Part shown: positions 1-64,000 of the stretch, piece after piece
Numbering within the stretch: position 1 is the first letter of the stretch
Layout: every line of letters begins with the position of its first letter
NCBI GenBank assembly: GCA_018826515.1
Contig: JAHKAM010000063.1
Span: 26,050 to 90,049, forward strand
Source: Alphaproteobacteria bacterium
GTDB lineage: Bacteria; Pseudomonadota; Alphaproteobacteria; Caulobacterales; Caulobacteraceae
DNA length: 64,000 nt
Direction: 5' to 3'
The notes under the pieces: model-generated
The model's database searches: none
Seen by the model: the letters and a program-made list of their open reading frames with translations, nothing else
Told to the model about the DNA's origin: nothing
Position numbers and translations under genes: made by a program

Positions 1-548
1 CGCAAGGCCTCGAGCGGCAAGGGGGAGAGAGCCGCATCGACGCCGTCATCTGCGATGAGGCTCTGGTCGGCGCGGAAACGGGCGACCGCATGGGCGGCGC
101 CGAGCGTTGGGCCGACGACGCCCCGGCTGGTCACGCCGACGCCCTGGAGGCGCGCCGCCAGATCGCGCAGGAGCGCCGGCTCGCCTCCCTGAAGATGGGC
201 GGCGCCGGTGACGTCGATCGCCAGTCCATCCGGCGGATCGGCCTGGCACACAGGGGCGTAGCGGTGCATCGCCCACAGGGCGAGGCGATCCAGAGCCTCG
301 GCGTCGCCATGCGGATCGGCGTCTCTCACGTCCAGACCCGGGATCAGGGCCTGAGCCTGGGTTGCGGCCATGCCCACGCGTGCGCCGGAGCCGGCGGCGG
401 CGGCGTTGCAGGCCGTCACGACCCGCTTGCGACCGATCCGGCCCGTAAGGACGAGAGGATGCTCAGGCGGCGGCGCGTCGGCGCCCAACCGGCGGCGCAA
501 CCGATCGACGGGCCAGTTCGGCAGGAAGAGCGAGACGACCCGTCTCAT
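1..548 (-). CDS. imuB: Y-family DNA polymerase ImuB, N-terminal 182 codons (gene runs off the left edge)
   Basis: Absent from the ORF track because there is no stop in the window. Manual minus-strand translation from the ATG at 548-546 gives MRRVVSLFLPNWPVDRLRRRLGADAPPPEHPLVLTGRIGRKRVVTACNAAA...GMAATQAQALIPGL. This is the characteristic ImuB N-terminus. The frame stays open to position 1. Confidence 0.8.
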   Translation of the reverse strand, partial: MRRVVSLFLPNWPVDRLRRRLGADAPPPEHPLVLTGRIGRKRVVTACNAAAAGSGARVGMAATQAQALIPGLDVRDADPHGDAEALDRLALWAMHRYAPVCQADPPDGLAIDVTGAAHLQGGEPALLRDLAARLQGVGVTSRGVVGPTLGAAHAVARFRADQSLIADDGVDAALSPLPLEAL

Positions 549-1221
549 CACAAGCGTCCAGAATGAAGTCCGCCGCGTCGGCGCCGCGGCAACGCATAAG
601 TTCGATCCGCCATCGCGCCCGACCGATCCCGGGGACCGGCAAGGGCGCTGATGGCTCGGCGCTGACGCGCCAGCGCGTGGCGGCGGCGGTCGGCTGGCCG
701 AAGTCGGCGGCCTCCGCCGCCCGGCGCCATCGCCGGACCGCAAGGCCGATAACGCCCGACGCCTCGGCGGCCAGCTGCAGTCGGCGCGAGGCGGTCATGG
801 TCAGGCGGGACGTCTCGCAGACGACGCCCGCCAGCCCGCCATGGCGCAGGCCTTCCTCGAAACACGCCATCAGCGCCTTCTCGTCGCCCGCCTCGACGTA
901 GATGACCCGGTCCGGTCCCAGCCCCGCATGGCTGAGCGCGGGGGCGAACAGGTCGGGGCGGGTGATGCACCACAGAACCGGTCCGGGCAGACGGGCGACA
1001 ATGCCCGCCGCGAAAAGAGCGGCCGCCGCGCCGCCGACGGCGTCGTCGCCGCCCCCGGCCACCTCATGGAGCGCCCCGAGCGCGAGGCCTCCGCCCGGCA
1101 GGGCGGCGTCCAGTCTCGCCACCTCGAACGGCAGCACGCCGACCGCTCGACGGTCAGCCTGCTCCAGCGCGCGAACCTTGGCGCGCAAGTCCTCGAAGTG
1201 GGCCGAGCGGGCGGCCGGCAT
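463..1221 (-). CDS. imuA: ImuA (RecA-fold SOS mutagenesis protein). The likely start is the internal Met of ORF 463..1359.
   Basis: MPAARSAHFEDLRAKVRALEQ...LGALHEVAGGGDDAVGGAAAALFAAGIVARLPGPVLWCI matches the ImuA family pattern. A GAGGAGGAG Shine-Dalgarno sits 7 nt upstream of the ATG at 1221. ImuB follows immediately downstream. Confidence 0.75.
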   Translation of the reverse strand: MPAARSAHFEDLRAKVRALEQADRRAVGVLPFEVARLDAALPGGGLALGALHEVAGGGDDAVGGAAAALFAAGIVARLPGPVLWCITRPDLFAPALSHAGLGPDRVIYVEAGDEKALMACFEEGLRHGGLAGVVCETSRLTMTASRRLQLAAEASGVIGLAVRRWRRAAEAADFGQPTAAATRWRVSAEPSAPLPVPGIGRARWRIELMRCRGADAADFILDACDETGRLALPAELARRSVAPPVGRRRAAA

Positions 1222-1248
1222 GGACGAACTCCTCCTCGCCTCTATAAT

Positions 1249-1263
1249 GTTCCTGAAATGTTC
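1249..1263. promoter_or_regulatory. Alphaproteobacterial LexA (SOS) box, GTTC-N7-GTTC
   Basis: The sequence GTTCctgaaatGTTC is read directly at 1249-1263, in the divergent imuA / SRAP intergenic region. It lies 28 nt upstream of the imuA ATG. Confidence 0.6.
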
Positions 1264-1372
1264 TGGTTCGAAGGTGAGGTCGGAGTCAATCCGGCCGGCG
1301 CCTTTTCCCCCGGGATTTGCGGCGACCCCGGAGCCGTGAAATCCTCGGCTCGACGTCACGGGAGCTCAGGTC

Positions 1373-1951
1373 ATGTGCAACGAATACCAACTCATCCTGC
1401 CGTTCGACGATGTGATTGCGGCGTTCAATCTGACGGGAAACCGGCTCGTCTTTCCCGGCGGCATGCCGAACTTCGGCCCGATGGCCTCGATCCGCATCGG
1501 GGATCGGGCCCCGATCATCCAGATGGGGGCGGAGGGGCCCGAGGCCGTCATGACCCCCTGGGCCTGGAAGGGGCCGGGCGGACGCCCGGTCTTCAACTTC
1601 CGCTCCGACGGGCGATCCTTCGAGGGCTCGCACCGGTGCCTGATCCCGGCGGACGGCTTCTTCGAGTTCACCGACCCTGAACCCGGGCAGAAGCGAAAGA
1701 CCAAATGGCGCTTCACCCTGTCAGGCCAGCGGCTCTTCTGGGTGGCGGGCCTGATCAAGGAGGGCGCCTTCGCCATGCTGACCACCGAGCCGGGGGAGGA
1801 TATTGCCCCCTATCACGACCGGCAGATCGTGGTGCTTCGGCCCGAGGACGGGGCGGCCTGGCTCGACCTCCAGCGGCCCCAGACCGAACTGTTGCGGGCT
1901 CTGCCCGCCGGGAGCCTCGACGTCGAGAAGGTCTTCCCCGCCGCAGCCTGA
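1373..1951 (+). CDS. SOS response-associated peptidase (SRAP/YedK family)
   Basis: The N-terminal MCNEY supplies the catalytic Cys2 typical of SRAP/DUF159. Length is 192 aa. The gene is divergent from imuAB. Confidence 0.85.
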   Translation: MCNEYQLILPFDDVIAAFNLTGNRLVFPGGMPNFGPMASIRIGDRAPIIQMGAEGPEAVMTPWAWKGPGGRPVFNFRSDGRSFEGSHRCLIPADGFFEFTDPEPGQKRKTKWRFTLSGQRLFWVAGLIKEGAFAMLTTEPGEDIAPYHDRQIVVLRPEDGAAWLDLQRPQTELLRALPAGSLDVEKVFPAAA

Positions 1952-2298
1952 GCGCCGGGTTGAGCCTGGGCGGGTCGGGGCCTGACCGACCATGCCGGGG
2001 GCCAATGGCGATGACGGGGTGTTCGGGGCGGCCGGGGTCTCACATCCTTTTCGCGCCAGCCGGCGCGGCCTCTCGATGAGGCGGATCTGACCGAAACCCG
2101 GTCGGCTGGCGCAACCGCTTGCGCGACTTTCATCCCCGGCCTGACGGCCTTCCTCGCGAAACAAGAAAGTCTCTTGTCGCGGTCCTCCGCTTCGCTGCGG
2201 GGGCTCGCTCCGCTCTCCCTGCGCGCCGCCCGGGCCCCGGTCTCCCGATCGCCATCGAGGCCGCGGCAGGCGTGGCCCGAAGCAAAGGAGAGACTGAC

Positions 2299-2592
2299 AT
2301 GGCCACCATCGGCACCTTCACCGCCCAAGGCGACGGCTACACCGGTTCGATCAAGACCCTCACCCTGAACGTCAAGACGGCGGTTCTTCGGCCCAACGAG
2401 AAGACCGACGACAAGGCCCCCGACTTCCGGATCTTCGCCGGCCAGACCGAGTTCGGCGCCGCCTGGAAGCGCAAGAGCCAGCAAGACCGCGACTACCTCT
2501 CGGTCAAGCTCGACGATCCCAGCTTCCCGGGACCGATCTACGCCTCCCTGGTGGAGGTCGAGGGCGGACACAGCCTGATCTGGTCCCGCTGA
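2299..2592 (+). CDS. DUF736 domain protein (conjugative-element leading-region protein)
   Basis: [26 protein letters not shown]...APDFRIFAG...[24 protein letters not shown] is the conserved DUF736 pattern. An AAGGAG RBS lies at 2285-2290. The start is the internal Met of ORF 2119..2592. Confidence 0.8.
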
Positions 2593-2664
2593 CCCAAGAG
2601 CCGCGGCGGCGCGGAGACCGCGCCGTCGCTCCTTCTTCCCACACTCCGTTTCGAGGAGGCCGCC

Positions 2665-3549
2665 ATGACGCGCCCCGCCAATCCCGCACGCCCGGAAATC
2701 CATACCCGGATCACCCAACAGATCATCGCTCAGCTCGAAGCCGGGGTCCGCCCCTGGACCCAGCCCTGGAAGGCCTCGATCTCCGTCAGCCGCCCGCTCC
2801 GCCATGATGGGACGCCCTACAACGGCATCAATGTCGTCCTGCTCTGGGGCGAAGCGGCCAGCCGGGGTTTCAGCCGCTCCACCTGGATGACCTTCCGTCA
2901 GGCGCTGGCCCTCGGCGCCCACGTTCGCAAGGGCGAACGCGGCGCGACGGTCGTCTACACCAACCAGATCGTCCGTGAGGACACCGACGACACGGGAGCG
3001 GAGGTCCAGCAACGCATCCCGTTTCTGAGGGCCTACACCGTCTTCAACGTCGATCAGATCGAAGGCCTGCCGGAGCGCTACGGCGAACCGGAGACGATCG
3101 AGATCAATCCGGACGAGCGGATCGCCCGCATCGACGCCTTCTTCAGACACTGCGGCGCCGAGGTCCGGCACGGCGGCGGCAGCGCCTACTACGCCCCGGG
3201 TCCGGACCATGTGCAGATGCCGCCGTTCGAATGTTTCGAGACGGCGGACGACTACTACAGCACCCTCGGCCACGAGATGACCCACTGGACGCGCCATCCC
3301 ACCCGTCTCGATCGGGACCTGGGCCGTCAGCGCTTCGGCGACGCCGGCTATGCCCGCGAAGAGCTGGTCGCCGAGCTCGGCGCCGCCTTCCTCTGCGCGG
3401 ACCTCGGGCTCGCCCTCGAACCGCGCGAGGACCACGCGGCCTATATCGCCAACTGGCTCGAGGTCCTGAAGGACGACAAGCGCTTCATCGTCTCGGCGGC
3501 CTCGCACGCGCAGAAGGCGGTCGACCATCTGCACGGTCTGCAGCCCTGA
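2665..3549 (+). CDS. ardC: ArdC-like antirestriction protein (N-terminal ssDNA-binding DUF1738 plus zincin metalloprotease domain)
   Basis: ITQQIIAQLEAGVRPWTQPW N-terminal motif and an HEMTHW (HExxH) metalloprotease motif. Confidence 0.85.
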   Translation: MTRPANPARPEIHTRITQQIIAQLEAGVRPWTQPWKASISVSRPLRHDGTPYNGINVVLLWGEAASRGFSRSTWMTFRQALALGAHVRKGERGATVVYTNQIVREDTDDTGAEVQQRIPFLRAYTVFNVDQIEGLPERYGEPETIEINPDERIARIDAFFRHCGAEVRHGGGSAYYAPGPDHVQMPPFECFETADDYYSTLGHEMTHWTRHPTRLDRDLGRQRFGDAGYAREELVAELGAAFLCADLGLALEPREDHAAYIANWLEVLKDDKRFIVSAASHAQKAVDHLHGLQP

Positions 3550-3558
3550 GGCCGGGAC

Positions 3559-3587
3559 GGGCCGACGAGCCGTCGGCCCGTTTCTTC
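3559..3587. terminator. Bidirectional intrinsic terminator between the convergent ardC and DUF3800-like genes
   Basis: Perfect 9-bp stem GGGCCGACG / CGTCGGCCC with a 3-nt loop, followed by gTTTCTTC. Confidence 0.65.
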
Positions 3588-4713
3588 AGAAGTCGAGGAA
3601 GATCGCGCCCTTCTGTCGGTCCGCGAGGCTGACGACTGTGTGCGTGAACGCCGCGTTCTCGGCGTAGCTGGCCTCGAGAAGACCGATGAGGCGCTCCCGG
3701 TTGCGCGCCTGGGCCGGGCTCAGGGCGGCCTTCAAATCCCGAACCTCGTCCTCGTCCACACTGGAGATCCAGCTGAAGAATTTGGCGAGGAAGCCGACCA
3801 TTACATCGGAGACCTGGACGCCGGGATCGTCATGCGACCTCTCGACGAAGCGATAGTTGCAAAAGGGGGCGTCGCCGTCGGTCAACGTCATCCGGGCGAG
3901 CTCGCCGGAGACGACGTCCTCGGCGTCGAAGACGTGGTGCGCATTCTTCAGAATGCAGATGCGCTCCAGGAAGAAGTCCCGGAAGCCGTCGATCAGAACC
4001 CGCGCCTCCCCGCCCTCGATGAAGGGCAGGGGATGGTGGCGTCCCATCTGCAGCAGGCCCCGCAGCATCTGGTAGCCGAAATGATCCAGCAGACCGGCGT
4101 GATCTTCCGCGAAGGTGATCAGCTCGGTCATGAAGGCGCGTCGGTTTTCCGGCTTCAGGTCCGGATAGTCGAATCGGGCCATCAGGGCCGCGGTCCGGGC
4201 CCGGTCGGCGCGAAGCACGGTGCAGAGGTCCGACTTAAGGGTTTCCCCGAAGCCGTCCGGCATCTCCCCGGCCGCCAGCACCGAGTCGACGACGTCGACG
4301 ACGGACCAGTAGAAGGGGTCGAGCGCGAGGTAGTGGACGAGGAGGTTTTCCTCCAGCGCCCAGTCGAGAAACGTCTCCAGCTTCCTCGACCCGAGGACCT
4401 TCGGAAACTCGCCCCGGCCGAAGAGCGCGAAATGCAGCTCCTCGGCGTTGGGCTGGATGAAGGCCCGCGCCCTCAGCGGCGCGACATCGATCGGGGTCGA
4501 ATCCCGACGACCGAGACCGCCGAGCACCCAGCAGTTCAGGTCCGGGACGTTGAAGGCGTCGGCCTGGAGATGCAGTCGCCGGATGTTGTTCGTTTCGTCG
4601 TAGTAGAGCCAGTAGGCCCGGTCGGCGTCAACCAGGCCGTGCGCCTCGATGGACGGCCGCCTCAGCGCGTTCACGTCGACGACCCGTCTCGTCGGCTTGG
4701 AAGGCTCGCTCAT
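3586..4713 (-). CDS. DUF3800-like protein (375 aa), second gene of the Abi module
   Basis: The start MSEPSKP at 4713 overlaps the stop of the upstream Abi gene (ATGA). N-terminal YWLYYDETNN and C-terminal DDPGVQVSDVMVGFLAKF resemble the DUF3800 DE... / ...Q.aD motifs. The 573-aa track ORF is an Arg/Pro-rich over-extension. Confidence 0.55.
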   Translation of the reverse strand: MSEPSKPTRRVVDVNALRRPSIEAHGLVDADRAYWLYYDETNNIRRLHLQADAFNVPDLNCWVLGGLGRRDSTPIDVAPLRARAFIQPNAEELHFALFGRGEFPKVLGSRKLETFLDWALEENLLVHYLALDPFYWSVVDVVDSVLAAGEMPDGFGETLKSDLCTVLRADRARTAALMARFDYPDLKPENRRAFMTELITFAEDHAGLLDHFGYQMLRGLLQMGRHHPLPFIEGGEARVLIDGFRDFFLERICILKNAHHVFDAEDVVSGELARMTLTDGDAPFCNYRFVERSHDDPGVQVSDVMVGFLAKFFSWISSVDEDEVRDLKAALSPAQARNRERLIGLLEASYAENAAFTHTVVSLADRQKGAIFLDF

Positions 4714-5393
4714 GCCTCGTCCTTGCCGGGACGGGGCAGGGCGAGACGTTCGGCCGGGTGGACCTCGGGGAAGCGATCGACCGTCCCGCGCCAGTCGTCC
4801 ATCGCCGGCGACAGCCAGCGGGTCATCTCCAGCATGGCCTGATGCAGCTTGGGCAGGTTCCAGTAGAGAATGGGTTCGTGGTGGGCGATCCGGTTCCGCA
4901 GGAGCCGCACCTGCGTCAGTCGCGCCGTGAAGTCCTTCCGGGCCAGGAAGCGGCCCTCCCGCGTGGCGATCCTGTGCAGGGTGCGCTTCCACAGATCGTC
5001 CTGCTCCCGCCCGAACATCGAGGTCCAGAAGCTGAAGGTCAGGGCGGCGACCACGCGGCCGTCCTCGATCGGCTTGCCCGCCTCGGTCAGCTCGGCGATC
5101 GCCGTGCGCACCTGTTCGGCCTGACGGTCGGTGACGTGACCGGCCTCGGGCTGGAACCATCCCGGGCCATGGGCCTCGGACATCACCGTATGGATGCGAT
5201 TGCGCAGCGCGACCTCCAGGGCCTGGAGGGGCACATAGAGGGCTTCGGAGACCTGGGTGTTCAGCGTATAGAGGGCCACGGCGCGCTCGCGGTCGCCTTC
5301 CGCCCACGCGACATAACGGGCGAAGCGTTCGAGAGAGAGCGCGGCTTCCACCGCATCGGCGTCGGCCGCCGGCCTTGCGTCGGGGTGGGTCAT
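4710..5393 (-). CDS. Abi-like protein (Abi_2 / AbiD-AbiF family)
   Basis: FARYVAW...ALYTLNTQVSEALYVPLQALEVALRNRIH...FSFWTSMF...LRNRIAHHEPI is the Abi_2 family pattern. Confidence 0.7.
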   Translation of the reverse strand: MTHPDARPAADADAVEAALSLERFARYVAWAEGDRERAVALYTLNTQVSEALYVPLQALEVALRNRIHTVMSEAHGPGWFQPEAGHVTDRQAEQVRTAIAELTEAGKPIEDGRVVAALTFSFWTSMFGREQDDLWKRTLHRIATREGRFLARKDFTARLTQVRLLRNRIAHHEPILYWNLPKLHQAMLEMTRWLSPAMDDWRGTVDRFPEVHPAERLALPRPGKDEA

Positions 5394-5476
5394 GGATTAT
5401 CTCTACCTGCGTACACCCCGGGATCGCCTCTGCTGCAAAGCATGCCCCCGGGGTAAATCAATTCTGGGCCCTGACG

Positions 5477-5977
5477 TTACGGCTGGCGCAGTCCCACCGG
5501 AGTGGAGACGCGAAGCCGGGCGGCCTCCCGATCCTTGCGCGCCTGGGTGAACTCGGGTTCGAGCTTGCGGACCCGTTCGATCAAACCATCGAGATGATAG
5601 ACGTTGGAGGCCCAGTCGCCGGCCGCCGTCTTGCGCATCTCGCGACGCACCAGACCGGCCTGTTCAAGCTGGCGCATATTGGTCTGGATGGTCTTCGGCT
5701 TCACGCCGATGCGGCGGCCGAGTTCCGCCCGCGACGGGAAGGGGGCGCGGTTCGGGTCCCGGTAATAGTCCAGCAGCTGAACCAGGATGTTGAACTGCAT
5801 CGCGGTCAGACCCAGTCGCGACTGCGCCTGAATCAGGATCGACGGGATACCGGCATAGCCGTTGGCGATGACCGCCTTGCCCCAGATCCGGTCCTGCGAC
5901 GCGGCGGTCTTGGCGGGGGGCGGGGCGGGGACGAGCGGCGGGAACGGCACGATGCTCGGCGAGGCGGGGGTGGACAT
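5477..5977 (-). CDS. Winged-helix DNA-binding protein (MarR/DnaD-like HTH)
   Basis: LTAMQFNILVQLLDYY...SRAELGRRIGVKPKTIQTNMRQLEQAGLVRR is a wHTH pattern. The gene lies upstream of, and co-oriented with, the Abi gene. Confidence 0.55.
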   Translation of the reverse strand: MSTPASPSIVPFPPLVPAPPPAKTAASQDRIWGKAVIANGYAGIPSILIQAQSRLGLTAMQFNILVQLLDYYRDPNRAPFPSRAELGRRIGVKPKTIQTNMRQLEQAGLVRREMRKTAAGDWASNVYHLDGLIERVRKLEPEFTQARKDREAARLRVSTPVGLRQP

Positions 5978-6289
5978 GGCGGAAACTCCTTCCCCACGAA
6001 CCTATGGGTGCGATGGGCGGCGAACAAGGTTCCGGGGTTGCGGAGGTATGGCGCCGTCATGACCTACCTGACTGGGTATGCTTACGATCGTTACGCCAGA
6101 TGCGCTGCTTAACGTCTTGCTGATTCAGCGGCAGGCTGAGGACCCAGGTGGGGTTCGCACGAGCCCCACCGGTAGGGCAGGAAAAAGACCCACCCTCCGA
6201 GCGGGCGCGCCGCGAGGTCTTCCTCTTCCCGCTTGGTTGGGGCGCCCTTCAGGGCGGCGGGCGAGCGGCCGGAACCGGCCGCCGAGGGG

Positions 6290-6385
6290 AGGGCGGGCAG
6301 CCCCGTAGGCCTACGGGGCGAAGGGGGTGAGAGTCTAGGGCAGGATAGGCTTTGCGCCGGCAATGTCTGACAGACCCACTCCCTA
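6290..6385. promoter_or_regulatory. Candidate origin of transfer (oriT)
   Basis: - Perfect 18-bp palindrome CCCCGTAGGCCTACGGGG at 6301-6318.
- On the minus strand at 6338-6349, CCTATCCTGCCC matches the RP4/MOBP nic core YATCCTG|Y.
- An 11-bp palindrome GTCTGACAGAC at 6365-6375.
- Location directly upstream of mobC and the relaxase gene. Confidence 0.4.
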
Positions 6386-6906
6386 TGGATCGCCTCACCC
6401 TTCGTGTCCCGCCCGACCTGATCCGCCGCTTCGACGCCGCCGCGGCCTCGAGCGGCGGACGCGCGCGGCTCCTTCGACGGCTGATGGAGGCGGCGGCCCA
6501 GGCGCCGTTTCCCGAGGCCCCGACGGCACCGCCCGCGCGCCTGGCGGCCAAATTGGGTCTGCGGCTGACCCTCGCGGACATGGTCGCCCTGGAGCGCGAG
6601 GCGGCCTTGAGAGGGCAGTCCCGAACACAATGGGCCGTGGCCCTGATCCGTGCGCGGCTGCATGGTCAACCCCAGCTCGGCCGTGGCGAGGCGATCGCCT
6701 TTCTGGAGGTGCAGCGCGAGCTTCGGCGGATCGGCGTCAACATCAACCAGATCGCCCGGGCCCTGAACACGGCCGTGATGGAGGGCGCGGTGCTGGACCT
6801 GGAGGTCGCTCAGCTGGACGCCTACGTCCATGAAATCCGCGCGCACCTGGTCGGGGTGCGGGAGGCCTTCGCGGGAAACCTGTCGTACTGGTCCCCCGAA
6901 CCATGA
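6385..6906 (+). CDS. mobC: MobC-family relaxosome accessory protein
   Basis: RRIGVNINQIARALN motif and an RHH-like N-terminus (MDRLTLRVPPDLIRRFD). The 3' end overlaps the relaxase start. The start is the internal Met of ORF 6352..6906. Confidence 0.75.
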   Translation: MDRLTLRVPPDLIRRFDAAAASSGGRARLLRRLMEAAAQAPFPEAPTAPPARLAAKLGLRLTLADMVALEREAALRGQSRTQWAVALIRARLHGQPQLGRGEAIAFLEVQRELRRIGVNINQIARALNTAVMEGAVLDLEVAQLDAYVHEIRAHLVGVREAFAGNLSYWSPEP

Positions 6907-7907
6907 CCGACTTTCGCGTCCCGTCCGGCTTCGAGGAGGCGCTGCGTCCTCCCGTCCGCATGCGGCGGGCGAGGCTGGCGCACGCGGTGCTGCGGGTCAC
7001 GCGGGGGAAGGGAAGCGAGCCGGCGAACGCCAGGCTTCAGCGCGTCGCGCGCCGTGTTCCGGAGGTGATGGTCAAGATCACCGGACGAACGCGGGACGGC
7101 GGCCATCTGCAGCGCCACCTGGACTACATTACCCGAAACGGAAAACTGGTCCTGGAGGGACCCGACGGCGAGCGTCTGTCCGGACCGGCGGAGGTTCGCG
7201 CCCTGGCCGAGGACTGGCGTGCCGAACTGGATGTGCTGGCGTCCCGAAAGGATACCCCGGTTTCTCTGTCGATCGTTCTGAGCATGCCGGCGGGTGTCGA
7301 TCCCGGCCGGGTCCACGATGCCTCGCGCGCCTTCGCGGACGCCCTGTTCGGCGATCGACATCCCTATGTCTTCGCCCTCCACACGGATGATCGTCACCCC
7401 CACGTCCATCTCACAGTCCGGGCGCTGGGACGTGATGGGGAAAGGCTCAATCCGCGCAAGGCGGACCTCCAGCTCTGGCGCGAGACGTTCGCGGCGGCCC
7501 TGCGCGATCGCGGCGTCGAGGCCGAAGCCACCCCCCGACGCGCGCGTGGCGTGGTGCGCAAGAGCGAACGCACGCCCGTTCGGAAGCTGCGTGAGCGGTT
7601 CGAGCGTGGAGAGGGGGCGATGCCGGAGACCCTCAAGGGCGCCTTGAAAGACGCGGCCCGGTCGCCGGCGGAAGCGGCGCCTTGGGAAGTCCGACTGCGC
7701 CAAAGACAGGCGCAGATCCGCAAAGCGCTCGTGGTCGAGGCCTTGCGGCTCCAGGCGTCGAAGACAGACGCGGACCGGACATTAGGGCGAGATCTGGAGG
7801 TATTCGTCCGGACCCTGCCGCCCGTCGCGACCCGGCGGGAAATCCTCGCCCGGGCGCTCGGCGAAGATCAGGGACGGAAAGAGCGGGGCAGAGCTCGGAC
7901 CCGTTGA
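6903..7907 (+). CDS. Relaxase / mobilisation nuclease (MobA/VirD2 family)
   Basis: HTDDRHPHVHLTV histidine triad. LQRHLDYITRNG supplies a candidate catalytic Tyr. Confidence 0.85.
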   Translation: MTDFRVPSGFEEALRPPVRMRRARLAHAVLRVTRGKGSEPANARLQRVARRVPEVMVKITGRTRDGGHLQRHLDYITRNGKLVLEGPDGERLSGPAEVRALAEDWRAELDVLASRKDTPVSLSIVLSMPAGVDPGRVHDASRAFADALFGDRHPYVFALHTDDRHPHVHLTVRALGRDGERLNPRKADLQLWRETFAAALRDRGVEAEATPRRARGVVRKSERTPVRKLRERFERGEGAMPETLKGALKDAARSPAEAAPWEVRLRQRQAQIRKALVVEALRLQASKTDADRTLGRDLEVFVRTLPPVATRREILARALGEDQGRKERGRARTR

Positions 7908-8089
7908 CGAGGTCACAAGAGACTCCACACCTCAACTGAACGGAGCCTCAAGGGTCGAGGGAAGCTCTCAATCCGGGAGCTGATCGGTTACCCACCGCGG
8001 GGGACCATGAGGGAAGTCGCCTCCAGCTGACGGATCAGTGCCTGCTATCCGCCATGAAGGCTATGACGGCTCCCGACCCGTTGCAGACC

Positions 8090-8713
8090 TTATTCAGGGT
8101 CAGCGCGAAGCATCGACATAATGTGCGAGATGAATGCTTCGTCTGAAAGATCGGCGTCACCGGTGACGGAGACCGCATCGCGTACTTCAATCTGACTTTC
8201 CAGCCAGAACTGAATGAGACCGCCGCTCATCACCAAGGCCAGTCCAGGGGGGAGATCGTCGCGAACGACACCTTCGACCTGGGCCTTCTGCATGAAGGCG
8301 ACGCCGTACCGGGTCATCTGCTCGGAGCGGTCGATCCTCTCGTCGGTGAGGCCGTCCAGACGTCGCCACCTGTTGAACCTGAAAGCCAGTGGACGGTCGC
8401 CCCAGAACTCGAGGTAACCCCGCAGCATCGCGACCATCCCGGCGTCTGACGGCTTCGTCGGATCGACAGCGCCGCTCATGAAGGCGATGAAGTCGGAGGT
8501 GATGCGCTCGCCGACTGCGCGCCATAGACCTTCCTTACCACCGAAGTGATGGTTCAGAAGGGGCTGCGATACGCCCGCCTTCAGGGCGATCGCCCGCGTG
8601 CCCGCACCATGAAAGCCATGAGCCGCGAAGACCTCTAGCGCGGCGTCCATGATGACGTTGCGGGCGTCTCCCTCGGCGAATGCTCGACTCAACTCAGACA
8701 GCAGCGCCTCCAT
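8090..8713 (-). CDS. TetR/AcrR family transcriptional regulator
   Basis: IMDAALEVFAAHGFHGAGTRAIALKAGVSQPLLNHHFGGKEGLW is the TetR HTH. Confidence 0.85.
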   Translation of the reverse strand: MEALLSELSRAFAEGDARNVIMDAALEVFAAHGFHGAGTRAIALKAGVSQPLLNHHFGGKEGLWRAVGERITSDFIAFMSGAVDPTKPSDAGMVAMLRGYLEFWGDRPLAFRFNRWRRLDGLTDERIDRSEQMTRYGVAFMQKAQVEGVVRDDLPPGLALVMSGGLIQFWLESQIEVRDAVSVTGDADLSDEAFISHIMSMLRADPE

Positions 8714-8734
8714 CAGCTTCGAGCCCTAATCGCA

Positions 8735-8752
8735 CGATCAGTCTTGACTGAT
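8735..8752. promoter_or_regulatory. Candidate TetR operator
   Basis: GATCAGTC-TT-GACTGATC, with perfect 8-bp inverted arms, lies in the divergent TetR / hydrolase intergenic region. Confidence 0.4.
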
Positions 8753-8783
8753 CAAGTGATCAATCTTATTTCGCCGTCAGTTT

Positions 8784-9527
8784 TTGGAGGCCGTCATGAC
8801 TGGTCTACCCACGAGCGCTCGAACGTTCGTCCTTGTCCATGGGGCCAGCCACGGCGGCTGGTGCTATGATCGCGTCGCGGATCGGCTTCGAGCGCTCGGG
8901 CACCGAGTCTTCACACCGACCCTTGCGGGGCTGGCGGAACGCTCAAACGAGGACGCGCGCCAGATCAATCTGACCACCCACGTCAATGACATCCTGGGAC
9001 TGTTCAGCCGCGAGGATCTTCACGACGTAGTCCTGTGCGGTCACTCGTATGGCGGCATGGTGATCAGCGGCGTGGCCGATCAGATACCGGACCGCATCAG
9101 CAACCTCGTGTTTCTGGACGCTGTCGTGCCGGACAATGGTGCTTGCATGGCGGACTACATCTTCCCCGGCTGGCGCGGCGTCATGCTGAAAATCATGGTC
9201 GCACTGCTGGGTGGCGGCTCCAGGGTCATCGCTCCGCCGGCCAGCTTCTTCAAGGTCAACAAGGCTGACCGGAAGATGGTGGACAGGCTGATGACTTCCC
9301 ATCCGTATCCCTCGCTGCGCGAAAGGATCAGCATCGGCGACCAGGCTGATCGCATTCCGGGCCACACGTACATCTATGCGACAGAGTGGGGGTTCCCCGC
9401 CATCACAGAACAGTTCGAGCGCGCCAGGAAGCGTCCCGGCTGGCGGGTGTTCGAGGTTGCGTCAGGACATGACATCATGATCGATGCTCCCGGCGAGTTG
9501 AGCGAGATACTGAACAGCTTGAACTGA
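8784..9527 (+). CDS. Alpha/beta hydrolase (esterase-like)
   Basis: FVLVHGASHGGWCY and the GHSYGG nucleophile elbow. Divergent from the TetR gene. Confidence 0.8.
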   Translation: MEAVMTGLPTSARTFVLVHGASHGGWCYDRVADRLRALGHRVFTPTLAGLAERSNEDARQINLTTHVNDILGLFSREDLHDVVLCGHSYGGMVISGVADQIPDRISNLVFLDAVVPDNGACMADYIFPGWRGVMLKIMVALLGGGSRVIAPPASFFKVNKADRKMVDRLMTSHPYPSLRERISIGDQADRIPGHTYIYATEWGFPAITEQFERARKRPGWRVFEVASGHDIMIDAPGELSEILNSLN

Positions 9528-9603
9528 CCTGGCAGGCCCGCTTCCCACCCATGGCTGACGTTGCCAGTCACCGCTTCTCGACCCGCCGTCCGCCTCCGTC
9601 TCA

Positions 9604-10230
9604 TCAGCGCTGCCGGGTTCGCTCAGCTCGCTGACGGGCACCGCGGGTTTCGAGATTGCGGGACTTGTCCGGCTCGGGGCGCACTCTCGCCCACGCCTGT
9701 TGGAGCAGGCGGGCCTGGGCGGCGGGGTCCGAGATGAGGGTGCGGACTACGACGGCGGCCATGTCCAGACGCCGCTTCACCTCCTCGCGCGTCGGCTCCA
9801 CGGCGCGGCGGCCCGCCCGCTCGGCCGGCTCATTGGCGGCCTGTCGATCCCGTTCGGTGGGCTTGTAGCCTGCGACCTCAAGGCCGAGCGATCGTCCCTG
9901 CACCCAGACCTCCCGGCGGAAGGCCTCGTCACCCGAGACCTTGATGCCGGACCAGCCGCGGTGCTGGGCGATCCGGAGCATGGAGGCGACGGCGTCCGGA
10001 TAGGCCTGTTGTGAGGACAGGGCCCGGCCATGGTCGCGGAACATCGCGTCAGCCGCCTTGTGGTCGCGATAGTAGCGCTCCGGTCGACCCTGACGGTCAC
10101 GCTCGATCAGATAGCGATCCAGCAGCTGGGTCGGGACATCACCCTTGTCGAGCGAGCGGCCGTCCGCTCGCGTCGCCGGTCGCGGCGAGACGCGGTTGAC
10201 CGGATCGGGCTTTGGCCGGGCGGCGCTCAC
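9604..10230 (-). CDS. LPD7 (large polyvalent protein-associated domain 7) protein
   Basis: LRIAQHRGWSGIKVSGDEAFRREVWVQGRSLGLEVAGYKP matches the LPD7 pattern. The gene is coupled to the virD4 stop. Confidence 0.55.
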   Translation of the reverse strand: MSAARPKPDPVNRVSPRPATRADGRSLDKGDVPTQLLDRYLIERDRQGRPERYYRDHKAADAMFRDHGRALSSQQAYPDAVASMLRIAQHRGWSGIKVSGDEAFRREVWVQGRSLGLEVAGYKPTERDRQAANEPAERAGRRAVEPTREEVKRRLDMAAVVVRTLISDPAAQARLLQQAWARVRPEPDKSRNLETRGARQRAERTRQR

Positions 10231-12080
10231 GGCAGACGTTCCCGGGACGGAGCGCCGACGGGGGCCGTCACCACCCGCTGCAGCCAGGCCTGCACCTCGG
10301 CCTCCGTCGCGCCGGGGGGCGGGGGCTTCAGACCCTCAGCCGTGAAGCGGCGGACGATGCTGTCGAAATCCATGTCGGTCTCCACCTCGGTCGGGGGCTG
10401 GGGTTCCTGCGCGAGCGGCGCGGGCGCGCGCGGCGCCGTCGGCGGCGGCGAGGGCGGCGGACGCAGCCGATCCGTGAAGCGCCGGTCGCGGTAGTAGACG
10501 AGCTTGCGGCCGCGCGTCGGCGCGAGGCCCGCCTTCAAGACGATCAGGGCCTTGTCCGACAGCTGCATCAGCTCCTGCGGAAGCATGAGCGCGCGTCTCT
10601 GGTCGGAGTCCGTCAGACTGCGACGGCCTTGGCCCAGTCCAATCGGACGGCTCCGGCTGCGTGCCCGGTAGGTGTAGTAGCCGAGGCGTTCGCTCAGCTC
10701 TTGGGCCACCTTCAGCTCCTTGGGCGCGAAGACGATCTCGAGGCCGCAGTTGGTGAGGATGTCCTCGGTCGCGTCGGGACCGTAGAGGGCGCGGAGCTGG
10801 GACGGGCTCTGGATGACGGGGAGCAGCCGCAGGCCATAGCCGGCGACCCAGGCGAAGGCGTGCGCCAGGACCGGGGCGCGACCGAGCCGGGCGAACTCGT
10901 CCAGCAAGACGAGCGTCGGTGGGGTGTCGGCCAGCGGCAGGGTGCGGCTGTTGAGATCGACGAGCTGCTGGAACAGCAGGGCGTAAAGCGGGGCGACCCG
11001 GTCCATATTCTCCGGCGAGGTCGCCAGATAGAGAGACAGGCGGCCGCCGCGAATGTCGCGCAGATCGAAGTCGCTCGCGGACGTCGCCGCATCCACCAGC
11101 GGATTGAGCCAAAGCCCCATCCGGGTGGTGATCGACTGACGGATCGAGGCGAAGGTGTTCTCGCCCGAACTGCAGAAGTCGGACACGGCGGAGGCGGCGC
11201 CGGCCGGGACCGGATCGCCGATCCGGCGGCGTTCCTCCAGCAGTTTGGGGAACCGCTCGCGCGGGTCGCCCTCGGTCAGCTGACGGTAGATTTCGCCAAG
11301 GGTGAACGGGAGGCCCGGCGTCGCGGCGACATAGGCGCCCACGCCGATGAAGCCGGTGCGGGCGGCTTCGGACCAGAAGGGGTCGGCGTGGCTGTGCGCC
11401 GGGAACAGCATGCCCGCGATACGCTGGAGCTCGTCCAGAACGATGATCGGGGCGGTGCGATCGATATGGTGGAGCGGGTTGAAACGCGCCGTCCGACCGT
11501 CCGGGGCGAGCGGGTCGAACAGGTGCACCTGTTGTCCCGCGTCTTGCCGGAAGCCTGCCGTGGCGTTGAAATTCTCCCGCTTGATGTCGAGCACCACGAC
11601 GGAGCTCGGCCAGGTCAGGAGATTGGGCACCACGACGCCCACGCCCTTGCCGGTCCGGGTCGGGGCGTAGAGCATCACATGGTCGGGACCTCCCGCGATC
11701 AGCAGGCCTTCGGCGGTCTGGCCCAGCAGGATGCCGGTCCGGTCCCGGAGACGATGGCGGCGCTGTTCGCCGCCCGTGGACCAGCGTGCCGCGCCGTGAA
11801 GGGGACGGCGGATGCCCAGGGCGATCGCCGTCCCGAGGATCAGAAGGATGAGGCCCATGACGCCCGCGCCGACGCCCAGCCATCGCCGCACCTCTGGATC
11901 GTGGCGGTAATAGAGAAACCAGGCCGGGACGCGGACCGGATCGATATCGCCCGAGAACCGGCCGAGGCCGACAAGGGCGACGAGGAACGTCCCGATGCAG
12001 AAGATGGCGAGCCCGGCTGCCATCCCCGCCGCGATCAGCGCCGCCCTAGTTCCCGGCGTGGCGCTTGCGAAGCGGGTCAT
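10227..12080 (-). CDS. virD4: Type IV coupling protein VirD4/TraG
   Basis: N-terminal TM helices and APTRTGKGVGVVVPNLL (Walker A-like). VLLDEFARLG (Walker B-like). Length is 617 aa. Confidence 0.9.
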   Translation of the reverse strand: MTRFASATPGTRAALIAAGMAAGLAIFCIGTFLVALVGLGRFSGDIDPVRVPAWFLYYRHDPEVRRWLGVGAGVMGLILLILGTAIALGIRRPLHGAARWSTGGEQRRHRLRDRTGILLGQTAEGLLIAGGPDHVMLYAPTRTGKGVGVVVPNLLTWPSSVVVLDIKRENFNATAGFRQDAGQQVHLFDPLAPDGRTARFNPLHHIDRTAPIIVLDELQRIAGMLFPAHSHADPFWSEAARTGFIGVGAYVAATPGLPFTLGEIYRQLTEGDPRERFPKLLEERRRIGDPVPAGAASAVSDFCSSGENTFASIRQSITTRMGLWLNPLVDAATSASDFDLRDIRGGRLSLYLATSPENMDRVAPLYALLFQQLVDLNSRTLPLADTPPTLVLLDEFARLGRAPVLAHAFAWVAGYGLRLLPVIQSPSQLRALYGPDATEDILTNCGLEIVFAPKELKVAQELSERLGYYTYRARSRSRPIGLGQGRRSLTDSDQRRALMLPQELMQLSDKALIVLKAGLAPTRGRKLVYYRDRRFTDRLRPPPSPPPTAPRAPAPLAQEPQPPTEVETDMDFDSIVRRFTAEGLKPPPPGATEAEVQAWLQRVVTAPVGAPSRERLP

Positions 12081-13056
12081 GCCACACCTCCGTCATCAGG
12101 AACCGGCCGTCGATCTTCTTCATCTGGACCACCACATCGACCATCAGGTGCAGCATGGTGCGGATGTCGTCGCGCGGCAGGTCGCGCCCGCCCTCGGACT
12201 CACGGACCAGCAGCGTCAGCTGCTCGAAGGCGAGACTGGCGGAGTCGGCATGCACCGTGGTGATCGATCCGGGGTGCCCGGAGTTGACGTTGCGCAGGAA
12301 GAAGAAGGCGGTCCCGTCGCGCAGCTCCTGGAGCAGGACCCGATCGGGTCTCATCCTCAGCGCGCTTTCCAGCAGCGCCTTCGGGCCGACCTTCGCCAGA
12401 CCCTGTCCGTCTTTCGAATAGACCAGATGGACGACGTTGCGCTGCGGCAGGATCAACTCGCGCGTGTCCTCGATCGTCAGCAACCGCTCGTGCGACGGGA
12501 TCAGCTCCACCAGGCCCTTGGCGAAGGTGGTCTTGCCCGATCCCGTCGCGCCCGAGATCAGGATGTTGCGGCGGCTCTCCACCGCCAACCGGAAGAAGCC
12601 GACCCACTCGCCGGCCTCCCGCAGCCGGATCAGGGCCGCGTCGGTTTCGTCGATCTCGCCGCCGCTTACGGTCTCGGCCGAGGCGAACAGGCCTGCGGCG
12701 TGGAAGTCCTCCAGACCCATCCGCCGTCCGGAAGGCTTGCGGATCGTCAGGGAGACCGTGCCCGCCGGAACCACCGGCGGGAGCACGATCTGGCAGCGCG
12801 CGTCGCCGGGAAGCACGGTCGAGCAGATCGGTCGCTCCGCATCGACATCCTGTCCGGTATAGGCGGCCGCCGCCACGGCCAGGGTGCGCAGCCAGCTTTC
12901 GGTCAGTTCCGGCGCCGTGTGCCAGCGCCAGCCGTCCGGACCTTCCACCCCGACCTCGGTCGGCCGGTTGACGACCACCTCGGTCACCGTCGCCGGTTCC
13001 AGGTACGGGCGCAGCGGCGCGAGATAGTGGTCGATGACGGAGGTGTCGCGCATCAC
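12046..13056 (-). CDS. virB11: VirB11 secretion ATPase
   Basis: ISGATGSGKTTFAKGL Walker A and GHPGSITTVHA His box. Confidence 0.9.
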   Translation of the reverse strand: MMRDTSVIDHYLAPLRPYLEPATVTEVVVNRPTEVGVEGPDGWRWHTAPELTESWLRTLAVAAAAYTGQDVDAERPICSTVLPGDARCQIVLPPVVPAGTVSLTIRKPSGRRMGLEDFHAAGLFASAETVSGGEIDETDAALIRLREAGEWVGFFRLAVESRRNILISGATGSGKTTFAKGLVELIPSHERLLTIEDTRELILPQRNVVHLVYSKDGQGLAKVGPKALLESALRMRPDRVLLQELRDGTAFFFLRNVNSGHPGSITTVHADSASLAFEQLTLLVRESEGGRDLPRDDIRTMLHLMVDVVVQMKKIDGRFLMTEVWHDPLRKRHAGN

Positions 13057-14189
13057 CTCGGACGCAGGCCGTAGACATCGGCGAAGTTCAGATCCTGGGC
13101 GACGAAGATGGAGACCTCCGAGCCCTGGGCCTTGCGCAGGGTCGGCGGAATGCCGATCGATCCCTGAAGGGCGACGGACGCGGCGTCGGACGGCACGCGG
13201 GCGGTGGACTGGAGGCCCTGGCCGCCGCCGGCGGCGGCATAGGCGGCGTCATCGACGATCGACAGCAGAAGGGCGCCGCCGAACCGGTCCCAGAACCGGG
13301 TGTCGATCGCGCCGTCGAAGCCGGATCGACCGAGCGCGTCGGCGGCCGGGGAGGCCAGGGCGATGGCGACGCCTCCGGGCGTCACCGCCCGGGTCCAGAG
13401 CACGAACAGGCGACCGCGACCGGGCTCCAGCGCGCCACGATACTCGCCCAAGACCCGGGTGCCTCGCTCCAGCAGGACCACGGCGCCGTTCTCGGAATAG
13501 ACGTCCCGGGAGATCAGGCAGCTCACATAGCCGGGGGTGGCGCTGTCCATCGCCGTCTGGAGGACGCAGGGCAGGCTGGAGCCCGCCGTGATCAGGAGAT
13601 TGCGGTCCGGGAGCCGACCGGCTCGCGCCTGTCCGATCGGGCTGATCCGGCGCAACTGGTCCAGGGCGTGGTCGGCGCCCGCCTGCGGGGCGACCACCTG
13701 ACCCGACGAGGCGACCAGCGCGCGGTCCGGCGCCATCGCCCCGGGTCGGCTGTAGGCCAAGACCGGGGCGCGGCGGGCGCTTTCGGCGAGCGCCTGTCGC
13801 TGTTCCGCGGCTGTGGGGCCGGACGACCGGGCGTCGGGTTCGGTCGGGCCGATCGCGGGGACCACCTCGCCTTCGTCGCCCAACAGGGGCGCATCCGGAT
13901 CGGCGTCCGCCGTCTCCAGCAGCGGCGGCTCCGGTCGCCGGGCGGGCTCGAACGGGGCGAGCTGACGAGGCGGCGTGTCCTCGGCCGGATTGTCGCGGTC
14001 GCGCGCATCGCCCCGGTCCCAGGTGGCGAACAGGAAGACCCCGCAGCCGGCTGCGAGGGCCGCCAGGGTGATCATACGCCCCTGACGGCCGCCGATGCGG
14101 CCGGCGATCGGGGACACGCCGCGATCCTGGGCGATCGGTGAATCCCGGGGCTCGGGGGCGAGCGGCGGGGTCGGCGAGTCCGCGGTCAT
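13053..14189 (-). CDS. virB10: VirB10/TrbI
   Basis: Pro-rich N-terminus with one TM helix. C-terminal TrbI-like region: LPCVLQTAMDSATPGYVSCLISRDVYSENG. Confidence 0.85.
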   Translation of the reverse strand: MTADSPTPPLAPEPRDSPIAQDRGVSPIAGRIGGRQGRMITLAALAAGCGVFLFATWDRGDARDRDNPAEDTPPRQLAPFEPARRPEPPLLETADADPDAPLLGDEGEVVPAIGPTEPDARSSGPTAAEQRQALAESARRAPVLAYSRPGAMAPDRALVASSGQVVAPQAGADHALDQLRRISPIGQARAGRLPDRNLLITAGSSLPCVLQTAMDSATPGYVSCLISRDVYSENGAVVLLERGTRVLGEYRGALEPGRGRLFVLWTRAVTPGGVAIALASPAADALGRSGFDGAIDTRFWDRFGGALLLSIVDDAAYAAAGGGQGLQSTARVPSDAASVALQGSIGIPPTLRKAQGSEVSIFVAQDLNFADVYGLRPR

Positions 14190-15004
14190 GACCGATCTCC
14201 CGTCACGGTGCGGTCGACGACCGGGGAGGCCGTGCCGGTACCGGTCGAAACGCCGCGCGGATCGAAGGCCTCGTTGAAGATGCAGAGGACGGAGCCGCCA
14301 TGGCGCAGCCGAAGCCCGGCCGTGACGCCGTGGATGACGACGAACTCGCCGCGCACGTCGTAGGGGACGAGCCGCTCCGAGCCGTCGCCGGCCACCTCGA
14401 AGATCGCCGGAATGGGCTGATTGCCCGGGAAACGCAGGACGGTGAACCGGCCATTGTCGGTGACCTCGCTCGGCTGGAGACGGGCGTCGCCCTGAAGCGA
14501 ATAGGCCAGGTTGCGCCGCCCCTCGACGGCGCCGGCCTGCAGTTCCAGTCCGACCAGCCGCGCCTCGACCGCGGTCGCCGATGCGGCCAGCTGGGCGGCC
14601 GCCCGGGCCTGCTCGTCCTCCGGATATCGGAAGCGGATCTGGTAGGCGGCGGAGCGGGCGCCGGGATCGCGGGCGACGAGCTCGAAGACGTAGTGGCGGG
14701 CCAGACCGCCCCGCTCTGTGACGACCAGAAGGTTCGTGGCCTGGTGGCGTTCGCGGGGCTTCAGGAACAGGACCGAACCCTCGGCCGCCACCTCCCAGGC
14801 GACGCTGTCGCCGATCGCGGCGTGACGGATGGTCTCCTCGGGCGAAAAGATGATCTGGGTCGCCGTGCGGAAGGCGCCGGAGATCTCATAGACCGCATGC
14901 GGTGCATAGGTGAGCTCCTGGATCCGATCGTTCGCCTGGGCGGGTCCGGCCGGGGGGGCGAGCGACAGCAGGGCCGCCGCGATGGGCAGGCTCAAGGGCT
15001 TCAT
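14186..15004 (-). CDS. virB9: VirB9 (signal peptide-bearing outer-membrane core component)
   Basis: The start MKPLSLPIAAALLSLAPPAG forms an ATGA overlap with the virB8 stop. The track ORF 14186..15289 is an over-extension. Confidence 0.85.
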   Translation of the reverse strand: MKPLSLPIAAALLSLAPPAGPAQANDRIQELTYAPHAVYEISGAFRTATQIIFSPEETIRHAAIGDSVAWEVAAEGSVLFLKPRERHQATNLLVVTERGGLARHYVFELVARDPGARSAAYQIRFRYPEDEQARAAAQLAASATAVEARLVGLELQAGAVEGRRNLAYSLQGDARLQPSEVTDNGRFTVLRFPGNQPIPAIFEVAGDGSERLVPYDVRGEFVVIHGVTAGLRLRHGGSVLCIFNEAFDPRGVSTGTGTASPVVDRTVTGDRS

Positions 15005-15690
15005 CGGATGACCTCCGGGTCGGCGCGATAGGACGTAACCTGGAAGCCGAGGGGATTGCGGAGGCGATCGGCTTCCGTCATCGGCGCCCGGGTGTAGGAA
15101 AAGGCGATGGTGGCGATCCAGTCGCTCTCGGTGACCTGCTGCGCCTGCCGGACCGTGCGCCGGAACCGCACGTTGGCGACGCTGTCGTTGATGAAGCCGA
15201 TGGCGCGGATGGAGACGACCGCCTCGCCGTTGCGACCGTAGAGGTTCTGCGGGCTGGCGGGGTTGGAGCCGCGGTAGAGATCGGCCCATCGGCGTTGCTC
15301 GCCCGGTCCCGACAGCAGCGAGACTTGCCGGAAGGCGTCCTCCGCCGCGGGATCCAGATAGCCCTCCCGGGCCCGGACGTACTGGCCGAGGAAGTATTTG
15401 CTGACCGCCTCATCATAGCGGACGGGAGCGGTCTCCTCCGACAGGCCCCGCACGACATCGACGGCCCCGGTCGCCTGGTCGACGCGTATGACGAAGGGCT
15501 CGCTGGTCTTCAGAGGCGTCAGAAAGGTGACCGCGGCGGTCGCCGAGACGGCAAGGGCCGTGGCGACGCCGGCGGCCGCCCATGCGAGGCGTCGGGAGCG
15601 CAGGGCCGCCGCCAATCGGTCCTGGTCCCAGCGTCGGGCCTCCGTGAAATACTGCTTCAGGTCGTTGGTCGGGACGCCGGTCATGCGCAA
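15001..15690 (-). CDS. virB8: VirB8
   Basis: YFTEARRWDQDRL followed by one TM helix and then a periplasmic NTF2-like region. Gene order also supports the call. Confidence 0.85.
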   Translation of the reverse strand: MRMTGVPTNDLKQYFTEARRWDQDRLAAALRSRRLAWAAAGVATALAVSATAAVTFLTPLKTSEPFVIRVDQATGAVDVVRGLSEETAPVRYDEAVSKYFLGQYVRAREGYLDPAAEDAFRQVSLLSGPGEQRRWADLYRGSNPASPQNLYGRNGEAVVSIRAIGFINDSVANVRFRRTVRQAQQVTESDWIATIAFSYTRAPMTEADRLRNPLGFQVTSYRADPEVIR

Positions 15691-15905
15691 CCTCCCGCGA
15701 CGGGAGCCTCTTCGGAGGCGTCGGGCAGTTCGCCGGCCGTCGGCTGGCCGCCCGTCTGGGCAGGCGGCGACGGCGGCAGGAGGATCGATCCATAGGGATT
15801 GGCGGGCCGGCGATCGCGCCCGTCGCAGGTCGGGGCCGGGTCCCCGCGACCGGTGGCGCAGCCGGCGAGCAGGCAGCTCAGGATCAGCAGCAGGCGAAGG
15901 CTCAT
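15681..15905 (-). CDS. virB7: VirB7-like small lipoprotein
   Basis: Lipobox LLAGC. Length is 74 aa. Position is between virB6 and virB8. Confidence 0.6.
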   Translation of the reverse strand: MSLRLLLILSCLLAGCATGRGDPAPTCDGRDRRPANPYGSILLPPSPPAQTGGQPTAGELPDASEEAPVAGGCA

Positions 15906-15906
15906 G

Positions 15907-16830
15907 TCAGGCTCCGTTCGTCGGTCGAATGGTTCCGCCGCCCTTGGGCGGCTGGCGGCTGGCTTCCAGTGGTCCGCGCGCCCGGCCCGAGTACCCGGAT
16001 CCGAGGGCGGCGGCGTTGGCGAAGTCGGCGAGGCCGGCGCTGGCGCCGCCGGCGATACCCGCCGCGATCGCCGGGGTCTGCAGGAAGAAGATCGCGCCCA
16101 GCAGGCACAGGGCGACGAAGATCAGGCCGCCAATCATCGGATCCGCGCCCTGGATGGCGCCCCACTGGTCACGCACCAGCGAGAGGACCAGCTGGAAGAT
16201 GACGATGATCAGGGCGAACAGGACCAGATAGTTCACGGCCTGGCTCAGCCAGCCGAAGAAATAGCGGCGGGTGGCGTCGAACAATGCGCAGGCGATGAAG
16301 ATCGGGCCGAGGGTGACCAGAAGGGCCAGGGCGAGCTTGGCGACGAGGACCACGCCGAAGCCGAGGGCCGCGGCCAAGGCGCCGATGATGAAGACCGCCG
16401 CGGCGACGATATAGGGCGCCGGGTTGAAGGCCGAGGCGTCGCGCGAGATGTCCTCGCCGAGCCAGGCGGCATAGGCGAAGAACTGGTCGAAGGCGGCTCC
16501 GACGCTCGGCGTCTCCGATCCGCTGACCGCCCGGGTCAGGGCGTTGGGCAGGCTGGTGAACAGGGGCTCGGTGACGAAGCTGGAATAGGCGGGCGTCGTC
16601 GCCAGGCCATAGAGGAAGGCCAGCTTGATCGAGCGGACGGCGAAATCCATGACCGGCTCGGCGATGGCGCCCCGCAGGATCGCGATGCCGTAGAGGACGA
16701 CATAGAGGAGCAGGGCGATGCGCAGCGGGCCGTCCACCTCGCCGATGACCGAGGCGAGACGCTCGCCCAGGAACACATTCAGGCGTTCGTCGATAAAGTC
16801 GTAGCTCGGCTCGAAGACGCGGAACGACAT
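15907..16830 (-). CDS. virB6: VirB6/TrbL polytopic membrane protein
   Basis: Starts MSFRVFEPSYDFIDERL and contains multiple TM segments. The N-terminal part of track ORF 15907..17133 is an over-extension across eexN. Confidence 0.8.
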   Translation of the reverse strand: MSFRVFEPSYDFIDERLNVFLGERLASVIGEVDGPLRIALLLYVVLYGIAILRGAIAEPVMDFAVRSIKLAFLYGLATTPAYSSFVTEPLFTSLPNALTRAVSGSETPSVGAAFDQFFAYAAWLGEDISRDASAFNPAPYIVAAAVFIIGALAAALGFGVVLVAKLALALLVTLGPIFIACALFDATRRYFFGWLSQAVNYLVLFALIIVIFQLVLSLVRDQWGAIQGADPMIGGLIFVALCLLGAIFFLQTPAIAAGIAGGASAGLADFANAAALGSGYSGRARGPLEASRQPPKGGGTIRPTNGA

Positions 16831-16832
16831 GA

Positions 16833-17057
16833 TCAGGGCTCGCCGATCGTCCGGGCATAGACGTCCATCCGCTCCCGGCGACGGGCTTCCGCCAGGCCTT
16901 CCCGCGCGGCCGAACAGTCCGGATGGCGGGCGCCCGCATCGCACTCGGCCGCGGTCCTCACCGCCGCTTCCGGATCCGCGGCAAACTCCGCCGCAGTCCG
17001 CTCTGGACTGGAACAGGCCGCCACCAGCAGCCCGGCGAGACCGACGAGCCGCTTCAC
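16833..17057 (-). CDS. EexN-like entry-exclusion lipoprotein
   Basis: Lipobox LVAAC. Length is 74 aa. Position is between virB5 and virB6. The GTG start overlaps the virB5 stop. Confidence 0.5.
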   Translation of the reverse strand: MKRLVGLAGLLVAACSSPERTAAEFAADPEAAVRTAAECDAGARHPDCSAAREGLAEARRRERMDVYARTIGEP

Positions 17058-17782
17058 CGGAACGTCCGTTCGTAGGCGGATTGGCGCGCGGCGCGCGCGG
17101 CCGCGGCGCGCTCCCTGTGGCGTTGTTCCTCAAGGCGGGCTTCGGCCGCCTGGGTGACGGCGAGGCCCTGGAGGCGGAGCTGTTCGTTCTGGATCAGCGC
17201 CTGTTCGGCCGAGAGCCGCGCTTCCAGATCCATCACCGCCCTTGCATTGGGCGCGGTGTCCAGCGCCCGACGCAGGGCCTCCAGACCGTCCAGTCTCTGA
17301 TCGGAGGCCGCGCCGACAGCCTCGCCGATCGCCAGGTCCCGGGCCGTTCGCGCGCCGGCCCGCTCCAGACTGTCCCGGTAGTAGGCGTCGGCCTCGGACA
17401 GGTCGCCCTCAGCCGGGGTGTAGAGCCGGGTCTGGCGGCGGATCGCATCGGCCCGCTCCGCCAGAGCGCCAAGCGCGCCCAGGTCGCCCTCGGCGGCGGC
17501 GCGCAGCGCGCGGCTGTCGGGGAGGGGGTTGCGCACCTCGGGCAGGCCGAGGCGTTCGGCCAGGCGGTTGACGTCCGACAGATCGTTCAGACTGTCGAAC
17601 AGGGCGCGCTGTTCCTCGATCTGGGCTTGCAGGGCCCGCAACTGCTCCAAGCTGGTCCGCGCATCCTCGATCATCTGCACCAGGGCCGGGGGATCGTGGA
17701 CGACGTACTGGGCATGGGCGGCGGGGGCGGCGAACAACAGGCCGGCGGCCAGGGCCGTCGCGGCGAGAGGGCGGAAGATCAC
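17054..17782 (-). CDS. virB5: VirB5-like minor pilus protein
   Basis: The GTG start at 17782 forms a GTGA overlap with the virB4 stop, and AAGGAG lies upstream. There is a signal peptide (AAPAAHA) followed by a helical region. Gene order also supports the call. Confidence 0.65.
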   Translation of the reverse strand: MIFRPLAATALAAGLLFAAPAAHAQYVVHDPPALVQMIEDARTSLEQLRALQAQIEEQRALFDSLNDLSDVNRLAERLGLPEVRNPLPDSRALRAAAEGDLGALGALAERADAIRRQTRLYTPAEGDLSEADAYYRDSLERAGARTARDLAIGEAVGAASDQRLDGLEALRRALDTAPNARAVMDLEARLSAEQALIQNEQLRLQGLAVTQAAEARLEEQRHRERAAAARAARQSAYERTFR

Positions 17783-20154
17783 AGGCTTCTCCTTTGCTCG
17801 TGGAAGGGGGCGCGCCACTGCGCATAGTCGTCGCCGACCTCGGCCCGCAGGCGGTCCAGAAGGGCGACCGTTCCAGCGCGGCCGGACAGCACGGCGAGGG
17901 CGTCGTCCATGCCGCCGAGGTCGAGTTCGACCACGACGCTGTCGTGGCCCTGCTTGACGAGGAAGCGGTGGGACTCCGGCGTCAGCTCCTCACGGACGAG
18001 GCGGAACTCTTCGCGGGTCAGGCCGAAGCCGTCGATGTAGTCCCGCGCCTGGCCATGGGCGTTCGGCAGGAAGATCTGGGTCGCGCACTGCTCGAGGATC
18101 GCGTGGGCGATCGGCGACCGCAGTGCATCGGCGGGCGACTGGGTGCCGAACACCATGAAGGCGTTCTGCTTGCGCCAGGTCTTCAGCCCGTCCTGGGCCA
18201 GGTCGGTGAAGGCGGAGTCGCCCAGAACCTTCCAGAATTCGTCGATGTCCAGAACCAGACGGCGGCCGTCCACCCGTTCGGCGATGCGATGGAAGAGATA
18301 GAGCATCGCTGGCGTGCGGACCTCGTCGTGGTCCAGAACCTGGGTGATGTCGAAGCCGGTGAACCGGGCGCCGAGGCTGAGCGCGTCCTCGTCATTGTCG
18401 AGCACCCAGCCGAGAGGCCCGCCCTTCTGCCAGCGTTCCAGGCGCGCGCCGATGCCCCCGGCGTCGGCCTGGCCCAGCAGGCTGCGCAGGGCCGCGACCG
18501 AGCGGCGTTCGCGCGGCAGGGCTTCGAGCGCGCTGACGCCGTCGTCGATGGCGCGCGCCTGTGCGACCGTCAGCGTCTCGTCCGGTCGGGCCACAAGGGT
18601 GCGGATCAGGCGCACGAGGAAGGCCCGGTTGGCGGCCGAGGGCGACAGCGCCTTGAAGGGGGCGAAGCCGGTCGGCTCTCCGTTGCGAAGCGCCAGATAG
18701 GTCCCGCCGCTGGCCCTGACGAAGATCTCCGCGCCTCGATCCTTGTCGATGAAGAGCTGCTGGGCGCCGAACCGCTCGAGTTGGGCGAGCATGAAGTTCT
18801 GGACGACTGTCTTGCCGGATCCCGAGGGGCCGCAGATGAAGGTGTGGCCCAGGTCGCCGACGTGGAAGTTGAAGTGGAAGGGTGAGCCGGCCGTGGTGCG
18901 CAGCACCGCAACGGCCGGCCCCCAGTGATTGCCCTCGGCCTTGCCGACCGGGTGGGCGTGAAGAGGCGCAAGCGCCGCGAAATTGCGCGAGGTGATCGCG
19001 GCCGGCCGGGTGCGTCTGGAGAAGACGCCGGGGAACTGGGACCAGAAGGCCGCTTCCAGCCCGAGATCCTCCCGCGCGACGACGAGGCCGGAATCGGCGA
19101 GCACCGCGCGGGCCTTGGACAGATGGTCCGCGAGGGCCGACGGCGTCTCGCCGTGGATCAGGACGGAGGCCTGATGCTCGCCCATGACGAACCGATTGCT
19201 GGTCAACTCGTCCAGGGCGTCTGACAGGCCCTCGATCTGCGATCCGGCGCGATCGCGCGCCGAGACCATCTGGTTCTGCTTGCGCTCCATCACCGCGCGG
19301 GCAGCGGCTTTCGACAGGAAGGCGAAGGACTGCGACATGACGAAGCCGAACCGGGCGTTCAGCAGGGCGTCCCAGAGACCCGGCCGTGTCGTCGCCGGAT
19401 ACTCCTTGATAGCCAGCACCCCGCCAAACCGCTCCCCGGCCGCGTCGCGCAGCTCCAGGATCTCGCGGCCGAAGATCGTGCGGACGGTGTAGATCGCCGC
19501 TCCGAGGTGGCCGTGGACGAGCGGCGCGGCGAACCGGCGCCCGGTCAGGATCAGACCCATGACCTCCAGAGGCTCGGAGAACCAAAGTCCGCTCTTCTCG
19601 TAGAGGCCCAGGGACCGCGGCGTATAGCGATCGAGGTACTGCGCCAGGTCGCGCCCGGCCTCCTCGAGACGCCTCACCTGGGCCGTCATGACCTCGCCGT
19701 CGTCCCGGCGAGCCTGACGCAGGCGCCGCATCATGGCCGCGGCGCGATCCGCGCCGTCGCGTCCCGGATGCAGGACCAGGGTCACGAACAGCTCGTTGAC
19801 CCAGAGCCGGCGGCTGGCCATCCGAGCGTCATAGGCCTCGGCAAGACCGGCAGCGAAGGCCGAGGCATGGCCCGTCGACGGCGAAGGTTCGACCTCGCGG
19901 CGGACGACGTGGTGCCAGACCGCCAGCCGGTCGTCAGCGAGATTCCGCCACGCCTGGTTGAGCTTGACGTGCCAGTCGTTCAGGTCGAGCGCATCAGCGG
20001 TCTCGAAACTGGCGCCGGCGACCTGGAACACCATCATCAGGGCGCCGCTGTCCAGCGCGACCACATGGTCGTTCACATGGCGCGCATAGGGGAGCTGGGC
20101 CCGGAACTCGGTCTCCCGGCGCAGGCGGGACGATGGCGCGCCGCCGTCACCCAC
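17779..20154 (-). CDS. virB4: VirB4 ATPase
   Basis: FICGPSGSGKTV Walker A and RLVLDIDEFW Walker B. The GTG at 20154 is preceded by GGAGG. The N-terminal 78 codons of the track ORF overlap virB3 and are rejected. Confidence 0.9.
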   Translation of the reverse strand: MGDGGAPSSRLRRETEFRAQLPYARHVNDHVVALDSGALMMVFQVAGASFETADALDLNDWHVKLNQAWRNLADDRLAVWHHVVRREVEPSPSTGHASAFAAGLAEAYDARMASRRLWVNELFVTLVLHPGRDGADRAAAMMRRLRQARRDDGEVMTAQVRRLEEAGRDLAQYLDRYTPRSLGLYEKSGLWFSEPLEVMGLILTGRRFAAPLVHGHLGAAIYTVRTIFGREILELRDAAGERFGGVLAIKEYPATTRPGLWDALLNARFGFVMSQSFAFLSKAAARAVMERKQNQMVSARDRAGSQIEGLSDALDELTSNRFVMGEHQASVLIHGETPSALADHLSKARAVLADSGLVVAREDLGLEAAFWSQFPGVFSRRTRPAAITSRNFAALAPLHAHPVGKAEGNHWGPAVAVLRTTAGSPFHFNFHVGDLGHTFICGPSGSGKTVVQNFMLAQLERFGAQQLFIDKDRGAEIFVRASGGTYLALRNGEPTGFAPFKALSPSAANRAFLVRLIRTLVARPDETLTVAQARAIDDGVSALEALPRERRSVAALRSLLGQADAGGIGARLERWQKGGPLGWVLDNDEDALSLGARFTGFDITQVLDHDEVRTPAMLYLFHRIAERVDGRRLVLDIDEFWKVLGDSAFTDLAQDGLKTWRKQNAFMVFGTQSPADALRSPIAHAILEQCATQIFLPNAHGQARDYIDGFGLTREEFRLVREELTPESHRFLVKQGHDSVVVELDLGGMDDALAVLSGRAGTVALLDRLRAEVGDDYAQWRAPFHEQRRSL

Positions 20155-20482
20155 GGAGAACCTCCACCGGCCGGTAGCGGCGGACGAGCGGGAGGGGAGA
20201 CACCGAACTGCCGCCCCACAGGGCGCCGTTCCGGCACCGGCCCTTGGTGTCCACATAGAGGAACAGGAGGCGGAAGGCGTTGTGGTCCGCCCGGCAGATC
20301 GCCCGGAACACCAGGTGCAGGGCCGGCGCCACGAGCAGATAGAGGAGGCTGCCGCCGACGAGGAAGACGACCCCCGACAGGATGACATTGACCCCCATGG
20401 CCTCCATCGGCACGCCCATCACCATCGCGGGACGGGTGCAGGCCAGGAACAACGGGTCCTCGGTGAGACGTTCCTCAGCCAT
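20147..20482 (-). CDS. virB3: VirB3
   Basis: DPLFLACTRPAMVMGVP, then a TM helix. Length is 111 aa. Position is upstream of virB4. Confidence 0.8.
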   Translation of the reverse strand: MAEERLTEDPLFLACTRPAMVMGVPMEAMGVNVILSGVVFLVGGSLLYLLVAPALHLVFRAICRADHNAFRLLFLYVDTKGRCRNGALWGGSSVSPLPLVRRYRPVEVLRG

Positions 20483-20657
20483 GGGCGCCGCCCTCCATCA
20501 TCCAGGATCCGGCGACCACCAGGGCGATCCCGCAGGCGCCCCCGGCGACGCTCTGGGCGAACCGTTTGGGCGAGAGGAGGCCGAGCCCGAGCGCCAGGCA
20601 CAGGGCCAGGAAGGCCGAGGTCGCCCCGATCGTCAGAAGTAGGCCGGGCGAGGGCAT
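20475..20657 (-). CDS. Small two-TM membrane protein (60 aa) between virB2 and virB3
   Basis: MPSPGLLLTIGATSAFLALCLALGLGLL...GGACGIALVVAGSWMM. It forms an ATGA overlap with the virB2 stop and overlaps the virB3 start. No homology was recognised. Confidence 0.4.
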   Translation of the reverse strand: MPSPGLLLTIGATSAFLALCLALGLGLLSPKRFAQSVAGGACGIALVVAGSWMMEGGAHG

Positions 20658-20980
20658 CAGGCGCCGCCCGTGATCAGATTGACGATCTCCGCCGCGCCGA
20701 AGACCACGACGATGCCGAGGACGACGATCGCCGCGCGTCGCAGATCGAACAGGCCGAACATCCAGAGGATGCCGACGACGACGACCGCGAGGACGGCCAG
20801 CAAACGGGCGGTATTGCCCGTCAGCATGTCGACCACATTCTGGAGGAGGCCCTCGACATTGGCCGAGGCCATGGCCGGCTGAGCGGACAGGGCGGTGGCG
20901 GCCAGGGCGATGGCCAGGGTCGCCGCCAGAGTGTGGGAAGGGCGGCGCGCGGACGCGATCGGGCTCATCGGGATCACCAT
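20657..20980 (-). CDS. virB2: VirB2/TrbC pilin
   Basis: Long signal peptide ending in AMA, then NVEGLLQNVVDMLTGNTARLLAVLAVVVVG and a second TM helix. This is the pilin architecture. Confidence 0.75.
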   Translation of the reverse strand: MVIPMSPIASARRPSHTLAATLAIALAATALSAQPAMASANVEGLLQNVVDMLTGNTARLLAVLAVVVVGILWMFGLFDLRRAAIVVLGIVVVFGAAEIVNLITGGA

Positions 20981-21600
20981 TCGGCTGAGGTTGAGAAGAC
21001 GACGACGCCGGCCCGCGCCCGGCCGAAGACATCCCAGGGCGGCGCGGGCGGGGACACCGGCTCCGGCGAGGCCGCGACGGCGGTTGTTTCGAGAGGGGGA
21101 GCGACGTCCCGGAGGATCGGCGGCGCCATCAGGCTCAGCCGGACAGCCGCGGCCTCCACCCGCCCGACATAGCCGTTGTCGAAACCCCGCCGGGCGTCGC
21201 CGGTGTTGTAGCGGGACAGGGCGACCCGCAGGGCCGACTGGCGGTCGGACGGCGTACTCCCGGAAACCCGGTATCCGGCCTTCAGCACGGTCGCCGCCGC
21301 CGCCAGATTGCGGCAGGGGTCGAAGGCGTCCTCGACCGACAGGTCCAGCCAGTCGAGATTGCTGCTGTTGATCTGGGCGAGCCCGAGATCGATGTTGGCG
21401 CCGCGCGCCAGAAGCGACCGGGCGGTCCGCGCCGCTTCCCGGGCGTCCCGGGATCGCACGGGCGCCGGGCCGCCGCGATTGACGCCGATCGCCAACGGAT
21501 CGAACCGGCTTTCGACATGGGCGATCGCCGCGAGCGTCTCGGGCGCGACCGACGGGGCGCAAGCCTGCGACAAGGCGAGGACGGCGGCGAGTTCGAGCAT
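20974..21600 (-). CDS. virB1: VirB1 lytic transglycosylase
   Basis: AAIAHVESRFDPLAIGVN carries the SLT catalytic Glu motif. Confidence 0.85.
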   Translation of the reverse strand: MLELAAVLALSQACAPSVAPETLAAIAHVESRFDPLAIGVNRGGPAPVRSRDAREAARTARSLLARGANIDLGLAQINSSNLDWLDLSVEDAFDPCRNLAAAATVLKAGYRVSGSTPSDRQSALRVALSRYNTGDARRGFDNGYVGRVEAAAVRLSLMAPPILRDVAPPLETTAVAASPEPVSPPAPPWDVFGRARAGVVVFSTSAEW

Positions 21601-21676
21601 GGAGCCTCCAGCGAGAAGGCTTCACCTCAGCAGGAGCGGTGGTTCGCGGACCACCCGCGAGATTCCCGTGGGAGAT

Positions 21677-21940
21677 TTACGGTAGGAAGGAGCGCGGTTC
21701 CTCGAGGGCGCGCGTGACCTTGGCGAGTTGCGCCACGGCCTGGATCCGGGTGCGCACGCCGAGGACCTCGCAGGCCGCCGCCAGATGCTCGTCCACCGTG
21801 CGGGGAGAGATCCCGATCTGCTCGGCGATGCCTGGGGAGGAGAGGCCCGTGGCGGCCAGCCGCAGACAGGCGATCTGCCGGTCGGACAGGTCGTCGATCG
21901 ACGACGCGGATGCGCCCGGCGATGTCGGGACGAGGGACAT
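21677..21940 (-). CDS. LuxR/GerE-type HTH protein (DNA-binding domain only, 87 aa)
   Basis: LSDRQIACLRLAATGLSSPGIAEQIGISPRTVDEHL. Confidence 0.75.
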   Translation of the reverse strand: MSLVPTSPGASASSIDDLSDRQIACLRLAATGLSSPGIAEQIGISPRTVDEHLAAACEVLGVRTRIQAVAQLAKVTRALEEPRSFLP

Positions 21941-21990
21941 GCCTCATGAAGCCGCGCCTTCGCGTCGCTGGGAAGCCCGTGAGACTGGCG

Positions 21991-22004
21991 CCGTAGATCT
22001 ACGG
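21991..22004. promoter_or_regulatory. Perfect 14-bp palindrome CCGTAGATCTACGG upstream of the luxR-type gene
   Basis: Read directly. It shares CCGTAG-N2-CTACGG half-sites with the 18-bp palindrome at 6301-6318. Confidence 0.35.
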
Positions 22005-22030
22005 TCGGTCGTTGCGCTCCGGTGGCGAAG

Positions 22031-22513
22031 TCAGGTCCCTTCGTCCCGGATTGGCCGCATCAAACGGGTGCGTCGCTCCTCGAGCCAGGCATCGGCCTCG
22101 GCGTCACGGTGAACCGACTGGACGGCCAGATCTCTCAGGGTCTTGGTGAAGGTGTTGATCAGGGTCCGGGCGTCGAGGTCGTTGATCGCATCGCCGGCTT
22201 CCTCGTCGAACTCCTGGAGCACCACGACCAGAATGGTCGCAAGTTTGTTGTCGGCGCACCGCAAGGCGAAGTCGGGAGAGCCCAGGGCGAGGGCGGCGAT
22301 AATGCCGTGGGGGTCACTGTCCGTGACTTCGGCGAACCGGTGGATCCGCTCGATGTTGATCCGGCCCGCGCCGGACTCGAAATGCTCGTAGGATCGCAGG
22401 GCCATGTTCATTCCCTGGGCCACATCGATCGTGCGCATACGCCTGTGCGTGCGGATCAGGCGCAGGCTGGTGGAGAGGACGGCGTTCGGCGTCAGGGGGT
22501 GCTGGGAGTCCAT
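22031..22513 (-). CDS. XRE-family HTH regulator
   Basis: LRLIRTHRRMRTIDVAQGMNMALRSYEHFESG is an HTH_3-like segment. Confidence 0.7.
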   Translation of the reverse strand: MDSQHPLTPNAVLSTSLRLIRTHRRMRTIDVAQGMNMALRSYEHFESGAGRINIERIHRFAEVTDSDPHGIIAALALGSPDFALRCADNKLATILVVVLQEFDEEAGDAINDLDARTLINTFTKTLRDLAVQSVHRDAEADAWLEERRTRLMRPIRDEGT

Positions 22514-22753
22514 CTGTCAGTCTATGCCCCCGCCATCCACATCACGCGATCAAAACCTCCGCACCCCTACAGGTTGAAAAATGCCTCAGCCATGCGTCAA
22601 ATGAAACCCTAGAAATATCAACGACGTAAAAGCTGCGGACATGACGCAAGTTTATTGCGGAACCCATCATAGGCGCCACTCACCCGCGCAGGCGACCCTC
22701 TTGCGGGCGGTCGTCCATCTACGGGGCGTTCCTCCCCATCAGGTGCGATCCGA

Positions 22754-23320
22754 TTGAGACAGCGCGATCCCTTCGGCATGGCCATGGCAAGCCTGCGAAC
22801 AGCCCTCGAGGAGGGTCTTGCGCCGGGCCAGCATCTGTCTGTCGCGGACATCGCGGCCTCGCTCAAGCTGAGCACCAGCCCCGTCCGGGAGGCGCTCTCC
22901 CGGCTCTGTGGCGAGGGACTGATCGAGGATCGCAGGGGGCTCGGATACTTCACCCGCGCCGCACCGTTTGAGGACATCATCGGTCTGCTGGATCTCGAGG
23001 CGGCCCATGTGCGCCTCGCGGCGCGAGACGGCTTGGTTCCGGGACCCCACGATGCGGCCAACGCGGTTGTCGATCTCTGGATCCTGGAGGTGGTCGCCCG
23101 CTGCGAGAACCAGCCGCTCGTTGAAAGCCTCGTGAGGGTCAGACGTCGCTTGGGGCCCCTGCGCCGGCTGGGCGAGGCGCTGCTGGATGAGGACACGCCG
23201 CAGTCGGATGATCGGCTCGACGCCTACTATGCCCGGTGGCGGGTCGCGGCGGGTCGGCTCGCCGCCCATGTCCGACGCCTCGACCCAGACCTCTCCGAAT
23301 ACACGCGCAATATTGTTTGA
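22754..23320 (+). CDS. GntR-family regulator with an FCD-like C-terminal domain (the start may be at 22778 or 22784)
   Basis: LSVADIAASLKLSTSPVREALSRLCGEGLIEDRRGLGYF. Confidence 0.75.
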   Translation: MRQRDPFGMAMASLRTALEEGLAPGQHLSVADIAASLKLSTSPVREALSRLCGEGLIEDRRGLGYFTRAAPFEDIIGLLDLEAAHVRLAARDGLVPGPHDAANAVVDLWILEVVARCENQPLVESLVRVRRRLGPLRRLGEALLDEDTPQSDDRLDAYYARWRVAAGRLAAHVRRLDPDLSEYTRNIV

Positions 23321-23352
23321 ATCGATTTGCGATAGGGCGCTGATGGTGCGTC

Positions 23353-23373
23353 GTCGACCTTCTGTCGACCTTC
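23353..23373 (+). repeat. Tandem direct repeat GTCGACCTTC-t-GTCGACCTTC just upstream of the precursor-gene RBS (candidate GntR operator)
   Basis: Read directly. Each unit contains the palindrome GTCGAC (a GT..AC core). The repeat period is 11 bp. Confidence 0.45.
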
Positions 23374-23390
23374 AGAAAGAGGAGACGACC

Positions 23391-23519
23391 ATGACCACCA
23401 AGAGCATCTCGCGCCTCGTTCGCCTGGGCGCCGCTCGCCAGCTCACCCGCGCCAACTCGCGCGGCGAATTCGACGAGCTGAATCCCGTGCTGAAGTACAC
23501 GATTCCGCCGACCGAATGA
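23391..23519 (+). CDS. Lasso peptide precursor A1 (42 aa)
   Basis: MTTKSISRLVRLGAARQLTR|ANSRGEFDELNPVLKYTIPPTE. An AGAGGAGA RBS precedes the gene. Thr sits at -2 of the predicted cleavage site and Glu9 is the ring acceptor. B and C genes follow downstream. Confidence 0.75.
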   Translation: MTTKSISRLVRLGAARQLTRANSRGEFDELNPVLKYTIPPTE

Positions 23520-23525
23520 GCGGAC

Positions 23526-23554
23526 GGGCCGCTTCGGCGGCCCGGACGTCCGGG
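23526..23554 (+). other. Two GC-rich hairpins downstream of precursor A1
   Basis: GGGCCGC-ttcg-GCGGCCC at 23526-23543 and a 14-bp palindrome CCCGGACGTCCGGG at 23541-23554. Confidence 0.5.
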
Positions 23555-23611
23555 CTGGGCCTCGCCCCGGACCCCGCGATCAGAGGCGTTTTTCGTGAAG
23601 GAGATGGATCA

Positions 23612-23737
23612 ATGAAGATCCGGACCGACGCGCCGATCCTGCGACTGGGGGCCGCTCGCCGGCTGACCCGGGCCATCGCGATGGGGCCGTTCACCGAACT
23701 GAATCCGGCCCGGCACTGGACCATGCCGCCCGAATGA
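23612..23737 (+). CDS. Lasso peptide precursor A2 (41 aa)
   Basis: MKIRTDAPILRLGAARRLTR|AIAMGPFTELNPARHWTMPPE. It has a GAAGGAGA RBS. The leader core LRLGAAR(Q/R)LTRA is shared with A1. Confidence 0.75.
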   Translation: MKIRTDAPILRLGAARRLTRAIAMGPFTELNPARHWTMPPE

Positions 23738-23744
23738 TCCCGAA

Positions 23745-23767
23745 GGGGTCGCCCTCCCGGCGACCCC
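23745..23767 (+). other. Stable hairpin between precursor A2 and the B gene (candidate attenuator or mRNA stabiliser)
   Basis: Perfect 9-bp stem GGGGTCGCC / GGCGACCCC with a 5-nt loop. There is no clear U-tract. Confidence 0.5.
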
Positions 23768-23816
23768 CGACGGCCCCCGCTTTGGGTGGGCCCTTGTCGA
23801 CCTGTGGAGTCGCCTT

Positions 23817-24527
23817 ATGCCGCCTCGCGTCCCTTTCGACCGACGGGCCCCCGCCATGGGGGTCTCCGCGTCTGGGCATCGTCTCGATGGTGGGGAGCGA
23901 CAGGGCGCTTCCCTGGCCGAGGGGCTTTACGCCGTGCAGATCGGAGGCGACCTCGTCCTCCTCGACCTCAACGCAGACGACTATCTCTGCCTCCCGGAGT
24001 GCGGGGACATCGCTGTCGCCGGCCGCAGTGTCGCCGGTCCGATGGACGCGCTTCTGCGCCTTGCAGCGGAAGAGCTCCTGCATCCCAACCAGGTCGAGGA
24101 CGAACGACCGGATGCGCCGACGCTCCCGTCCACCCGCCTTCCGGCGCCGCCGCGGATCAGGCCCGGCCTTCGCGACATCCTGGTCTTTGCCCGCATATGG
24201 GCCGAATGCGCAGGGCGCCGGTCGACACTGCTTGAGCTGAAGCGACGCCACACCGGCCGCCGCGGGCGCCGGGACGACCCTTCCGCGCTCGCCTCCAGGG
24301 TCGAGGTGTTCCGCCAACTCTTGCCCTTCGCACCAGTGACCGGGGCCTGCCTGTTGCAGGCCGAGATGCTCCTCCGCTTTCTCAATGCGGACGGCCTCGA
24401 CGCCGACTGGGTATTCGGCGTGAGGACGTTCCCCTTCCTCGCCCACTGCTGGATCCAGTGTGGAGATCAATGCGTCAGCGAGGCGCCGGAGACCCTGACC
24501 GTCTATCGCCCGATCATGGTGATCTGA
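23817..24527 (+). CDS. Lasso peptide maturation protein B (fused PqqD-like RRE B1 plus transglutaminase-like cysteine protease B2)
   Basis: LYAVQIGGDLVLLDLNADDYLCL is the RRE-like part. VTGACLLQAEMLLRFL and FGVRTFPFLAHCWIQCGD carry the Cys/His protease motifs. Confidence 0.85.
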   Translation: MPPRVPFDRRAPAMGVSASGHRLDGGERQGASLAEGLYAVQIGGDLVLLDLNADDYLCLPECGDIAVAGRSVAGPMDALLRLAAEELLHPNQVEDERPDAPTLPSTRLPAPPRIRPGLRDILVFARIWAECAGRRSTLLELKRRHTGRRGRRDDPSALASRVEVFRQLLPFAPVTGACLLQAEMLLRFLNADGLDADWVFGVRTFPFLAHCWIQCGDQCVSEAPETLTVYRPIMVI

Positions 24528-24528
24528 C

Positions 24529-26244
24529 ATGGCCGCGGATTCAGCCATCATCCTCGTCGGCGACAATCCGGCCGCGCTCGAAGCGGCCATTGCGCCGATG
24601 CGAAAGCGCCTGAGCCGGCGAGGCTGGTCCCGGAAGGTCCAGGCGCCCTTTCTCGAGGCCTATGCGCCTTCCGCCGGGCGGCTCGACATCACCTGCGGTC
24701 TGGACGGCCATGGGATCCTGATCGGAGACCTCTACGACCGGGACGGAGGTCGGCTGGAAGGACGGGAACGAGGCGTCCTCGGTTGCCGTCCTCTCGACAG
24801 CGCGCGCGCCCGGGATGTGTGCTCGACCTACTGGGGTCGCTATCTCCTCGTCCGCCGGTTCTCGGGCGAGGTCGCCATCCTCCGCGATCCATCCGGCGGG
24901 ATCGATTGCGTGGTCTGGCGCCGGAACGGCGTGACCTTCATTGCGACCGGGGGCGGCGATCTCATAGATCCCTGGCTTCCGGATACGACGTCGATCGACT
25001 GGGGAGAGGTCGCCGCCCTGGTGCGTCGCCCCGGTGAGCACCGGCATCGCCTGCCCCTGACCGGATTGACGCCCGTCGCGGCCGGCGAGCTGCGCAGCAT
25101 CGGGGATGGAACCCACCGTAGCGAACAAATCTGGACCCCGGCCGAAGTCTACAGGCGTCGCGACCCGGCCGCGCCGCCTGACCTCAGGGCATCCGTGGTC
25201 CTGGGCGTCACCGCGCTGGCCGGAACCCGGAAGTGGATCGCGGAGCTCAGCGGCGGGCTCGATTCCGCCATCGTGGCGGCCGCCCTGACCACGGATCAGC
25301 GCGGCCGGGTCGCAGCTTGGGTCAATCACTATGTCGATCACAGGGAAGGCGATGAGCGGGACTACGCGCTGGCGGTGGCTCGGCGTCACGGGGTGACCCT
25401 GACCGAGGTGCGTCGGGTGGGATTGCGTCTCGGAGCCCGGCGGCTCGAGGTGGCCGCGGACGGATTTCGGCCGGCGTCCAATGATATCGACCCCGACTAC
25501 AATGACGACATCGCCGAGCGCATCGAGACACTCGATGCCTGGGGCTCACTGACAGGGCAGGGCGGCGACGCCGTCTTCTTCCAGATGCCGACACTGCTGA
25601 TCGGCCTGGACGAGATCTGGGAGCGCCGGTTCGGGGCGAGAGTCGAGGTCCTGCATCGCCTGTCCCGCTGGTTGCGCCGCCCTCTCTGGCCGACCGCCCT
25701 GGCCAGGGACTGGCGCGAGGAAATCCGTCACCGTTCGTCCTGGACGCACCCGTGGCTCGAGGATCTCCGGGGCGTGCCGCCCGCCAAGGCCATGCAAATC
25801 TCGGCGCTGTCCTTCTGCCAGACCTTCCAGGGGCCGTCGGTGCGCAGCCGCCGCGGGCCCTGCATCAACCCCCTGCTCAGTCAGCCGGTCATGGAGGCTG
25901 GTCTCGCCCGATCTTCCGTCGATCTGACCTGGGGCGGTCGCGACCGCGCGGCGGCACGGGCAGCGTTCGCCGACACGGTGCCGTCGGTCGTCCTCGATCG
26001 TCGGTCCAAGGGCGAACTCGGCGCCTACTATGGTCGAGCCGTGGCCGAGCATCTTCCCTTCCTCAGAGACTACCTCCTCGGCGGCGCGTTGGCGGAGGCC
26101 GGGTTGATCGACCCCTCGCTGGATGCCCGCCTGACCCGTGAACACCTGCTCTGGCGAGGCGGCCATTCGGAACTGCTCAGTCTGGCGCAGACGGAAGCGT
26201 GGGTACGGCGGTGGCGTGATCGGCTGGCGGCTCGAGCGGCCTGA
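24529..26244 (+). CDS. Lasso peptide cyclase C (asparagine synthetase-like)
   Basis: ELSGGLDSAIVAAAL PP-loop. Length is 571 aa. It starts 1 nt after the B stop. Confidence 0.85.
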   Translation: MAADSAIILVGDNPAALEAAIAPMRKRLSRRGWSRKVQAPFLEAYAPSAGRLDITCGLDGHGILIGDLYDRDGGRLEGRERGVLGCRPLDSARARDVCSTYWGRYLLVRRFSGEVAILRDPSGGIDCVVWRRNGVTFIATGGGDLIDPWLPDTTSIDWGEVAALVRRPGEHRHRLPLTGLTPVAAGELRSIGDGTHRSEQIWTPAEVYRRRDPAAPPDLRASVVLGVTALAGTRKWIAELSGGLDSAIVAAALTTDQRGRVAAWVNHYVDHREGDERDYALAVARRHGVTLTEVRRVGLRLGARRLEVAADGFRPASNDIDPDYNDDIAERIETLDAWGSLTGQGGDAVFFQMPTLLIGLDEIWERRFGARVEVLHRLSRWLRRPLWPTALARDWREEIRHRSSWTHPWLEDLRGVPPAKAMQISALSFCQTFQGPSVRSRRGPCINPLLSQPVMEAGLARSSVDLTWGGRDRAAARAAFADTVPSVVLDRRSKGELGAYYGRAVAEHLPFLRDYLLGGALAEAGLIDPSLDARLTREHLLWRGGHSELLSLAQTEAWVRRWRDRLAARAA

Positions 26245-28555
26245 GATACCGGTCGAACCATTGCCGGACCTGTCGGTAATAGAGCCGGATATTGCCGGGG
26301 CTCCGAAGGCCGTGTTCCTCGCCGATCAGGAGCGTCAGGGCGACGGGGCGTCCCAGGCGGTGAAGCGCGCCATAGAGCTGTTCCGATTGGCCGAGCATGA
26401 GGTCGTATTCCCCGGCGACGAGAAGGGTCGGCGTGTGAATCCGATCCGCCTGGTCGAAGGGACTGTTGCGGCGATAGCGGTCGGCCGCGCTCCAGTAGGA
26501 CGTCCGCATGGCGGCCTGGCCGGACTCGAGCCAACGCGCGCTGGCCGCAGCAGCAAGCGGATGTCCGCCCTCCAGCCTGAGCGTTGAGCCGACGTCGCCA
26601 ATGACCGTCGAGAAATTCATCGGTCCGTTCAAGGCGACCACGGCGTCGAAGCGGTCCGACTGGGCGGCGCCCATGACCGCCGACCAGGCGCCGAAGCTCC
26701 AGCCCCACACACCGATCCGTTCCACATCGATCAGCCCTTCGGCGCCCGCAGCATCGACGACCGCAAGGATGCGGCCGGCCAGTCCATCAGCGGGCTCGCG
26801 CGTCGGCGGAAGGTCCGGAATGAGGATGGCGTAGCCGTCCGCCACCAGCAACTGAGGGGCCATGGAAAGGCTCGTGGATTCCCGTCGCATCCACCAGGGC
26901 GGCGCGTCATAGGCGTCCCCCTGATAGGGCACGACGATGACCGGTGGTTTCGAGGACAGGTCGCGCGGCAGATAGAGCCACCCGCCGACGCCGCCCGGAC
27001 CTGAAACCCGGCGAGGCGCGGCCACCTCGATCCGGTCCAGCTCGGGGTTGAGACGCCGGATCACGGTTCGCCCTTGTTCGTCCTGCCGTCGCAGCACGTC
27101 CGGCTCGTCCTCCTGTGTACTTCGATCGAGGCTCACCCCACGGCTCCAGCTGACCGCAGCCCCGGGCGCGGCGACAGCACATGCTGTGTCGAGCGTCGGG
27201 TCGGCATAGACCCGGCAAAGCCTCCCGTCGGATTGGGACAGGGTCGCGAAGCGCCGCTTCATCGGGCCGTTCATGGCCCGCAGGCCAAACGGTCCGCCAG
27301 GGTCGACTGAACTTCCAGCCGCTCCGAGAACGGTCATACCGCCATCGGGATCGAGTCGAACGAGGTCCCTGGCGCGGTTGAAGAGAACACCGGAAGGGTG
27401 TTCGGCCACGAGCCGGGCGTTTGGTCCGAGCCCTGAAATGGGCCGGACTCCGCCATCGGCGCGGAACCAGCCTTCACCGAGTTCAGTGCGGCCTTTGACT
27501 AACGGCGTGTCATCGAGCCAGCCGCCCTCGGCGGTCGGCATGCCCTGGAAGTCGATCGCGGCAACGGGCGTGACGCCGGGCGGGGTTTCATCCCGCACCT
27601 CGCCGGAAGGCGTCACGGTCAGAAGCCGCGTGCGGTCGCCGACGATGGCGACCACCAGGAGCGCGTCCGACCGGGGCGACCAGGCGAGAAGGCTGGTGGA
27701 GATGTCGCCGGTTCCAGGGGGAGACACGAGCCGGCGATCCTCCAGCGAGACGATCTGCAAACCTCGAGCGCGCCTTACCTCCGTCGACGCATCGGCGGCC
27801 GGAGGCGGCAGGAGCGGGCCATCGAGGAGGAGCGCGACATGGCGGCCATCCGGCGAGACTTCGAAGTCCAGGAAGGGGCCGTCGGCGATCGGGGAGGCGC
27901 GCCCGGTCGTGGCCGTGATCCGCCAGAGGCGGCGAGGAGCCAGGGTGTCCTTTGCGTCGGAGCCCACCATGACGGCCGCAGCGGCCCCCTCCATCGCCGC
28001 CGCCCTCAGCGCCAGCAGGCGGGCTTGCTCCGTGCGAGGACCCGCCAGTCGTGCGGGGAGTGAACCGTCAGCTGTCCCCAGCACGATCAGGCTGTCGTTC
28101 CCCACCCATTCGACCGACCGGCCCCAAAGCCCCAGGTCCGGTGCGACCTCCGTCCATATCACCTGTCCCGTGGCCAGCACGACGACACCCAGACGCCAGG
28201 CGTCGTCCTGAAGGCAGAAGACGACCATTCGACTACCGTCGGGCGAGAAGGGGCCCGCCGTGTAGCCGGCGTTCTCCGCCATCGGCAGAAGCGGCCGCGG
28301 CGAGGCGGCTTCGTCGAGGTCCAGACGATACAGTCTGGCATACCGATTGGCGCCCTCTGCCTCCACGTCATGCCGAGGGAGATCGATCCGGCTGAGGCGT
28401 TCCTCGAAGACAGCCACCGCCCCGGACGGATCGATCGCCACGCGGCCGTAGCTCTCCAGACCCAGGACGACCTCAACCGTGAGGGGGTCGGCCCGCACGA
28501 CGGAAGGGCAGGCGAGCGCAAGGGCGCTCGCCATCAGAACCAAACCTCTGCGCAT
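26177..28555 (-). CDS. S9 prolyl-oligopeptidase-family serine peptidase, predicted lasso peptide isopeptidase (AtxE-type)
   Basis: N-terminal beta-propeller-like region. C-terminal GVWGWSFGAWS nucleophile elbow, then AGEYDLM (Asp) and GEEHGL (His). The gene context matches known isopeptidase-type lasso clusters. Confidence 0.8.
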   Translation of the reverse strand: MRRGLVLMASALALACPSVVRADPLTVEVVLGLESYGRVAIDPSGAVAVFEERLSRIDLPRHDVEAEGANRYARLYRLDLDEAASPRPLLPMAENAGYTAGPFSPDGSRMVVFCLQDDAWRLGVVVLATGQVIWTEVAPDLGLWGRSVEWVGNDSLIVLGTADGSLPARLAGPRTEQARLLALRAAAMEGAAAAVMVGSDAKDTLAPRRLWRITATTGRASPIADGPFLDFEVSPDGRHVALLLDGPLLPPPAADASTEVRRARGLQIVSLEDRRLVSPPGTGDISTSLLAWSPRSDALLVVAIVGDRTRLLTVTPSGEVRDETPPGVTPVAAIDFQGMPTAEGGWLDDTPLVKGRTELGEGWFRADGGVRPISGLGPNARLVAEHPSGVLFNRARDLVRLDPDGGMTVLGAAGSSVDPGGPFGLRAMNGPMKRRFATLSQSDGRLCRVYADPTLDTACAVAAPGAAVSWSRGVSLDRSTQEDEPDVLRRQDEQGRTVIRRLNPELDRIEVAAPRRVSGPGGVGGWLYLPRDLSSKPPVIVVPYQGDAYDAPPWWMRRESTSLSMAPQLLVADGYAILIPDLPPTREPADGLAGRILAVVDAAGAEGLIDVERIGVWGWSFGAWSAVMGAAQSDRFDAVVALNGPMNFSTVIGDVGSTLRLEGGHPLAAAASARWLESGQAAMRTSYWSAADRYRRNSPFDQADRIHTPTLLVAGEYDLMLGQSEQLYGALHRLGRPVALTLLIGEEHGLRSPGNIRLYYRQVRQWFDRYLRPLEPPADHATAVPTLPSAPD

Positions 28556-28561
28556 GTATGC

Positions 28562-31516
28562 TCACCAGCGCTTGACGAGCTGGAGGGAGACCTGACGCCC
28601 AAGGACGTTGGTGTTGGCGGCGTCGTAGCCGATGCCCGCCGGAGCGTCGTAGAAGGGCGGTTCCTCATTGAGAAGATTGAGCACATTCAGGGTGAGCGAC
28701 AGGCCCTTGGCCCACCCGGACTCCAGATCCACGCGCGCCTGACCGTCCAGGGTGATCCAGTCATCGATCGCCCGGCCGCTGGCTGCGTCTCGTCCGCCGC
28801 TGACGTGATTGATGGCGCCCCCGATGGTGAGAGGGCCCAGCATCCATTGCGCGCCGACCCGGCCGCGCCAGCGCGCGGGGAAGTTGGGGCTCCCGAGCAG
28901 ATCTTCCGTCGGCGAGGCCGGCGTTATCGTTCGGTCGTTCGTGAGAAGGTGGGTAACGGTCGCGTCGAGGGCCAGGTCGCCGGACCCCAGGGTGAAGCGA
29001 TAGCGCGTCGACAGATCCAGTCCCTGCACCTCCACCGCCGAGGCGTTGACGTACCGGTTGTCGATCACCGCGCCATAGGCCGTCGCGGGGAAGACGCGCG
29101 GGTTGAAGTTGCCGGGGTGGTCGAGGAGCGACTGCACATAGGCGAGATCGACCGCACTGGTGCGAGGGGCGACGTAGCGGATGAAGGGCGCAAGCGTCGG
29201 ATCGTTCAGGGCGTCGATCAGGTTCTCCGCGACCGGGGTCGCGATCCGGTCCTCGAAGGTGGTGCGGAACCAGCCGCCTTCGATCCGCAACCCTTCAACC
29301 GCGTTCGGCGTCCAGACAAACCCGGCGGTCCAGGATTCGGCGGTCTCCGGGGACAGATCAGGATTGCCGCCGTACTGGACGATGCTGATCACATTGGAGC
29401 CCGCGCGGTCGAGGAAAACCGGACCCAGACGATAGGCGCTGTTCAGCTCGCGCAACGAGGGCGCCCTGAAGGAGGTCCCGAAACTCGTGCGAAAGAGCAG
29501 GTCCGAGGTCGGCTTGTAGAGCAGTCCGACTTTCGGGTTGGTCGTCTGACCGACGCCTTCGTGGTCCTCGATCCGCCCGGCGAGCGACACCTCCAGCCGC
29601 TCGAGGCCGGGGCGGGCGTTGTCCGGCCCCGCGATCGGAATACGAAGCTCGGCGAAGGCGGCGGTGACATCACGCTCGAACCGGGTCGGGGCCGCGATAC
29701 GGGGCGTCGCGCCGGAGATGAAATTTTCACCGGAGGTCTCGAACCGCTCGTGCCGGACATCGAGGCCGACGGCCATGCGAAGGTCGCCGCCGGGCAGGTT
29801 CAGCAGGACGCCGTCCGCCTTCAGGTTCAGCGAGCCCACCGTGCTGATGTTCTCCGACCGAATGTAGCCGGACCCGATGAAGGCCAGCAGCGCCGCGCTG
29901 TGAGAGGCGGGATCGCCGTAGGGGTTGAAGAAGCCGTCGACCGAGGTGCGGAAAGCGGTCGACGGACTGTCGGGCGTCGCGCCGATGGCTTCGTCGAGCC
30001 GGGACGTCTGGACGCGGTTCGTCGCCATCAGCCCCGTCGTCTCACGCCCGCCGCTGATGTAGGCGGCGGTGTTCCAGCCCAGCAGGGTCCCGCTGATTCC
30101 CAGGGCCCCGCCCACGCTCCGTGAGAACCCCTCGTCCCGACCAGGCCCGAGGTCGTTGATGAAGGAGTAGGCGATTTCCTGGAACGGTTCACCGGCGACA
30201 GGGGTGAAGTAAGGGTTGTCGGGAGTGACGAACAGGATGCCGATATCAGCCATCGTGTCCTGATCGTACCGCCGGTCCGTGTAGCGGATGTCGCCGTCCA
30301 GACTGAAACCACCCGGGAGATCCTGACGTCCCGCCAGAAAGACGCTGTGCCGCCTCTGATGCGGGAGGCTCCACTGTCCTTCCATCTGATTGGTCAGATT
30401 GACCGCCCTTGGCCGGAAGTCACCCGGCGTGAGGTTCAGCCCGTTCTGCCCGGGGCGAATGGCATGGGTCGGTTCATATGAACCGCTGACAGGGTCGAAC
30501 GCCATCAGATTGCCGGGCGCGCTGTAGAAGAAGCGGCGGTCGGACCCGCCAAGCGCCCGAAGGTCGGCATCGGCCGTCGCCCGGCGATCCGCCGCCCGGA
30601 GTTCTCCCCGGTCGTGAAATTCATAGGCGGCGACGATTCCGCCGCTCGACCAGTCGAAGCCGCCGCTGTGCGACAGCAGGACTTCCTCGGCGCCGCCGTC
30701 GCTCGTCCCTCCGACGCGGAGGCGGGTTTCGGCCCCTTCGAAACGAGACTTCAGAATGACATTGACGACCCCGCCCACCGCGTCCGCGCCGTACAGGGCC
30801 GAGGCGCCGTCGAGAAGCACGTCCGTTCGTGCAACAGCGCTGGTGGGAATGTTGGAGATGTCTGAGAAATCGCCGGCGCTGCCCGTGCCCGCGATCCGAC
30901 GACCATTGACCAGGACTAGGGTGGCGTCCGCGCCGAGACCCCTCAGGTTCACCCCGGTCGCATAGGCGAGGTTGCGGCTCGTGCGGTCGGCCCCAGTCCC
31001 GGCCGACCCCTCATAGGCCGCGCCTGTGAAATTCTGGGGGAGGGCGGCGAGCGTCTCGGCGACCGTGCCCCGTCCCTGCCGATCGATGTCAGCCTGGGTG
31101 ACGACGGTGACGGGGGAGGGGCTGTCGGCGCCGCGCAGATAGGTCCCGGTCACCACGACTTCCTCCAGCTCCGTGGCCGTATCCGGCTCGAGCTCGGCCC
31201 GCGCGGAAGGGTCGAACAGAACGAAGACAGTAGGCCGGCTTTGGCGGTACGAGAGACCGGTGTCGCGCAGGATGATCTGAAGGGCGGCTTCCGGTGCGTG
31301 ATCGCCGCTCAGGCCGGTCGACTGGCGGCCGGCGACCAGAGCGCTGGGATAGAGGATCTGGAGACCGCTCTGCCGGCCGAAGGCGGGCAGGGTGCGCTCC
31401 AGCGGTCCCGCAGCGATGTCAAAGCGGCGGACGCTGTCCGACGACTGCGCGATCACTGGCGTCGCGACTGCCATCATCAGCGCGGCGAACGCGGTTGAAG
31501 TGTATCCGTGGCCCAT
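28562..31516 (-). CDS. TonB-dependent transducer (FecA-like) with an N-terminal STN signalling domain
   Basis: RRFDIAAGPLERTLPAFGRQSGLQILY is the STN domain. EEVVVTGTY marks the plug. The C-terminus ends in LQLVKRW. Length is 984 aa. Confidence 0.9.
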   Translation of the reverse strand: MGHGYTSTAFAALMMAVATPVIAQSSDSVRRFDIAAGPLERTLPAFGRQSGLQILYPSALVAGRQSTGLSGDHAPEAALQIILRDTGLSYRQSRPTVFVLFDPSARAELEPDTATELEEVVVTGTYLRGADSPSPVTVVTQADIDRQGRGTVAETLAALPQNFTGAAYEGSAGTGADRTSRNLAYATGVNLRGLGADATLVLVNGRRIAGTGSAGDFSDISNIPTSAVARTDVLLDGASALYGADAVGGVVNVILKSRFEGAETRLRVGGTSDGGAEEVLLSHSGGFDWSSGGIVAAYEFHDRGELRAADRRATADADLRALGGSDRRFFYSAPGNLMAFDPVSGSYEPTHAIRPGQNGLNLTPGDFRPRAVNLTNQMEGQWSLPHQRRHSVFLAGRQDLPGGFSLDGDIRYTDRRYDQDTMADIGILFVTPDNPYFTPVAGEPFQEIAYSFINDLGPGRDEGFSRSVGGALGISGTLLGWNTAAYISGGRETTGLMATNRVQTSRLDEAIGATPDSPSTAFRTSVDGFFNPYGDPASHSAALLAFIGSGYIRSENISTVGSLNLKADGVLLNLPGGDLRMAVGLDVRHERFETSGENFISGATPRIAAPTRFERDVTAAFAELRIPIAGPDNARPGLERLEVSLAGRIEDHEGVGQTTNPKVGLLYKPTSDLLFRTSFGTSFRAPSLRELNSAYRLGPVFLDRAGSNVISIVQYGGNPDLSPETAESWTAGFVWTPNAVEGLRIEGGWFRTTFEDRIATPVAENLIDALNDPTLAPFIRYVAPRTSAVDLAYVQSLLDHPGNFNPRVFPATAYGAVIDNRYVNASAVEVQGLDLSTRYRFTLGSGDLALDATVTHLLTNDRTITPASPTEDLLGSPNFPARWRGRVGAQWMLGPLTIGGAINHVSGGRDAASGRAIDDWITLDGQARVDLESGWAKGLSLTLNVLNLLNEEPPFYDAPAGIGYDAANTNVLGRQVSLQLVKRW

Positions 31517-31608
31517 GGCTTTCCCCCGTTTTTCTACCCGCGAATGTGCGGGGCGGGGAGGAGACGTTGGGTCGCGGACCTTGGGCTAAGTCCGGGAGCG
31601 AATTATTT

Positions 31609-32583
31609 TCAGGCGCCGCGGCTGAGCACGATGCGACCGTCTTCCGTCCGGGCGGCCTGAAGCGGATAGAGGTCCGTCAGGGCGGCGACGAAGCCGTCGA
31701 TGTCGCCCGCGTTAAAGACCCCGCTGACCCGGATTTCGGACACGCGGGCGTCCTGCAACTCGATCGGCTCGCGGCTGTAGCGATTGACCTCCGCCACCGC
31801 CACCGAGACCGGGGTGTTCTCGAACGTCAACCGTCCGACCGTCCAGCTCGTCGCCGCCGCGACGTCTGTGGTCATCACCTGGGGCTGGCGGGCGGAGGTG
31901 ACGACCTGCTGCCCCGGCGTCAGGGACCACTGAGCCGGTCGGTCCATGTCGTGCCGGACGGCGACCCGCCCGTCGACCAGAATGACGCGAGCGCCCGCGC
32001 CGGAGCGCCGGACGTCGAAGCGGGTGCCCAGAGCCGTCACCCTTGTGTCCCCGGCCGCCACCACGAAGGGGCGCGCCGCGTCGCCCTCGACATCGAACAT
32101 GGCCTGGCCCGAGGTGAGGGTGACGGCGCGGCGGTCACGCGTGTAGCGCACCGCCACCCGGGTGTTGGTGTCCAGAGTGATGCGCGAGCCGTCGTGCAGC
32201 TGCACCGTCCTCTGCTCCCCGACGGCCGTGGCATAAGTAGCGGGCCGCTGCTGGAGCCAGGCGAGACTGAAAGCGCACACGGCCACGGCCGCCGCACCGG
32301 CGACGCCCAGAGAGACCAGACGGCCCGAGGGCCTGCGCTTCTCTCGGGCTTCAGTCCCGCGCCTGGCCTCGGCCGTCAGGGCCGCCAGCTCGGGGTTGCC
32401 GGCCAGCGCGCCCGCGGCGTCCCACATGGCCTCGATCTTCTGGAAGGCGTGCGCATTGGCGGGATCGCGGCGCCAGGCGCTGAAACCGCGCACGTCCGCC
32501 GTCGTGACCTTGCGCTGATTGAGCCGAGTGAACCACTCGACGGCTTCCTTGCGCCTGATGTCGGCCTCCGCCTCGATCGTCAT
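31609..32583 (-). CDS. FecR-family anti-sigma factor / sensor
   Basis: EAVEWFTRLN...FSAWRRDPANAHAF N-terminus, one TM helix, and a FecR domain (VQLHDGSRITLDTNTRV). Confidence 0.85.
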   Translation of the reverse strand: MTIEAEADIRRKEAVEWFTRLNQRKVTTADVRGFSAWRRDPANAHAFQKIEAMWDAAGALAGNPELAALTAEARRGTEAREKRRPSGRLVSLGVAGAAAVAVCAFSLAWLQQRPATYATAVGEQRTVQLHDGSRITLDTNTRVAVRYTRDRRAVTLTSGQAMFDVEGDAARPFVVAAGDTRVTALGTRFDVRRSGAGARVILVDGRVAVRHDMDRPAQWSLTPGQQVVTSARQPQVMTTDVAAATSWTVGRLTFENTPVSVAVAEVNRYSREPIELQDARVSEIRVSGVFNAGDIDGFVAALTDLYPLQAARTEDGRIVLSRGA

Positions 32584-32592
32584 CCGTCTTGC

Positions 32593-33135
32593 CTAAAGGT
32601 CCAGCCGAGACGCGCAATACTCGAGCGCCCGGGCCATCCGCCACTTCACGGTCTGCTCGCTGATCTCGAGGGTCCGGGCAATCTCCGGGTAAGTCATACC
32701 GCCAAAGCGACTGAGAACGAAGACTTTGCGGTAAAGGGGCGGCATATCGCGGATCGTCTCCGTCAGCAGCGCGGCGTCGAACTGCACGGCCGCTTCGCTG
32801 ACAGGCGGGGGCGCCGCCACCTGATGACGTCGCTGCAGGGCGTCCTGCCTGTGCGAGTCAGTCAGGAGGTTCAAGGCGATCCGGAGCAAGAAGGCCTTGG
32901 GGTGCCGGATGTCGGCCAGGGCGTAGGGCGCGGCGCGGATATAGGTCTCCTGAACCACGTCCGCGGCCGCATCCGCGCCGATCCGACCGCGCAGACGCCG
33001 TCCCAGCCAGGGTGCGTACTGACGGTAAAGACGGCCAAGACCATCCTGTCCCTCCGCGCCCAGCTGCTTCGTGTCTGTCACCACGCCTCTCCGACCTCTT
33101 CCAAAAAGGTCCGGAATCCGGGCGAGACGGCGCAC
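32593..33135 (-). CDS. ECF sigma factor (FecI-like)
   Basis: AADVVQETYIRAA is region 2. YRKVFVLSRFGGMTYPEIARTLEISEQTVKWRM is region 4. Confidence 0.85.
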   Translation of the reverse strand: MRRLARIPDLFGRGRRGVVTDTKQLGAEGQDGLGRLYRQYAPWLGRRLRGRIGADAAADVVQETYIRAAPYALADIRHPKAFLLRIALNLLTDSHRQDALQRRHQVAAPPPVSEAAVQFDAALLTETIRDMPPLYRKVFVLSRFGGMTYPEIARTLEISEQTVKWRMARALEYCASRLDL

Positions 33136-33367
33136 ACGACAGCGCGCGCGTCAGCGCACGCCTTCGCAGGCGTCGGCAACCGACATCCGCGCGTCGCACG
33201 GGGTCGTCGATGATCTGATGTCGCACAGGGGATTCCAGGCCCCACCAACGCGGACGTCGGCAGGGGAAGCATGAATCAAAGGTGGGGCGGGTGCAAGTCG
33301 CCCGGCGTCGCGGGGCGTCAGCAACCTTTCCGCAAAAATCTGGCGGGGAGACCGCAATTCACTGTCG

Positions 33368-33667
33368 TTGCCTGAAACGGCGATTCCCGCCCAACGTGAA
33401 TCCTGTTCACTCAGGGAGTTGTCCATGGATTGCGCGTCACCGGCCCAGCCTCGCGAGATACCGGCGTTGAGCCCCCGCGAGTCGGAGTGCCTGCTGTGGG
33501 TCAGCCGGGGCAAGAGCTCGGCCGATATCGGCCAGATCGTCGGCCTCTCGCCGCGCACGGTGGACAGCTATCTGGAGAAGACCTGCGCCAAGCTGCGCGT
33601 CCGCACGCGTATCGAAGCGGTCGCGGTCGCCGTTCGCGATGGCATCATCGATCCCGACGCGGAGTGA
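33368..33667 (+). CDS. LuxR/GerE-type HTH protein (DNA-binding domain only; the start is possibly at 33425)
   Basis: LSPRESECLLWVSRGKSSADIGQIVGLSPRTVDSYL. Confidence 0.7.
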   Translation: MPETAIPAQRESCSLRELSMDCASPAQPREIPALSPRESECLLWVSRGKSSADIGQIVGLSPRTVDSYLEKTCAKLRVRTRIEAVAVAVRDGIIDPDAE

Positions 33668-33881
33668 GGTTTGGTGCAACGAAGAGTAGGGGGCGGGTCT
33701 GGAACTTCTGTACGGAAGCCGGGGGTTTCAGCCCTGATCGCCGCCGACGCGATGCGTCCCCTGGCTCAGGATCAGCGCCTATACGTTCCGGAACCCGCCA
33801 ACGGTGCTTATCCTCTGCGGTGTGGCGCCCGGACAAGTCGAAAGTGGTCGGCGGGCCGATGTCCGGGTCCAGGAGAAGCGC

Positions 33882-34283
33882 GTGAAGCCGATCACGAAAC
33901 TCGAGATGTACGAAATCGACGATCCGGCCGAGCCCTATCGGGTGGTGATGTGGTGTCTTCCGCCGGGGCCGCCCGAAGACCCGCGTATCGGGGAGCGTTT
34001 CCCCGAAGGGTCGATCGAGGTGCCCAAGAGCTTCGGGGCGATCTGGTTCGACGTCTCGACGTGGCAGGGCGGTTTCGTCGCACAAGCGACCTTCGCCGCC
34101 GACGCCGATGCGGTCCGGTGCGATACCATCACCGTCAATGAGGCCCATCGGATGAAAGGGGTTGCGACACAGCTCTACGAGACAGCCAGCGGCGTTTTCC
34201 AAGGGCCCGTCATTCCTTCGGACAATCAGACGCCCGACGCGGTGGCGTTCTGGGGCGGGAGGACGCAGATCCTTCGTCCGTGA
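33882..34283 (+). CDS. Small protein with a GNAT-like motif A (function uncertain)
   Basis: The GTG at 33882 is preceded by AGGAGAA. ITVNEAHRMKGVATQLYETA resembles the acetyl-CoA-binding motif of GNATs. Confidence 0.4.
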   Translation: MKPITKLEMYEIDDPAEPYRVVMWCLPPGPPEDPRIGERFPEGSIEVPKSFGAIWFDVSTWQGGFVAQATFAADADAVRCDTITVNEAHRMKGVATQLYETASGVFQGPVIPSDNQTPDAVAFWGGRTQILRP

Positions 34284-34399
34284 GCGCCGGGCGCGAATTT
34301 CTTCCCGTCAAGGTCGTGTCGGTTGATCAGGTTCGGCTCGCAGCGTAGCGTCGCCGGTTCCGGGGACGGCGACGGGGGCTCGCGGAGGGGCGGCCGCAG

Positions 34400-35677
34400 G
34401 TGATTGATCTTGATGGCGATGGGGCGGATGGCCTGGAGGAGCCGCGTCTCGATGAAACGAGAAGCGGTGACCCTGGCGATGAGGCCGAACGCAACTTCCG
34501 ATATCAGCACCAGTACGGGGTGGTTCTGCTCGTCGCCGTTCGGCGCGGCGCCTTCCCCTACGTGAACCTCTACTGCGAACACCACGAGGATCTGCTGTGC
34601 GAGCGTCCGGACGGCCTGTTCGACGGTTGGCAGATCAAGACGTCCACGCCGGAGAACGGACCCTGGACGCTTCGCGATGCCGCCCTGGTCAAGTCGATCG
34701 GCCGTTTCGTCGACCTGTGCGCGACCTACCCCTCGCAGATTGGCGTCCTGTACTTCGTGTCCAACTCCGACTTCGATGTGGTGGGCGACGACATCCAGGA
34801 TCAGAAGCGCCGCGGCCGATGCCCTCCGCTGATGCTGGCGCACCTGAGGGCCTGCCCCTCGCTTGCGGACATCGCGCCACCCTTCCTGGCGGCCTTCGAC
34901 GAACTGGGGGCCACCCTGGGCGCCGACCGGCAGAGGCTGTTCGACGTCCTGCGACGGGTGGAGCTGGTCAAGGGACCGTCCAGGGCGGAGTTTGACGCGA
35001 CCCTGGCCCACGAGCATCTCGGGGGGCTGGGCGACTGCAACGCCCTCACACCCGCCCAGCTGTCCGAGCTTCGTGACGACCTGGTCGCGCGGGTCCACCG
35101 CGCCGCCTCCCTGCATGTCACCGCCCCGGGACGCCACACCCGCAGCCTTCTGGCCGAGGACGACGAGGATCCCGTCATCACCGCAAAGCGCATCGTCTGC
35201 GCCGATGTCGTCTTCGCCCCGCCCACGATCGCCCTGAAGGCCTTCGCCTATCAGGGCCAGTCCCGACTGACGCCCGGCGGTCCCCGGCGAGCCGGCGTCC
35301 TTGAACAGAAGCTCGAAGCGGGCGGCTTGGGCGAAGCCGTGAGCTACATGACCGCCAAGGAGATGGCCGCGGAATACGCCCTGCTGGAGGATCAGGCGCG
35401 CAACCCTGTCGCCGCCGAGAAACAGCTCAAGCAGATCGAGGAGGCCGTCCACGGCGAATGCGTGGAGGCCTATTACGCCGCCGCGAACGACTCCGAGACC
35501 TTCGGCCCGGCCATGCTGACGGATGTGACCGGCAGGCTGCGCAGGCTAGAGGGCGACCGCAGGTCGCTCACGGGTGGACAGCCCTACGAAGTGCTGGTCG
35601 GCGTCGCCGCCATGCTGACGCGGGAGTGCCGTGTCTGGTGGAGCAAGCGCTTTGACGTCCAGGAGCCGCGCCCATGA
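34400..35677 (+). CDS. Cap4/DUF4297-like dsDNA nuclease-domain protein (predicted effector of the three-gene system)
   Basis: AERNFRYQHQYGVVLL...LYCEHHEDLLCERPDGLFDGWQIKT is the N-terminal restriction-endonuclease-fold pattern of DUF4297/Cap4 nucleases. About 270 residues of helical C-terminal region of unknown function follow. The start is GTG. Confidence 0.7.
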   Translation: MIDLDGDGADGLEEPRLDETRSGDPGDEAERNFRYQHQYGVVLLVAVRRGAFPYVNLYCEHHEDLLCERPDGLFDGWQIKTSTPENGPWTLRDAALVKSIGRFVDLCATYPSQIGVLYFVSNSDFDVVGDDIQDQKRRGRCPPLMLAHLRACPSLADIAPPFLAAFDELGATLGADRQRLFDVLRRVELVKGPSRAEFDATLAHEHLGGLGDCNALTPAQLSELRDDLVARVHRAASLHVTAPGRHTRSLLAEDDEDPVITAKRIVCADVVFAPPTIALKAFAYQGQSRLTPGGPRRAGVLEQKLEAGGLGEAVSYMTAKEMAAEYALLEDQARNPVAAEKQLKQIEEAVHGECVEAYYAAANDSETFGPAMLTDVTGRLRRLEGDRRSLTGGQPYEVLVGVAAMLTRECRVWWSKRFDVQEPRP

Positions 35678-36267
35678 GCCTCGGGGTCCTGAAGGCGGCC
35701 GCCCGGGCAGAGAACACCGATGGCCTGCATCTGATGCGGCTGCTGGTCCTGCTCAGGTGCGCCGACAAGCGCGGCAGGACGCCCAAGCCCGTGGAAGGGA
35801 TCACGAAGCTGGCCAAGCTAGACTTCCTTCTGCGCTACCCCGTCTATCTGGAGCGGGCCCTGGTCGCGCGCGGGAAATCGCCCGACGCGGTTCATCTGTC
35901 GCCGCGTGAACGGACGACCGTGGAAACGCGGATGATCCGCTTCCGCTACGGTCCATGGGACGGGCGCTACAGGCGGTGGCTCAGTCTGCTGTCGGCGCGA
36001 GGCCTCGTCACCCTGTCGCTCTCCGGCCGGAAGATCGAGATTGGGCTGACCGACGCCGGCCGTGCGGTCGCAGACGATTTCGCGCAGCGGCCGCTGTTCG
36101 CGGACCTCGCCGAGCGAGGGACGCTGGTGGTCAAGACCGTCGGAGACATGTCGGCCATGAAGCTCAAGGACTTCGTCTACGAGATCGTCCCGGAAATCAC
36201 GGGCATGAAGTGGGGGCAGGAGATCGGCGCCGAAAACGGCGCCGCCCTGGACGGTGATCAGTCGTGA
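35674..36267 (+). CDS. wHTH 'middle component'-like protein
   Basis: ITKLAKLDFLLRYPVYLE is a pattern I associate with ABC-3C middle components. There is a 4-nt ATGA overlap with the upstream gene. Confidence 0.55.
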   Translation: MSLGVLKAAARAENTDGLHLMRLLVLLRCADKRGRTPKPVEGITKLAKLDFLLRYPVYLERALVARGKSPDAVHLSPRERTTVETRMIRFRYGPWDGRYRRWLSLLSARGLVTLSLSGRKIEIGLTDAGRAVADDFAQRPLFADLAERGTLVVKTVGDMSAMKLKDFVYEIVPEITGMKWGQEIGAENGAALDGDQS

Positions 36268-38216
36268 AATTTCATCTGCAGTCGCTGAGCCTCGATCTGA
36301 GGCATGCGACCGAGACCATCGTCTTCTCGGACATCACCTATTTCTGGGGCCAGATGGGCGCCGGGAAGTCCAGCATCGCCCGGCTGATAGACTACTGCCT
36401 CGGCGGCGGCATCCAGCTGTCACCGGCCCTGCAGGCCGAATTCGTATCCGCGACGCTCACTGTGGAGCTTGAGCGGAGCACGCTCACGATCGAGCGGCAG
36501 CGCGACGGGGCCAATGTCTTCGCCTCATGGACCGTCGGGGACGAGGTCCAGTCGGTGATCGTGCCGGCCAGGGCCGCTGCCGGGGAGCTGATCCCCCTTA
36601 CCGGCGTCGAGACCCTGTCGGACCTCATCTTCTGGCTGTCCGGCGTCCAGCCGCCGCGCGTTCGCAAGAGCAAGCTGAAGGACGACAGCAAGACGGTCCG
36701 TCTCTCCGTCAGGGACCTGCTCTGGTACTGCTATCTGGATCAGGACAACATCGACAGCGCCTTCTTCCATCTGGAAGAGGACGCCGAGTTCTACCTGCGC
36801 CTGAAGAGCCGCGACGTGATCCGGTACGTCATCGGATATCACGACGAACGGGTCGCCGATCTCGAGGCCGAACTGGACCAGCTGCGCGCCAACCGCACGG
36901 CCCGCGCCTCCGCCATCGAAAGCCTGACCCGAACCCTCGACGAAGTGGGCGCCGGCTCCGAAGCGCAGATCGCCGAGCGCGAAGCGTCCCTGAAGGCGGC
37001 CCTGGCCGAAGCGGAGGCCAGCATCGTGGCCCTGCGGGAGCTGAAGCGGGTCGGCCAGACCGAGCATGCCGTCGATATCCTCGCACGCCGGACCCGCCGT
37101 CTCGGCGCTGGCATCGCCCGCCTCGACGTCGCGGCCGATGAACTGCTCGCCGCGCGCGAACGACATGTGCGCCATCGAAACGAGATCGAGACCCTCGGCC
37201 TGAAGTTCCGGCGCTCTGCCGTGGCGCGGGAAATCCTCGGCGACGTCGGGTTTGCGGACTGCCCCCGATGCACCCAGAGCCTTCCGGCGCGCCCGGCTCG
37301 TTGTTGCGAGGTCTGCGGCCAGGACGACAGGCTCGAACTGACCGACGCGGCGGAGCAGGCCGCTCTGGAACTGGACATCGCCTCGCGCCGGGCGGACCTC
37401 GACAGCGCGATCGAAGAGATCGACCGCAGTCTCACCCGTATCCGACTGCGGCGGGAGCGCGCGCTGGACCGGAAGGCGTCCCTTGAAACCGCCCGCAACC
37501 GCGCGAGCGAGGAAGCGGACTCGGCGTTCCTGTCGACAGTCCTGTTGAAGGAGCGCGAGCGCGCGGCGCTCGAGGCCGAACTACAGAGCCTCGCCTGGCT
37601 GCTGCGGCTTCCCGACCTCCTGCAGCAACAGCGCGACGCGCTTGCCCAGATCATCGCGCTGGAACTCGCGCTGAAGGAGGCCCTGAAGGACGCCCGCACG
37701 TCGGCCGAAGCCGACCGGACCAGTCTGACCAGACTCGGCGACTATTTCCTCGACGCCCTAGTCCAGTCCGGCGTGCCGGGCATCCAGCGCGACGACCGCG
37801 TCGCCCTGGAGCCGCCGACCTTCTACCCCGCCGTCTTCAGTAGCGACCCTTCCGATCTGACGGCCTCGACCTTCACCTCAATGAGCAGCGGCGGGAAGAA
37901 GACCCTGTTCAAATGCTGCTTCGCCATAGCCGTCCACCGGATCGCGGCCCTGCTCGACGCGCCCCTGCCGGAGCTTCTGATCATCGACTCCCCGATGAAG
38001 AACATCAGTGAACGAGAGAACAGGGCGCAGTTCGAAGGCTTCTATCGGATGGTCTACGCTTTGAAGGCCGGGGAGCTGTCCGAGACCCAGATCATCCTGA
38101 TCGATAAGGAGTACCTACCCCCTGATCCGGCGCTGGGACTGGATATTCGCAGCCGGCACATGCAGCCCGACAGCACCCAGCACGAGCCGCTTATCCGTTA
38201 TTACCGGGGCAAATAG
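36264..38216 (+). CDS. SMC/Rad50-like ABC ATPase with a long coiled-coil insert and a CxxC...CxxC apex
   Basis: Walker A GQMGAGKSS. Coiled-coil-rich middle region. CPRCTQSLPARPARCCEVCG. Signature-like SMSSGGKK. Walker B ELLIIDSP. A GTGA overlap links it to the upstream gene. Confidence 0.8.
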   Translation: MKFHLQSLSLDLRHATETIVFSDITYFWGQMGAGKSSIARLIDYCLGGGIQLSPALQAEFVSATLTVELERSTLTIERQRDGANVFASWTVGDEVQSVIVPARAAAGELIPLTGVETLSDLIFWLSGVQPPRVRKSKLKDDSKTVRLSVRDLLWYCYLDQDNIDSAFFHLEEDAEFYLRLKSRDVIRYVIGYHDERVADLEAELDQLRANRTARASAIESLTRTLDEVGAGSEAQIAEREASLKAALAEAEASIVALRELKRVGQTEHAVDILARRTRRLGAGIARLDVAADELLAARERHVRHRNEIETLGLKFRRSAVAREILGDVGFADCPRCTQSLPARPARCCEVCGQDDRLELTDAAEQAALELDIASRRADLDSAIEEIDRSLTRIRLRRERALDRKASLETARNRASEEADSAFLSTVLLKERERAALEAELQSLAWLLRLPDLLQQQRDALAQIIALELALKEALKDARTSAEADRTSLTRLGDYFLDALVQSGVPGIQRDDRVALEPPTFYPAVFSSDPSDLTASTFTSMSSGGKKTLFKCCFAIAVHRIAALLDAPLPELLIIDSPMKNISERENRAQFEGFYRMVYALKAGELSETQIILIDKEYLPPDPALGLDIRSRHMQPDSTQHEPLIRYYRGK

Positions 38217-38237
38217 AGGGCGGCAGCCGGCGCCCGG

Positions 38238-38702
38238 CTAATCGCGCGCCGAATAACGAGTGTGGTGACCATCGCAGTGCGTGTGGTTTCCAAGCGCCTC
38301 GATCACCCGGCAATCGGAAATCCTCCCACCCGAGCAACTCGCCGCCTGAATCCGGGCGAGTTCGGCGTGCAGCGCCTGAAGCCCGGCGATGCGAGCCTCA
38401 ACCGCCGCAAGCTGGCGCTCGGCGATCCGGTTGACCTCCGTGCAGGGCCGGTCGGGTTCGTCGGACAGCGCCAGAAGGGCGCGGATGTCGTCGATCTCGA
38501 ACCCCAGCTGCCGCGCATGGCGAATGAAGGCCAGCCGCCGCGTCGCAGCGCCGTCGTAGAGGCGCCGGTCGCTCGCAGTGCGGGGCGGCTCCGCCAGCAG
38601 GCCGATCTTCTCGTAGAACCGGATCGTCGGAATCTTCACGCCGGTCTCGGCCGAAAGGCGACCGATCGTCCGGAGCGGGGGAAGGGATGGGTCTCTGGCC
38701 AT
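38238..38702 (-). CDS. MerR-family metal-responsive regulator
   Basis: IGRLSAETGVKIPTIRFYEKIGLL HTH. C-terminal Cys pair CSGGRISDC. Confidence 0.85.
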   Translation of the reverse strand: MARDPSLPPLRTIGRLSAETGVKIPTIRFYEKIGLLAEPPRTASDRRLYDGAATRRLAFIRHARQLGFEIDDIRALLALSDEPDRPCTEVNRIAERQLAAVEARIAGLQALHAELARIQAASCSGGRISDCRVIEALGNHTHCDGHHTRYSARD

Positions 38703-38718
38703 GCGCGAAATATAGGGC

Positions 38719-38740
38719 TTGATCCTCTAGTGGCTAGAGG
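38719..38740. promoter_or_regulatory. MerR-type operator dyad within the divergent promoter
   Basis: TTGATC (-35-like) runs into the perfect inverted repeat CCTCTAG-tgg-CTAGAGG at 38724-38740. Confidence 0.55.
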
Positions 38741-38755
38741 ATGCATGAAGGGTGC

Positions 38756-39424
38756 ATGACGACGCCCGCTCCGACAGAATCCTGCGCTCCGTCCCGAGGC
38801 TGCTGCGGCCACCAGGTCCGGTTCGACGGGGCCTCGCCCGCCTATCGGCGCGTGCTTGTGGCCGTCATCGCCCTTAATCTGGGTGGGTTCTTCGCGGTCG
38901 CCGCGGGCGGTCTCATGCAGGGATCGGCGGCGCTCGCCGCCAATGCGATGGACTTCCTGGCCGACAGCGCCACCTACGCCATCAGCCTCTGGGCCATCGG
39001 AAAGTCCGTGCGGGTGCGCTCCGGCGCCGCAGTCTTCAAGAGCGCGAGCCTCCTCGTGATGGCCGTGACCATTCTCGGCTACGCCGTCTGGAGAGCCGTC
39101 ACCGGCCAGCCGCCCGAAGGCGCCGTCATCACCGGTCTTGGACTGGTCGGTTTCGCAGCCAATCTGGTTGCGGCCCTGCTACTCGTGCGCTTCCGCGAGG
39201 GCGACGCCAACGTCCGCTCCGTCTGGCTCTGCACCCGGAACGACCTCATCCACAGCCTCGGCGTCGCCGCGGCCGGCGGGCTGGTCTGGCTGACCGGATC
39301 CCGGTGGCCGGACCTGCTGGCTGGCCTTCTGTTGGGCGGGGTCTTCCTGCAATCCGCGATCTCTATCCTGTTACAGGCAAGAGCGGAGAGCCGCGCAGCA
39401 ACGTCTGCGGCGCGGACTTTGTAA
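38756..39424 (+). CDS. Short cation diffusion facilitator-type transporter (TMD only)
   Basis: SAALAANAMDFLADSATY is a TM2 DxxxD motif. Length is about 222 aa with six hydrophobic segments and no cytoplasmic C-terminal domain. The start is moved to the ATG at 38756, downstream of the operator. Confidence 0.75.
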   Translation: MTTPAPTESCAPSRGCCGHQVRFDGASPAYRRVLVAVIALNLGGFFAVAAGGLMQGSAALAANAMDFLADSATYAISLWAIGKSVRVRSGAAVFKSASLLVMAVTILGYAVWRAVTGQPPEGAVITGLGLVGFAANLVAALLLVRFREGDANVRSVWLCTRNDLIHSLGVAAAGGLVWLTGSRWPDLLAGLLLGGVFLQSAISILLQARAESRAATSAARTL

Positions 39425-39464
39425 CGCATTGCCTGATGTCGGGAACGGAAGTAACGAGCGCGAG

Positions 39465-39809
39465 ATGACCTGGTCGATGACGACATGGGCGAAACTGATC
39501 GTGGCGGCGACCATCGTCTTCGCCGCCTTCTTCTTCGCGCCTGCCGTCGACGCCGCCACCTGCCTGCCCGAACCTCCCGCGGCTCATGCTGCGGTCGATC
39601 ATGACCAGGGCGATGGCGACCACAGTGGAAAGGGCGCCGGTCACGGCGTCTGCTCGCACGGTCACTGCCACCACACGACAACCGCCCGCACCAACGGCGT
39701 CGACTCGATCGCACCCGCGTTCGGAGAACCGCCGTTGCAGAGCGGCCGTCACGACGACTTCCGGGCCTCCATCACGCCCGATGGCCTGAAGCGCCCCCCC
39801 AGAGTCTGA
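39465..39809 (+). CDS. Small secreted His/Cys-rich protein (CzcI-like position)
   Basis: Signal peptide MTWSMTTWAKLIVAATIVFAAFFFAPAVDA. HDQGDGDHSGKGAGHGVCSHGHCHH. The gene lies immediately upstream of czcC. Confidence 0.5.
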   Translation: MTWSMTTWAKLIVAATIVFAAFFFAPAVDAATCLPEPPAAHAAVDHDQGDGDHSGKGAGHGVCSHGHCHHTTTARTNGVDSIAPAFGEPPLQSGRHDDFRASITPDGLKRPPRV

Positions 39810-39865
39810 CCGAAGACCTGCGCCTCCGCGCGCCTCTTCGTCCTCAGAAACTCTGGAAATGAATC

Positions 39866-41119
39866 ATGTCTCCCACATCTCGCAGGCGGCCGCGTTACGC
39901 GGTCGGCTGCGCCCTCGCCGCGATCGCGGCGAGCCTGGCCAGTCCCGTATGGGCTGACCCGGCCCCGACCTATGCCCAACTCCTCGCCCAGCTCGGGGAC
40001 GCTCCGGCGACACTCGAAGCCGGCGCCAACTATGACGCCGCCGAGGCCCGTGTCCGTCAGGCGCGGGTGCGGCCCAACCCCGTCCTCGGCTTCGATGTCG
40101 AGAACGCCTACGGCTCAGGTCCCTATTCAGGCCTGAACAACGCGGACATGACCTTGGCGCTGAGCCAGGATCTCGAGCTGTGGGGGCGTCGTTCGACGCG
40201 TATCGCCGCCGCCCGCGCCGAGGCCGGTGCGGTCGGGCTGCAGCGGGATCTCGCCGTGGTCGACGCCGCCGGCCGTCTCGCCCTCGTCTACGCCGAGGCG
40301 GAAGCGGCGCAGAGGCGCGCGACCCTCGCCGAGGAAACCCTGACCCTCACGGTCGCGGACGCCCGCGCCGCCCTGACGCTGGTGGAGGAGGGACGCGAGC
40401 CCCTGCTGCGCGGCATCCAGGGCGAGGCCGAGGCCGCCTCGGCCCGCGCTACGCGGGATGAGGCCGTCGCTGAGCGCGACGCCGCCTACGCGCGCCTGAC
40501 CGCGGTCGCCATGACCCCGGTCGCCGTGACCCGGATCGACGACAGTCTCCTGGACGAGACGCCCGCGACGATCGGCTCCGTGATCGATGACGCTCCTACG
40601 GTCCGCGTGGCCGAGGCGCAGCGGTCCGCAGCCGAACGGCGCATCGATGTTCAACGGGTTCAGGCCCGCCCGGACATCAACGCCAGCATCGGCATCCGCC
40701 GCTTCGAGGCGGAGGACGCGACGGCCCTGACCTTCGGGATCAGCATGCCGTTGCCGCTGTTCGACCGGAACCGGGGGAACATCGAGGCGGCCCAGGCCGA
40801 ATTTCGCGCGGCCGACGCCCGGCTGATGAGCGCACGGCAGGAGGCCCAGGCGGATCGCGCCGCTGCGGTCGCCCGCCTCGCGGCCTCCGTCAGCCGCGTC
40901 AACGCCGCCGACGCCGGCGTCACCGCCGCCGAGGAAGCCTACCGCCTGTCGCGGATCGGCTTCGAGTCCGGCCGGATCTCCCAGGTCGAACTGCGGGTCA
41001 CCCGCACAGCCCTCGTCAACGCCCGGTCCGCCGCCGTGGACGCGCGTCTCGCGCGTGTCCGCGCCGAGATCGATCTCGCGCGCCTCAACGGCCGCGCCCC
41101 CTTCGAAGGAGCCCAGTGA
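39866..41119 (+). CDS. czcC: Outer-membrane efflux protein CzcC (TolC family)
   Basis: Signal peptide and two OEP repeats. Position is upstream of czcB and czcA. Confidence 0.85.
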   Translation: MSPTSRRRPRYAVGCALAAIAASLASPVWADPAPTYAQLLAQLGDAPATLEAGANYDAAEARVRQARVRPNPVLGFDVENAYGSGPYSGLNNADMTLALSQDLELWGRRSTRIAAARAEAGAVGLQRDLAVVDAAGRLALVYAEAEAAQRRATLAEETLTLTVADARAALTLVEEGREPLLRGIQGEAEAASARATRDEAVAERDAAYARLTAVAMTPVAVTRIDDSLLDETPATIGSVIDDAPTVRVAEAQRSAAERRIDVQRVQARPDINASIGIRRFEAEDATALTFGISMPLPLFDRNRGNIEAAQAEFRAADARLMSARQEAQADRAAAVARLAASVSRVNAADAGVTAAEEAYRLSRIGFESGRISQVELRVTRTALVNARSAAVDARLARVRAEIDLARLNGRAPFEGAQ

Positions 41120-42321
41120 TGCGCAAAGGCACATCCAACAAGACACTGCTGATCGGCGGCGTCGCCGCCTTGGTCGTACTCGGAGGCGGCGGCCTCTGGT
41201 TCGCTACCCGGTCCGCCGAACCGGCTGCGCCGCCGGCCGCTGAAGGCGAGGCCGGCCATGCCGAAGAGGAGGGCGGACATACCGAGGGCGAGGCCGCCGA
41301 GACCGAGACCGAGGGGCGGGTCGAACTGACCGCCGCAGAAATCCAGGCAGCGGGCATCACGATCGTCGGCGTTGGCGGCGGTGGCGGGGGCGAAACCCGT
41401 CTGGCCGGTCGCGTCGAGCCGATGGTCGATTCCCGCGCCGCCGTCGCCGCTGCCGTCGGCGGGCGCGTCGAGCGGGTCCTCGTCGCCCCGGGCCAGTCGG
41501 TCCGGGCGGGCCAGCCGCTCGTCAGCCTCGTCAGCGGCGAGGCGGCGACCTTCCGCGCCGAGGCCGATGCAGCCGGAGCTTCCGCCGAGGCGGCCCGTCA
41601 GGCCTATGAGCGCAATCGCAGCCTGTCGGATCAGGGCATCGTCGCGCGTCAGGAAGTCGAAGCGTCACGCGCCCAGTTCCTGAGTGCAGAGGCGCAGACC
41701 CGCGCCGCCCGCGCCCGTTCCGCGGCCGCAGGATCGCCGAACGCCTCGGGACGGCTGAGCGTGACCAGCCCGATCTCCGGTGTGGTCAGCAGCGTTCAGG
41801 TCGGACCGGGCGGCTTCGTCGCCCAGGGCGGCGTGGTGGCTGAGGTCAGCAACCCGGCCCGGGTCGAAATGGTCTTCAACGCGCCGCCGGCCCTGGCGGC
41901 CAATGTCCGCGCGGGCTCGCCCATGCGCGTCACCGGCCCGAACGGGGAGTTCGACGCCGTCGTCACCGGTGTCGCGGCCGACGCCGGTCTCAGCGAGAGC
42001 GGTGCGACCGTGATCCGCGCCCGGCCTTCCGGCGCGACCCTGCCGCCGGCCGGGTCGGCCGTCACCGGCGCGGTCGTGACCGGCCAGGCTGCCGGCGGGA
42101 TGACCGTTCCCACGGAGGCGGTTCAAACGGTCGACGGGAACACCGTCGTCTTCGTTCAGGTCGAGGGCGGCTTCCAGGCCGTGCAGGTACTGGCGGGCCG
42201 TCAGGCCGCAGGCCGCACCGAGATCCTGCGGGGACTGACCGGCTCCGAACGCGTCGCCTCCGCCAACGCCTTCCTGCTCAAGGCCGAGATGGCCAAGGGC
42301 GAAGCCGAGCACGGGCACTAG
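41116..42321 (+). CDS. czcB: RND periplasmic adaptor CzcB
   Basis: His/Glu-rich N-terminus. HlyD-like barrel-sandwich segments (GRVEPMVDSRAAVAAAVGGRVERVLVAPGQSVRAGQPL). Confidence 0.85.
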   Translation: MMRKGTSNKTLLIGGVAALVVLGGGGLWFATRSAEPAAPPAAEGEAGHAEEEGGHTEGEAAETETEGRVELTAAEIQAAGITIVGVGGGGGGETRLAGRVEPMVDSRAAVAAAVGGRVERVLVAPGQSVRAGQPLVSLVSGEAATFRAEADAAGASAEAARQAYERNRSLSDQGIVARQEVEASRAQFLSAEAQTRAARARSAAAGSPNASGRLSVTSPISGVVSSVQVGPGGFVAQGGVVAEVSNPARVEMVFNAPPALAANVRAGSPMRVTGPNGEFDAVVTGVAADAGLSESGATVIRARPSGATLPPAGSAVTGAVVTGQAAGGMTVPTEAVQTVDGNTVVFVQVEGGFQAVQVLAGRQAAGRTEILRGLTGSERVASANAFLLKAEMAKGEAEHGH

Positions 42322-42330
42322 GGGGGCGTC

Positions 42331-45300
42331 ATGTTCAAAGCGATTATCGAAGCCTCGGTTCGCTTCCGATGGTTCGTGGTCCTGGCGACGGCGATTGTCG
42401 CCGCCTTCGGCCTCTACAACCTGACGCAGCTACCCATCGACGCCGTCCCGGACATCACCAACCGGCAGGTCCAGATCAATACCATCGCCCCGGCGCTCGC
42501 GCCCGAGCAGATGGAACGCCAGGTCACCTATCCCCTCGAAACCGCCATGGCGGGCATTCCGGGGATCCAGACCACCCGGTCGCTGAGCCGAAACGGCTTC
42601 AGCCAGGTCACGGTCATCTTCTCCGACAGCACGGACATCTACTTCGCCCGCCAGCAGGTGGCCGAACGGATGGCCCAGGCGCGCGAGCGACTGCCCGAGG
42701 GTGTGGAGCCGGCGCTTGCGCCGATCACCACCGGCCTCGGCGAAGTCCTCATGTGGACGGTCGACTTCAAGCCGTTCAACAGCGCCAATCTCGCCAAACC
42801 GGGTGAGCCCGGCTGGCAGGCCGGCGGCGCCTATCTGACGCCCGAAGGCGAACTGCTGACCACGCCACAGGCCCGCGCGACCTATCTCCGCACGGTCCAG
42901 GACTGGATCATCGCCCCGCGCATGCGGACCGCGAAGGGCCTGGCCGGCGTCGATGTGAACGGCGGCTATGTGAAGGAGTATGCGGTTCGGCCCGACGCTG
43001 CGCGTCTGGCGGGATACGGCCTGAGCCTCAACGACCTCATCGTCGCTCTGGAGCGGGCCAACACCCAGGCCGGTGCGGGCTATGTTCAGCGGTCCGGTGA
43101 AGCCCTGACCGTCCGAACCGACGCCCTGGCGCAGACCATTCCGGATCTCGCCCAGGCCCCCGTGGTCAACCGCAACGGACTGGTCGTGCGGGTCGCCGAT
43201 GTCGCCACCGTCGAAATCGGCCAGGCGCCGCGTCTCGGCGGCGCCAGCCGCGACGGCCACGAAGCGGTCGTCGGTACGGCGCTGATGCTGGCCGGCGGCA
43301 ACAGCCGGACGGTGGCCCAGGCCGCCGCCGAACGTCTGGAGGAAGTCTCCGCGAGCCTGCCGCCGAGCGTCGTCGCCGAACCGGTCCTGAACCGGAGTTC
43401 GCTCGTCAACAAGACCATCTCGACGGTCGCCAAGAACCTGATCGAAGGCGCCCTGCTGGTGATCGTGGTTCTGTTCCTGCTCCTGGGCAACATCCGGGCG
43501 GCCTCGATTACCGCCCTGATGATCCCGATCAGCTTCCTGTTCGCGGTCATCGGCATGAACCGCTTCGGCATCAGCGGAAACCTGATGAGCCTCGGCGCGC
43601 TGGACTTCGGCCTTCTGGTCGACGGCGCGGTCGTGGTGGTCGAGAACACCCTGCTGATGCTCAGCCAGAAGCGGGCCGAGGCCGGCCGGATGCTGACGCG
43701 TCGGGAACGTCTGGCGGTCGCCGGAGCCGCGGCGCGTCAGATGGTCAAGCCGGCCGCCTTCGGCCAGCTCATCATCCTGCTGGTCTTCACGCCCCTGCTC
43801 ATGCTCGAGGGCGTGGAGGGCAAGACCTTCATCCCGATGGGCGCGACGGTCATGCTGGCCCTGGTCGGCGCCTTCATCTTCTCCTTCACCTTCGTGCCGG
43901 CGATGACGGCCCTGCTGGTGCGGGATCCGAAGAAGGTGGAGGTCGACGAGCACGGCCACGCGCACGAGCACGAGACCTTCATCCTCCGCTATGCGCGCCG
44001 ATGGATCGAACCGGCCATCCGCGCGGCCGTCGATCGTCCGAAGATCGTCCTGGCGTCCGCGCTCGGCGCTCTCGTCATCGGCGGCATCGCCTTCAGCACC
44101 CTGGGGCGTGAGTTCATCCCGACCCTGGACGAAGGCGACATCGCCATGCAGGCGCTTCGCGTGCCGTCAGCATCGCTGGAGCAATCCCTGGCGATGCAAA
44201 TGGCGCTCGAGCGCGTCATCAAGGCCCAGCCCGAGGTGAAGACCATCTTCGCCCGGACCGGGACGGCCGAGGCGGCTGTGGACCCGATGCCGCCGAACAT
44301 CTCCGATGCGGTCATTGTCCTGAAGGACCGCAAGGAATGGCCCGATCCGAACCTCCCCAAGGAGGAACTGATCGCGCGCTTCGAAGAGCTCGCCGCCGGC
44401 CAGCTCGGCAACAGCTTCGAGTTCAGCCAGCCCATCGAACTGCGCTTCAATGAGCTGATCTCCGGCGTCCGGACTGACCTCGCGGTCATGGTCTACGGCG
44501 ATGACTTCACCCAGCTGCAGGCCACGGCGGACCGGGTCGCCAACGCCCTTCGCGCGACGCCCGGGTCTGCGGACGTTCGCGTCGAGCAGGCGTCGGGGCT
44601 CCCAACCCTGACTGTCAGCGTGGATCGCTTCGCGGCCGCCAACTACGGCCTGTCCGCCGCCGATGTCTCCGAAGCGGTTTCGGCCGCGGTCGGGGGCGCC
44701 GAGGCCGGGCAGATCTTCGAGGGCGATCGCCGCTTCAGCGTCGTCGTTCGTCTCGCGGATGAAGCCCGGAACGATCCGGCGGCACTCGCGGCCCTGCCGA
44801 TCACCACCGCTACGGGCGTGACGGTTCCGCTCTCCTCCGTCGCCCGCATCCAGGTGGCCGAGGGGCAGAACCAGATCAGCCGCAATGACGGCAGCCGGCG
44901 GATGGTGGTTCAAGCCAACGTTCGCGGGCGCGATCTGGGCGGCTTTGTCACCGAGGCCCAGGCGAAGGTGCAGTCTGAGGTCGATCTCCCCACCGGCTAC
45001 TCCCTGACCTGGGGTGGGCAGTTCGAGAACCTGAAACGGGCCGAACAGCGTCTGGGCCTGGTCATTCCCATCGTCTTCATCCTGATCGGCGTCCTGCTGT
45101 TCATGGCGTTGGGATCCTTCGCGGAGGCGGGACTGGTGTTCGCCTGCGTGCCTCTGGCCCTGATCGGCGGCGCCTTGGCGCTCGTCCTCAGGGGGATGCC
45201 CTTCTCGGTTTCGGCGGCGGTCGGCTTCATCGCCGTATCCGGTGTCGCGACCCTGAACGGGCTGGTGCTGATGCAGGCCATTCGGGAACGCCTGACAGGC

Positions 45301-45555
45301 GGCGCCGACCCACGCCTCGCCGCCATCGAAGGGGCGACGAGCCGGCTGCGCGCCGTCCTGACCACGGCCCTGGTCGCCATCGTCGGCTTCATTCCGATGG
45401 CGTTCGCCCACGGTGCCGGGGCGGAGGTGCAGAAGCCTCTGGCCACCGTCGTAATCGGCGGCCTGCTGACGGCGACGGCCTTGACCCTGCTGGTCCTGCC
45501 GACCTTCGCGGCCAAGGCCGTGAAGCACCGCAAGGCTGAAGGGCTCGAGGAATGA
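42331..45555 (+). CDS. czcA: Heavy-metal efflux RND pump CzcA/CusA family
   Basis: Length is 1074 aa. RFRWFVVLATAIVAAFGLYNLTQLPIDAVPDITNRQVQINT matches the HME-RND N-terminus. Confidence 0.95.
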   Translation: MFKAIIEASVRFRWFVVLATAIVAAFGLYNLTQLPIDAVPDITNRQVQINTIAPALAPEQMERQVTYPLETAMAGIPGIQTTRSLSRNGFSQVTVIFSDSTDIYFARQQVAERMAQARERLPEGVEPALAPITTGLGEVLMWTVDFKPFNSANLAKPGEPGWQAGGAYLTPEGELLTTPQARATYLRTVQDWIIAPRMRTAKGLAGVDVNGGYVKEYAVRPDAARLAGYGLSLNDLIVALERANTQAGAGYVQRSGEALTVRTDALAQTIPDLAQAPVVNRNGLVVRVADVATVEIGQAPRLGGASRDGHEAVVGTALMLAGGNSRTVAQAAAERLEEVSASLPPSVVAEPVLNRSSLVNKTISTVAKNLIEGALLVIVVLFLLLGNIRAASITALMIPISFLFAVIGMNRFGISGNLMSLGALDFGLLVDGAVVVVENTLLMLSQKRAEAGRMLTRRERLAVAGAAARQMVKPAAFGQLIILLVFTPLLMLEGVEGKTFIPMGATVMLALVGAFIFSFTFVPAMTALLVRDPKKVEVDEHGHAHEHETFILRYARRWIEPAIRAAVDRPKIVLASALGALVIGGIAFSTLGREFIPTLDEGDIAMQALRVPSASLEQSLAMQMALERVIKAQPEVKTIFARTGTAEAAVDPMPPNISDAVIVLKDRKEWPDPNLPKEELIARFEELAAGQLGNSFEFSQPIELRFNELISGVRTDLAVMVYGDDFTQLQATADRVANALRATPGSADVRVEQASGLPTLTVSVDRFAAANYGLSAADVSEAVSAAVGGAEAGQIFEGDRRFSVVVRLADEARNDPAALAALPITTATGVTVPLSSVARIQVAEGQNQISRNDGSRRMVVQANVRGRDLGGFVTEAQAKVQSEVDLPTGYSLTWGGQFENLKRAEQRLGLVIPIVFILIGVLLFMALGSFAEAGLVFACVPLALIGGALALVLRGMPFSVSAAVGFIAVSGVATLNGLVLMQAIRERLTGGADPRLAAIEGATSRLRAVLTTALVAIVGFIPMAFAHGAGAEVQKPLATVVIGGLLTATALTLLVLPTFAAKAVKHRKAEGLEE

Positions 45556-46151
45556 GCGAGGCCCACGCAACGGAGCAGGTCCAGCGCCGCACCCTCCTCA
45601 CGGTGCTGGTCCTGAACGCCCTGTTGTTCGTGGGCCTGGGAGTCGGCGGCATCGCCGCCGACTCCAGCGCCCTGCTGGCCAATGCGGTCGACAACGGTTC
45701 GGACGCGGCGGTCTATCTGATCAGCTTCCTGGCGGTCGGACGCGCCCTGGTCTGGAAGACGGGGGCGGCGCGAGCCTCAGGCGTCATGCTCCTGATTTTC
45801 GCCGTCCTCGTCCTGCTCGACGCGCTGCGGCGGACCCTCACCGCGACCGAGCCAGTCGGCCCGACCATGATGGTCCTCGCGGTTGTGGCCGCCGTCATCA
45901 ACCTGGTCTGCCTGCTGCTGATCCGTCGGCAGCACAGCGGCGACGTCAACATGAAGGCCGCCGAGACCTTCAGTCTCAACGACTTCGCGTCCAACGGCGG
46001 CATCCTCGTCGCGGGCGGTCTCGTCATGTGGCTCGACCAGTCGTGGCCGGACCTTCTCGTCGGCGTTCTGGTCGCCGCAATCGCCGCCAAGGGCGGCATC
46101 GACATCCTGCGCGATGCGCGCAAGGCCTCTGACACAGGAGCGGCCCAGTGA
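45552..46151 (+). CDS. Short CDF-type cation transporter (TMD only, 199 aa)
   Basis: SSALLANAVDNGSDAAVY is a TM2 DxxxD motif. It forms an ATGA overlap with czcA. Confidence 0.7.
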   Translation: MSEAHATEQVQRRTLLTVLVLNALLFVGLGVGGIAADSSALLANAVDNGSDAAVYLISFLAVGRALVWKTGAARASGVMLLIFAVLVLLDALRRTLTATEPVGPTMMVLAVVAAVINLVCLLLIRRQHSGDVNMKAAETFSLNDFASNGGILVAGGLVMWLDQSWPDLLVGVLVAAIAAKGGIDILRDARKASDTGAAQ

Positions 46152-46792
46152 GCCCGTTGCTGCCTCACGATCTCCACCCCGGTGGAGCCTCAGCTCCCGA
46201 CCTCGCACGGGTCCAGCGCTGGCGGAAACTCTTCATCCTCGTCGGCCTGTTCGCCCTCATCACCTGGACGGCGCTGGTCGAACCCACGCCCGTTCTCGAA
46301 CATCCGGTGGAGCATCTCGGTCTGATCGCCATCATGCTGTGCGTGATCGGGCGAGCCTGGTGCTCCCTCTATATCGGCGGCCGAAAGAAGCAGGAGATCG
46401 TTTCGGCGGGACCCTACTCGCTGTGCCGGAACCCCCTCTACCTGTTCAGCTTCATCGGGGCGTTCGGGATCGGCGCCCAGACAGGCAGCGCCACGGTCGG
46501 ACTGGGCTTCGCCCTGGCCTGCTGGATCGTGTTCCGCACCGTCGTCGGGCGCGAAGAAGCCTATCTGAGCGAGACCTTCGGGGAGGTCTATGACGACTAT
46601 CGCCGTCGTACGCCGCGCTTCTGGCCCGACCTGCGAGCCTGGCGCGACGAGCCCGAGCTCTCGGTGCGACCCGCCTTCTTCCTGCGCACCGTCCGCGACG
46701 GCCTCGTCTTCCTGCTGGCGATGCCGGTGTTCGAGTCCCTCGAGCGCCTGCAGCAGATCGGCTGGTTCGACGCCGTCCTGCGCCTGCCCTGA
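46148..46792 (+). CDS. Isoprenylcysteine carboxyl methyltransferase-family membrane protein (CzcN-like)
   Basis: GPYSLCRNPLYLFSFIGAFG and EEAYLSETFGEVYDDYRRRTPRFWP are ICMT/PEMT motifs. Confidence 0.75.
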   Translation: MSPLLPHDLHPGGASAPDLARVQRWRKLFILVGLFALITWTALVEPTPVLEHPVEHLGLIAIMLCVIGRAWCSLYIGGRKKQEIVSAGPYSLCRNPLYLFSFIGAFGIGAQTGSATVGLGFALACWIVFRTVVGREEAYLSETFGEVYDDYRRRTPRFWPDLRAWRDEPELSVRPAFFLRTVRDGLVFLLAMPVFESLERLQQIGWFDAVLRLP

Positions 46793-46966
46793 CCGGAGGG
46801 CTTCGGATGACCCGCAAACGTCTCGTGACGCTCCTTTCGGCCGGCTTGGCAGCCGCAGCCTTCGCCGCCGGGGCGGCGGCGCGCCTCGCCTGGACGGGGC
46901 CGGAACCGCGTCGCCCGACCGAAGCCCCGCAACGCCCATCGCCTTCCGCTCCTGTGGAGTTCGACC

Positions 46967-49471
46967 ATGCCTAAGACCGTCAAACTGGATCTGCCCGTTC
47001 TCCTTCCGGGTGCGCCCGACGCCTCCGACGCCTGTGTCGGCAGACTGATCAGTCTGTTGCGCATCACCGACGGAGTCGAAAAGGCGCACGTCGAGGAAAC
47101 GGATGACGGACCGAAACTGTGTATCCACTACGATCCGGAGCGGCTTTCCCTCGCCCAGGTTCGCCGTGCGGCCACACAGGCCGGGGGATCGGTCAGCGAT
47201 CGCTACGATCACCTGACCGGCTGGGTCGAAGGGGTGCGCCACGCGCGGCATGCGAGGACGCTGGAGGCGGCGCTGGCCGCAGAGCCCGGCGTGCTGCAGG
47301 CGGCGCTCGACGCTTCAGGAGCTATCCGGGTCGAGTTCGACCGGCAGAAACTGGAGCGCACAGACCTCGAGGCGCGGCTTCGGGGCCATGGTCTGCAACT
47401 CTCGGCGAAGCCCCAAGCCACGGTCTCCGTGGACAGCGGCCACGGTCAGGACGGCAAAGCCGGCGAGGCGGGGCATGAAGGGCACAATCACGCGGCCGGG
47501 GACAGGCACGACCATGCCCATGGTGGTTTGCTGGGGCCGAACACCGAGCTGTATTTCGCTCTCGCCAGCGGCGGCGCTCTCGCCGTCGGCTATCTGATCG
47601 AACGGTTCGCGCCCGGTGTTCCCGGGTGGGCTCCACTGGTCCTCTTCCTTGCGGCCTATCTGTTCGGAGGCTTCTTCACCGTCCGCGAGGCGGTCGAGAA
47701 CCTGAAGCGACGCCGCTTCGAGATCGACACCCTCATGCTGGTCGCGGCGGCGGGTGCGGCCGCCTTGGGCGCATGGGCCGAGGGGGCCTTGCTGCTCTTC
47801 CTGTTCAGCTTGGGTCACGCTTTGGAGCATTACGCGCTCGGGCGGGCGAAGCGGGCGATCGAGGCGCTGGCCGCCCTGGCGCCTCGCACCGCGCATGTGC
47901 GTCGCGGCGAAGAGGTCGTGGAGCTTCCGGTCGAGGACCTGGAGATCGGCGATGTCGTCGTGGTGCGCCCGAACGAGCGCCTGCCGGCCGACGGCTTCGT
48001 GGTCGTCGGGACGACCAGCATCAATCAGGCCCCGGTCACCGGCGAAAGCATGCCGGTGGACAAGCAGCCTGTGTCGAACGCGGAAGAGGCGAGGGCGCGT
48101 CCAGCGGGCGTCATCGCCGCCTCGGTCGTGTTCGCGGGGACCATAAATGGCGCGGGCGCCATCGAGATCGAGACGACCAAACGATCGAGCGACACCACCC
48201 TCGCCAAGGTGGTGCGGATGGTCAGCGAAGCGGAGACGCAGAAGTCGCCGACGCAGAGGTTCACCGACCGGTTCGAAAGAATCTTCGTACCCCTCGTGCT
48301 GGCCCTGGCCTTCGTCCTGCTGTTCGCCTGGGTCGTCGTCGACGAGCCTTTCCGCGACAGCTTCTACCGGGCCATGGCCGTGCTCGTGGCGGCCAGCCCC
48401 TGTGCCCTGGCCATCGCAACGCCCAGCGCGGTTCTGTCGGGTGTCGCCCGCGCGGCCCGCGCCGGCGTGCTCATCAAGGGCGGCGCGCCGTTGGAGAATC
48501 TGGGTGCGCTCGACGCCATCGCCTTCGACAAGACCGGCACCCTGACCGAGGGGCGACCCCGGATCACCGACGTTGTTCCGCTCGGACGGACCTCGCAAAC
48601 CGATCTCCTGACGGTCGCCGTCGCCGTCGAGCGGCTCAGTGACCATCCCCTCGCGGAGGCGATCGTCCGCGACGGGAGCCAGCGCCTGATCGCGGCTCCT
48701 GTGCAGACCGCGACGGATCTCCGCAGCCTGACGGGAAAGGGCGTCACCGCGACACTGAACGGCGAGACGATCTGGATCGGCAAGCCGGAGATGTTCGGGG
48801 CGGATGGCGTCGCGCCGCTGGGTCCCGACGCCGAGATCGCCGTCGCGGCCCTGCGCAACCAGGGCCGCACCCTCATGGTGGTTCGCCAGGGCTCACACGA
48901 CTTGGGCGTGATCGGCCTGCTCGACACACCGCGTAAGAGGGCGCGCGAAACGCTCACGGCTCTGAGGGCCCTCGGCATCCGTCGGATGATCATGATCTCG
49001 GGCGACCATCGGAGGGCTGCCCAGGCCGTCGCCGGACAGGTCGGCTTGACCGAGGCCTGGGGCGACCTCCTGCCGGAAGACAAGGTCGAGGCGATCAGGA
49101 AGCTTCGGGCCGAAGCCCAGGTGGCCATGGTGGGAGATGGCGTCAACGACGCCCCCGCCATGGCCACGGCGACCGTCGGCGTCGCCATGGGAGCGGCGGG
49201 GTCGGACGTCGCGCTGGAAACGGCGGACGTGGCCCTGATGGCGGACGATCTGTCCAAGCTGCCCTTCACGGTCGGCCTCAGTCGGCAGACCCGCCGGATC
49301 ATCCGCCAGAACCTCTTCGTCAGCCTCGGCGTCGTCGCCTTCCTCGTCCCGGCCACCATTCTCGGTCTCGGGATCGGGCCGGCCGTCGCCCTGCACGAAG
49401 GCTCGACGCTCCTCGTCGTCTTCAACGCCCTGCGGCTGCTGGCCTGGCGCGATCCGCGCGCAGAGCCCTGA
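46967..49471 (+). CDS. Heavy-metal P1B-type ATPase with P1B-4-like signatures
   Basis: DKTGTLT, TGES and GDGVNDAP are present. The TM motif is SPC ([10 protein letters not shown]) together with HEGST. A His-rich linker is also present ([30 protein letters not shown]). Confidence 0.9.
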
Positions 49472-49499
49472 CCCTCAAATCCCAGAAAAGGAGACTTCC

Positions 49500-49940
49500 A
49501 TGAAACGGTCCGGATGGGTCGGCGTGATTGCGCTGTTTCTTCTCATATCGGCCTTCGGCTTCGGGATGCTGTCCCGCCAGAACGCGACCCGACCTCAGGC
49601 GGGCACGCCCGTCGATGCGCGTCCGATCGACGCCCATGCGGGTCATGCCGACGCCGCGGCGGACAGTCCGGCCACCCGCTCCTTCAAGGAGGCCAACGAG
49701 CGCATGCACCTGGCCATGGAGATCGACTACAGCGGCGACGCCGATGTCGACTTCATGCGCGGGATGATCGCCCACCATGAGGGAGCGGTCGCGATGGCCC
49801 GGATCGCCCTGGAGCACGGGAAGGACGCCGAGGTTCGCGGGCTCGCCGAAGAGGTGATCCGCACCCAGGAAGCAGAGATCGTCCGCATGCGTGTGTGGCT
49901 CGCCAACCGCGCCGGGCGTCCCGTCGAGCCGGCGGTCTAG
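49500..49940 (+). CDS. DUF305 protein (periplasmic, metal-resistance associated)
   Basis: [23 protein letters not shown]...[10 protein letters not shown]. Confidence 0.8.
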
Positions 49941-49943
49941 ATC

Positions 49944-50360
49944 ATGGGCGGAAAACGCTCCCCGATCCGTAGTCACGCCCCCCGATGGCGGCCAGGCCGG
50001 TATCGCCCTCGGGGGCGGACACAACGTCGGGTTCGGCCGTTCGATCCCGTTCCAGATACCCTGATCGCCCTCGCCGGCAGCCTCGTCGCAGGCCTGGTCG
50101 TCTGCGTCATCGCCGTGCCGCTCGCATCGCTCTACCGGATACCGATGTATCTCCCCTACGGGGCGCTGATGCTTTTGTTGACCTTCATGACCTACCGTGT
50201 CGCCGGACGAGACAAGGCGGGACGGGTTATGGCGGGGGTGATGGCGGTGGTCTGCGTTCTTGGGTCGGCTGCGCTCTTCCTCGGGCGCGACCAGATTGTC
50301 CTCGGGTCCCGTCACCACCACGATACCCCCGGCCCGGTCGCCGCAACGCGCGCGGACTGA
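49944..50360 (+). CDS. Hypothetical membrane protein (start uncertain)
   Basis: About three hydrophobic segments. The competing frame here is Arg/Pro junk. No homology was recognised. Confidence 0.3.
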   Translation: MGGKRSPIRSHAPRWRPGRYRPRGRTQRRVRPFDPVPDTLIALAGSLVAGLVVCVIAVPLASLYRIPMYLPYGALMLLLTFMTYRVAGRDKAGRVMAGVMAVVCVLGSAALFLGRDQIVLGSRHHHDTPGPVAATRAD

Positions 50361-50362
50361 CG

Positions 50363-51484
50363 TTGGTCGAGGTCGCAGAACCCCGCAGGCCGGCCCGGAT
50401 CGCGCGCGGCGGCTGGCTCGACGTTCTCCGGTTCGTCGCCGGCGCCCTGATCATCCTGTATCATTTTCGCGAGGCGGCTCCGACGCCGCTGGGCGAACTC
50501 CACCCGGTGTTTGACCGGGGGTTCCTGCTGACCAACTTCTTCATCATCGATTCCGGGTACATTCTGGCCCGGATCTATGGCGACGGCTTCGCCGCCCGCT
50601 CGCTCAACATCCTGGACTATATCCGCCAGCGCGTCCTCAGGGTCGTCCCGTCTCATCTCGTCGTGATCGGCGTACTTGCCGCAATGGTCGCCGTCGCCGC
50701 CGCGGTCGGCATTCGCCCGAGCAATCCCCAGTGGTTCGACTGGGCGCAGCTCCCGGCGCAGGCGGCTCTGCTTCAGGCCTATGGCGTTCCGGGGGGACAG
50801 GGCTGGAACGCGCCGACCTGGACGCTCTCGGCCCTGCTCGGATGTTATCTCCTGTTGCCGTGGATATGCCGACTGATCTGGCGTAGGCGGCCCTGGCTGA
50901 TCGTGGCGGGCGCCGTAGGGCTTCTGATCCTCGCGGACTGCGCCAGCCGCGCCTGGCTCGGCGATCCGATCTATCGCCTGCCTTTCCGCCACGGCTTTCT
51001 GCGAGCCCTGCCTCTGTTCCTGCTCGGTGTTGCGGCGGCGCTGTTCGGGGCGCGCGTCTATATCCCGCCGAGGCTCGCCGCGATGGCGGGGATCGTCGCC
51101 CTCGGCGTCCTCGTTTGCGCGCAGGTGATCGGGACCACCGCCTTGCTCTCGCTTCTGTTGCTGACCGTGATGATCTGGGCTGCGGGCGCGACGCCGGTCG
51201 CGAGACCCTCACGCCTGATCGAGCATCTCGGCCTGATGTCGTTCGCGATCTTCCTGACCAATGAAGTGGTCCGGATCCTCTGGTTCGGGGTCTTCGATGC
51301 GATCGGACAGGCAGGCTGGTCCTCAGATGTTCGCTGGGCGATCTGGACTGCGGGTCTGGCGAGCGCCTTCATCGGAGCTGCAATCTTCCGGTACGCCTTC
51401 GACCGCCCTGTTCAGGCCCGTCTCAATCCGCCGCGAAGACCACCGCAGGCGCCCGGCGTCAGCGCCGAGCGGCCCATCGCCTGA
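50363..51484 (+). CDS. Acyltransferase family 3 membrane protein (start uncertain; TTG at 50363)
   Basis: WLDVLRFVAGALIILYHF plus about 10 TM segments. The first 125 codons of track ORF 49985..51484 are rejected. Confidence 0.7.
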   Translation: MVEVAEPRRPARIARGGWLDVLRFVAGALIILYHFREAAPTPLGELHPVFDRGFLLTNFFIIDSGYILARIYGDGFAARSLNILDYIRQRVLRVVPSHLVVIGVLAAMVAVAAAVGIRPSNPQWFDWAQLPAQAALLQAYGVPGGQGWNAPTWTLSALLGCYLLLPWICRLIWRRRPWLIVAGAVGLLILADCASRAWLGDPIYRLPFRHGFLRALPLFLLGVAAALFGARVYIPPRLAAMAGIVALGVLVCAQVIGTTALLSLLLLTVMIWAAGATPVARPSRLIEHLGLMSFAIFLTNEVVRILWFGVFDAIGQAGWSSDVRWAIWTAGLASAFIGAAIFRYAFDRPVQARLNPPRRPPQAPGVSAERPIA

Positions 51485-51508
51485 GGGGCTCTCCCGGAAG
51501 GGTCGCCG

Positions 51509-51907
51509 TCAGGCGGGTTGGGGCGTTCTTGCGCGCTTGAGCCGGACAACATTGAGGAGGTGCGCGAGGACGAGACTCAACCCGCCGACGATGGTGGCGA
51601 TCGGAGCGGTCTCCACCGTCGGGCGTTCGGCCGCGCCCGCCACAAGCGCCAGAATGGCGGCGATCGCGAGGCCCCGAAGCATCATGGGTGCGCCCACGCG
51701 AGGTGTGACGAGCGCGATCCAGGCCGCACAGGCCGCGACGCCGGCAAGCGTCCAGTGGAGCCACTCGCCGCCGGCGAGCCCCGCCAGGGGCAGAAGGCCA
51801 AGCACCCCCGCGCTCGACACACAATGGACGACGCAGAACACGGAAAGACCGGCGCCGAACAGGTCGATTGGCCGGGAACGACCGGTGTCTGTGGGGGCGG
51901 GAGGCAT
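51509..51907 (-). CDS. MerC-domain membrane protein
   Basis: LSVFCVVHCVSSAGVLGLLPLAG is a CxxHC-type motif in TM1. Four hydrophobic segments. Confidence 0.55.
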   Translation of the reverse strand: MPPAPTDTGRSRPIDLFGAGLSVFCVVHCVSSAGVLGLLPLAGLAGGEWLHWTLAGVAACAAWIALVTPRVGAPMMLRGLAIAAILALVAGAAERPTVETAPIATIVGGLSLVLAHLLNVVRLKRARTPQPA

Positions 51908-52046
51908 GTTGAGAATGTTATTGTGTAACGCGCCGTTGATCCAGTGAATTGTCGTCGCGGACGCGCCTCGGCGATGATGATTTCGTGACGACCCGCGGAT
52001 TGGTTTGCGGTACTATGGGGGAGTATCTTTCCGATCGGGTCCGCAG

Positions 52047-53381
52047 ATGTTTTCTCCGCTGTCCAATCCCGCCTACCGCAGGCTCTTCATCGCCCAGGTG
52101 TCGGCTCTGCTCGGTACGGGCATGGCGACCGTCGCCCTCGGCCTGCTTGCCCATGATCTGGCCGGCGCCAACGCCGGAGAAATTCTCGGCGCAGCGCTCT
52201 CGATCAAGATGGTGGCCTATATCGCCGTCGCGCCGTTCGCGAGCGCCATCGCCGCGCGCTTGCCGCGCAAGACCCTCCTCGTGTCGCTGGACGTCGTCAG
52301 GGCGGGCGTCGCCATCACCCTGCCGTTCGTGGGCGCCGCCTGGCAAGTCTATGCCCTGATGGCCGTGCTCTACACGGCCTCCGCCGCCTTCACCCCGGCG
52401 TTCCAGGCCATGATCCCGGACCTTCTGGAGGACGAGGGGGAGTATACCAAGGCGCTCTCGCTCTCCCGCCTCGCGGCGGACCTCGAAAGCGTGGCCAGTC
52501 CGGTGGTCGCCGCCGTTCTGCTGGCCTTCATCAGCTACAACAATCTGTTCGTGGGGACAGCTCTCGGCTTCGCGCTCTCGGCGGTCTTTGTCGTCCGGGC
52601 GATCCTGCCCCGGTCCGCCGGCGCAGCGCCCTTGCCCTTCATACGCCGGCTGACGGCTGGCGCCCGGCTGTTCGCCCTGACCCCGAGGCTGAGAGGCCTT
52701 CTGGCGGTCAGCCTGGCGACCGCCGCAGGCGGCGCGATGGTGTTCGTGAACACCGTCGTGCTTGTGCAGAGCAGCTTTGGCCTCTCTCAACAGGCGACGG
52801 CCTGGGCGCTCGCGGCCTTCGGCGCGGGGTCGATGACCGCCGCCCTGCTACTGCCGCGCGTCCTTCAAAGGATCCCCGACCGCTCCGCCATGATCGCGGG
52901 CGCTGGCGTCATGACGGGCGTGCTTCTGCTCGGCGCCTTTGTGGCGACGTCCTACCCCATCCTTTTGGGGCTCTGGATCGTCATGGGCTTCGGCTATTCG
53001 CTGACCATCACGCCGGCCGGTCGGGCGCTTCGACGGTCCTCGACCTCGCAAGACCGCCCCTCGCTGTTCGCCGCCCAGTTCGCCCTGTCCCACGCCTGCT
53101 GGCTGATCGCCTATCCGGTCGCGGGGCTCGTCTCCGCCGAGGCGGATCCCCGCGCGGCCTTCCTTGTGCTCGCGGGCCTCTGCGCGGTGGGTGTGGTTCT
53201 CGCGCTCGTGGTCTGGCCCCGCTACGACCCGGCCAATCTCGCGCACTCGCACTCGGACCTGGACGCCGATGACCCCCACCTGTCCGAAGGCGAGCGTCCG
53301 GACCGGCAGTCCAGTTGGCACGCCCATCCGGTCGTGATCGACGAGGCGCATCCGCGCTGGCCGCGACCGGACGAGAAATGA
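52047..53381 (+). CDS. MFS transporter
   Basis: MFSPLSNPAYRRLFIAQVSALLGTGMATVALGLLA plus about 12 TM segments. The start is the internal Met of ORF 52005..53381. Confidence 0.8.
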   Translation: MFSPLSNPAYRRLFIAQVSALLGTGMATVALGLLAHDLAGANAGEILGAALSIKMVAYIAVAPFASAIAARLPRKTLLVSLDVVRAGVAITLPFVGAAWQVYALMAVLYTASAAFTPAFQAMIPDLLEDEGEYTKALSLSRLAADLESVASPVVAAVLLAFISYNNLFVGTALGFALSAVFVVRAILPRSAGAAPLPFIRRLTAGARLFALTPRLRGLLAVSLATAAGGAMVFVNTVVLVQSSFGLSQQATAWALAAFGAGSMTAALLLPRVLQRIPDRSAMIAGAGVMTGVLLLGAFVATSYPILLGLWIVMGFGYSLTITPAGRALRRSSTSQDRPSLFAAQFALSHACWLIAYPVAGLVSAEADPRAAFLVLAGLCAVGVVLALVVWPRYDPANLAHSHSDLDADDPHLSEGERPDRQSSWHAHPVVIDEAHPRWPRPDEK

Positions 53382-53446
53382 TGGCGGGGCGCGTCAGGGG
53401 GTTCCAGCGCCCCGCCATCCGGTCGGCCGACTGGCGGCGGCCGACC
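53381..53446. terminator. Two hairpins between the convergent MFS and anchor-protein genes
   Basis: ATGGCGGGGCG...CGCCCCGCCAT at 53381-53418 (11-bp arms). GGTCGGCCG...CGGCCGACC at 53421-53446 (9-bp arms). Confidence 0.45.
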
Positions 53447-53456
53447 CACAAGCGGG

Positions 53457-54125
53457 TCAGACCACCCGCTTGATCTCGGTGTAGGCGCCTTCGGTTTCGA
53501 CCGTGATCGTCACGGTCTCTCCGGTCCGGTTGCGCCAGAACCAGCCATGGCTTCCGTCGAAGGCCGCCGTCAGCTCACCGGACTGCTGCAGATCGGTGCC
53601 CTTTCCGTAGCCGTGATAGCGGACGCCGGGGCGGTCAGCGTGGGTGTCGAAATTCACCGCACCTCCGCTGCTCCTCCAGGTGAAGCGGACCTTGGCGCCT
53701 TCGGCCATGTCCATCTTCAGCTCTGCGCCCTGGTTGGGGGCCAGTTCGATCACAGTCTCGTCCGAGCGGATGCCGGCTGCGGCGGCTTCAGCCGTGACCG
53801 GCCGGGCTGACGGCGCCACCGGACCGGTGGCTGCGGCCGGTGCTGCGGCAGGCGTCGGCGTGGAGGCGACGCCCGAGGTCTGGCCGGCGGCGGCGGCGTC
53901 CGCCGCAGCGTCAGCCTCGGCTTCCAGCGCGAGCTGGCGTTTCAGCTGGCCCATTTCCGTCAGGCCGAAGACCGAGCCGATACGCGTGGGATCGACGCCA
54001 TATTCGGCTGGAAGGACCACAGTGACGAGGATCGCGCCGGCGACGACGGCGGCGATGCCGGTGGATTTCAGCAACTCCTGCGTGGTGGGCAGTTCGGAGC
54101 GGGCGGGGCGGTTTGCGTTAAACAT
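53457..54125 (-). CDS. Single-pass 'transmembrane anchor' protein with an Ala/Pro-rich linker and a C-terminal beta domain
   Basis: Starts MFNANRPARSELPTT at 54125. Contains one TM helix. Lies downstream of hupE. The 460-aa track ORF is an over-extension. Confidence 0.5.
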   Translation of the reverse strand: MFNANRPARSELPTTQELLKSTGIAAVVAGAILVTVVLPAEYGVDPTRIGSVFGLTEMGQLKRQLALEAEADAAADAAAAGQTSGVASTPTPAAAPAAATGPVAPSARPVTAEAAAAGIRSDETVIELAPNQGAELKMDMAEGAKVRFTWRSSGGAVNFDTHADRPGVRYHGYGKGTDLQQSGELTAAFDGSHGWFWRNRTGETVTITVETEGAYTEIKRVV

Positions 54126-54139
54126 GGAGGGGGCTCCGA

Positions 54140-54871
54140 TCACATGACGAAGAAGCCGACGAGCTGGTAGCCCGTCAGAATGAAGCCGAGGCACATGACC
54201 ACGGCGTTGGTCAGGAAGGCGTGGTTCCAGAAGCTGTTCGAGCGGCGCCAGAAGCCCATCAGGATAAGGATGCCGCCGAGCGCCAGCAGCTGGCCGGCCT
54301 CGACGCCGATGTTGAAGGCGATCAGGTTGCCGATCAGGCCGTCCGGCGACATCTGGAAGTCCTGCAGCTTGGTCGCGAGACCGAAGCCGTGGAACAGACC
54401 GAAGATCAGGGTCGCCGCCTTGGTGGAGGGCTGGAAGCCGAACCAGCGCTGGAAGGCGCCCATGTTGTCCAGGGATTTGTAGACGACGGACAGGCCGATG
54501 ATGGCGTCCACGATGTAGCTGGAGACGCTGATGTCGGTCAGCACGCCCAGCAGCAGGGTTGAGGAGTGGCCGATGGCGAACAGCGTCACATAGATGCTGA
54601 TGTCCTTCATCCTGTAGAGGAAGAAGATCACGCCGAAGAGGAACAGCAGGTGGTCGTATCCGGTGACCATGTGCTTGGCGCCCAGATAGACGAAAGGCCA
54701 GAACAGGAAGCCGGTGGTCTCCTGGATGTAGCCCTTGTCGCCCTCGGCGACGCCGTGGGCGAGGGCCTGACTGAGGGCGCCGTCCAGAAGCATGAAACTG
54801 AGGATCAGCAGAAGCGCCGTCCAGGGCGATCGGAGCCACGACCAGGAGTCGCGGCGCAATGCAGAAGTCAT
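54140..54871 (-). CDS. HupE/UreJ-family (Ni/Co) membrane protein
   Basis: AHGVAEGDKGY...KHMVTGYDHLLFLFGVIFF...FAIGHSSTLLLGV. Confidence 0.8.
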   Translation of the reverse strand: MTSALRRDSWSWLRSPWTALLLILSFMLLDGALSQALAHGVAEGDKGYIQETTGFLFWPFVYLGAKHMVTGYDHLLFLFGVIFFLYRMKDISIYVTLFAIGHSSTLLLGVLTDISVSSYIVDAIIGLSVVYKSLDNMGAFQRWFGFQPSTKAATLIFGLFHGFGLATKLQDFQMSPDGLIGNLIAFNIGVEAGQLLALGGILILMGFWRRSNSFWNHAFLTNAVVMCLGFILTGYQLVGFFVM

Positions 54872-56036
54872 GATTGACCTTTCGCGGAGTTGGGGGAGGG
54901 GGTGAGGAAAAGGCTGCGCACCAGGGTGCGGGCGGGCCGCTCCCAGAAGGCGTGCAGTGCGAAGGCGCTGGCCAAAGTCACGACCAGCAACAGAGCCGCT
55001 TCGGAAGCGGACATCCGGTAGGTGCTGTCGATGCCGCCCAGCATCGCCATCCCGTTCTTCCAGATGATCAGAAGCGGGAGATGGACGAGGTAGAGGGCAT
55101 AGGAGGCTTCGCCCGCCTCCAGCAGCAGCGGATGGTTGAAGACGCTGTCATCCTCGGCGCGGTCCCAGAGGGCCAGCGCGAGGACGACGACGCCGGAGGC
55201 CGCCACGATCAGGCGCTCGTCGGCGCTGATCGCCATCAGGCAAATCAGGGCGAAAAGCGATCCGATGGCGGCGAGCGTCGCCGTCCGGCGACCGCAACGG
55301 ATGCGGCAACCGAGCTGGTAAAGGCCGATCCCGAACAGGAATTCGGGAATGATCCTCAGCACGCCGAGCACGAGCTCGGCATGGGTGAGCTGGTCCTTGA
55401 AGATCCAGCGGTAGAGGCCGTCGATCACCAGGAACAGGCCCACCGACAGACCGATCACCATCCAGGGGCGGCGGCCCGACCTGAGCCCGATGAAGGCGAA
55501 CACAGGGAAGGCCAGATAGGCGGCCCATTCCGCGGACAGGGACCAGGACGGGCCGTTCCACTCATTGGGAACGGTAGCCGGGAACCAGGCGTGGGTGAGG
55601 GCGAGGGCGGACGCGAACCCCGGCAGCGAGTAACTGTCGGCCGCGAACGGCTGACCCAGGGCGATAGCCGCCAGGACGATGAACGCCATCAGCACCATCA
55701 TGGCGAGATGAGCCGGATAGATCCGGGCCAGCCGCGCGATGAGGAAGCGCTTGTGGTTGTAGGTCCCGTTCCGGATCTGACGCCCGTAGACGTGCGCCAG
55801 GATGAAACCCGACAGAATGAAGAAGAAATCGACCGCGAGGCGTGCGCGCTCGATCAGGGCGAGCCCCGTCCCGCCCTCGGGCGTCATGTTCAGCTGGTAG
55901 TGGAAGAGCACGACGCCGAGGGCGAGCCAGAACCGAATGCCGGTCAGGGCCGGCAAACGGTCCGGGAAGCCCGGCGCCGACGCGTTGGGGACCGCCTCGG
56001 CGCCGCCCCCGCTCTTCCTGCGAAGAGCGGAGTTCA

Positions 56037-56037
<1 letters not shown>
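54868..56037 (-). CDS. Acyltransferase family 3 membrane protein
   Basis: LTGIRFWLALGVVLFHY plus about 10 TM segments. Its start shares one nucleotide with the czcA stop (TGATG). Its stop overlaps the hupE start (ATGA). Confidence 0.8.
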
Positions 56038-59237
<3,200 letters not shown>

Positions 59238-60503
59238 CTAGTGGTCGTGGCTCGCGCCGGACTTGTCGATGTCCGCGCGAATGAGGAAGGCGCCGTCCAC
59301 GACATAGGTCGTGTTTGGATCGATACCGCCCAGGACTTCGGTCCACTCGTCCGTCCGACGCCCAAGCTCGAGCATGCGGACCTCATAGGTGTTACCCACC
59401 TTGGCGTAGACGACGGTGAAGTCCCGGAAGGGCTGAAGCGCACGGGTGCGGACCGCGAGCGGCACTTCCCCGGTTCCGACCTGGACCGTCCCGTCGACGC
59501 CCAGGCCCGGGCGCCAGACGCCGCCTTGGGCCGGCAGGGCGACGTGGGCGACGAGCGTCTGACTGAGCACGTCATCAGCCGGGAGGATCGCCTCGATGGT
59601 GCCGGTGGTGGTGTTCTCGCCGGCGGTCCTGCGCACCTGGACGCGCTGGCCGACCCGCACCCGTTCGGCGTCACGCGGATAGAGGAAGAACTCCGCATGC
59701 AGACGGGTCGGATCGCCGATCATCAGCATGGGCGTCCCGTTGCCCGTGATGGCGCCCGGATTGATGTTCTTGGCGGTGATGACGCCCGAGATCGGGGCGG
59801 TGACCGAATAGGTCTGCAGGCTTTCGCTCGACTCCACCCGGGCGACGACCTGGCCGCGGGACACCCGTTGACCGAGCTGGACGTTCAGCGAGACCACACG
59901 GCCGGGGTAGCGGGCGTGGACCTCGGCTTGGGCTTCCGGAGCCAGCTCCACCCGGCCGGTAAGGGGCAGGGCTTCCGCCAGCGTGGCCGGCCCGACCTGT
60001 TCGGTCGTGACCCCGCCCGCCCGTGCGGCCTCCGCCGTGATCTGCGTACGGCCCTCGTAGGACTGGTAGGTCCACCTCGAGGTCTTTCCGCCCCGCACCG
60101 CGTTCACCGCGACGTCGAACGAGTGGGGCTCGGTGACGACGCCGGGGCTGGCGAGGTAGGCGCCCTCGGGGGTGAAGGTGAACCGATCAACCTGTGGCCC
60201 CAGACGCGTCAGCGCCATGGTGAGCTGAACCTGCCGGGGATCGAGCGGCTTGTCGTTCAGATACGGATAGATCCGGAAGAGGGGCTCAGGGCCTTCTTCG
60301 TAGATGGTGACTTCCAGCGAGAAGTCGCCGTCGCGGAGGAGGCGGCCATTGTTCGGGCCACGCTCGTAGTCCCCGGCGGCCGCCGCTTCGGCGCCCTCGG
60401 CCTTCTCGGCGCGCTCACCGCCGCCGCCGCAGGCGGCGAGCACCAGAGCAAGGCTGGTCAACGCCGCGCCGGAGGCGAGGCGCAGTGCATGTGTACGGGT
60501 CAT
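59238..60503 (-). CDS. czcB: RND periplasmic adaptor, second CzcB paralogue (lipoprotein)
   Basis: Lipobox LAACGG. HlyD-like segments (GRVELAPEAQAEVHARYPGRVVSLNVQLGQRVSRGQ). Confidence 0.85.
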   Translation of the reverse strand: MTRTHALRLASGAALTSLALVLAACGGGGERAEKAEGAEAAAAGDYERGPNNGRLLRDGDFSLEVTIYEEGPEPLFRIYPYLNDKPLDPRQVQLTMALTRLGPQVDRFTFTPEGAYLASPGVVTEPHSFDVAVNAVRGGKTSRWTYQSYEGRTQITAEAARAGGVTTEQVGPATLAEALPLTGRVELAPEAQAEVHARYPGRVVSLNVQLGQRVSRGQVVARVESSESLQTYSVTAPISGVITAKNINPGAITGNGTPMLMIGDPTRLHAEFFLYPRDAERVRVGQRVQVRRTAGENTTTGTIEAILPADDVLSQTLVAHVALPAQGGVWRPGLGVDGTVQVGTGEVPLAVRTRALQPFRDFTVVYAKVGNTYEVRMLELGRRTDEWTEVLGGIDPNTTYVVDGAFLIRADIDKSGASHDH

Positions 60504-61819
60504 GGTTGGGTCTCCAGGCCGAGCAGGTCGGCATGCGCGCCTGTCAGACGGTCCAGTCTGGCGCGGTCGGTGTGGAAGGCTTGCAGGATGGACACGCGCC
60601 TCGCCCGGGCCTGCAGCAAGGCTGTCTGCGCGGACATCACGTCGTTGTAGGTGAAGCCGCCGCGCCCGAAGCCCTCGCGGACAAGGGTGACGGCACGCTC
60701 CGCCTGAGGCAGGGTCTCCTCGGCGATGCGGCGCGCTTCGCTGGCCTTGGCGGCCAGCTGCACCTGAAGCCTGAGGATTTCGCGCTCGCGCTCGATCTCG
60801 AAAGCGCGGCGATCGGCCTGGGCGGCTACGCCCTCGGCCTGGGCGCGGGCGATTGCGCCTTCATTGCGGTCGTAGCGTTGAAGCGGCATCGATCCGCCGA
60901 ACACCAGGGCAACTTCGTTGTCCCAGATGTGGCGGACGCCGAGGCTCACCGTCGGGTCGGGCACGGCGCGCGCCTGTTCGACCCGCACCTGGGCGTCGGC
61001 GATCAGACGGCGGGCATCGAAAGCCGCGAGATCGATCTGCGCCACCGGACCGGCTTCCCGGCGAGAGGCGCTCGTGTCCTCGAAGGCATCAGCCCCGAGG
61101 GTGAACTCTGATCTGCCGAACCAGAATTTGGCGAGGTTGACCCGCGCCATACGCGCGCCGACCTCGGCCTGGTCGAAGTCGATCTGCGCCTGGGCGAGCT
61201 CGGCCTCCGCCCGGGCCCCTGCGAACAGGGGATCTCGTGCGGCGTTGACCCGTCGGGAGACTTCACTCTGGAAGGCCTCGGCCAGATTGAGCCGCTCCCT
61301 GGCGATTTCGAGCAAGGCCTCCGAAGCGAGCGCTTCGGCCCACGCCGTCTGGACCAGCTCGAGCCGGTCGAGCTGCGCGGCCCTGGCGTCGGCGAGAAGC
61401 AGATCTCCCTCGGCCCGGGCGAGCGCCGTGCGGGCCGGACGATCGCCGCCCCGTTCCAGACGTTGCTCGTACGTCAGCGTGGTCTCGGTTCGCCCGAGAA
61501 TATCGCCGCCGCCGAGCGTCGGCAGGTTCTCGACCATCAGTCCGACGTTCGGATTGGGTCGGACATCGGCCTGCCGCACGCCGGCTTCAGCGGCGCGACG
61601 ACGAGCTTCGACACCGGCGAGCGCCGGGTCTGACGCGGCGGAAAGACTGAGGGCTTCGCGCAAGCTGAGTTGCGGGTAGCCGTTCACGTCGGCGGGGACC
61701 GGCGCCGCTTGGGCGAACACCGGGGCAGGGGCGAGCGACGCCCCAAGGGCGAGCGCGAGCGCAGACACGGCTGCGGCGCGCACCCGCCATCCGGCAGCGC
61801 CGGATGCAGGTAGTTTCAA
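60500..61819 (-). CDS. czcC: Outer-membrane efflux protein, second CzcC paralogue
   Basis: TolC/OEP repeats. The stop overlaps the czcB start. Confidence 0.85.
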   Translation of the reverse strand: MKLPASGAAGWRVRAAAVSALALALGASLAPAPVFAQAAPVPADVNGYPQLSLREALSLSAASDPALAGVEARRRAAEAGVRQADVRPNPNVGLMVENLPTLGGGDILGRTETTLTYEQRLERGGDRPARTALARAEGDLLLADARAAQLDRLELVQTAWAEALASEALLEIARERLNLAEAFQSEVSRRVNAARDPLFAGARAEAELAQAQIDFDQAEVGARMARVNLAKFWFGRSEFTLGADAFEDTSASRREAGPVAQIDLAAFDARRLIADAQVRVEQARAVPDPTVSLGVRHIWDNEVALVFGGSMPLQRYDRNEGAIARAQAEGVAAQADRRAFEIEREREILRLQVQLAAKASEARRIAEETLPQAERAVTLVREGFGRGGFTYNDVMSAQTALLQARARRVSILQAFHTDRARLDRLTGAHADLLGLETQP

Positions 61820-61880
61820 GGAATTTCTCCAACAGGACGCGCACGGCCCGGAGGCCGCGCAGGATCAGCTTTTCAGGCGA

Positions 61881-62309
61881 TCAGGCGTTCTGTTTAGGAG
61901 GGTCGAGCGGGCTTTCCGGACGCGTTCCCGCCAAAGGCGGAGTCCGGGCCGGGTTGAGCGCGGGCGCAAGTCCGCTGGAGGGGGAGTTCGGCTGAGGCAG
62001 GCCTGCGAGCGCGATGTGCACGTCACCGCCGCCGCCATGGTGATGGTGCGGCAGCACCGGCATTTCGCTTTGGTCGGCGGTGTCGATCGCCGTGTCTGCG
62101 GCGGCAGAGGCTTCAGCGTCGACCTCGTGGGCGTGATCGTGCCCGTCGTCGTGATGATCATGGTCAGCCGCGGAATCGCTGAAAGCGACGCCGGGGAACT
62201 GGAGAGCATGTTCTATTCGATGTTGACCGTCACGTACCGCAAAGCCTTGCAGCGTGACCATAAGGGTCACGGCCAAGCCGATGCAGATCTGGCGGACAAG
62301 TCGCGACAA
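61881..62309 (-). CDS. Small secreted His-rich protein (CzcI-like position)
   Basis: Signal/TM segment ICIGLAVTLMVTLQGFA. DHDHHDDGHDHAHE and PHHHHGGGGDVH. Confidence 0.5.
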   Translation of the reverse strand: MSRLVRQICIGLAVTLMVTLQGFAVRDGQHRIEHALQFPGVAFSDSAADHDHHDDGHDHAHEVDAEASAAADTAIDTADQSEMPVLPHHHHGGGGDVHIALAGLPQPNSPSSGLAPALNPARTPPLAGTRPESPLDPPKQNA

Positions 62310-62378
62310 GAGAGTACCCCGTACTCCCCCGGACTATCTCGACACCCCTGATTCAAGCAACATCAAAAGTGTCGCAGT

Positions 62379-63323
62379 TCAGGCGGGGAGAGGCTCGGAG
62401 GGTTCGATTTCGATAGTGATATGCTTGAGCTCGTGCACCGGGACCAGCCGCGCTCGAAGCGCCTCCAAGGTCGCGCTGGAGGTCGCGACACTGATGATGG
62501 CGGCGTGAGCGTCCGGCCCAACCCGCCAGATGTGCAGATCGCGGATACGGGCATCGCCTGGCGTCTCGATCGCCTCGCGGGTTTCATCGGCGACGTGGGT
62601 GTCGGTTCGGTCCAGCAGGACGGCAGCCGTATCGCGCAGGAGACCCCATGACCATTTCGCGATTACCGCTGCGCCGACCAGGCCCATGATCGGGTCCAGC
62701 CATGTCCATCCGAGATAGTGACCTGACAGGAGCGCGACGATCGCACGGACCGATGTCAGGGCATCGGCTAGGACATGGAGATACGCGGAACGCAGATTGT
62801 TGTCGCCGCCGTGCCCGTGGTCGTGGTGGCCATGATCGTGATGATCATGCTGGTGGCTGTGGTGATGCCCTCCCGAGAGCAGAAGAGCGCTCACGACATT
62901 CACGACAAGGCCGATGACGGCGACAATCGCCGCTTCGCCGAACAAGACCGTAGTCGGCTCGAACAGACGTCGGATGGATTCCACGCCGATGCCAATGGCG
63001 AAAAGGCCCAGAACGAGCGCGGATGCAAACCCTGCCAGATCGCCGACCTTGCCGGTGCCGAAGCTGTATCGGGGGTCGTTCGCGTGACGGCGTGCGTAGC
63101 TGTAGGCTGCGGCCGCGACCCCAAGGGCTCCGGCGTGGGTGAGCATATGTATGCCGTCCGCCAGCAAGGCCATTGATCCCGTCAGCACGCCGGCGACGAT
63201 CTCTCCGACCATCATCACTGCGGTCAGGACGACCACGATCAATGTGCGGCGGGCGTTCTCGTCATGATTGGCGGCCAGAAAGACATGATCATGGGCCGGT
63301 GAAGCGGCAGGCTGGATGGTCAT
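62379..63323 (-). CDS. dmeF: Full-length CDF transporter, DmeF-like (Co/Ni)
   Basis: SMALLADGIHMLTH in TM2. His-rich loop GGHHHSHQHDHHDHGHHDHGHGGD. HVLADALTS in TM5. A C-terminal domain is present. Confidence 0.85.
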   Translation of the reverse strand: MTIQPAASPAHDHVFLAANHDENARRTLIVVVLTAVMMVGEIVAGVLTGSMALLADGIHMLTHAGALGVAAAAYSYARRHANDPRYSFGTGKVGDLAGFASALVLGLFAIGIGVESIRRLFEPTTVLFGEAAIVAVIGLVVNVVSALLLSGGHHHSHQHDHHDHGHHDHGHGGDNNLRSAYLHVLADALTSVRAIVALLSGHYLGWTWLDPIMGLVGAAVIAKWSWGLLRDTAAVLLDRTDTHVADETREAIETPGDARIRDLHIWRVGPDAHAAIISVATSSATLEALRARLVPVHELKHITIEIEPSEPLPA

Positions 63324-63592
63324 TTATAGCGTCCGATAATGGATATGAGCTCGTCGGCGCCCTTGCGACGCGCGGCTTCATCAAGATGAGGCGCAGCGAC
63401 ATGGTGCTCGAGATGCTGAAGGATCAGCGCTTCGACCAGGCCGCCAAGAGCGCCGCGCACGGCGGCGGCCTGCTGGAGGACGGCGATGCAATCGACATCA
63501 TCATTGATGGCGCGCTCGAGAGCGCTGACCTGCCCATTGATGCGGCGGACCCTGGCCATAAGTTTGGGCTTGTCAGCGGCGATATGGGCCAT
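63320..63592 (-). CDS. dmeR: CsoR/RcnR-family metalloregulator, DmeR/RcnR-like
   Basis: The fingerprint residues His3, Cys35, His60 and His64 were counted directly in MAHIAADKPK...DVDCIAVL...ILQHLEHH. It forms an ATGA overlap with dmeF. Confidence 0.85.
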   Translation of the reverse strand: MAHIAADKPKLMARVRRINGQVSALERAINDDVDCIAVLQQAAAVRGALGGLVEALILQHLEHHVAAPHLDEAARRKGADELISIIGRYK

Positions 63593-63628
63593 GGTGGAAT
63601 CCTTCTCGAGACGACGTGTTGGGTCTCA

Positions 63629-63844
63629 TTAGTCACTCGCCCCGGCCTTCGCACCCAAGGCGGTCATTCGCCGGGGGAGCTCCCGCTCGATGGCCTTGCG
63701 GCGGAAGGGCGACAGCTTGCACCATTGAGCCACTTCCGGACGCGTTCGGCCGCACCCCACGCACCAGCCGGTCGCGGAATCGAAGATGCAGATGTCTATG
63801 CAGGGTGTCTTCACCGATCGGCCCGTCACCGAGCCGTGGCGCAA
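63629..63844 (-). CDS. DUF1289 protein
   Basis: TPCIDICIFDSATGWCVGCGRTRPEVAQW. Confidence 0.7.
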   Translation of the reverse strand: MRHGSVTGRSVKTPCIDICIFDSATGWCVGCGRTRPEVAQWCKLSPFRRKAIERELPRRMTALGAKAGASD

Positions 63845-63868
63845 GCCGTCACGAACCGGTTGGGCTGA

Positions 63869-63887
63869 TATACTCCCTACCAGTATA
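63869..63887. promoter_or_regulatory. RcnR/DmeR-type operator
   Basis: TATACT-CCCTACC-AGTATA, i.e. a TACT-N7-AGTA dyad with a C-rich spacer. It lies 25 nt upstream of the DUF1289 start. Confidence 0.55.
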
Positions 63888-64000
63888 ACATCAAGGTTTG
63901 CGTGAGTGATGTCGCTGTGCCGCCATCGCTGGCGGCGTCGTGCCTTCAGAGGGGGAAAGGCTGGGTTTCGAGCCGCATCAATCCTCGTCGCCCGCGACCG

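Follow-up and report, generated by a model that had tools for sequence, protein, structure and literature searches.

Gene clusters for lasso peptides that contain an isopeptidase have a constant layout, GntR-A-B-C / peptidase-TonB receptor-anti-sigma-sigma, without an ABC exporter (PMC9266682). The astexin and sphingopyxin I clusters, which encode the proven lasso isopeptidases AtxE1/AtxE2 and SpI-IsoP (PMC9266682), are of this form. Class II lassos from multi-precursor clusters of Caulobacterales include caulonodin VI/VII of Caulobacter sp. K31 (AGTGVLLPETNQIKRYDPA and SGIGDVFPEPNMVRRWD; sequences from the lasso peptide table in PMC12427821) and the caulosegnins of C. segnis, and brevunsin (GDMGEEVIEGLVRDSLYPPAG) comes from Brevundimonas diminuta. 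Microcin J25 (MccJ25) offers an earlier example of a lasso cluster borne by a mobile replicon: it is plasmid-encoded, and the peptide enters through a TonB-dependent receptor. The FecA-FecR-FecI and pyoverdine FpvA-FpvR-FpvI/PvdS systems combine in one unit a receptor with an STN domain, an ECF sigma factor and a transducer of the FecR type, and LuxR-LuxI pairs of the TraR/TraI type control conjugation.

The window analysed here is a stretch of 64,000 nt (GCA_018826515.1, contig JAHKAM010000063.1, 26,050-90,049 of the forward strand) from an Alphaproteobacteria bacterium of the Caulobacteraceae. It carries a complete class II lasso locus, as proposed in the initial annotation, and each of the nine genes listed there was found as an intact ORF at or near its first-assigned position, with Pfam or NCBIfam support (Table 1). 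GntR, two precursors of 41-42 aa, the B protease and the C cyclase are encoded on the plus strand, and the S9 peptidase, an STN-type TonB receptor, FecR and the ECF sigma on the minus strand. This matches the published layout of isopeptidase-containing clusters, including those of astexin and sphingopyxin I; no exporter gene was found at the locus. The same array was found again in more than 70 independent loci across wide divergence, far beyond chance. The locus is larger than nine genes: p160, whose relatives in public records are named XRE family regulators, has a homolog adjoining GntR in 31 of 33 close and 14 of 21 distant lasso loci and is a conserved member. Two small GerE-only LuxR genes flank the whole; the one on the right, LuxR_R, is present in nearly all relatives and marks where the conserved module ends on that side.

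Table 1. Features of the lasso locus and its surroundings in the 64-kb window.
Feature	Position	Strand	Support or detail
MobC and relaxase	6385-7907	+	PF05713, PF03432
virB1-virB11 and virD4 conjugative T4SS operon	10227-21600	-	Pfam matches on identical public contigs
LuxR_L, 87-aa GerE-only regulator between p160 and virB1	21677-21940	-	PF00196 45.8 bits
Perfect palindrome CCGTAGATCTACGG upstream of LuxR_L, candidate operator	21991-22004	.	Conserved in relatives
p160, XRE-like helix-turn-helix regulator, divergent from GntR	22031-22513	-	Weak HTH_31/HTH_3 matches
p160/GntR divergent control region	22514-22753	.	~150-bp block conserved across element family
GntR-family regulator, first gene of biosynthetic operon	22754-23320	+	PF00392, E 2.1e-10
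Precursor A1 (42 aa)	23391-23519	+	Leader MTTKSISRLVRLGAARQLTR, core ANSRGEFDELNPVLKYTIPPTE
GC-rich hairpins 3' of A1	23520-23575	+	About -38 kcal/mol (ViennaRNA fold)
Precursor A2 (41 aa)	23612-23737	+	Leader MKIRTDAPILRLGAARRLTR, core AIAMGPFTELNPARHWTMPPE
B, leader peptidase (transglutaminase-like Cys protease)	23817-24527	+	PF13471 65.9 bits
C, asparagine-synthetase-like lasso cyclase	24529-26244	+	PF00733 61.3 bits
S9 serine peptidase, N-terminal export signal	26177-28555	-	PF00326 69.4 bits
TonB-dependent outer-membrane receptor, N-terminal STN signalling domain	28562-31516	-	PF07660, PF07715, PF00593
Conserved leader/promoter region upstream of receptor gene	31517-31608	-	Alignment of 25 orthologous regions
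FecR-type anti-sigma/signal-transducing protein	31609-32583	-	PF04773 83 bits, DUF4880
FecI-like ECF sigma	32593-33084	-	Sigma70_r2 and r4_2 matches
LuxR_R, 80-aa GerE-only regulator, divergent from sigma gene	33425-33667	+	PF00196 54.2 bits
Lamassu defence LmuA, LmuC, LmuB, start of variable cargo	34400-38216	+	PADLOC, LmuB 243.6 bits

The locus is probably a functional class II lasso system of the isopeptidase-containing type, forming part of an integrative conjugative element backbone in Brevundimonas; its gene set probably makes, senses and imports two new lasso peptides and probably also cuts them open. An inactive relic is extremely improbable: the products of the locus are predicted from its genes and the precursors are annotated publicly as hypothetical proteins, but the ORFs are all intact, the catalytic residues are invariant, the precursors are conserved with Shine-Dalgarno sites, and the array has been retained in its many loci over wide divergence.

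The precursor genes follow Shine-Dalgarno sequences (A1, aaagaggag; A2, gaaggag) and each is trailed by strong hairpins, of which those 3' of A1, as folded in silico, likely form a partial terminator/attenuator setting the precursor-to-enzyme ratio. A1 is called as a gene on many public contigs, and A1 and A2 are conserved in relatives, dozens of which have a core that starts with Ala and contains an invariant Glu, then Leu-Asn. Both leaders have Thr at -2. The predicted ring in both cores is Ala1-Glu9, with predicted lasso masses of 2471.2332 Da (A1 product) and 2347.1241 Da (A2 product). The novelty claimed for the cores held up: at most six residues are in common with any of the 34 known lasso peptides compared, and both core sequences were absent from searchable papers. 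Both are predicted to be new, caulonodin VI/VII-like peptides, with no match among the listed lasso peptides. The A2 core AIAMGPFTELNPARHWTMPPE shares with caulonodin VI/VII Ala/Ser1, a 9-residue ring on Glu, x-Asn and an aromatic plug; the window cores differ from the caulonodins and caulosegnins in having at most five residues in common with them, in tails that end in PP(T)E, and in belonging to a VirB-type conjugative element. They begin with Ala, not with Gly as in the astexins and sphingopyxin I. Brevunsin resembles them in genus, class, 9-residue ring on Glu and YPP tail, but has Gly1 and a different sequence, and an element-borne B. diminuta locus encodes three other precursors, brevunsin not among them.

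The biochemical steps set out here and below, like the site of cleavage and the placing of the ring, are predictions drawn from family knowledge. The A1-A2-B-C operon would be gated by GntR (for which some gene calls use an alternative start at 22778). B would bind the 20-aa leaders through its N-terminal domain and cleave after Thr(-2)-Arg(-1) with its Cys-His protease. The ATP-dependent cyclase C would then close the ring around the tail by linking the side chain of Glu9 to the amine of Ala1, giving two threaded lassos of 22 and 21 residues. B scored 66.6 bits against the NCBIfam lasso B2 model NF033537 (cutoff 33), its Cys and His are invariant among relatives, and its AF2 model had a pLDDT of 89.7. 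The extra N-terminal domain of the fusion proposed in the initial annotation was found (~100 aa, with the conserved motif DLVLLDxxxDxYxCLP) and is presumed to be a leader-binding RRE, an identity that is plausible rather than demonstrated: there was no Pfam RRE match, and in structure comparison the RRE TbiB1 was matched weakly at best (E 0.11). C reached no cutoff of the NCBIfam cyclase models; it adjoins B in every locus compared, and the 3' ends of the C and S9 genes overlap by 68 nt.

The S9 protein is a putative lasso isopeptidase, a role that its synteny and co-divergence suggest. The initial annotation had likened the cluster to the AtxE type, and for the S9 protein this was not supported: the score against the NCBIfam AtxE2 isopeptidase model NF033523 was 49.8 bits (cutoff 400), and AtxE2/SpI-IsoP were no closer than generic S9 peptidases (profile rank 13, catalytic domain only; fold rank 50). 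Membership of the AtxE2 family was rejected by NF033523, sequence profile and fold. Because the model is missed and AtxE2 is not preferred, the isopeptidase assignment comes from context, not from family membership. Caulobacter and Sphingomonas relatives of the protein also fall below the NF033523 cutoff (47-70 bits). The protein belongs to a longer S9 lineage (~790-825 aa), of which we know of no assayed member and which in Caulobacter also lies beside caulosegnin I/II-like precursors (loci L067 and L069). Ser620/Asp718/His748 are invariant, and the AF2 model (pLDDT 87) showed a propeller plus an alpha/beta-hydrolase fold with an N-terminal signal-like helix. The predicted protein shares with AtxE and SpI-IsoP a two-domain prolyl-oligopeptidase-like fold and a Ser-Asp/Glu-His triad, but lies outside the curated family and aligns with AtxE2 over the catalytic domain only.

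It is unlikely that the S9 protein is instead a periplasmic peptidase that cuts ordinary peptide bonds of the imported peptide (e.g. in C-terminal trimming) or has another substrate. Such a role would agree with the missed AtxE2 model, with the top structural and profile matches (S9 carboxypeptidases, the best by fold, and acylaminoacyl peptidases) and with an N-terminal domain that exceeds those of the solved isopeptidases by ~90-100 residues (the catalytic stretch begins at about residue 596 in the window protein, against about 506 in AtxE2). Opposed to it are a gene position identical to that of the proven isopeptidases in the published architecture, the fact that, among NCBIfam families, AtxE2 still gave the highest score with three of the four S9 proteins scanned, and a divergence tightly coupled to that of B, C and the receptor, as would be expected if the enzyme recognises the lasso by its folded shape.

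This coupling was measured over 29 loci, against one reference and among sequences related to each other: S9 identity correlated with that of B, C and the receptor (r = 0.93-0.99; S9-receptor, r = 0.99) and not with that of VirB4, p160, GntR, FecR or sigma (r about 0). In an independent set the B-C-S9 correlations were 0.97-0.99. B, C, S9 and the receptor behave as a single diverging unit, and since they are physically contiguous, linkage adds to the correlated divergence. Within the genome set, the divergence of p160, GntR, FecR and sigma goes with that of the element backbone; in a wider metagenome set GntR tracks both cassette and backbone.

The receptor has STN, Plug and barrel domains, and the highly conserved region upstream of its gene is a candidate ECF-dependent promoter plus stem-loop, the core of which (GCGACCCAACGTCTC) occurs once in the window. 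The longest ORF for the ECF sigma spans 32593-33135, and the shorter form in Table 1 (162-163 aa) is that of the gene callers on public contigs. Proteins of the locus miss all cutoffs of the NCBIfam Fec equivalog models; the unit is like the Fec and pyoverdine systems in composition, but its presumed ligand is a ribosomal lasso from the adjacent operon, not an iron chelate. Extracellular peptide would be recognised by the locus-encoded receptor, and a signal from its STN domain through FecR to the ECF sigma would raise expression of receptor and S9. The peptide would be imported to the periplasm, where the exported S9 serine hydrolase would open the lasso, most likely at the isopeptide bond.

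What the peptides are for may be read in several ways. Possible, though somewhat doubtful, is a scavenging module in which the lassos bind external cargo, enter via the cognate receptor and are linearised by the peptidase to free that cargo, as with siderophores; this is a standing hypothesis in the literature (PMC9266682, PMC11006600). A FecA/FecR/FecI-type set is the classic layout for iron-carrier uptake, and producer cells carry the gene for the specific receptor themselves. Pyoverdine types and receptors co-diversify, and the co-divergence of the cassette within a conserved sigma/anti-sigma frame resembles pyoverdine loci. As a scavenger, the module would be a privatised public good of the element, with peptide/receptor co-diversification explained as for pyoverdine. 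The cores, however, have no evident metal-binding motif (neither clustered Cys or His nor chemistry of the hydroxamate or catechol kind), the locus has no inner-membrane importer, and scavenging leaves unexplained why the locus is fixed in one slot beside virB, whereas true cargo of the element varies.

An antimicrobial role, with carriers using the lassos against competitors and import plus cleavage serving as self-protection, is very unlikely. Many lasso peptides are antibacterial and enter via TonB-dependent receptors, and astexin-1, a product of an isopeptidase cluster, has narrow activity; but the producer here encodes a dedicated receptor, so that the peptides would have no such way into element-free cells, the locus has neither an ABC exporter nor an immunity gene, and isopeptidase-cluster peptides other than astexin-1 are reported to be inactive (PMC9266682). 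The antibiotic MccJ25, in contrast, has an ABC exporter/immunity gene, uses the host siderophore receptor of its target, and is without the peptidase and the sigma/anti-sigma pair that the window locus has.

The flanks of the lasso locus were as first described, a T4SS to the left and defence/metal-resistance genes to the right. The T4SS operon runs in the same direction as p160 and LuxR_L and lies directly downstream of them, and no terminator-like site was found between p160, LuxR_L and virB1. On the right, metal-efflux genes come after the Lamassu genes. That the locus is mobile was borne out, as it lies on a conjugative element and the exact cyclase protein occurs on 22 contigs with differing right-hand flanks; one chromosome has two diverged copies. 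Its description as cargo was not: in a VirB1-anchored search it occupied the same slot in all 36 elements of the T4SS clade, and in an S9-anchored sample it accompanied the T4SS in 30 of 33. The right-hand flanks vary among contigs, with variable cargo only beyond LuxR_R, and the cargo block is 99.7% identical on another backbone; in L011 the cargo junction falls at 33569, with the lasso locus on the backbone side. The locus is a fixed, cassette-swapping part of a Brevundimonas self-transmissible element family, not occasional cargo.

In related plasmids the corresponding slot is occupied by LuxR-LuxI quorum sensing. Such a module lies upstream of virB1 in three outgroup T4SS (the P. zucineum HLK1 plasmid, the Sphingobium baderi plasmid and L184), immediately so in P. 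zucineum and separated by further genes in S. baderi, and is absent from two of four close plasmids. The T4SS of the P. zucineum and S. baderi plasmids are related to that of the window (VirB4 60-65% identical); the window slot, by contrast, holds the lasso system, without AHL synthase or ligand-binding domain, and its link to transfer is putative. On the P. zucineum plasmid luxI-virB1 is preceded by a luxR gene of the AHL type, and LuxR_L matches the DNA-binding domain of its product at 63% identity over 54 aa. The p160/GntR gap contains a GCAAG-N3-CTTGC-type palindrome (alignment of 18 orthologous regions) and a single CCGTAGAT motif at 22717-22724 (motif search). Copies related to the CCGTAGATCTACGG palindrome lie at 22717-22724 and 21675-21682, and every match to CCGTA[AG]AT in the window is confined to three adjacent intergenic gaps.

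These observations bear on a rather unlikely further reading, an element-to-element signal: the lasso would be made by carriers only, sensed via receptor, FecR and sigma, and cleared by the S9 hydrolase. Its output would enter LuxR_L/p160 control of virB, and transfer would be tuned to the density of same-cassette carriers. The invariant placement in the clade, immediately upstream of LuxR_L-virB1 and in the same orientation, the LuxR-LuxI modules of the three outgroup T4SS, the likeness of LuxR_L to a plasmid LuxR without its ligand domain, and the CCGTAGAT motif common to the lasso promoter region and the upstream regions of LuxR_L and virB1 all agree with it. So does the swapping of signal-maker, receptor and degrader as a cassette while the transduction genes remain, as with the pherotypes of peptide quorum systems. 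This evidence is wholly positional, however, and the conserved receptor-promoter block is found nowhere else in the window, so that there is no sign of the ECF sigma driving T4SS promoters. In some relatives insertions part p160 from LuxR_L (an AbiE pair in L105, and 1.2 kb of DNA in both L031 and L050), and co-transcription is therefore not obligatory. The lack of a quorum module in half of the close plasmids also counts against it, as does the occurrence of the same array in Caulobacter, where the neighbouring conjugation backbone is of another kind or none was seen. The embedding of such loci in conjugative elements gives a new route to asking the purpose of isopeptidase-type lasso peptides.

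Every gene named for the lasso locus in the initial annotation was recovered in an ORF list and by Pfam and NCBIfam scans (see table). Both precursors were read directly from the DNA, with a Shine-Dalgarno site ahead of each and, behind each, a hairpin near -38 kcal/mol. The leaders end in a junction that reads ...LTR/A in A1 and A2, with a conserved Thr at leader position -2, and Glu stands at core position 9 in both, a precursor pattern kept across dozens of relatives. Alignment of A1, A2 and these relatives gives a predicted ring from Ala1 to Glu9, followed by a conserved Leu-Asn. The window holds the class II precursor pattern, a B-type leader peptidase and an asparagine-synthetase-like cyclase; the Cys and His of B are invariant, its relatives carry the NCBI name "lasso peptide biosynthesis B2 protein", and C scored 66.6 bits against the narrower NCBIfam macrolactam-cyclase subfamily model, under the cutoff of 300. 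The cell-surface signalling set (STN receptor, FecR, ECF sigma) is complete and matches the FecA/FecR/FecI type, at scores for the three proteins that did not reach the NCBIfam Fec equivalog cutoffs.

Isopeptidase-containing clusters have a near-constant layout of GntR, precursors, isopeptidase, TonB-dependent transporter and sigma/anti-sigma factors (PMC9266682). Gene order and families in the window fit this layout, with GntR upstream, the peptidase, receptor and sigma/anti-sigma genes downstream, and no ABC exporter in the lasso locus. The known cluster architecture that had been named as precedent is upheld, since the published layout is that of the window. The locus is a real, intact lasso system of the isopeptidase-containing architecture and is very probably functional.

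Features of the window and the evidence for each (scores in bits)
Feature	Position	Strand	Evidence
PDC-S51 candidate defence gene	3586-5393		PADLOC 296.9; adjoins AbiD/Abi_2-like gene, both inside transfer-gene region of the element
LuxR_L	21677-21940	-	87 aa, GerE domain only
CCGTAGAT motif, perfect palindrome form	21991-22004
p160	22031-22513	-	160 aa; weak XRE-type HTH match
GntR	22754-23320	+	PF00392
Precursor A1	23391-23519	+	leader MTTKSISRLVRLGAARQLTR, core ANSRGEFDELNPVLKYTIPPTE
Precursor A2	23612-23737	+	leader MKIRTDAPILRLGAARRLTR, core AIAMGPFTELNPARHWTMPPE
B	23817-24527	+	PF13471 65.9 (cutoff 26); lasso B2 NF033537 66.6 (cutoff 33)
C	24529-26244	+	PF00733 61.3 (cutoff 21)
S9/C overlap	26177-26244		68 nt shared
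S9 peptidase	26177-28555	-	PF00326 69.4
TonB-dependent receptor	28562-31516	-	STN PF07660 39.8; Plug PF07715 66.9; barrel PF00593 138.1
FecR	31609-32583	-	PF04773 83.0; DUF4880
ECF sigma	32593-33084/33135	-	Sigma70 r2, r4_2
Right-hand LuxR	33425-33667	+	80 aa, GerE domain only
Lamassu operon	34400-38216		PADLOC: LmuA 60.2, LmuC 48.0, LmuB 243.6
Metal-resistance cargo, dense	38238-63592		MerR, CDF transporters, two czcCBA-type RND systems, P-type ATPase, DUF305, MerC, HupE/UreJ, CsoR-type repressor

The S9 and C genes converge, and their overlap could couple or oppose their expression. Among the related loci compared with the window (L numbers), the overlap is 68 nt in L015 and L034, 59 nt in L062 and 119 nt in L105. 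In some relatives (L032, L017, L033, L035, L037, L051, L056 and L031) there is a third precursor, whose core has Gly1 and a ring of 8 residues, e.g. GGGGILHERDSTRRLEQPAA and GKGGEFVELQVTHRYDLPLE; the window has two precursors.

No separate RRE gene was found in the lasso locus. The first ~100 residues of B contain a conserved motif, DLVLLDxxxDxYxCLP, and by size and place would suit a fused leader-binding domain. This N-terminal domain had no match in Pfam or among PDB sequences, and a B profile run against the PDB returned nothing even at E 10. Foldseek with the predicted B structure (pLDDT 89.7) gave nothing significant, the match to the lasso RRE TbiB1 being weak (E 0.11, rank 12).

The cores had been put forward as unlike known lasso peptides, and comparison with 34 known peptides (33 from the table of PMC12427821 plus sphingocin) agreed, the best match having 5-6 residues in common. 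None of the searchable papers contains the core strings. Exact A1 was present on 60 contigs and exact A2 on 36, annotated publicly as hypothetical proteins. The cores resemble caulonodins VI and VII: position 1 is Ala or Ser, the ring is closed on Glu9, and x-Asn and a basic-aromatic plug complete the pattern. They differ from brevunsin, which is also from Brevundimonas. This element clade was checked as a source of brevunsin; in B. diminuta, the locus borne by the element codes for three different peptides, all with Ala1. The predicted window peptides are new, caulonodin-like sequences, and the set supplies many new lasso scaffolds of the Ala1-Glu9 type that vary naturally in sequence.

The locus had been likened to astexin/AtxE-type clusters, which was not borne out for the S9 protein: it scored 49.8 bits on NF033523 against a cutoff of 400, and the match was limited to the C-terminal catalytic domain. 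A single-sequence search of the PDB returned neither AtxE2 nor SpI-IsoP at E < 0.01, and with a 25-sequence S9 profile AtxE2 (5txc) ranked 13th at 48.7 bits, over the catalytic domain only and behind generic S9 peptidases. The AlphaFold model (pLDDT 87) consists of a beta-propeller and an alpha/beta-hydrolase domain, and the leading Foldseek matches were S9 carboxypeptidases and acylaminoacyl peptidases, with SpI-IsoP (5jrk) at rank 50. The catalytic triad (Ser620, Asp718, His748) is present and invariant among the 25 sequences. The N-terminus resembles an export signal (residues 1-19 at low confidence, helix at 5-14), and the enzyme is therefore expected to act in the periplasm. Close homologs are about 790 aa long, nearly all from Brevundimonas, and annotated only as generic S9 or dipeptidyl peptidases. 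At ~30% full-length identity, further members are found in Caulobacter, Phenylobacterium and Sphingomonas, likewise within lasso loci, some of which encode caulosegnin I/II-like cores (GSFVGPPEALNPTGREIQG, GTLSPGLPEDVLPGHYMPG). Three relatives, from caulosegnin-like and Sphingomonas loci, scored 47-70 bits on the AtxE2 model NF033523. By these profile scores, the large, lasso-associated long S9 lineage is outside the curated isopeptidase model, and genome mining based on that model under-counts lasso clusters with this lineage because the model misses it. We infer the putative isopeptidase role of the S9 protein from its position and co-evolution.

The flanks of the locus had been correctly described as a conjugative T4SS on the left and defence and metal-resistance genes on the right. 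On the left lie SRAP, DUF736, ArdC, MobC, relaxase, VirD4 and VirB11 to VirB1, and on the right Lamassu LmuA/C/B, two czc-type efflux systems, CDF and P-type ATPase genes. LmuA has a Cap4-type nuclease domain, LmuB is an SMC-like ATPase, and the Lamassu operon, which is complete, opens the variable cargo. Left of the window start, an ImuA-like/ImuB/DnaE2 error-prone polymerase cassette (L097-L100, 4402-9849) is apparently still within the element, as apparently are its neighbours, genes for a 972-aa unknown protein, a HEPN-nucleotidyltransferase and a DUF7380 protein. Across the 22 public contigs on which the exact cyclase protein was read, among them the 3.48-Mb CP012897.1, its context did not vary, and identical public contigs carry the transfer set MobC, relaxase (PF03432), VirD4, VirB1-6 and VirB8-11.

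Two samples were used to place the lasso locus within this element. In 33 species-representative genome loci anchored on S9 (identity at least 44%, sufficient sequence), C and the receptor-FecR-sigma set were present in 33/33, and VirB1 or VirB4 lay within 10 kb, in unchanged order, in 30. The second sample was anchored on VirB1 in metagenome contigs and so was unbiased toward lasso genes; it comprised 41 loci, each with 5 kb or more of sequence upstream of virB1. In every one of the 36 loci whose VirB1 identity was at least 59%, p160, LuxR_L, GntR, B and C lay upstream of virB1, and the five loci lacking the lasso locus had VirB1 identity of at most 57%. CP012897.1 holds a second, diverged element copy (S9 68% identical) with the lasso locus in the same slot; beyond the right-hand LuxR its cargo is CopC/CopD, versus Lamassu/czc in the other copy. 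The two copies, L003 and L015, lie at about 3.03 Mb and 1.78 Mb and have different lasso cassettes. In another contig (L011, 1-1240), the Lamassu and metal block matches the window at 99.7% identity from 33569 on and is joined to a different backbone, which has relaxase-LPD7, with the relaxase at 88% nucleotide identity, and neither T4SS nor lasso genes. This joint falls within the right-hand LuxR gene, which puts the cargo junction there and the lasso locus with the backbone. The proposal that the locus is mobile cargo therefore stands as to its carriage on a conjugative element and fails as to cargo in the ordinary sense: the lasso locus is a universal, cassette-variable backbone module of this conjugative element family.

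Mobility of the element is supported by the full transfer gene set, by multiple copies per genome (several strains hold at least two) and by differing right flanks. Similarity on the right ends about 3.1-3.9 kb past the window end, and is followed, depending on the contig, by pyruvate kinase, a transposase with a cold-shock gene, or PhoX. No tRNA genes were found at the element flanks, and no integrase in the stretch examined, which stops short of the left end of the element. A megablast of the 12-kb locus against a plasmid collection gave no match and therefore no close plasmid copy. Element sequences (A2 and p160 protein clusters, L040) also turn up in assemblies that bear the labels Hirundo rustica (barn swallow), Lactiplantibacillus plantarum and "Pseudanabaena biceps plasmid unnamed6", where contamination by Brevundimonas or co-culture is the most likely explanation.

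Co-divergence was measured as identity to the window proteins across 29 non-redundant element loci. S9 identity was correlated with that of B (r 0.93), C (r 0.98) and the receptor (r 0.99), and not with that of VirB4, p160, GntR, FecR or sigma (r -0.05 to 0.06), values to be read with the contiguity of the cassette genes, the single reference and the relatedness of the loci in mind; p160 followed GntR, FecR and sigma (r 0.81 to 0.91). Single loci illustrate the split. L049 is 96% identical in p160, 93% in the right-hand LuxR and 86% in VirB4, versus 49% in S9, 57% in C and 69% in the receptor, and its precursors are quite unlike those of the window; among metagenome loci, L112 and L113/L115 share p160 at 96% with S9 at 90% versus 49%. 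In the wider metagenome set B, C and S9 were again correlated (r 0.97-0.99), GntR was intermediate, and S9-backbone correlations were 0.5-0.7, raised by overall phylogenetic signal. The receptor and S9 thus change with the peptide-making enzymes and the adjacent regulators do not, as expected if both recognise the lasso, and this sequence co-divergence is the best evidence here for reading the locus as one that would make, import and cleave its peptide. The arrangement is that of a swappable specificity unit within a conserved signalling frame. The FecR-receptor and GntR-p160 gaps are strongly conserved and are plausible recombination joints.

The conserved frame includes a gene absent from the initial annotation, p160, which is divergent from GntR and whose public relatives are named XRE family regulators. 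A p160 homolog adjoins GntR in 31/33 close loci and, among distant lasso loci from Caulobacter, Phenylobacterium and Sphingomonas, in 14 of 21; p160 is a member of the lasso locus. The two small LuxR proteins that bracket the locus share 51% identity. The right-hand LuxR of B. variabilis (L034, 4759-5133) is longer and, at 35% identity, matches residues 92-248 of an AHL-type LuxR from a P. zucineum plasmid, which hints that the GerE-only regulators may be truncated quorum-sensing LuxR proteins. A conserved ~200-bp insert occupies the gap between the right-hand LuxR and ECF sigma in L056 (about 5000-5300) and in L020, L027, L037, L024, L046, L051, L031, L050, L034 and L062; neither the window nor its nearest relatives have it. 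Rfam found no RNA family in the whole window or in the variable insert of one relative; the insert may encode a small RNA or represent a miniature mobile element.

p160, LuxR_L and virB1 are co-directional and separated by short, conserved gaps of 59-95 bp and 73-78 bp, in which no site resembles a terminator. The CCGTAGAT motif is confined to three consecutive gaps (GntR/p160, p160/LuxR_L and LuxR_L/virB1) and is not common to related plasmids. Scans of 20.9-34.4 kb for sigma-70 and terminator consensus sequences stayed at background level. The layout and the motif suggest regulatory wiring between the lasso locus and the transfer genes; against such wiring, insertions part p160 from LuxR_L in some relatives and the receptor-promoter block is unique in the window, a search for further copies having recovered only the original. 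For want of a second block, visible control of other element promoters by the ECF sigma was dropped as an idea.

The position upstream of virB1 was compared with the closest plasmid T4SS, picked by VirB4 identity. The P. zucineum HLK1 plasmid (65%) has LuxR, an AHL synthase and virB1 in one direction, a Sphingobium baderi plasmid (60%) has LuxR-LuxR-AHL synthase upstream of virB, and a metagenome outgroup (L184) has LuxR-LuxI in the slot; two Caulobacter plasmids (67%) have RepA there instead. The DNA-binding domain of LuxR_L is 63% identical to that of the P. zucineum LuxR over 54 residues, but LuxR_L lacks the ligand-binding domain. Other conjugation or plasmid hallmarks (DUF3363 relaxase, TraF-like S26 peptidase, DUF2840, ParA, RepA, ArdC, DUF736 and a ParB-like protein) were also sought within 10 kb of 34 distant lasso loci with the long S9 lineage. 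Half of them (17/34) had such hallmarks, and the caulosegnin-like L067, L069 and L075 had them on both sides. Because of these flanks, the association of isopeptidase-type clusters with conjugative elements may be general in Caulobacterales; a literature search on lasso peptides and integrative conjugative elements found no relevant paper that reports it.

To our knowledge, the biological role of isopeptidase-type lasso peptides has been open since 2013. Such clusters have been known for over a decade, and why a cell would make, retake and undo a stable knotted peptide is not established (PMC9266682, PMC11006600). Scavenging and element-level signalling both fit the cassette co-divergence, and on our comparison only signalling would account for the fixed position beside virB and the parallel with LuxR-LuxI plasmids. 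The full signalling proposal, that the lasso peptide is the element's own signal, is nonetheless one we consider rather unlikely as a whole. A, B and C would make a ribosomal, mechanically interlocked signal, the STN-type TonB receptor would sense it at the cell surface, and the S9 hydrolase would quench it; maker, sensor and quencher would diversify jointly into "pherotype" cassettes. FecR/ECF sigma, p160 and the truncated LuxR would carry the output that controls conjugative transfer, and the module would have displaced the acyl-homoserine-lactone LuxR-LuxI pair that related T4SS plasmids carry in this slot.

The surprise lies in the status of the locus as a universal, cassette-variable part of the backbone of conjugative elements, together with a peptidase lineage other than AtxE2: the system is fixed in one element family, in the slot that holds quorum sensing in related plasmids, and often lies beside conjugation genes in Caulobacter too. 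A vague question of role becomes a direct one, of the effect of the peptide on transfer or excision and of the mutual specificity of cassettes. If the signalling reading is true, isopeptidase-type lasso peptides would gain a function, as a signal with its own turnover.

Follow-up and report, generated by a model that had tools for sequence, protein, structure and literature searches.

The lasso peptides closest to those considered here come from Caulobacter, Asticcacaulis, and Brevundimonas and include (i) caulonodins VI and VII of Caulobacter sp. K31, reportedly described by Zimmermann et al. in 2014 (Chem Sci 5:4032), (ii) caulosegnins II and III of Caulobacter segnis, (iii) astexin-2 and -3 of Asticcacaulis excentricus, whose cluster with the isopeptidase AtxE2 is said to have been reported by Maksimov and Link in 2013, and (iv) brevunsin of Brevundimonas diminuta, reportedly from Kodani et al. 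in 2018. An Ala1 residue with a 9-membered ring closed on Glu9 has been shown experimentally in caulonodin VI, of which caulonodin VII is the Ser1 equivalent. [quoted passage not shown] The same architecture is described in PMC11006600 and PMC5067487, and the caulosegnin cluster is counted among the isopeptidase clusters (PMC5067487; PMC9266682).

The window, i.e., the whole 64,000-nucleotide stretch of DNA that was analyzed, contains two small open reading frames that are very likely the tandem precursor genes, A1 and A2, of an isopeptidase-type class II lasso cluster in a Brevundimonas genome. The gene order is GntR, A1, A2, B, and C, followed by a convergent S9 peptidase, a TonB-dependent receptor, FecR, and an ECF sigma factor:

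22754..23320, + strand: GntR-family transcriptional regulator (Pfam GntR PF00392, E=2.1e-10), which precedes A1
23391..23519, + strand: precursor A1, 42 residues, with a leader of 20 residues, MTTKSISRLVRLGAARQLTR, and a core of 22 residues, ANSRGEFDELNPVLKYTIPPTE; predicted Ala1-Glu9 ring and Lys15/Tyr16 plugs
23612..23737, + strand: precursor A2, 41 residues, with a leader of 20 residues, MKIRTDAPILRLGAARRLTR, and a core of 21 residues, AIAMGPFTELNPARHWTMPPE; predicted Ala1-Glu9 ring and His15/Trp16 plugs
23817..24527, + strand: fused lasso B protein, with an N-terminal leader-binding part and a transglutaminase-like Cys protease (PF13471, E=3.8e-18)
24529..26244, + strand: lasso C protein, an asparagine-synthetase-like ATP-dependent macrolactam cyclase (PF00733, E=1.7e-16)
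26177..28555, - strand: secreted S9 serine peptidase (beta-propeller and alpha/beta hydrolase; PF00326), candidate lasso isopeptidase
28562..31516, - strand: TonB-dependent receptor with an N-terminal STN signaling domain, transducer type (PF00593, PF07715, PF07660)
31609..32583, - strand: FecR-type anti-sigma factor/signal transducer (PF04773, PF16220)
32593..33135, - strand: ECF (FecI-type) sigma factor, which passes the general sigma70-ECF model TIGR02937 (53.6 bits, cutoff 42.9)

The GntR regulator, S9 peptidase, TonB-dependent transporter, and sigma/anti-sigma pair are those of an isopeptidase-type cluster (compare PMC9266682), and the cluster contains no exporter gene, of the ABC type or otherwise. 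The astexin-2/-3 cluster is laid out in the same way, with two tandem precursors, a fused B followed by C, no ABC exporter, GntR upstream, and an S9 peptidase, a TonB-dependent receptor, and a sigma/anti-sigma pair downstream. The astexins themselves differ from the predicted products of A1 and A2 in starting with Gly and closing their ring on Asp9. More specific models for the regulatory pair are matched below threshold, NCBIfam FecR at 122.3 bits against a 385-bit cutoff (E=2.3e-35) and the FecI-specific model at 66.5 bits against 260 (E=2.7e-18).

This layout recurs widely. A profile scan of species-representative genomes with the B protein retained 80 loci, all from Caulobacteraceae or unclassified MAGs; the caulonodin cluster of Caulobacter sp. 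K31 lies outside this set. Nearly all 80 run GntR, A(n), B, and C, then a convergent S9 peptidase and a TonB-dependent receptor. GntR is kept at this position in nearly all of them, the receptor is syntenic in related loci, and in most of the 80 small open reading frames with the leader pattern LG-x5-T-x lie 5′ of B.

Both biosynthetic enzymes retain the residues expected for their functions, i.e., the catalytic Cys and His of a lasso B protein and the ATP-pyrophosphatase motif of a lasso C protein. B matches the NCBIfam model lasso_biosyn_B2 (NF033537) with 66.6 bits (cutoff 33), and its C178 and H210 are invariant in 19 homologues. These homologues are mostly 218-221 aa long, and the true start of B may be Met14 at 23856. 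C carries an SGGLDS motif at residue 241 and matches the NCBIfam model for macrolactam cyclases only weakly, below its threshold (66.6 bits, cutoff 300).

The full translations of A1 (23391-23519, +) and A2 (23612-23737, +) are MTTKSISRLVRLGAARQLTRANSRGEFDELNPVLKYTIPPTE and MKIRTDAPILRLGAARRLTRAIAMGPFTELNPARHWTMPPE, respectively. Each gene is preceded by a Shine-Dalgarno sequence, AGGAG at 23380-23384 for A1 and AAGGAG at 23598-23603 for A2, at a distance of 6-8 nt from the start codon, and the two genes end 298 and 80 nt 5′ of the B gene. A regular-expression scan of all six frames of the window gave no further convincing precursor. That A1 and A2 could be chance open frames or degenerate remnants from which no peptide is made is suggested by two negative results, as an NCBIfam search with the precursors returned no family and a sigma-70 promoter scan of 22600-24000 found no consensus. 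This reading is hardly credible in the face of the ribosome-binding sites, the intact B and C genes that adjoin the pair, and the conservation of both genes. At least 16 independent genome loci carry this gene pair at the equivalent position, and a precursor profile recovers 46 representative clusters at E<=0.001 from a library of 1.84 billion proteins, with the same leader/core layout in all inspected members. In a comparison with related locus L001, the changes counted in the A2 core amount to 8.0 over 14.7 synonymous sites and 2.0 over 48.3 non-synonymous ones, and those in the A1 core to 5.0 over 16.3 and 3.0 over 49.7, respectively; this synonymous excess also speaks against chance frames and shows purifying selection on both genes. 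An identical A1 protein occurs in 132 indexed blocks of a public collection, including assembly GCA_904423885.1, and in the blocks that hold it both small open reading frames are usually annotated by gene callers. All taxon-named homologues of A1 belong to Brevundimonas. A search of a literature library with four exact core fragments found no paper on the peptides, and a PDB search with the core found no relative.

The spacers around the precursor genes contain the following non-coding elements:

23321..23390, + strand: conserved non-coding region 5′ of A1, with a tandem direct repeat, GTCGACCTTC, at 23353-23362 and 23364-23373
23525..23544, + strand: GC-rich hairpin after A1, with an 8-bp stem and a UUCG loop, 6 nt past the A1 stop codon
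23745..23767, + strand: GC-rich hairpin after A2, with a 9-bp stem, past the A2 stop codon

The 70-nt spacer between GntR and A1, in which the two repeat copies are set 11 nt apart, hardly varies among 14 loci, although the coding genes on either side share only 50-85% identity, and 23321..23390 is probably a promoter/operator or a 5′ UTR element. Both hairpins lack a following U tract, and a scan of 22600-24000 for intrinsic terminators found none near the genes. The A2-B spacer folds with z = -2.6 relative to shuffled sequences. Across 15 loci, a stem of 8-13 bp lies within ~5-12 nt of every A1 and A2 gene; since its sequence varies from locus to locus, it is the structure that is conserved and not the sequence. 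An Rfam search of the whole window returned no match. Replacement of the A-B intergenic region by a ribosome-binding site is a standard way to raise the yields of related peptides (PMC7549694), which fits a role of the hairpins as attenuators or stabilizers. The hairpins may act in attenuation or mRNA stability.

The leaders of A1 and A2 share the string RLGAAR(Q/R)LTR. The first-pass annotation, made from the sequence alone, had placed a Leu before this string in both precursors; that residue occurs only in A2 and is Val in A1. Its further observation of a Thr at the penultimate leader position holds for both leaders, where Thr stands at -2, and both continue from L-T-R into Ala, a small first core residue; this register recurs in 65 predicted cores and in caulosegnin-like precursors. 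The gap-free alignment of the two cores is likewise reproduced, with A1, G5, F7, E9, L10, N11, P12, T17, P19, and P20 identical. In gene position, penultimate Thr, and the presence of an acceptor Asp or Glu at positions 7-9, the two genes have the features of class II lasso precursors.

Cleavage after the leader Arg, as first proposed, is in the same LG-x5-T-x register as in locus L060 of Caulobacter endophyticus. L060 encodes GTLSPGLPEDVLPGHYMPG and GALVGLLLEDTSVARYDPA after LIRLGxAHRLT(Q/R), and these cores are near-copies of the characterized caulosegnins II and III (by comparison with the table in PMC12427821). The shared register anchors the cut after L-T-R to peptides of known structure, and we infer by homology that A1 and A2 are cleaved there. 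Caulosegnins II and III resemble the A1/A2 type in several other respects, including the leader register (I/V)RLGxAxRLT(Q/R), a Glu9 ring, His/Arg15-Tyr16, and the cluster type, with the synteny of L060 being the same as that of the window. Unlike A1 and A2, they have Gly at position 1, and the B and C proteins of L060 are only 34% and 37% identical to those of the window, respectively. Another related locus, L043, encodes the caulonodin VII-like SGGGVLFPEDFSPLRWM.

Assignment of the ring follows from a closer family of ~25 distinct cores, drawn from loci L001-L017 and L020 and from P0001-P0013. Within this family, Glu9 and Gly5 are invariant, Leu10-Asn11 is almost invariant, and position 1 is Ala, with Ser in L013. 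Positions 6 and 8 are variable among homologous cores (E/D/T/P/H/L and D/E/I/V/A/T/N, respectively). Glu9 is the sole acidic residue at positions 7-9 in most cores of the closer family, and it is the only Asp or Glu at these positions in A2. Were the cores to start at the internal Gly5, neither would offer an Asp or Glu at positions 7-9, and this option was rightly set aside at the outset. Third precursors in L011 and L015-17 (GADGEFVELQ... and GKGGEFVELQ...) begin with Gly, are one residue shorter before the aligned Glu, and would give Gly1-Glu8 rings. Invariance of Glu9, variability of positions 6 and 8, and retention of the aligned Glu in the shorter precursors together point to the conserved Glu as the acceptor, so that Ala1-Glu9 is the best, and a well-supported, ring assignment for the products of A1 and A2 at the sequence level.

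The same third precursors bear on how this assignment can be argued. Ala1-Glu9 had been presented as the only consistent processing of the two cores. While the assignment itself stands as the best one, a premise of one ring size per cyclase does not, for precursors with acceptors at Glu9 and Glu8 lie side by side in the clusters of L011 and L015-17; because a single set of enzymes can handle both ring sizes, the argument from consistency is weaker than that from conservation. The caulosegnin cluster, too, makes both 8- and 9-membered rings. Ring size that is not fixed by the enzyme also leaves room for an 8-membered Ala1-Asp8 ring in peptide 1 next to an Ala1-Glu9 ring in peptide 2, given that the A1 core carries Asp8 beside Glu9 and that an 8-membered ring is chemically possible. 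Such a pairing is very unlikely, however, because position 8 drifts freely among homologues when Glu9 never changes and because the 8-membered cases shorten the N-terminus and keep the same aligned Glu. Moreover, lasso cyclases usually do not accept an exchange of Asp and Glu, as reported from mutagenesis of MccJ25, capistruin, and caulosegnin I, which also argues against Asp8 as the acceptor.

With the ring closed on Glu9, the tail would be held at positions 15 and 16. Position 16 is Tyr in A1-type cores (Phe in L020) and Trp in A2-type cores, and it is directly preceded throughout the family by a basic or polar residue at position 15. A bulky Tyr or Trp at position 16 had been named as a likely plug, and the basic-15/aromatic-16 pair indeed matches that of caulonodin VI, in which residue 15, the immediate neighbor of Tyr16, forms the upper plug (PMC12214591, Table 1). 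By analogy, the ring would be flanked by Lys15 and Tyr16 in peptide 1 and by His15 and Trp16 in peptide 2.

Caulonodins VI and VII are also the nearest counterparts in overall design, as judged by core sequences alone. Their cores are AGTGVLLPETNQIKRYDPA and SGIGDVFPEPNMVRRWD (PMC12427821), to be compared with ANSRGEFDELNPVLKYTIPPTE and AIAMGPFTELNPARHWTMPPE in the window. Both pairs (i) are encoded by tandem precursors in one cluster, (ii) begin with Ala or Ser and have a 9-membered ring that is closed, or predicted to be closed, through Glu9, and (iii) place a basic residue at 15 before an aromatic one at 16, which is Tyr in one peptide and Trp in the other. They differ in that the two pairs show no relationship at ring residues 2-8, Gly5 and the E-L-N-P motif are specific to the A1/A2 family, the A1/A2 tails exceed those of the caulonodins by 3-5 residues and terminate in PP(T)E, and the host genus is not the same. 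Brevunsin, GDMGEEVIEGLVRDSLYPPAG (PMC12427821), the single lasso peptide known from Brevundimonas, comes from the same genus as A1 and A2 and is likewise a class II lasso with a Glu9 available for ring formation and two adjacent Pro residues close to the C-terminus. Unlike the A1/A2 products, it starts with Gly and lacks the E-L-N motif, and thus belongs to a different precursor family; its different sequence rules it out as the product of this cluster.

A non-glycine residue at position 1 had been regarded as rare and the products as unusual 9-membered-ring lassos. Neither description survives comparison with the clade. The 65 distinct predicted cores from the 80 Caulobacteraceae loci start most often with Ala (33/65), ahead of Gly (20/65), Ser (7/65), Asp (3/65), and Thr (2/65), and position 9 holds a possible acceptor in most. 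Nine-membered Glu9 rings are the norm, the Ala1/Glu9 ring is therefore the commonest design in the clade and not a rarity, and the cluster has the canonical isopeptidase-type architecture. On the basis of their cores and gene context, the A1 and A2 products are predicted to be uncharacterized relatives of caulonodins VI and VII, i.e., peptides of a known kind from a canonical lasso cluster. Knowledge of lasso biosynthesis is unchanged by them, although they would enlarge the small set of lasso peptides with a first residue other than glycine by two.

The S9 peptidase gene converges on C with a 68-nt overlap. Its product has a signal-peptide-like N-terminus and a GWSFG motif, its S620, D718, and H748 are invariant in 26 homologues, and its AF2 model (pLDDT 88.9) shows two domains. 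Against the AtxE2-family model NCBIfam NF033523, the protein reaches 49.8 bits of a 400-bit equivalog cutoff, over residues 596-772 of the C-terminal domain only, and the best E-value among 14 syntenic S9 homologues is 1.7e-26. A profile of the family matches the generic S9 carboxypeptidase 8wt1 best in the PDB (E=7e-35), with AtxE2 (5txc) second (E=1.2e-20), while a Foldseek search with the model listed generic S9 peptidases only, AtxE2 being absent from the top 50. By NCBIfam, PDB sequence, PDB profile, and Foldseek, affiliation with AtxE2 does not extend beyond the generic S9 fold. The peptidase of the window, at ~790 aa, thus departs from the AtxE2 of the astexin cluster; since its resemblance to AtxE2 does not exceed that to generic S9 carboxypeptidases, an isopeptidase role rests on synteny, and the protein is a candidate isopeptidase of a separate ~790-800-residue subfamily.

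The same comparisons would suit a general periplasmic peptidase that degrades imported peptides, in which case the lasso precursors would be real and the cluster would work without specific linearization. The AtxE2 score far below cutoff, the best sequence and fold matches to generic S9 carboxypeptidases and acylaminoacyl peptidases, and the name “prolyl oligopeptidase family” in public records all agree with this view. It is nonetheless unlikely, because synteny of the peptidase gene with lasso B and C is strict in nearly all of the 80 loci, caulosegnin-like clusters among them, and the caulosegnin cluster is on the published list of isopeptidase clusters (PMC5067487; PMC9266682). In addition, the protein shares with AtxE2 the propeller and hydrolase layout and the Ser-Asp-His triad, and AtxE2 is the second-best PDB sequence match of the family profile.

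Flanking genes indicate that the locus occupies a fixed place in the chromosome. The upstream VirB4 and TrbC are 75-87% and ~50-65% identical, respectively, in many Brevundimonas loci, some of which have lasso B proteins only 33-40% identical to that of the window, so that one fixed chromosomal site carries very different lasso clusters. Up to ~23400 the window is closest to L008 (80-90% DNA identity), whereas from the A1 core on its nearest counterparts are L001-L006 and its identity to L008 is only 55-60%. Within A1 itself, a single change, a synonymous one, separates the leader from its L008 counterpart, while the core differs at 22.7 of 49.7 non-synonymous sites. By these identities, the window is a mosaic. 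A tRNA scan for island borders found none, and composition anomalies at 52-56 kb proved to be ordinary membrane-protein genes on opposite strands.

In the pathway proposed for the cluster, the N-terminal part of the fused B protein would bind the conserved leader (L-12, G-8, T-2 register: RLGxARxLT-R), and its Cys-His protease part would cut after Arg-1. The ATP-dependent cyclase C would then activate the Glu9 side chain and couple it, around the pre-threaded tail, to the free amino group of Ala1. Two lassos would result, each with nine residues in the ring, six in the loop, and six or seven in the tail; peptide 1, held by Lys15/Tyr16, has a calculated monoisotopic mass of 2471.233 ([M+2H]2+ 1236.624) and peptide 2, held by His15/Trp16, one of 2347.124 ([M+2H]2+ 1174.569), whereas the linear forms are calculated at 2489.244 and 2365.135, respectively. 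The GC-rich hairpins that follow A1 and A2 probably shift the transcript balance toward precursor over enzyme. Once released, the peptides would probably be imported via the adjacent STN-domain TonB-dependent receptor, which would pass the signal on via FecR and the ECF sigma factor, and the secreted S9 peptidase would then probably linearize them, as proposed for astexin-type clusters.

A bolder and rather unlikely reading holds that the lassos are secreted signaling ligands and not antibiotics. They would be re-imported via the STN-domain TonB-dependent transducer, sensed by FecR and the ECF sigma factor, and switched off by the periplasmic S9 peptidase, while the module of cores, enzymes, peptidase, and receptor would be swapped by recombination, with a breakpoint at about the A1 start, at a fixed chromosomal site beside virB genes. 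If true, Brevundimonas would maintain private strain-specific peptide/receptor pairs, as in kin or strain discrimination.

The practical value of the cluster is modest and lies in its compactness, easily expressed targets, and clear predicted masses. It also supplies a cognate S9 peptidase whose subfamily escapes the AtxE2 model, and the ~25 natural core variants could help define the tolerance of B, C, and the isopeptidase. A separate observation concerns precursors elsewhere in the set. A crude literature search for multi-core lasso precursors returned nothing relevant, and some related loci contain single open reading frames with two leader-core units, which we rate as more unusual than the A1/A2 pair.

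The tandem predicted lasso precursor genes A1 and A2 lie in a stretch of mosaic structure, which was examined by comparing window positions 20600-29000 with loci L001-L006 and L008 from a profile scan for the fused lasso protease B. In the part upstream of the A1 core, the window shares 80-90% identity with L008, whereas downstream of ~23400 it is closest to L001-L006 and its identity to L008 is only 55-60%. The A1 leader is nearly the same as that of L008, but the two cores are unrelated in detail. Because the identity pattern switches at ~23400 and the resemblance to L008 extends to the leader but not to the core, the alignments suggest recombination close to where A1 begins.

The 70-nt spacer between the GntR regulator gene and A1 (23321-23390) shows almost no variation across 14 loci and holds a tandem repeat, each copy of which contains the palindrome GTCGAC, with the copies spaced one helical turn apart. 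On these sequence features, the repeat may serve as a GntR operator or form a hairpin in the 5′ UTR. Strong GC-rich hairpins also follow the two precursor genes, at the same positions in L001-L020; one is present 3′ of every A1 and A2 gene of this family, with a stem sequence that varies by locus.

23353-23362 and 23364-23373, tandem copies of GTCGACCTTC within the GntR-A1 spacer
23525-23544, GC-rich hairpin 3′ of A1
23745-23767, GC-rich hairpin 3′ of A2

Four loci (L011, L015, L016, and L017) carry a third precursor type, whose ORF ends 12 nt before B or overlaps it and is without a GC-rich hairpin. Its cores, such as GADGEFVELQTTQRFDLPFE and GKGGEFVELQVT, begin with Gly and have one residue fewer ahead of the conserved Glu, so that this type is predicted to form a Gly1-Glu8 ring in the same cluster as two Ala1-Glu9 peptides. 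In other loci (L022, L026, L027, L030, L036, L031, and L073), cutting after T-x of the leader pattern would leave some predicted cores with Asp or Thr in first place, as in DGGGTLLPEMFAPDRYDCG and TGGGWMLLEDNFVLKYDPL; either these cores have unusual first residues or the precursors are cut one residue later. Asn11 of the cores was left out as evidence of homology because the sequence of caulonodin VI is printed as ...PETNQIK... in PMC12427821 and as ...PENTQIK... in PMC12214591.

Related loci outside the window also contain single ORFs of 72-80 residues, ~100-300 nt upstream of B, that each encode two full leader-plus-core units one after the other (L025, L029, L035, L039, L047, L056, L058, L061, L067-L069, L075, L078, and L080; proteins P0194, P0196, P0198, P0199, P0201, P0202, P0204, P0208, P0211, P0224, and P0225). 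P0211, for example, reads MKTATTPRLIGLGSARIATR / ADATEGDMEQIPVRLYESAG - VRVDLVRLGSAEQATR / ADSTTGDFEQIPVRLWQQG. The first unit is of the Tyr16 type and the second of the Trp16 type, an order that matches A1 and A2 in the window. Judged by sequence, these ORFs look like A1-A2 gene fusions, that is, two-core lasso precursors; a crude search of the literature turned up no account of such precursors.

It is ambiguous where B starts (23817-23856): its longest ORF encodes 236 aa vs 218-221 aa in most homologues, and a start near Met14 at 23856 would fit the usual length. At the other end of the cluster, the S9 peptidase gene (26177-28555, reverse strand) is convergent with the macrolactam cyclase gene C and overlaps its 3′ end by 68 nt. 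In Brevundimonas, Caulobacter, and Phenylobacterium, the S9 peptidases linked to lasso clusters, including the window member, constitute one family of ~790-820 aa that the NCBIfam AtxE2 equivalog fails to capture and that public annotation describes only as prolyl oligopeptidase-family proteins.

Just upstream of the lasso cluster (17779-22600) lie virB-type type IV secretion genes, a neighbourhood that is kept in many Brevundimonas loci, whose lasso clusters fall into three or more highly divergent types. The 322-aa ORF within 20657-21625 (reverse strand) corresponds to two called genes in L081-L086.

17779-20388, reverse strand, VirB4
within 20657-21625, reverse strand, TrbC pilin and SLT lytic transglycosylase
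after the TrbC/SLT genes, within 17779-22600, a small GerE/LuxR-type gene and a 160-aa unknown

Farther downstream, AT skew swings strongly between 50 and 56 kb of the window; the cause is a set of ordinary genes for membrane proteins that lie on opposite strands. A 460-aa ORF at 53457-54839 (reverse strand) has no Pfam match.

46967-59222, opposite strands, P-type ATPase, two acyltransferase-3 genes, MFS transporter, and AcrB-type RND pump

What the first reader, a model, noticed from the sequence alone, without database searches (positions are those of the whole stretch)
34400..38216. Three overlapping genes encoding nuclease, wHTH and coiled-coil ABC ATPase: candidate ABC-3C-like conflict system with no experimental precedent that I know of
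- **Operon structure.** The genes at 34400-35677, 35674-36267 and 36264-38216 are linked by ATGA and GTGA overlaps, which indicates a tight operon.
- **Gene 1.** It has the N-terminal restriction-endonuclease-fold pattern of Cap4/DUF4297 dsDNA nucleases (FRYQHQY...CEHHEDLL...DGWQIKT). About 270 residues of uncharacterised helical region follow.
- **Gene 2.** A small wHTH-like protein (KLAKLDFLLRYP).
- **Gene 3.** An ABC ATPase split by a roughly 300-residue coiled coil. Its motifs are Walker A GQMGAGKSS, SGG signature and Walker B LLIIDSP.
- **Classification.** This matches the computationally proposed ABC-three-component class (ATPase sensor, middle component, effector). As far as I recall, its trigger and mechanism have not been established experimentally.
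- **Context.** It sits on a mobile element between a RiPP locus and a metal island, which is a typical setting for defence cargo.
Basis: partly seen in the sequence, partly recalled or inferred. Interest (0 to 1): 0.85.

Follow-up and report, generated by a model that had tools for sequence, protein, structure and literature searches.

The report
Type II Lamassu (LmuA-LmuC-LmuB) defence operon
The three overlapping genes are a normal, intact copy of Lamassu (also called ABC-3C or DdmABC), a well-studied bacterial anti-phage and anti-plasmid system carried here on a conjugative element, so the finding is real but not new.

Summary

All three match the Lamassu models in PADLOC:
- LmuA: 1e-16, full length.
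- LmuC: 2.5e-13.
- LmuB: 1e-72, full length.

Supporting evidence:
- Gene 1 passes Pfam Cap4_nuclease. Its AlphaFold model best matches the solved Salmonella and Vibrio LmuA chains.
- A profile of gene 3 and its relatives hits only the LmuB chains of the solved Lamassu complexes.
- The A-C-B order is kept in 57 of 60 testable loci from many bacterial phyla and two archaea.

That system has phage and plasmid defence data, mutants and cryo-EM structures. In the established mechanism an LmuA1B2C1 complex senses DNA ends or replication intermediates and releases LmuA, which tetramerises into an active DNA nuclease and aborts the infection. The claim of "no experimental precedent" is therefore wrong.

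This copy belongs to the short LmuB class with two CxxC zinc-hook motifs and a D-S Walker B. That class is already catalogued, but I found no structure or assay for it among the papers and PDB hits I examined. Verdict: new member of a known kind, low interest.

The parts
34400..35677 (+). lmuA: effector protein (425 aa), made of an N-terminal Cap4-type PD-(D/E)xK dsDNA nuclease and the LmuA C-terminal domain
   Evidence: PADLOC LmuA PDLC03848, 1.1e-16, covering residues 24-419. AF2 model with pLDDT 84. The top Foldseek PDB hits are Salmonella LmuA 9hr5 (1.8e-8) and V. cholerae LmuA 9nxx, aligned over about 430 columns.
34469..34780 (+). Cap4 nuclease domain of LmuA (residues 24-127) with the putative catalytic residues E60, D64, Q78 and K80
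   Evidence: Pfam PF14130 Cap4_nuclease, 3.7e-13, 50.6 bits against a 26.2 cut-off. E60, D64, Q78 and K80 are invariant in alignments of 26 and 40 sequences down to 22% identity. The motif is present in 61 of 61 loci.
35294..35677 (+). Helical C-terminal domain of LmuA (about residues 299-425). In solved Lamassu complexes this domain is the part held by LmuB/LmuC and the tetramerisation module.
   Evidence: The model has helices at 300-408 with pLDDT above 85. Full-length structural alignments to solved LmuA chains. The functional role is taken from PMC12663957 and is inferred here.
35674..36267 (+). lmuC: small middle component (197 aa) with a winged-helix-like core
   Evidence: PADLOC LmuC PDLC03872, 2.5e-13, and PDLC03869, 1e-9. 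AF2 model with pLDDT 80 and pTM 0.78. The best global structural match is V. cholerae LmuC 9ny5_C (TM 0.44/0.49, prob 0.94); the other hits are MarR-type wHTH proteins, and all are weak. It always lies between lmuA and lmuB.
36264..38216 (+). lmuB: short SMC/Rad50-like ABC ATPase sensor (650 aa)
   Evidence: PADLOC LmuB PDLC03862, 9.6e-73, covering residues 23-616. Pfam AAA_23 above its cut-off. The family profile hits only LmuB chains of solved Lamassu complexes: 9hqu/9hqx at 6e-8 and 9ny5/9uxh/9uxl at 8e-7.
36348..36371 (+). LmuB Walker A motif, GQMGAGKS (residues 29-36)
   Evidence: G29, G34 and K35 are invariant in 28 sequences. Coordinates.
37260..37316 (+). Double CxxC zinc-hook motif at the coiled-coil apex (CPRC 333-336 and CEVC 348-351)
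   Evidence: All four cysteines are invariant in 28 sequences at 31-74% identity. Two CxxC within 20 residues in 60 of 60 full-length homologues. The 'two copies' class of short LmuB is described in PMC12663957.
37884..37901 (+). ABC signature motif, SSGGKK (residues 541-546)
   Evidence: S542, G544, K545 and K546 are invariant.
37974..37994 (+). Variant Walker B motif LLIIDSP (residues 571-577), with Ser in place of the catalytic Glu
   Evidence: D575 is invariant. The following residue is S in 44 and T in 14 of 60 homologues. This matches the short-Lamassu consensus hhhhD[Q/S/T/E] (PMC12663957).
38218..38235 (.). GC-rich hairpin between the convergent ends of lmuB and the merR-family gene; a possible terminator
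   Evidence: Pattern scan and sequence. The number of such sites in the region is not above chance (3 found, 2.8 expected), so this is weak.

Best explanation
This is an intact type II (three-gene), short-LmuB, Cap4-nuclease Lamassu defence system, lmuA-lmuC-lmuB. The same system is also called ABC-3C and is the DdmABC type. It sits as cargo on a conjugative element of a Brevundimonas/Caulobacteraceae bacterium.

Likely mechanism, by homology with the solved Vibrio cholerae and Salmonella systems:
1. Two LmuB protomers, one LmuC and one LmuA form a resting complex. The C-terminal domain of LmuA is held at the hook-proximal coiled coils, which keeps the nuclease monomeric and inactive.
2. The LmuB head, together with LmuC, binds DNA ends or replication intermediates of an invading phage or plasmid. 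ATP binding and slow hydrolysis by the variant D-S Walker B contribute.
3. LmuA is released and tetramerises through its C-terminal domain.
4. The paired Cap4 domains cut DNA non-specifically. This kills or arrests the cell (abortive infection) or eliminates the plasmid.

Shown here: gene structure, family membership of all three proteins, conservation of the catalytic, ATPase and zinc-hook residues, and conserved synteny. Inferred from literature: stoichiometry, trigger, tetramer activation and phenotype.
For: **PADLOC**
- The top hit for each protein is the corresponding Lamassu component: LmuA 1.1e-16 (near full length), LmuC 2.5e-13, LmuB 9.6e-73 (near full length).

**LmuA**
- Pfam Cap4_nuclease is above its gathering score.
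- The model (pLDDT 84) best matches Salmonella LmuA 9hr5 (E 1.8e-8) and V. cholerae LmuA 9nxx/9ny1. The next matches are the related nucleases HamA, Cap4 and Avs3.
- E60, D64, Q78 and K80 are invariant and present in 61 of 61 loci.

**LmuB**
- The family profile hits the LmuB chains of the solved Lamassu complexes at 6e-8 to 8e-7; the only other hits (E 0.004-0.008) are unrelated helical or coiled-coil proteins.
- In that alignment V. cholerae R152, which contacts the DNA 5'-phosphate, lines up with R150. R150 is conserved in at least 90% of the family.
- Length 650 aa, Walker B LLIIDS and two CxxC motifs all fit the published description of short LmuB.

**LmuC**
- The best global fold match is V. 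cholerae LmuC (TM 0.44/0.49). The other hits are MarR-like wHTH proteins, as the literature reports for LmuC models.

**Synteny and context**
- lmuA-lmuC-lmuB are colinear and adjacent in 57 of 60 testable loci across Proteobacteria, Cyanobacteria, Bacteroidota, Planctomycetota, Firmicutes, Chloroflexota, Acidobacteriota and Nitrososphaerota archaea.
- There is no conserved fourth gene.
- In 5 to 7 loci the operon has type I R-M genes next to it (hsdM and hsdS homologues upstream, hsdR homologues downstream). The full hsdM-hsdS ... hsdR embedding was Pfam-confirmed in L037 only.
- The window carries T4SS, relaxase and ArdC genes.

**Literature**
- ABC-3C is the same as type II Lamassu, and the mechanism is published.
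Against: - No experiment exists on this copy or, as far as I found, on any member of its two-CxxC subclade.
- Sequence similarity to the solved systems is low. Identity to solved LmuA chains is 9-15%.
- Single-sequence searches of the PDB found nothing for LmuA or LmuB and only chance-level hits for LmuC.
- The LmuA family profile found nothing in the PDB by sequence.
- The LmuC fold match is below significance (best E 0.024; VcLmuC E 0.097).
- V. cholerae LmuB K55, in the DNA-end pocket, is not conserved here (my reading of the alignment).
- Stoichiometry and activation could not be modelled, because no multimer prediction was available.
- The promoter and terminator scans are at chance level.
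Confidence: 0.93

Rival explanations
1. Same Lamassu machinery, but its selected role here is competition between mobile elements. The conjugative element would carry it mainly to destroy or exclude incoming plasmids or ICEs, as DdmABC eliminates plasmids, rather than to defend against phages.
For: - The operon sits on an element with relaxase, MobC, T4SS and ArdC genes.
- Near-identical copies keep the same right flank (MerR-czc) in several element variants.
- Homologues occur on Rhizobium, Ensifer, Spirosoma and Hymenobacter plasmids.
- The literature reports anti-plasmid activity of DdmABC.
Against: - The tested Lamassu systems reported in the papers I read protect against phages.
- Most of the 72 homologous loci are on large chromosomal contigs. 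Several lie next to, or (L037) within, type I R-M genes, which is a general defence setting.
- The two roles are not mutually exclusive.
Confidence: 0.3
2. A housekeeping Rad50/SbcC-like DNA-repair or chromosome-maintenance ATPase with accessory proteins, not an immune system.
For: - LmuB gives weak Pfam or NCBIfam hits to SMC_N, SMC_prok_A and AAA_23 (Rad50/SbcC-type).
- Lamassu is thought to derive from SbcCD.
Against: - No Mre11/SbcD phosphoesterase partner is present.
- The partner genes are LmuA (Cap4 nuclease) and LmuC.
- SMC and SbcC model scores are far below their cut-offs (12-19 bits against 40-729), whereas LmuB scores 244 bits.
- Distribution is patchy and linked to mobile elements, and some copies are disrupted by an IS.
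Confidence: 0.02
3. A different nuclease-plus-ATPase defence family: CBASS Cap4 effector, Hachiman, Wadjet, Gabija, PARIS or Septu.
For: - The nuclease domain is of the Cap4 type and structurally resembles CBASS Cap4, HamA and the Avs3 nuclease.
- There are weak PADLOC hits to JetC (0.03), AriA (0.08) and PbeC (7e-4).
Against: - No SAVED/CARF domain was detected in gene 1, and none of the neighbouring ORFs I scanned matched a CD-NTase.
- None of the ORFs I scanned matched a HamB helicase, JetA/B/D or TOPRIM/OLD domain.
- These hits are 10 to 70 orders of magnitude weaker than the Lamassu hits.
- The LmuA C-terminal domain aligns with solved LmuA, not with SAVED.
Confidence: 0.02
4. A decayed, non-functional relic carried passively on the element.
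For: - Some relatives are clearly decayed. L018 has an IS insertion that removes lmuA and truncates lmuC. L055 is an orphan lmuB.
Against: - Here all three ORFs are full length.
- All invariant catalytic, Walker, signature and cysteine residues are intact.
- Translational coupling is intact.
- Copies at 96-100% identity are found in several independent assemblies.
Confidence: 0.04

Closest known systems
Vibrio cholerae DdmABC / Lamassu Vc-Cap4 (LmuA=DdmA, LmuC=DdmB, LmuB=DdmC; PDB 9ny5, 9nyg, 9nxx, 9ny1, 9uxh-9uxl)
   Same: - Same three-gene order: nuclease, small protein, ATPase.
- Cap4-type LmuA with a helical C-terminal domain.
- Short LmuB of about 650 aa (V. cholerae 653 aa) with Walker A, signature motif and a non-Glu Walker B.
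- The Arg that contacts the DNA 5'-phosphate (VcR152) aligns with the conserved R150.
- VcLmuC is the best global fold match for gene 2.
   Different: - V. cholerae LmuB has no zinc hook; this LmuB has two invariant CxxC motifs.
- Sequence identity is very low: about 9-10% for LmuA in the structural alignment, and the LmuB relationship is detectable only by profile at 8e-7.
- VcK55 of the end-binding pocket is not conserved.
- The host is an alphaproteobacterium with 68% GC.
- This LmuB does not hit Pfam DUF3732, the molecule name given for the solved LmuB chains in the PDB.
Salmonella enterica LmuACB (PDB 9hqu, 9hqx, 9hr5; Li et al., bioRxiv 10.1101/2025.03.14.643221)
   Same: - Best PDB match for both LmuB (profile E 6e-8, aligned over residues 12-576, with its CPMC aligned to the first CxxC here) and LmuA (Foldseek 1.8e-8, 15% identity).
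- It has a zinc hook that is required for defence.
- It has a variant Walker B and a nuclease Lys that is essential.
   Different: - In the alignment only the first CxxC of this family aligns to a CxxC (CPMC) in the Salmonella LmuB; no cysteines align to the second, so it appears to have a single hook motif.
- Its Walker B variant is D-Q, whereas here it is D-S.
- The sequences are otherwise highly divergent.
ABC-3C (ABC-three-component systems of Krishnan et al. 2020)
   Same: It is the same thing as type II Lamassu (stated in 10.1101/2025.06.23.660979; predicted homologues from Krishnan et al. were used to seed Lamassu detection in PMC12663957).
   Different: Nothing separates the two. The name is an earlier computational label for a system that has since been characterised experimentally.
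CBASS Cap4 effectors (PDB 6vm5, 6vm6, 6wam, 6wan)
   Same: Same nuclease domain family: Pfam PF14130 and structural matches at E about 1e-4 over roughly 215-240 columns.
   Different: - Cap4 couples the nuclease to a SAVED/CARF sensor of cyclic oligonucleotides.
- Here the C-terminal half is the LmuA domain instead.
- The partners are LmuB and LmuC, not a CD-NTase.
Rad50-Mre11 / SbcCD
   Same: ABC ATPase heads split by a coiled coil with a CxxC zinc hook and DNA-end recognition. This is the proposed evolutionary origin of Lamassu (PMC12663957).
   Different: - No Mre11/SbcD nuclease partner.
- Much shorter coiled coil.
- The Walker B Glu is replaced.
- The nuclease is of the Cap4 type and is controlled by sequestration and release.

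Membership tests
Lamassu, type II, short LmuB, Cap4 effector | LmuB: an SMC/Rad50-like ABC ATPase of about 600-650 aa, with Walker A, signature motif and Walker B split by a coiled coil | tested here: met
   PADLOC LmuB at 9.6e-73, full length. Pfam AAA_23 above its cut-off. The profile hits solved LmuB chains at 6e-8 to 8e-7. Motifs are located and invariant.
Lamassu, type II, short LmuB, Cap4 effector | Variant Walker B of short Lamassu, hhhhD[Q/S/T/E] (PMC12663957) | tested here: met
   The motif here is LLIIDS. Among 60 homologues the residue after Asp is S in 44 and T in 14; the published consensus is.
Lamassu, type II, short LmuB, Cap4 effector | LmuA: an N-terminal effector domain (here Cap4 dsDNA nuclease) followed by the LmuA C-terminal domain | tested here: met
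   Pfam PF14130 at 3.7e-13. PADLOC LmuA covers residues 24-419. Foldseek top hits are solved LmuA chains aligned over about 430 columns.
Lamassu, type II, short LmuB, Cap4 effector | Intact nuclease catalytic residues (PD-(D/E/Q)xK; the Lys corresponds to VcLmuA K57 and SeLmuA K68) | tested here: met
   E60, D64, Q78 and K80 are invariant and present in 61 of 61 loci. The residue-by-residue equivalence of K80 to VcK57 or SeK68 is inferred and was not aligned directly.
Lamassu, type II, short LmuB, Cap4 effector | LmuC: a small protein encoded with lmuA and lmuB | tested here: met
   PADLOC LmuC at 2.5e-13 and 1e-9. It lies between lmuA and lmuB in 57 of 60 loci. The fold match to VcLmuC is only suggestive (TM 0.44/0.49, E 0.097).
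Lamassu, type II, short LmuB, Cap4 effector | Conserved co-occurrence of the three genes as one operon | tested here: met
   57 of 60 testable loci are colinear. Median spacing between the matched segments is 9 nt (A to C) and 6 nt (C to B). Two exceptions were inspected: L018 has an IS insertion and L055 is an orphan lmuB. The third, L071, gave only short LmuA and LmuC matches and was not inspected.
Lamassu, type II, short LmuB, Cap4 effector | Zinc-hook CxxC at the coiled-coil apex (0, 1 or 2 copies in short LmuB) | tested here: met
   Two copies, with all four Cys invariant. Zinc binding itself was not tested.
Lamassu, type II, short LmuB, Cap4 effector | LmuA1B2C1 resting complex, DNA-end sensing, and release and tetramerisation of LmuA | not testable with these tools
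   No multimer prediction or biochemistry was available. Taken from PMC12663957 and the two 2025 bioRxiv papers.
Lamassu, type II, short LmuB, Cap4 effector | Anti-phage or anti-plasmid protection through abortive infection, dependent on the Walker A Lys, the effector and lmuC | not testable with these tools
   This needs an experiment. It has been shown for other members.
CBASS (Cap4 effector) | SAVED/CARF ligand-sensing domain fused to the Cap4 nuclease, with a CD-NTase in the operon | tested here: not met
   Gene 1 has no SAVED or CARF hit. Its C-terminal half matches LmuA. None of the neighbouring ORFs I scanned matched a cyclase.
Rad50-Mre11 / SbcCD | Mre11/SbcD phosphoesterase partner, long coiled coil and a canonical Walker B Glu | tested here: not met
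   The partner genes are LmuA and LmuC. The Walker B is D-S. SMC models score far below their cut-offs.
Wadjet (JetABCD) | JetC SMC of about 1100 aa with the JetA kleisin, JetB and the JetD Toprim nuclease | tested here: not met
   JetC is only at E 0.03 over 25 residues. No JetA, JetB or JetD genes were seen.

The most novel reading that the evidence does not exclude
The subclade to which this operon belongs could work differently from the solved Lamassu systems. Its features are an LmuB with two invariant CxxC motifs 11 residues apart, a D-S/T Walker B, no Pfam DUF3732 hit, and 9-15% identity to the solved LmuA chains in structural alignment. It is spread from Proteobacteria to Nitrososphaerota archaea.

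It might form an intramolecular four-Cys zinc knuckle at the coiled-coil apex instead of an intermolecular Rad50-type hook. That would imply a different way of dimerising LmuB, holding LmuA or setting the trigger than in the Vibrio (hook-less) and Salmonella (apparently single-hook) complexes. I found no member of this subclade that has been solved or assayed.
Probability: 0.2. Interest if true: 0.35.

Novelty: new member of a known kind. Interest (0 to 1): 0.15.

Why it matters
For this genome it is a useful annotation. The three genes carry generic or no functional names in public records: "hypothetical protein" or "AAA family ATPase", "dsDNA nuclease domain-containing" for lmuA, and in places the wrong label "rRNA maturation endonuclease Nob1". 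They can now be labelled lmuA, lmuC and lmuB.

The operon is also an example of defence cargo that travels with a heavy-metal island on a Brevundimonas conjugative element.

It opens no new question about how such systems work. The class is common: 15% of complete prokaryotic genomes carry a Lamassu according to PMC12663957, and the mechanism has been solved structurally.

The only modest point of interest is that the two-CxxC, D-S Walker B subclade is widespread yet has no structure or assay of its own. A member like this one could serve as a representative if someone wants to test whether the double hook changes assembly.

Tried and rejected
**Searches that found little or nothing**
- Single-sequence phmmer of each protein against PDB sequences: nothing for LmuA or LmuB, and only chance-level MarR and prefoldin hits for LmuC.
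- LmuA family profile against the PDB by sequence: no hit. The relationship only appeared by fold comparison.
- LmuC profile against the PDB: only a marginal MarR hit at 0.0095.
- NCBIfam: no meaningful hit for any of the three proteins.
- Megablast of the operon against PLSDB plasmids: no match.

**A fourth component**
- The 159-aa ORF just upstream (33804-34283) was considered as a fourth component and rejected.
- It has no Pfam or PADLOC hit.
- It is present only in the near-identical Caulobacteraceae copies.
- No flanking ORF family is shared by more than 8 of about 63 loci.

**Regulatory signals and composition**
- The promoter and terminator scan is at chance level.
- No compositional anomaly sets the operon apart from its surroundings.
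- The window has no tRNA gene.

**Technical limits**
I rebuilt the alignment from the search for homologous proteins ids.
- Both structure-prediction jobs went to LmuA and LmuC, so LmuB and its hook could not be modelled.

**Alternative identities rejected**
- CBASS, Hachiman, Wadjet, Gabija, PARIS and SbcCD; see the rival explanations and the membership test.

Full report
**1. Observation**

The window holds three co-directional ORFs at exactly the coordinates given: 34400-35677 (425 aa, GTG), 35674-36267 (197 aa, ATG) and 36264-38216 (650 aa, GTG). The four-base overlaps ATGA and GTGA are there. A GGAGG lies about 10 nt before the first GTG.

The ORFs have the codon-position GC signature of real genes in this 68% GC sequence, with GC3 0.84-0.86 and GC2 about 0.45. 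The long antisense ORFs over the same DNA have lower GC3, 0.74-0.76, and are the usual high-GC shadows. Each protein has many full-length homologues.

**2. What the three proteins are**

PADLOC gives the corresponding Lamassu component as the top hit for each protein:
- Gene 1: LmuA, 1.1e-16, covering residues 24-419 of 425.
- Gene 2: LmuC, 2.5e-13, with a second LmuC model at 1e-9.
- Gene 3: LmuB, 9.6e-73, covering residues 23-616 of 650, with a dozen further LmuB models behind it.

All hits to other defence families (JetC, AriA, PbeC, mad3) are weaker by tens of orders of magnitude.

Pfam places Cap4_nuclease (PF14130) on residues 24-127 of gene 1 at 50.6 bits against a 26.2 cut-off. It places AAA_23 just above its cut-off on gene 3 and finds nothing significant on gene 2. 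NCBIfam has no model for any of them.

**3. Link to solved structures**

Single sequences find nothing significant in the PDB: no hits for LmuA or LmuB, and only chance-level hits for LmuC.

LmuB:
- I built a profile of 28 LmuB homologues at 31-74% identity (A1).
- Its significant hits are exactly the LmuB chains of the solved Lamassu complexes. Salmonella 9hqu/9hqx scores 6e-8, aligned from residue 12 to 576, with its CPMC under the first CxxC here. V. cholerae 9ny5/9nyg/9uxh/9uxk/9uxl scores 8e-7. The three remaining hits, at E 0.004-0.008, are unrelated helical proteins.
- The identity of those entries is given by the descriptions.

LmuA:
- The LmuA profile finds nothing by sequence.
- An AlphaFold2 model built on 40 homologues is confident (mean pLDDT 84).
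- Its best Foldseek matches in the PDB are Salmonella LmuA (9hr5, E 1.8e-8) and V. cholerae LmuA (9nxx, 9ny1, 9uxi), aligned over 400-440 columns. Both the nuclease and the helical C-terminal half therefore match.
- The related nucleases HamA, CBASS Cap4 and Avs3 follow, matching over the nuclease part only.
- The low TM-scores (about 0.3) fit a two-domain protein whose domains rotate between states, as the papers describe.

LmuC:
- The model (pLDDT 80, pTM 0.78) gives no significant hit.
- The list consists of MarR-type winged-helix proteins. The best global superposition is V. cholerae LmuC (9ny5_C, TM 0.44/0.49, prob 0.94).
- This matches the published remark that LmuC models repeatedly hit HTH transcription factors.

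**4. Conserved residues**

In LmuB the following are invariant across 28 sequences:
- Walker A G29, G34 and K35.
- The WYCYLDQD block (154-161).
- Signature residues S542, G544, K545 and K546.
- Walker B D575.
- All four cysteines: C333, C336, C348 and C351.

Across all 60 full-length homologues fetched, two CxxC motifs within 20 residues are always present. The residue after the Walker B Asp is Ser (44) or Thr (14).

In LmuA, E60, D64, Q78 and K80 are invariant, and the motif is present in 61 of 61 loci. This is the expected D...QxK arrangement of a Cap4/PD-(D/E)xK nuclease.

In the alignment, V. cholerae LmuB R152 contacts the terminal 5'-phosphate of bound DNA. It falls on R150 of this protein, a position conserved in at least 90% of the family. 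VcK55 has no basic counterpart.

**5. Co-occurrence**

A scan of one genome per GTDB species found 72 loci encoding a relative of gene 3. They include:
- A 100% identical copy in a Caulobacteraceae MAG.
- Members in Alpha-, Beta- and Gammaproteobacteria, Cyanobacteria, Bacteroidota, Planctomycetota, Chloroflexota, Acidobacteriota, Nitrospirota and Paenibacillus.
- Two ammonia-oxidising archaea.

Of the 60 loci with enough upstream sequence, 57 have lmuA, lmuC and lmuB in the same order and essentially abutting.

The three exceptions:
- L018: an IS transposase has replaced lmuA and most of lmuC.
- L055: an orphan lmuB fused to an unrelated N-terminal piece.
- L071: only short matches to LmuA and LmuC; not inspected further.

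No other gene family is shared by more than 8 loci, so the system has three genes. In 5 to 7 loci the operon has homologues of type I restriction-modification genes on its flanks. In the one locus checked with Pfam (L037) it sits between hsdM-hsdS and hsdR, which is a classical defence setting.

**6. Context in the window**

Upstream, at 0.1-21.6 kb, is a conjugative backbone:
- SRAP, DUF736 and ArdC.
- A Rep-like HTH protein, MobC and a relaxase.
- LPD7, the VirD4 coupling protein, VirB11, VirB8, VirB6, VirB4 and an SLT transglycosylase.

Then comes a lasso-peptide-type RiPP locus: a McjB-like transglutaminase-fold protease, a McjC-like asparagine-synthase homologue, an S9 peptidase, a TonB-dependent receptor with STN domain, FecR and an ECF sigma factor (FecR and sigma also). 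Next are a small LuxR-type gene and a 159-aa ORF of unknown function.

Downstream is a MerR regulator followed by CDF, CzcCBA-type RND, MFS and further efflux genes.

GC content of the operon (67%) is the same as that of its surroundings.

Near-identical copies (LmuC 99-100% identical) occur in Brevundimonas pondensis and several metagenome contigs. They always keep the same right flank (MerR-czc). The left flank varies. In L077 it is an integrase/DUF3800/ParB context. In L076 a deletion fuses the coupling-protein gene to the TonB-receptor gene. The setting on a mobile element between a RiPP locus and a metal island is correct.

**7. Comparison with what is known**

[quoted passage not shown] V. 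cholerae DdmABC is the best-studied member. The published experimental record is as follows:
- Four Lamassu-family operons protected E. coli or B. subtilis from phages. Walker A mutants, effector mutants and lmuC deletion each abolished defence, and the phenotype was abortive infection (10.1101/2022.05.11.491447).
- Cryo-EM structures of the V. cholerae and Salmonella complexes show an LmuA1B2C1 assembly that sequesters monomeric LmuA and binds DNA ends through the LmuB head and LmuC.
- ChIP-seq shows enrichment at the lambda replication origin during infection.
- DNA degradation is stimulated by ATP and by DNA ends.
- The active nuclease is an LmuA tetramer (PMC12663957; 10.1101/2025.03.14.643221).

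The same PNAS paper catalogues 3,829 systems in 15.4% of complete genomes. It separates short (about 600 aa) from long (about 800 aa) LmuB, gives hhhhD[Q/S/T/E] as the short-type Walker B, and notes that short LmuB carries zero, one or two CxxC copies.

The operon here fits this description point by point: short LmuB, LLIIDS, two CxxC motifs and a Cap4 effector. The mutants and assays it proposed have already been done on other members.

**8. Mechanism proposed for this copy**

This is inferred by homology:
1. At rest, two LmuB, one LmuC and one LmuA form a complex in which the LmuA C-terminal domain (about residues 300-420) is held near the zinc-hook end of the folded coiled coils.
2. The LmuB head, including R150, and LmuC bind DNA ends or replication intermediates of an invader. 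ATP binding and slow hydrolysis by the Ser-variant Walker B contribute.
3. LmuA is released and tetramerises.
4. Paired Cap4 domains (E60, D64, Q78, K80) cleave DNA indiscriminately, aborting the infection or removing a plasmid.

Membership and residue conservation are shown here. The steps of the mechanism are inferred.

**9. What is different**

This family is distant from the solved systems:
- LmuA is 9-15% identical to the solved chains in structural alignment.
- The LmuB relationship is detectable only by profile.
- There is no Pfam DUF3732 hit.

It belongs to the two-CxxC class with a D-S/T Walker B. V. cholerae LmuB has no hook, and in the alignment Salmonella LmuB shows a CxxC only at the first of the two positions.

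Four invariant cysteines spaced CxxC-x11-CxxC could form an intramolecular zinc site rather than a shared Rad50-type hook. I found no report of a solved or assayed member of this subclade. I did not have the supplementary clade tables, however, so this is a limit of my search and not a demonstrated gap.

**10. Verdict**

The feature is real and correctly described at the domain level. It is a routine member of a known, abundant and mechanistically characterised defence family. Novelty: new member of a known kind. Interest: 0.15.

Noticed in passing
window 23817-33135: A lasso-peptide-type RiPP locus. It has a Transglut_core3 (McjB-like) gene at 23817-24527 and an Asn_synthase (McjC-like) gene at 24529-26244 on the + strand. 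Facing them are an S9 peptidase (possibly a lasso isopeptidase) at 26177-28555, a TonB-dependent receptor with STN domain at 28562-31516, FecR at 31609-32583 and an ECF sigma factor at 32593-33135. I did not look for the precursor peptide gene.
   Followed up: partly
window 1373-21600: A conjugative backbone: SRAP, DUF736, ArdC anti-restriction protein (2665-3549), a Rep-like HTH/DnaD_N protein (5477-5977), MobC (6352-6906), relaxase (6903-7907), LPD7, VirD4 coupling protein (10227-12080), VirB11, VirB8, VirB6/TrbL, VirB4 (17779-20388) and an SLT transglycosylase (20974-21600). The window has no tRNA gene, and no integrase turned up among the ORFs I scanned, so whether this is an ICE or a plasmid is unresolved.
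   Followed up: partly
window 4710-5393 (- strand): The ORF has partial hits to PADLOC PD-T4-5 (7e-12) and AbiD (7e-7), and to Pfam Abi_2 (just above its gathering score). It may be a second, possibly truncated, abortive-infection gene on the same element.
   Followed up: no
window 33804-34283 (+ strand): A 159-aa ORF directly upstream of lmuA has no Pfam or PADLOC hit. By eye it has a GNAT-like 'HRMKGVATQLYE' stretch. It accompanies the Lamassu operon in all near-identical Caulobacteraceae copies (L001, L073-L080), even where the left flank differs. It is absent from the other 71 genome loci (L002-L072). A hairpin followed by T-rich sequence (34275-34303) comes after its stop codon.
   Followed up: partly
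L076 4562-5842; L077 1520-7994: These are variants of the host element. In L076 one 426-aa ORF combines TonB-receptor STN/Plug domains with T4SS coupling-protein domains. This implies a deletion that removed the T4SS and the lasso locus. In L077 the left flank is replaced by an integrase, DUF3800, an Exo_endo_phos protein and a ParB_N protein whose gene ends at the same coordinate as the LuxR-type gene in the other copies. That suggests a recombination breakpoint inside the LuxR-type gene.
   Followed up: no
L025, L033, L035, L037, L039, L050 (flanks of the lmuACB operon): In L037 the operon lies between the hsdM-hsdS genes and the hsdR gene of a type I restriction-modification system (Pfam-checked). 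In the other listed loci, homologous flanking ORFs cluster with those genes on one or both sides. This looks like a defence system embedded within another defence system.
   Followed up: partly
L018 4419-5546; L055 5590-7941: These are decayed relatives. In Singulisphaera (L018) a DDE transposase gene replaces lmuA and leaves only the C-terminal end of lmuC. In Aquimarina (L055) lmuB stands alone and is fused in frame to an N-terminal segment with a P-loop (GEWGSGKS).
   Followed up: partly
L052, L063: Complete lmuA-lmuC-lmuB operons of this same subfamily (LmuB 35% identical) occur in Nitrosopumilaceae and Nitrososphaerota archaeal MAGs. This indicates transfer between domains of life.
   Followed up: no
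window 38238-63323: A large metal and efflux island. It contains MerR (38238-38702, - strand), a CDF gene (38741-39424), a CzcC-like outer-membrane gene (39866-41119), an RND pump (42331-45555), an 834-aa ORF (46967-49471) that I did not scan, an MFS transporter (52005-53381), an acyltransferase (54868-56037), a second RND pump (56037-59222, - strand) and a second CDF gene (62379-63323, - strand). The CDF gene right after MerR is absent from the B. pondensis copy (L073), which has a 118-aa ORF there.
   Followed up: no
protein hits P0013, P0017, P0121, P0312: Public annotation oddities. Some LmuB homologues are named 'rRNA maturation endonuclease Nob1'. A 96% identical LmuA is filed under a Pseudomonas sp. 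assembly. A 94% identical LmuC fragment is filed under the fungus Friedmanniomyces endolithicus. These are probably mis-annotation, or contamination of those assemblies.
   Followed up: no
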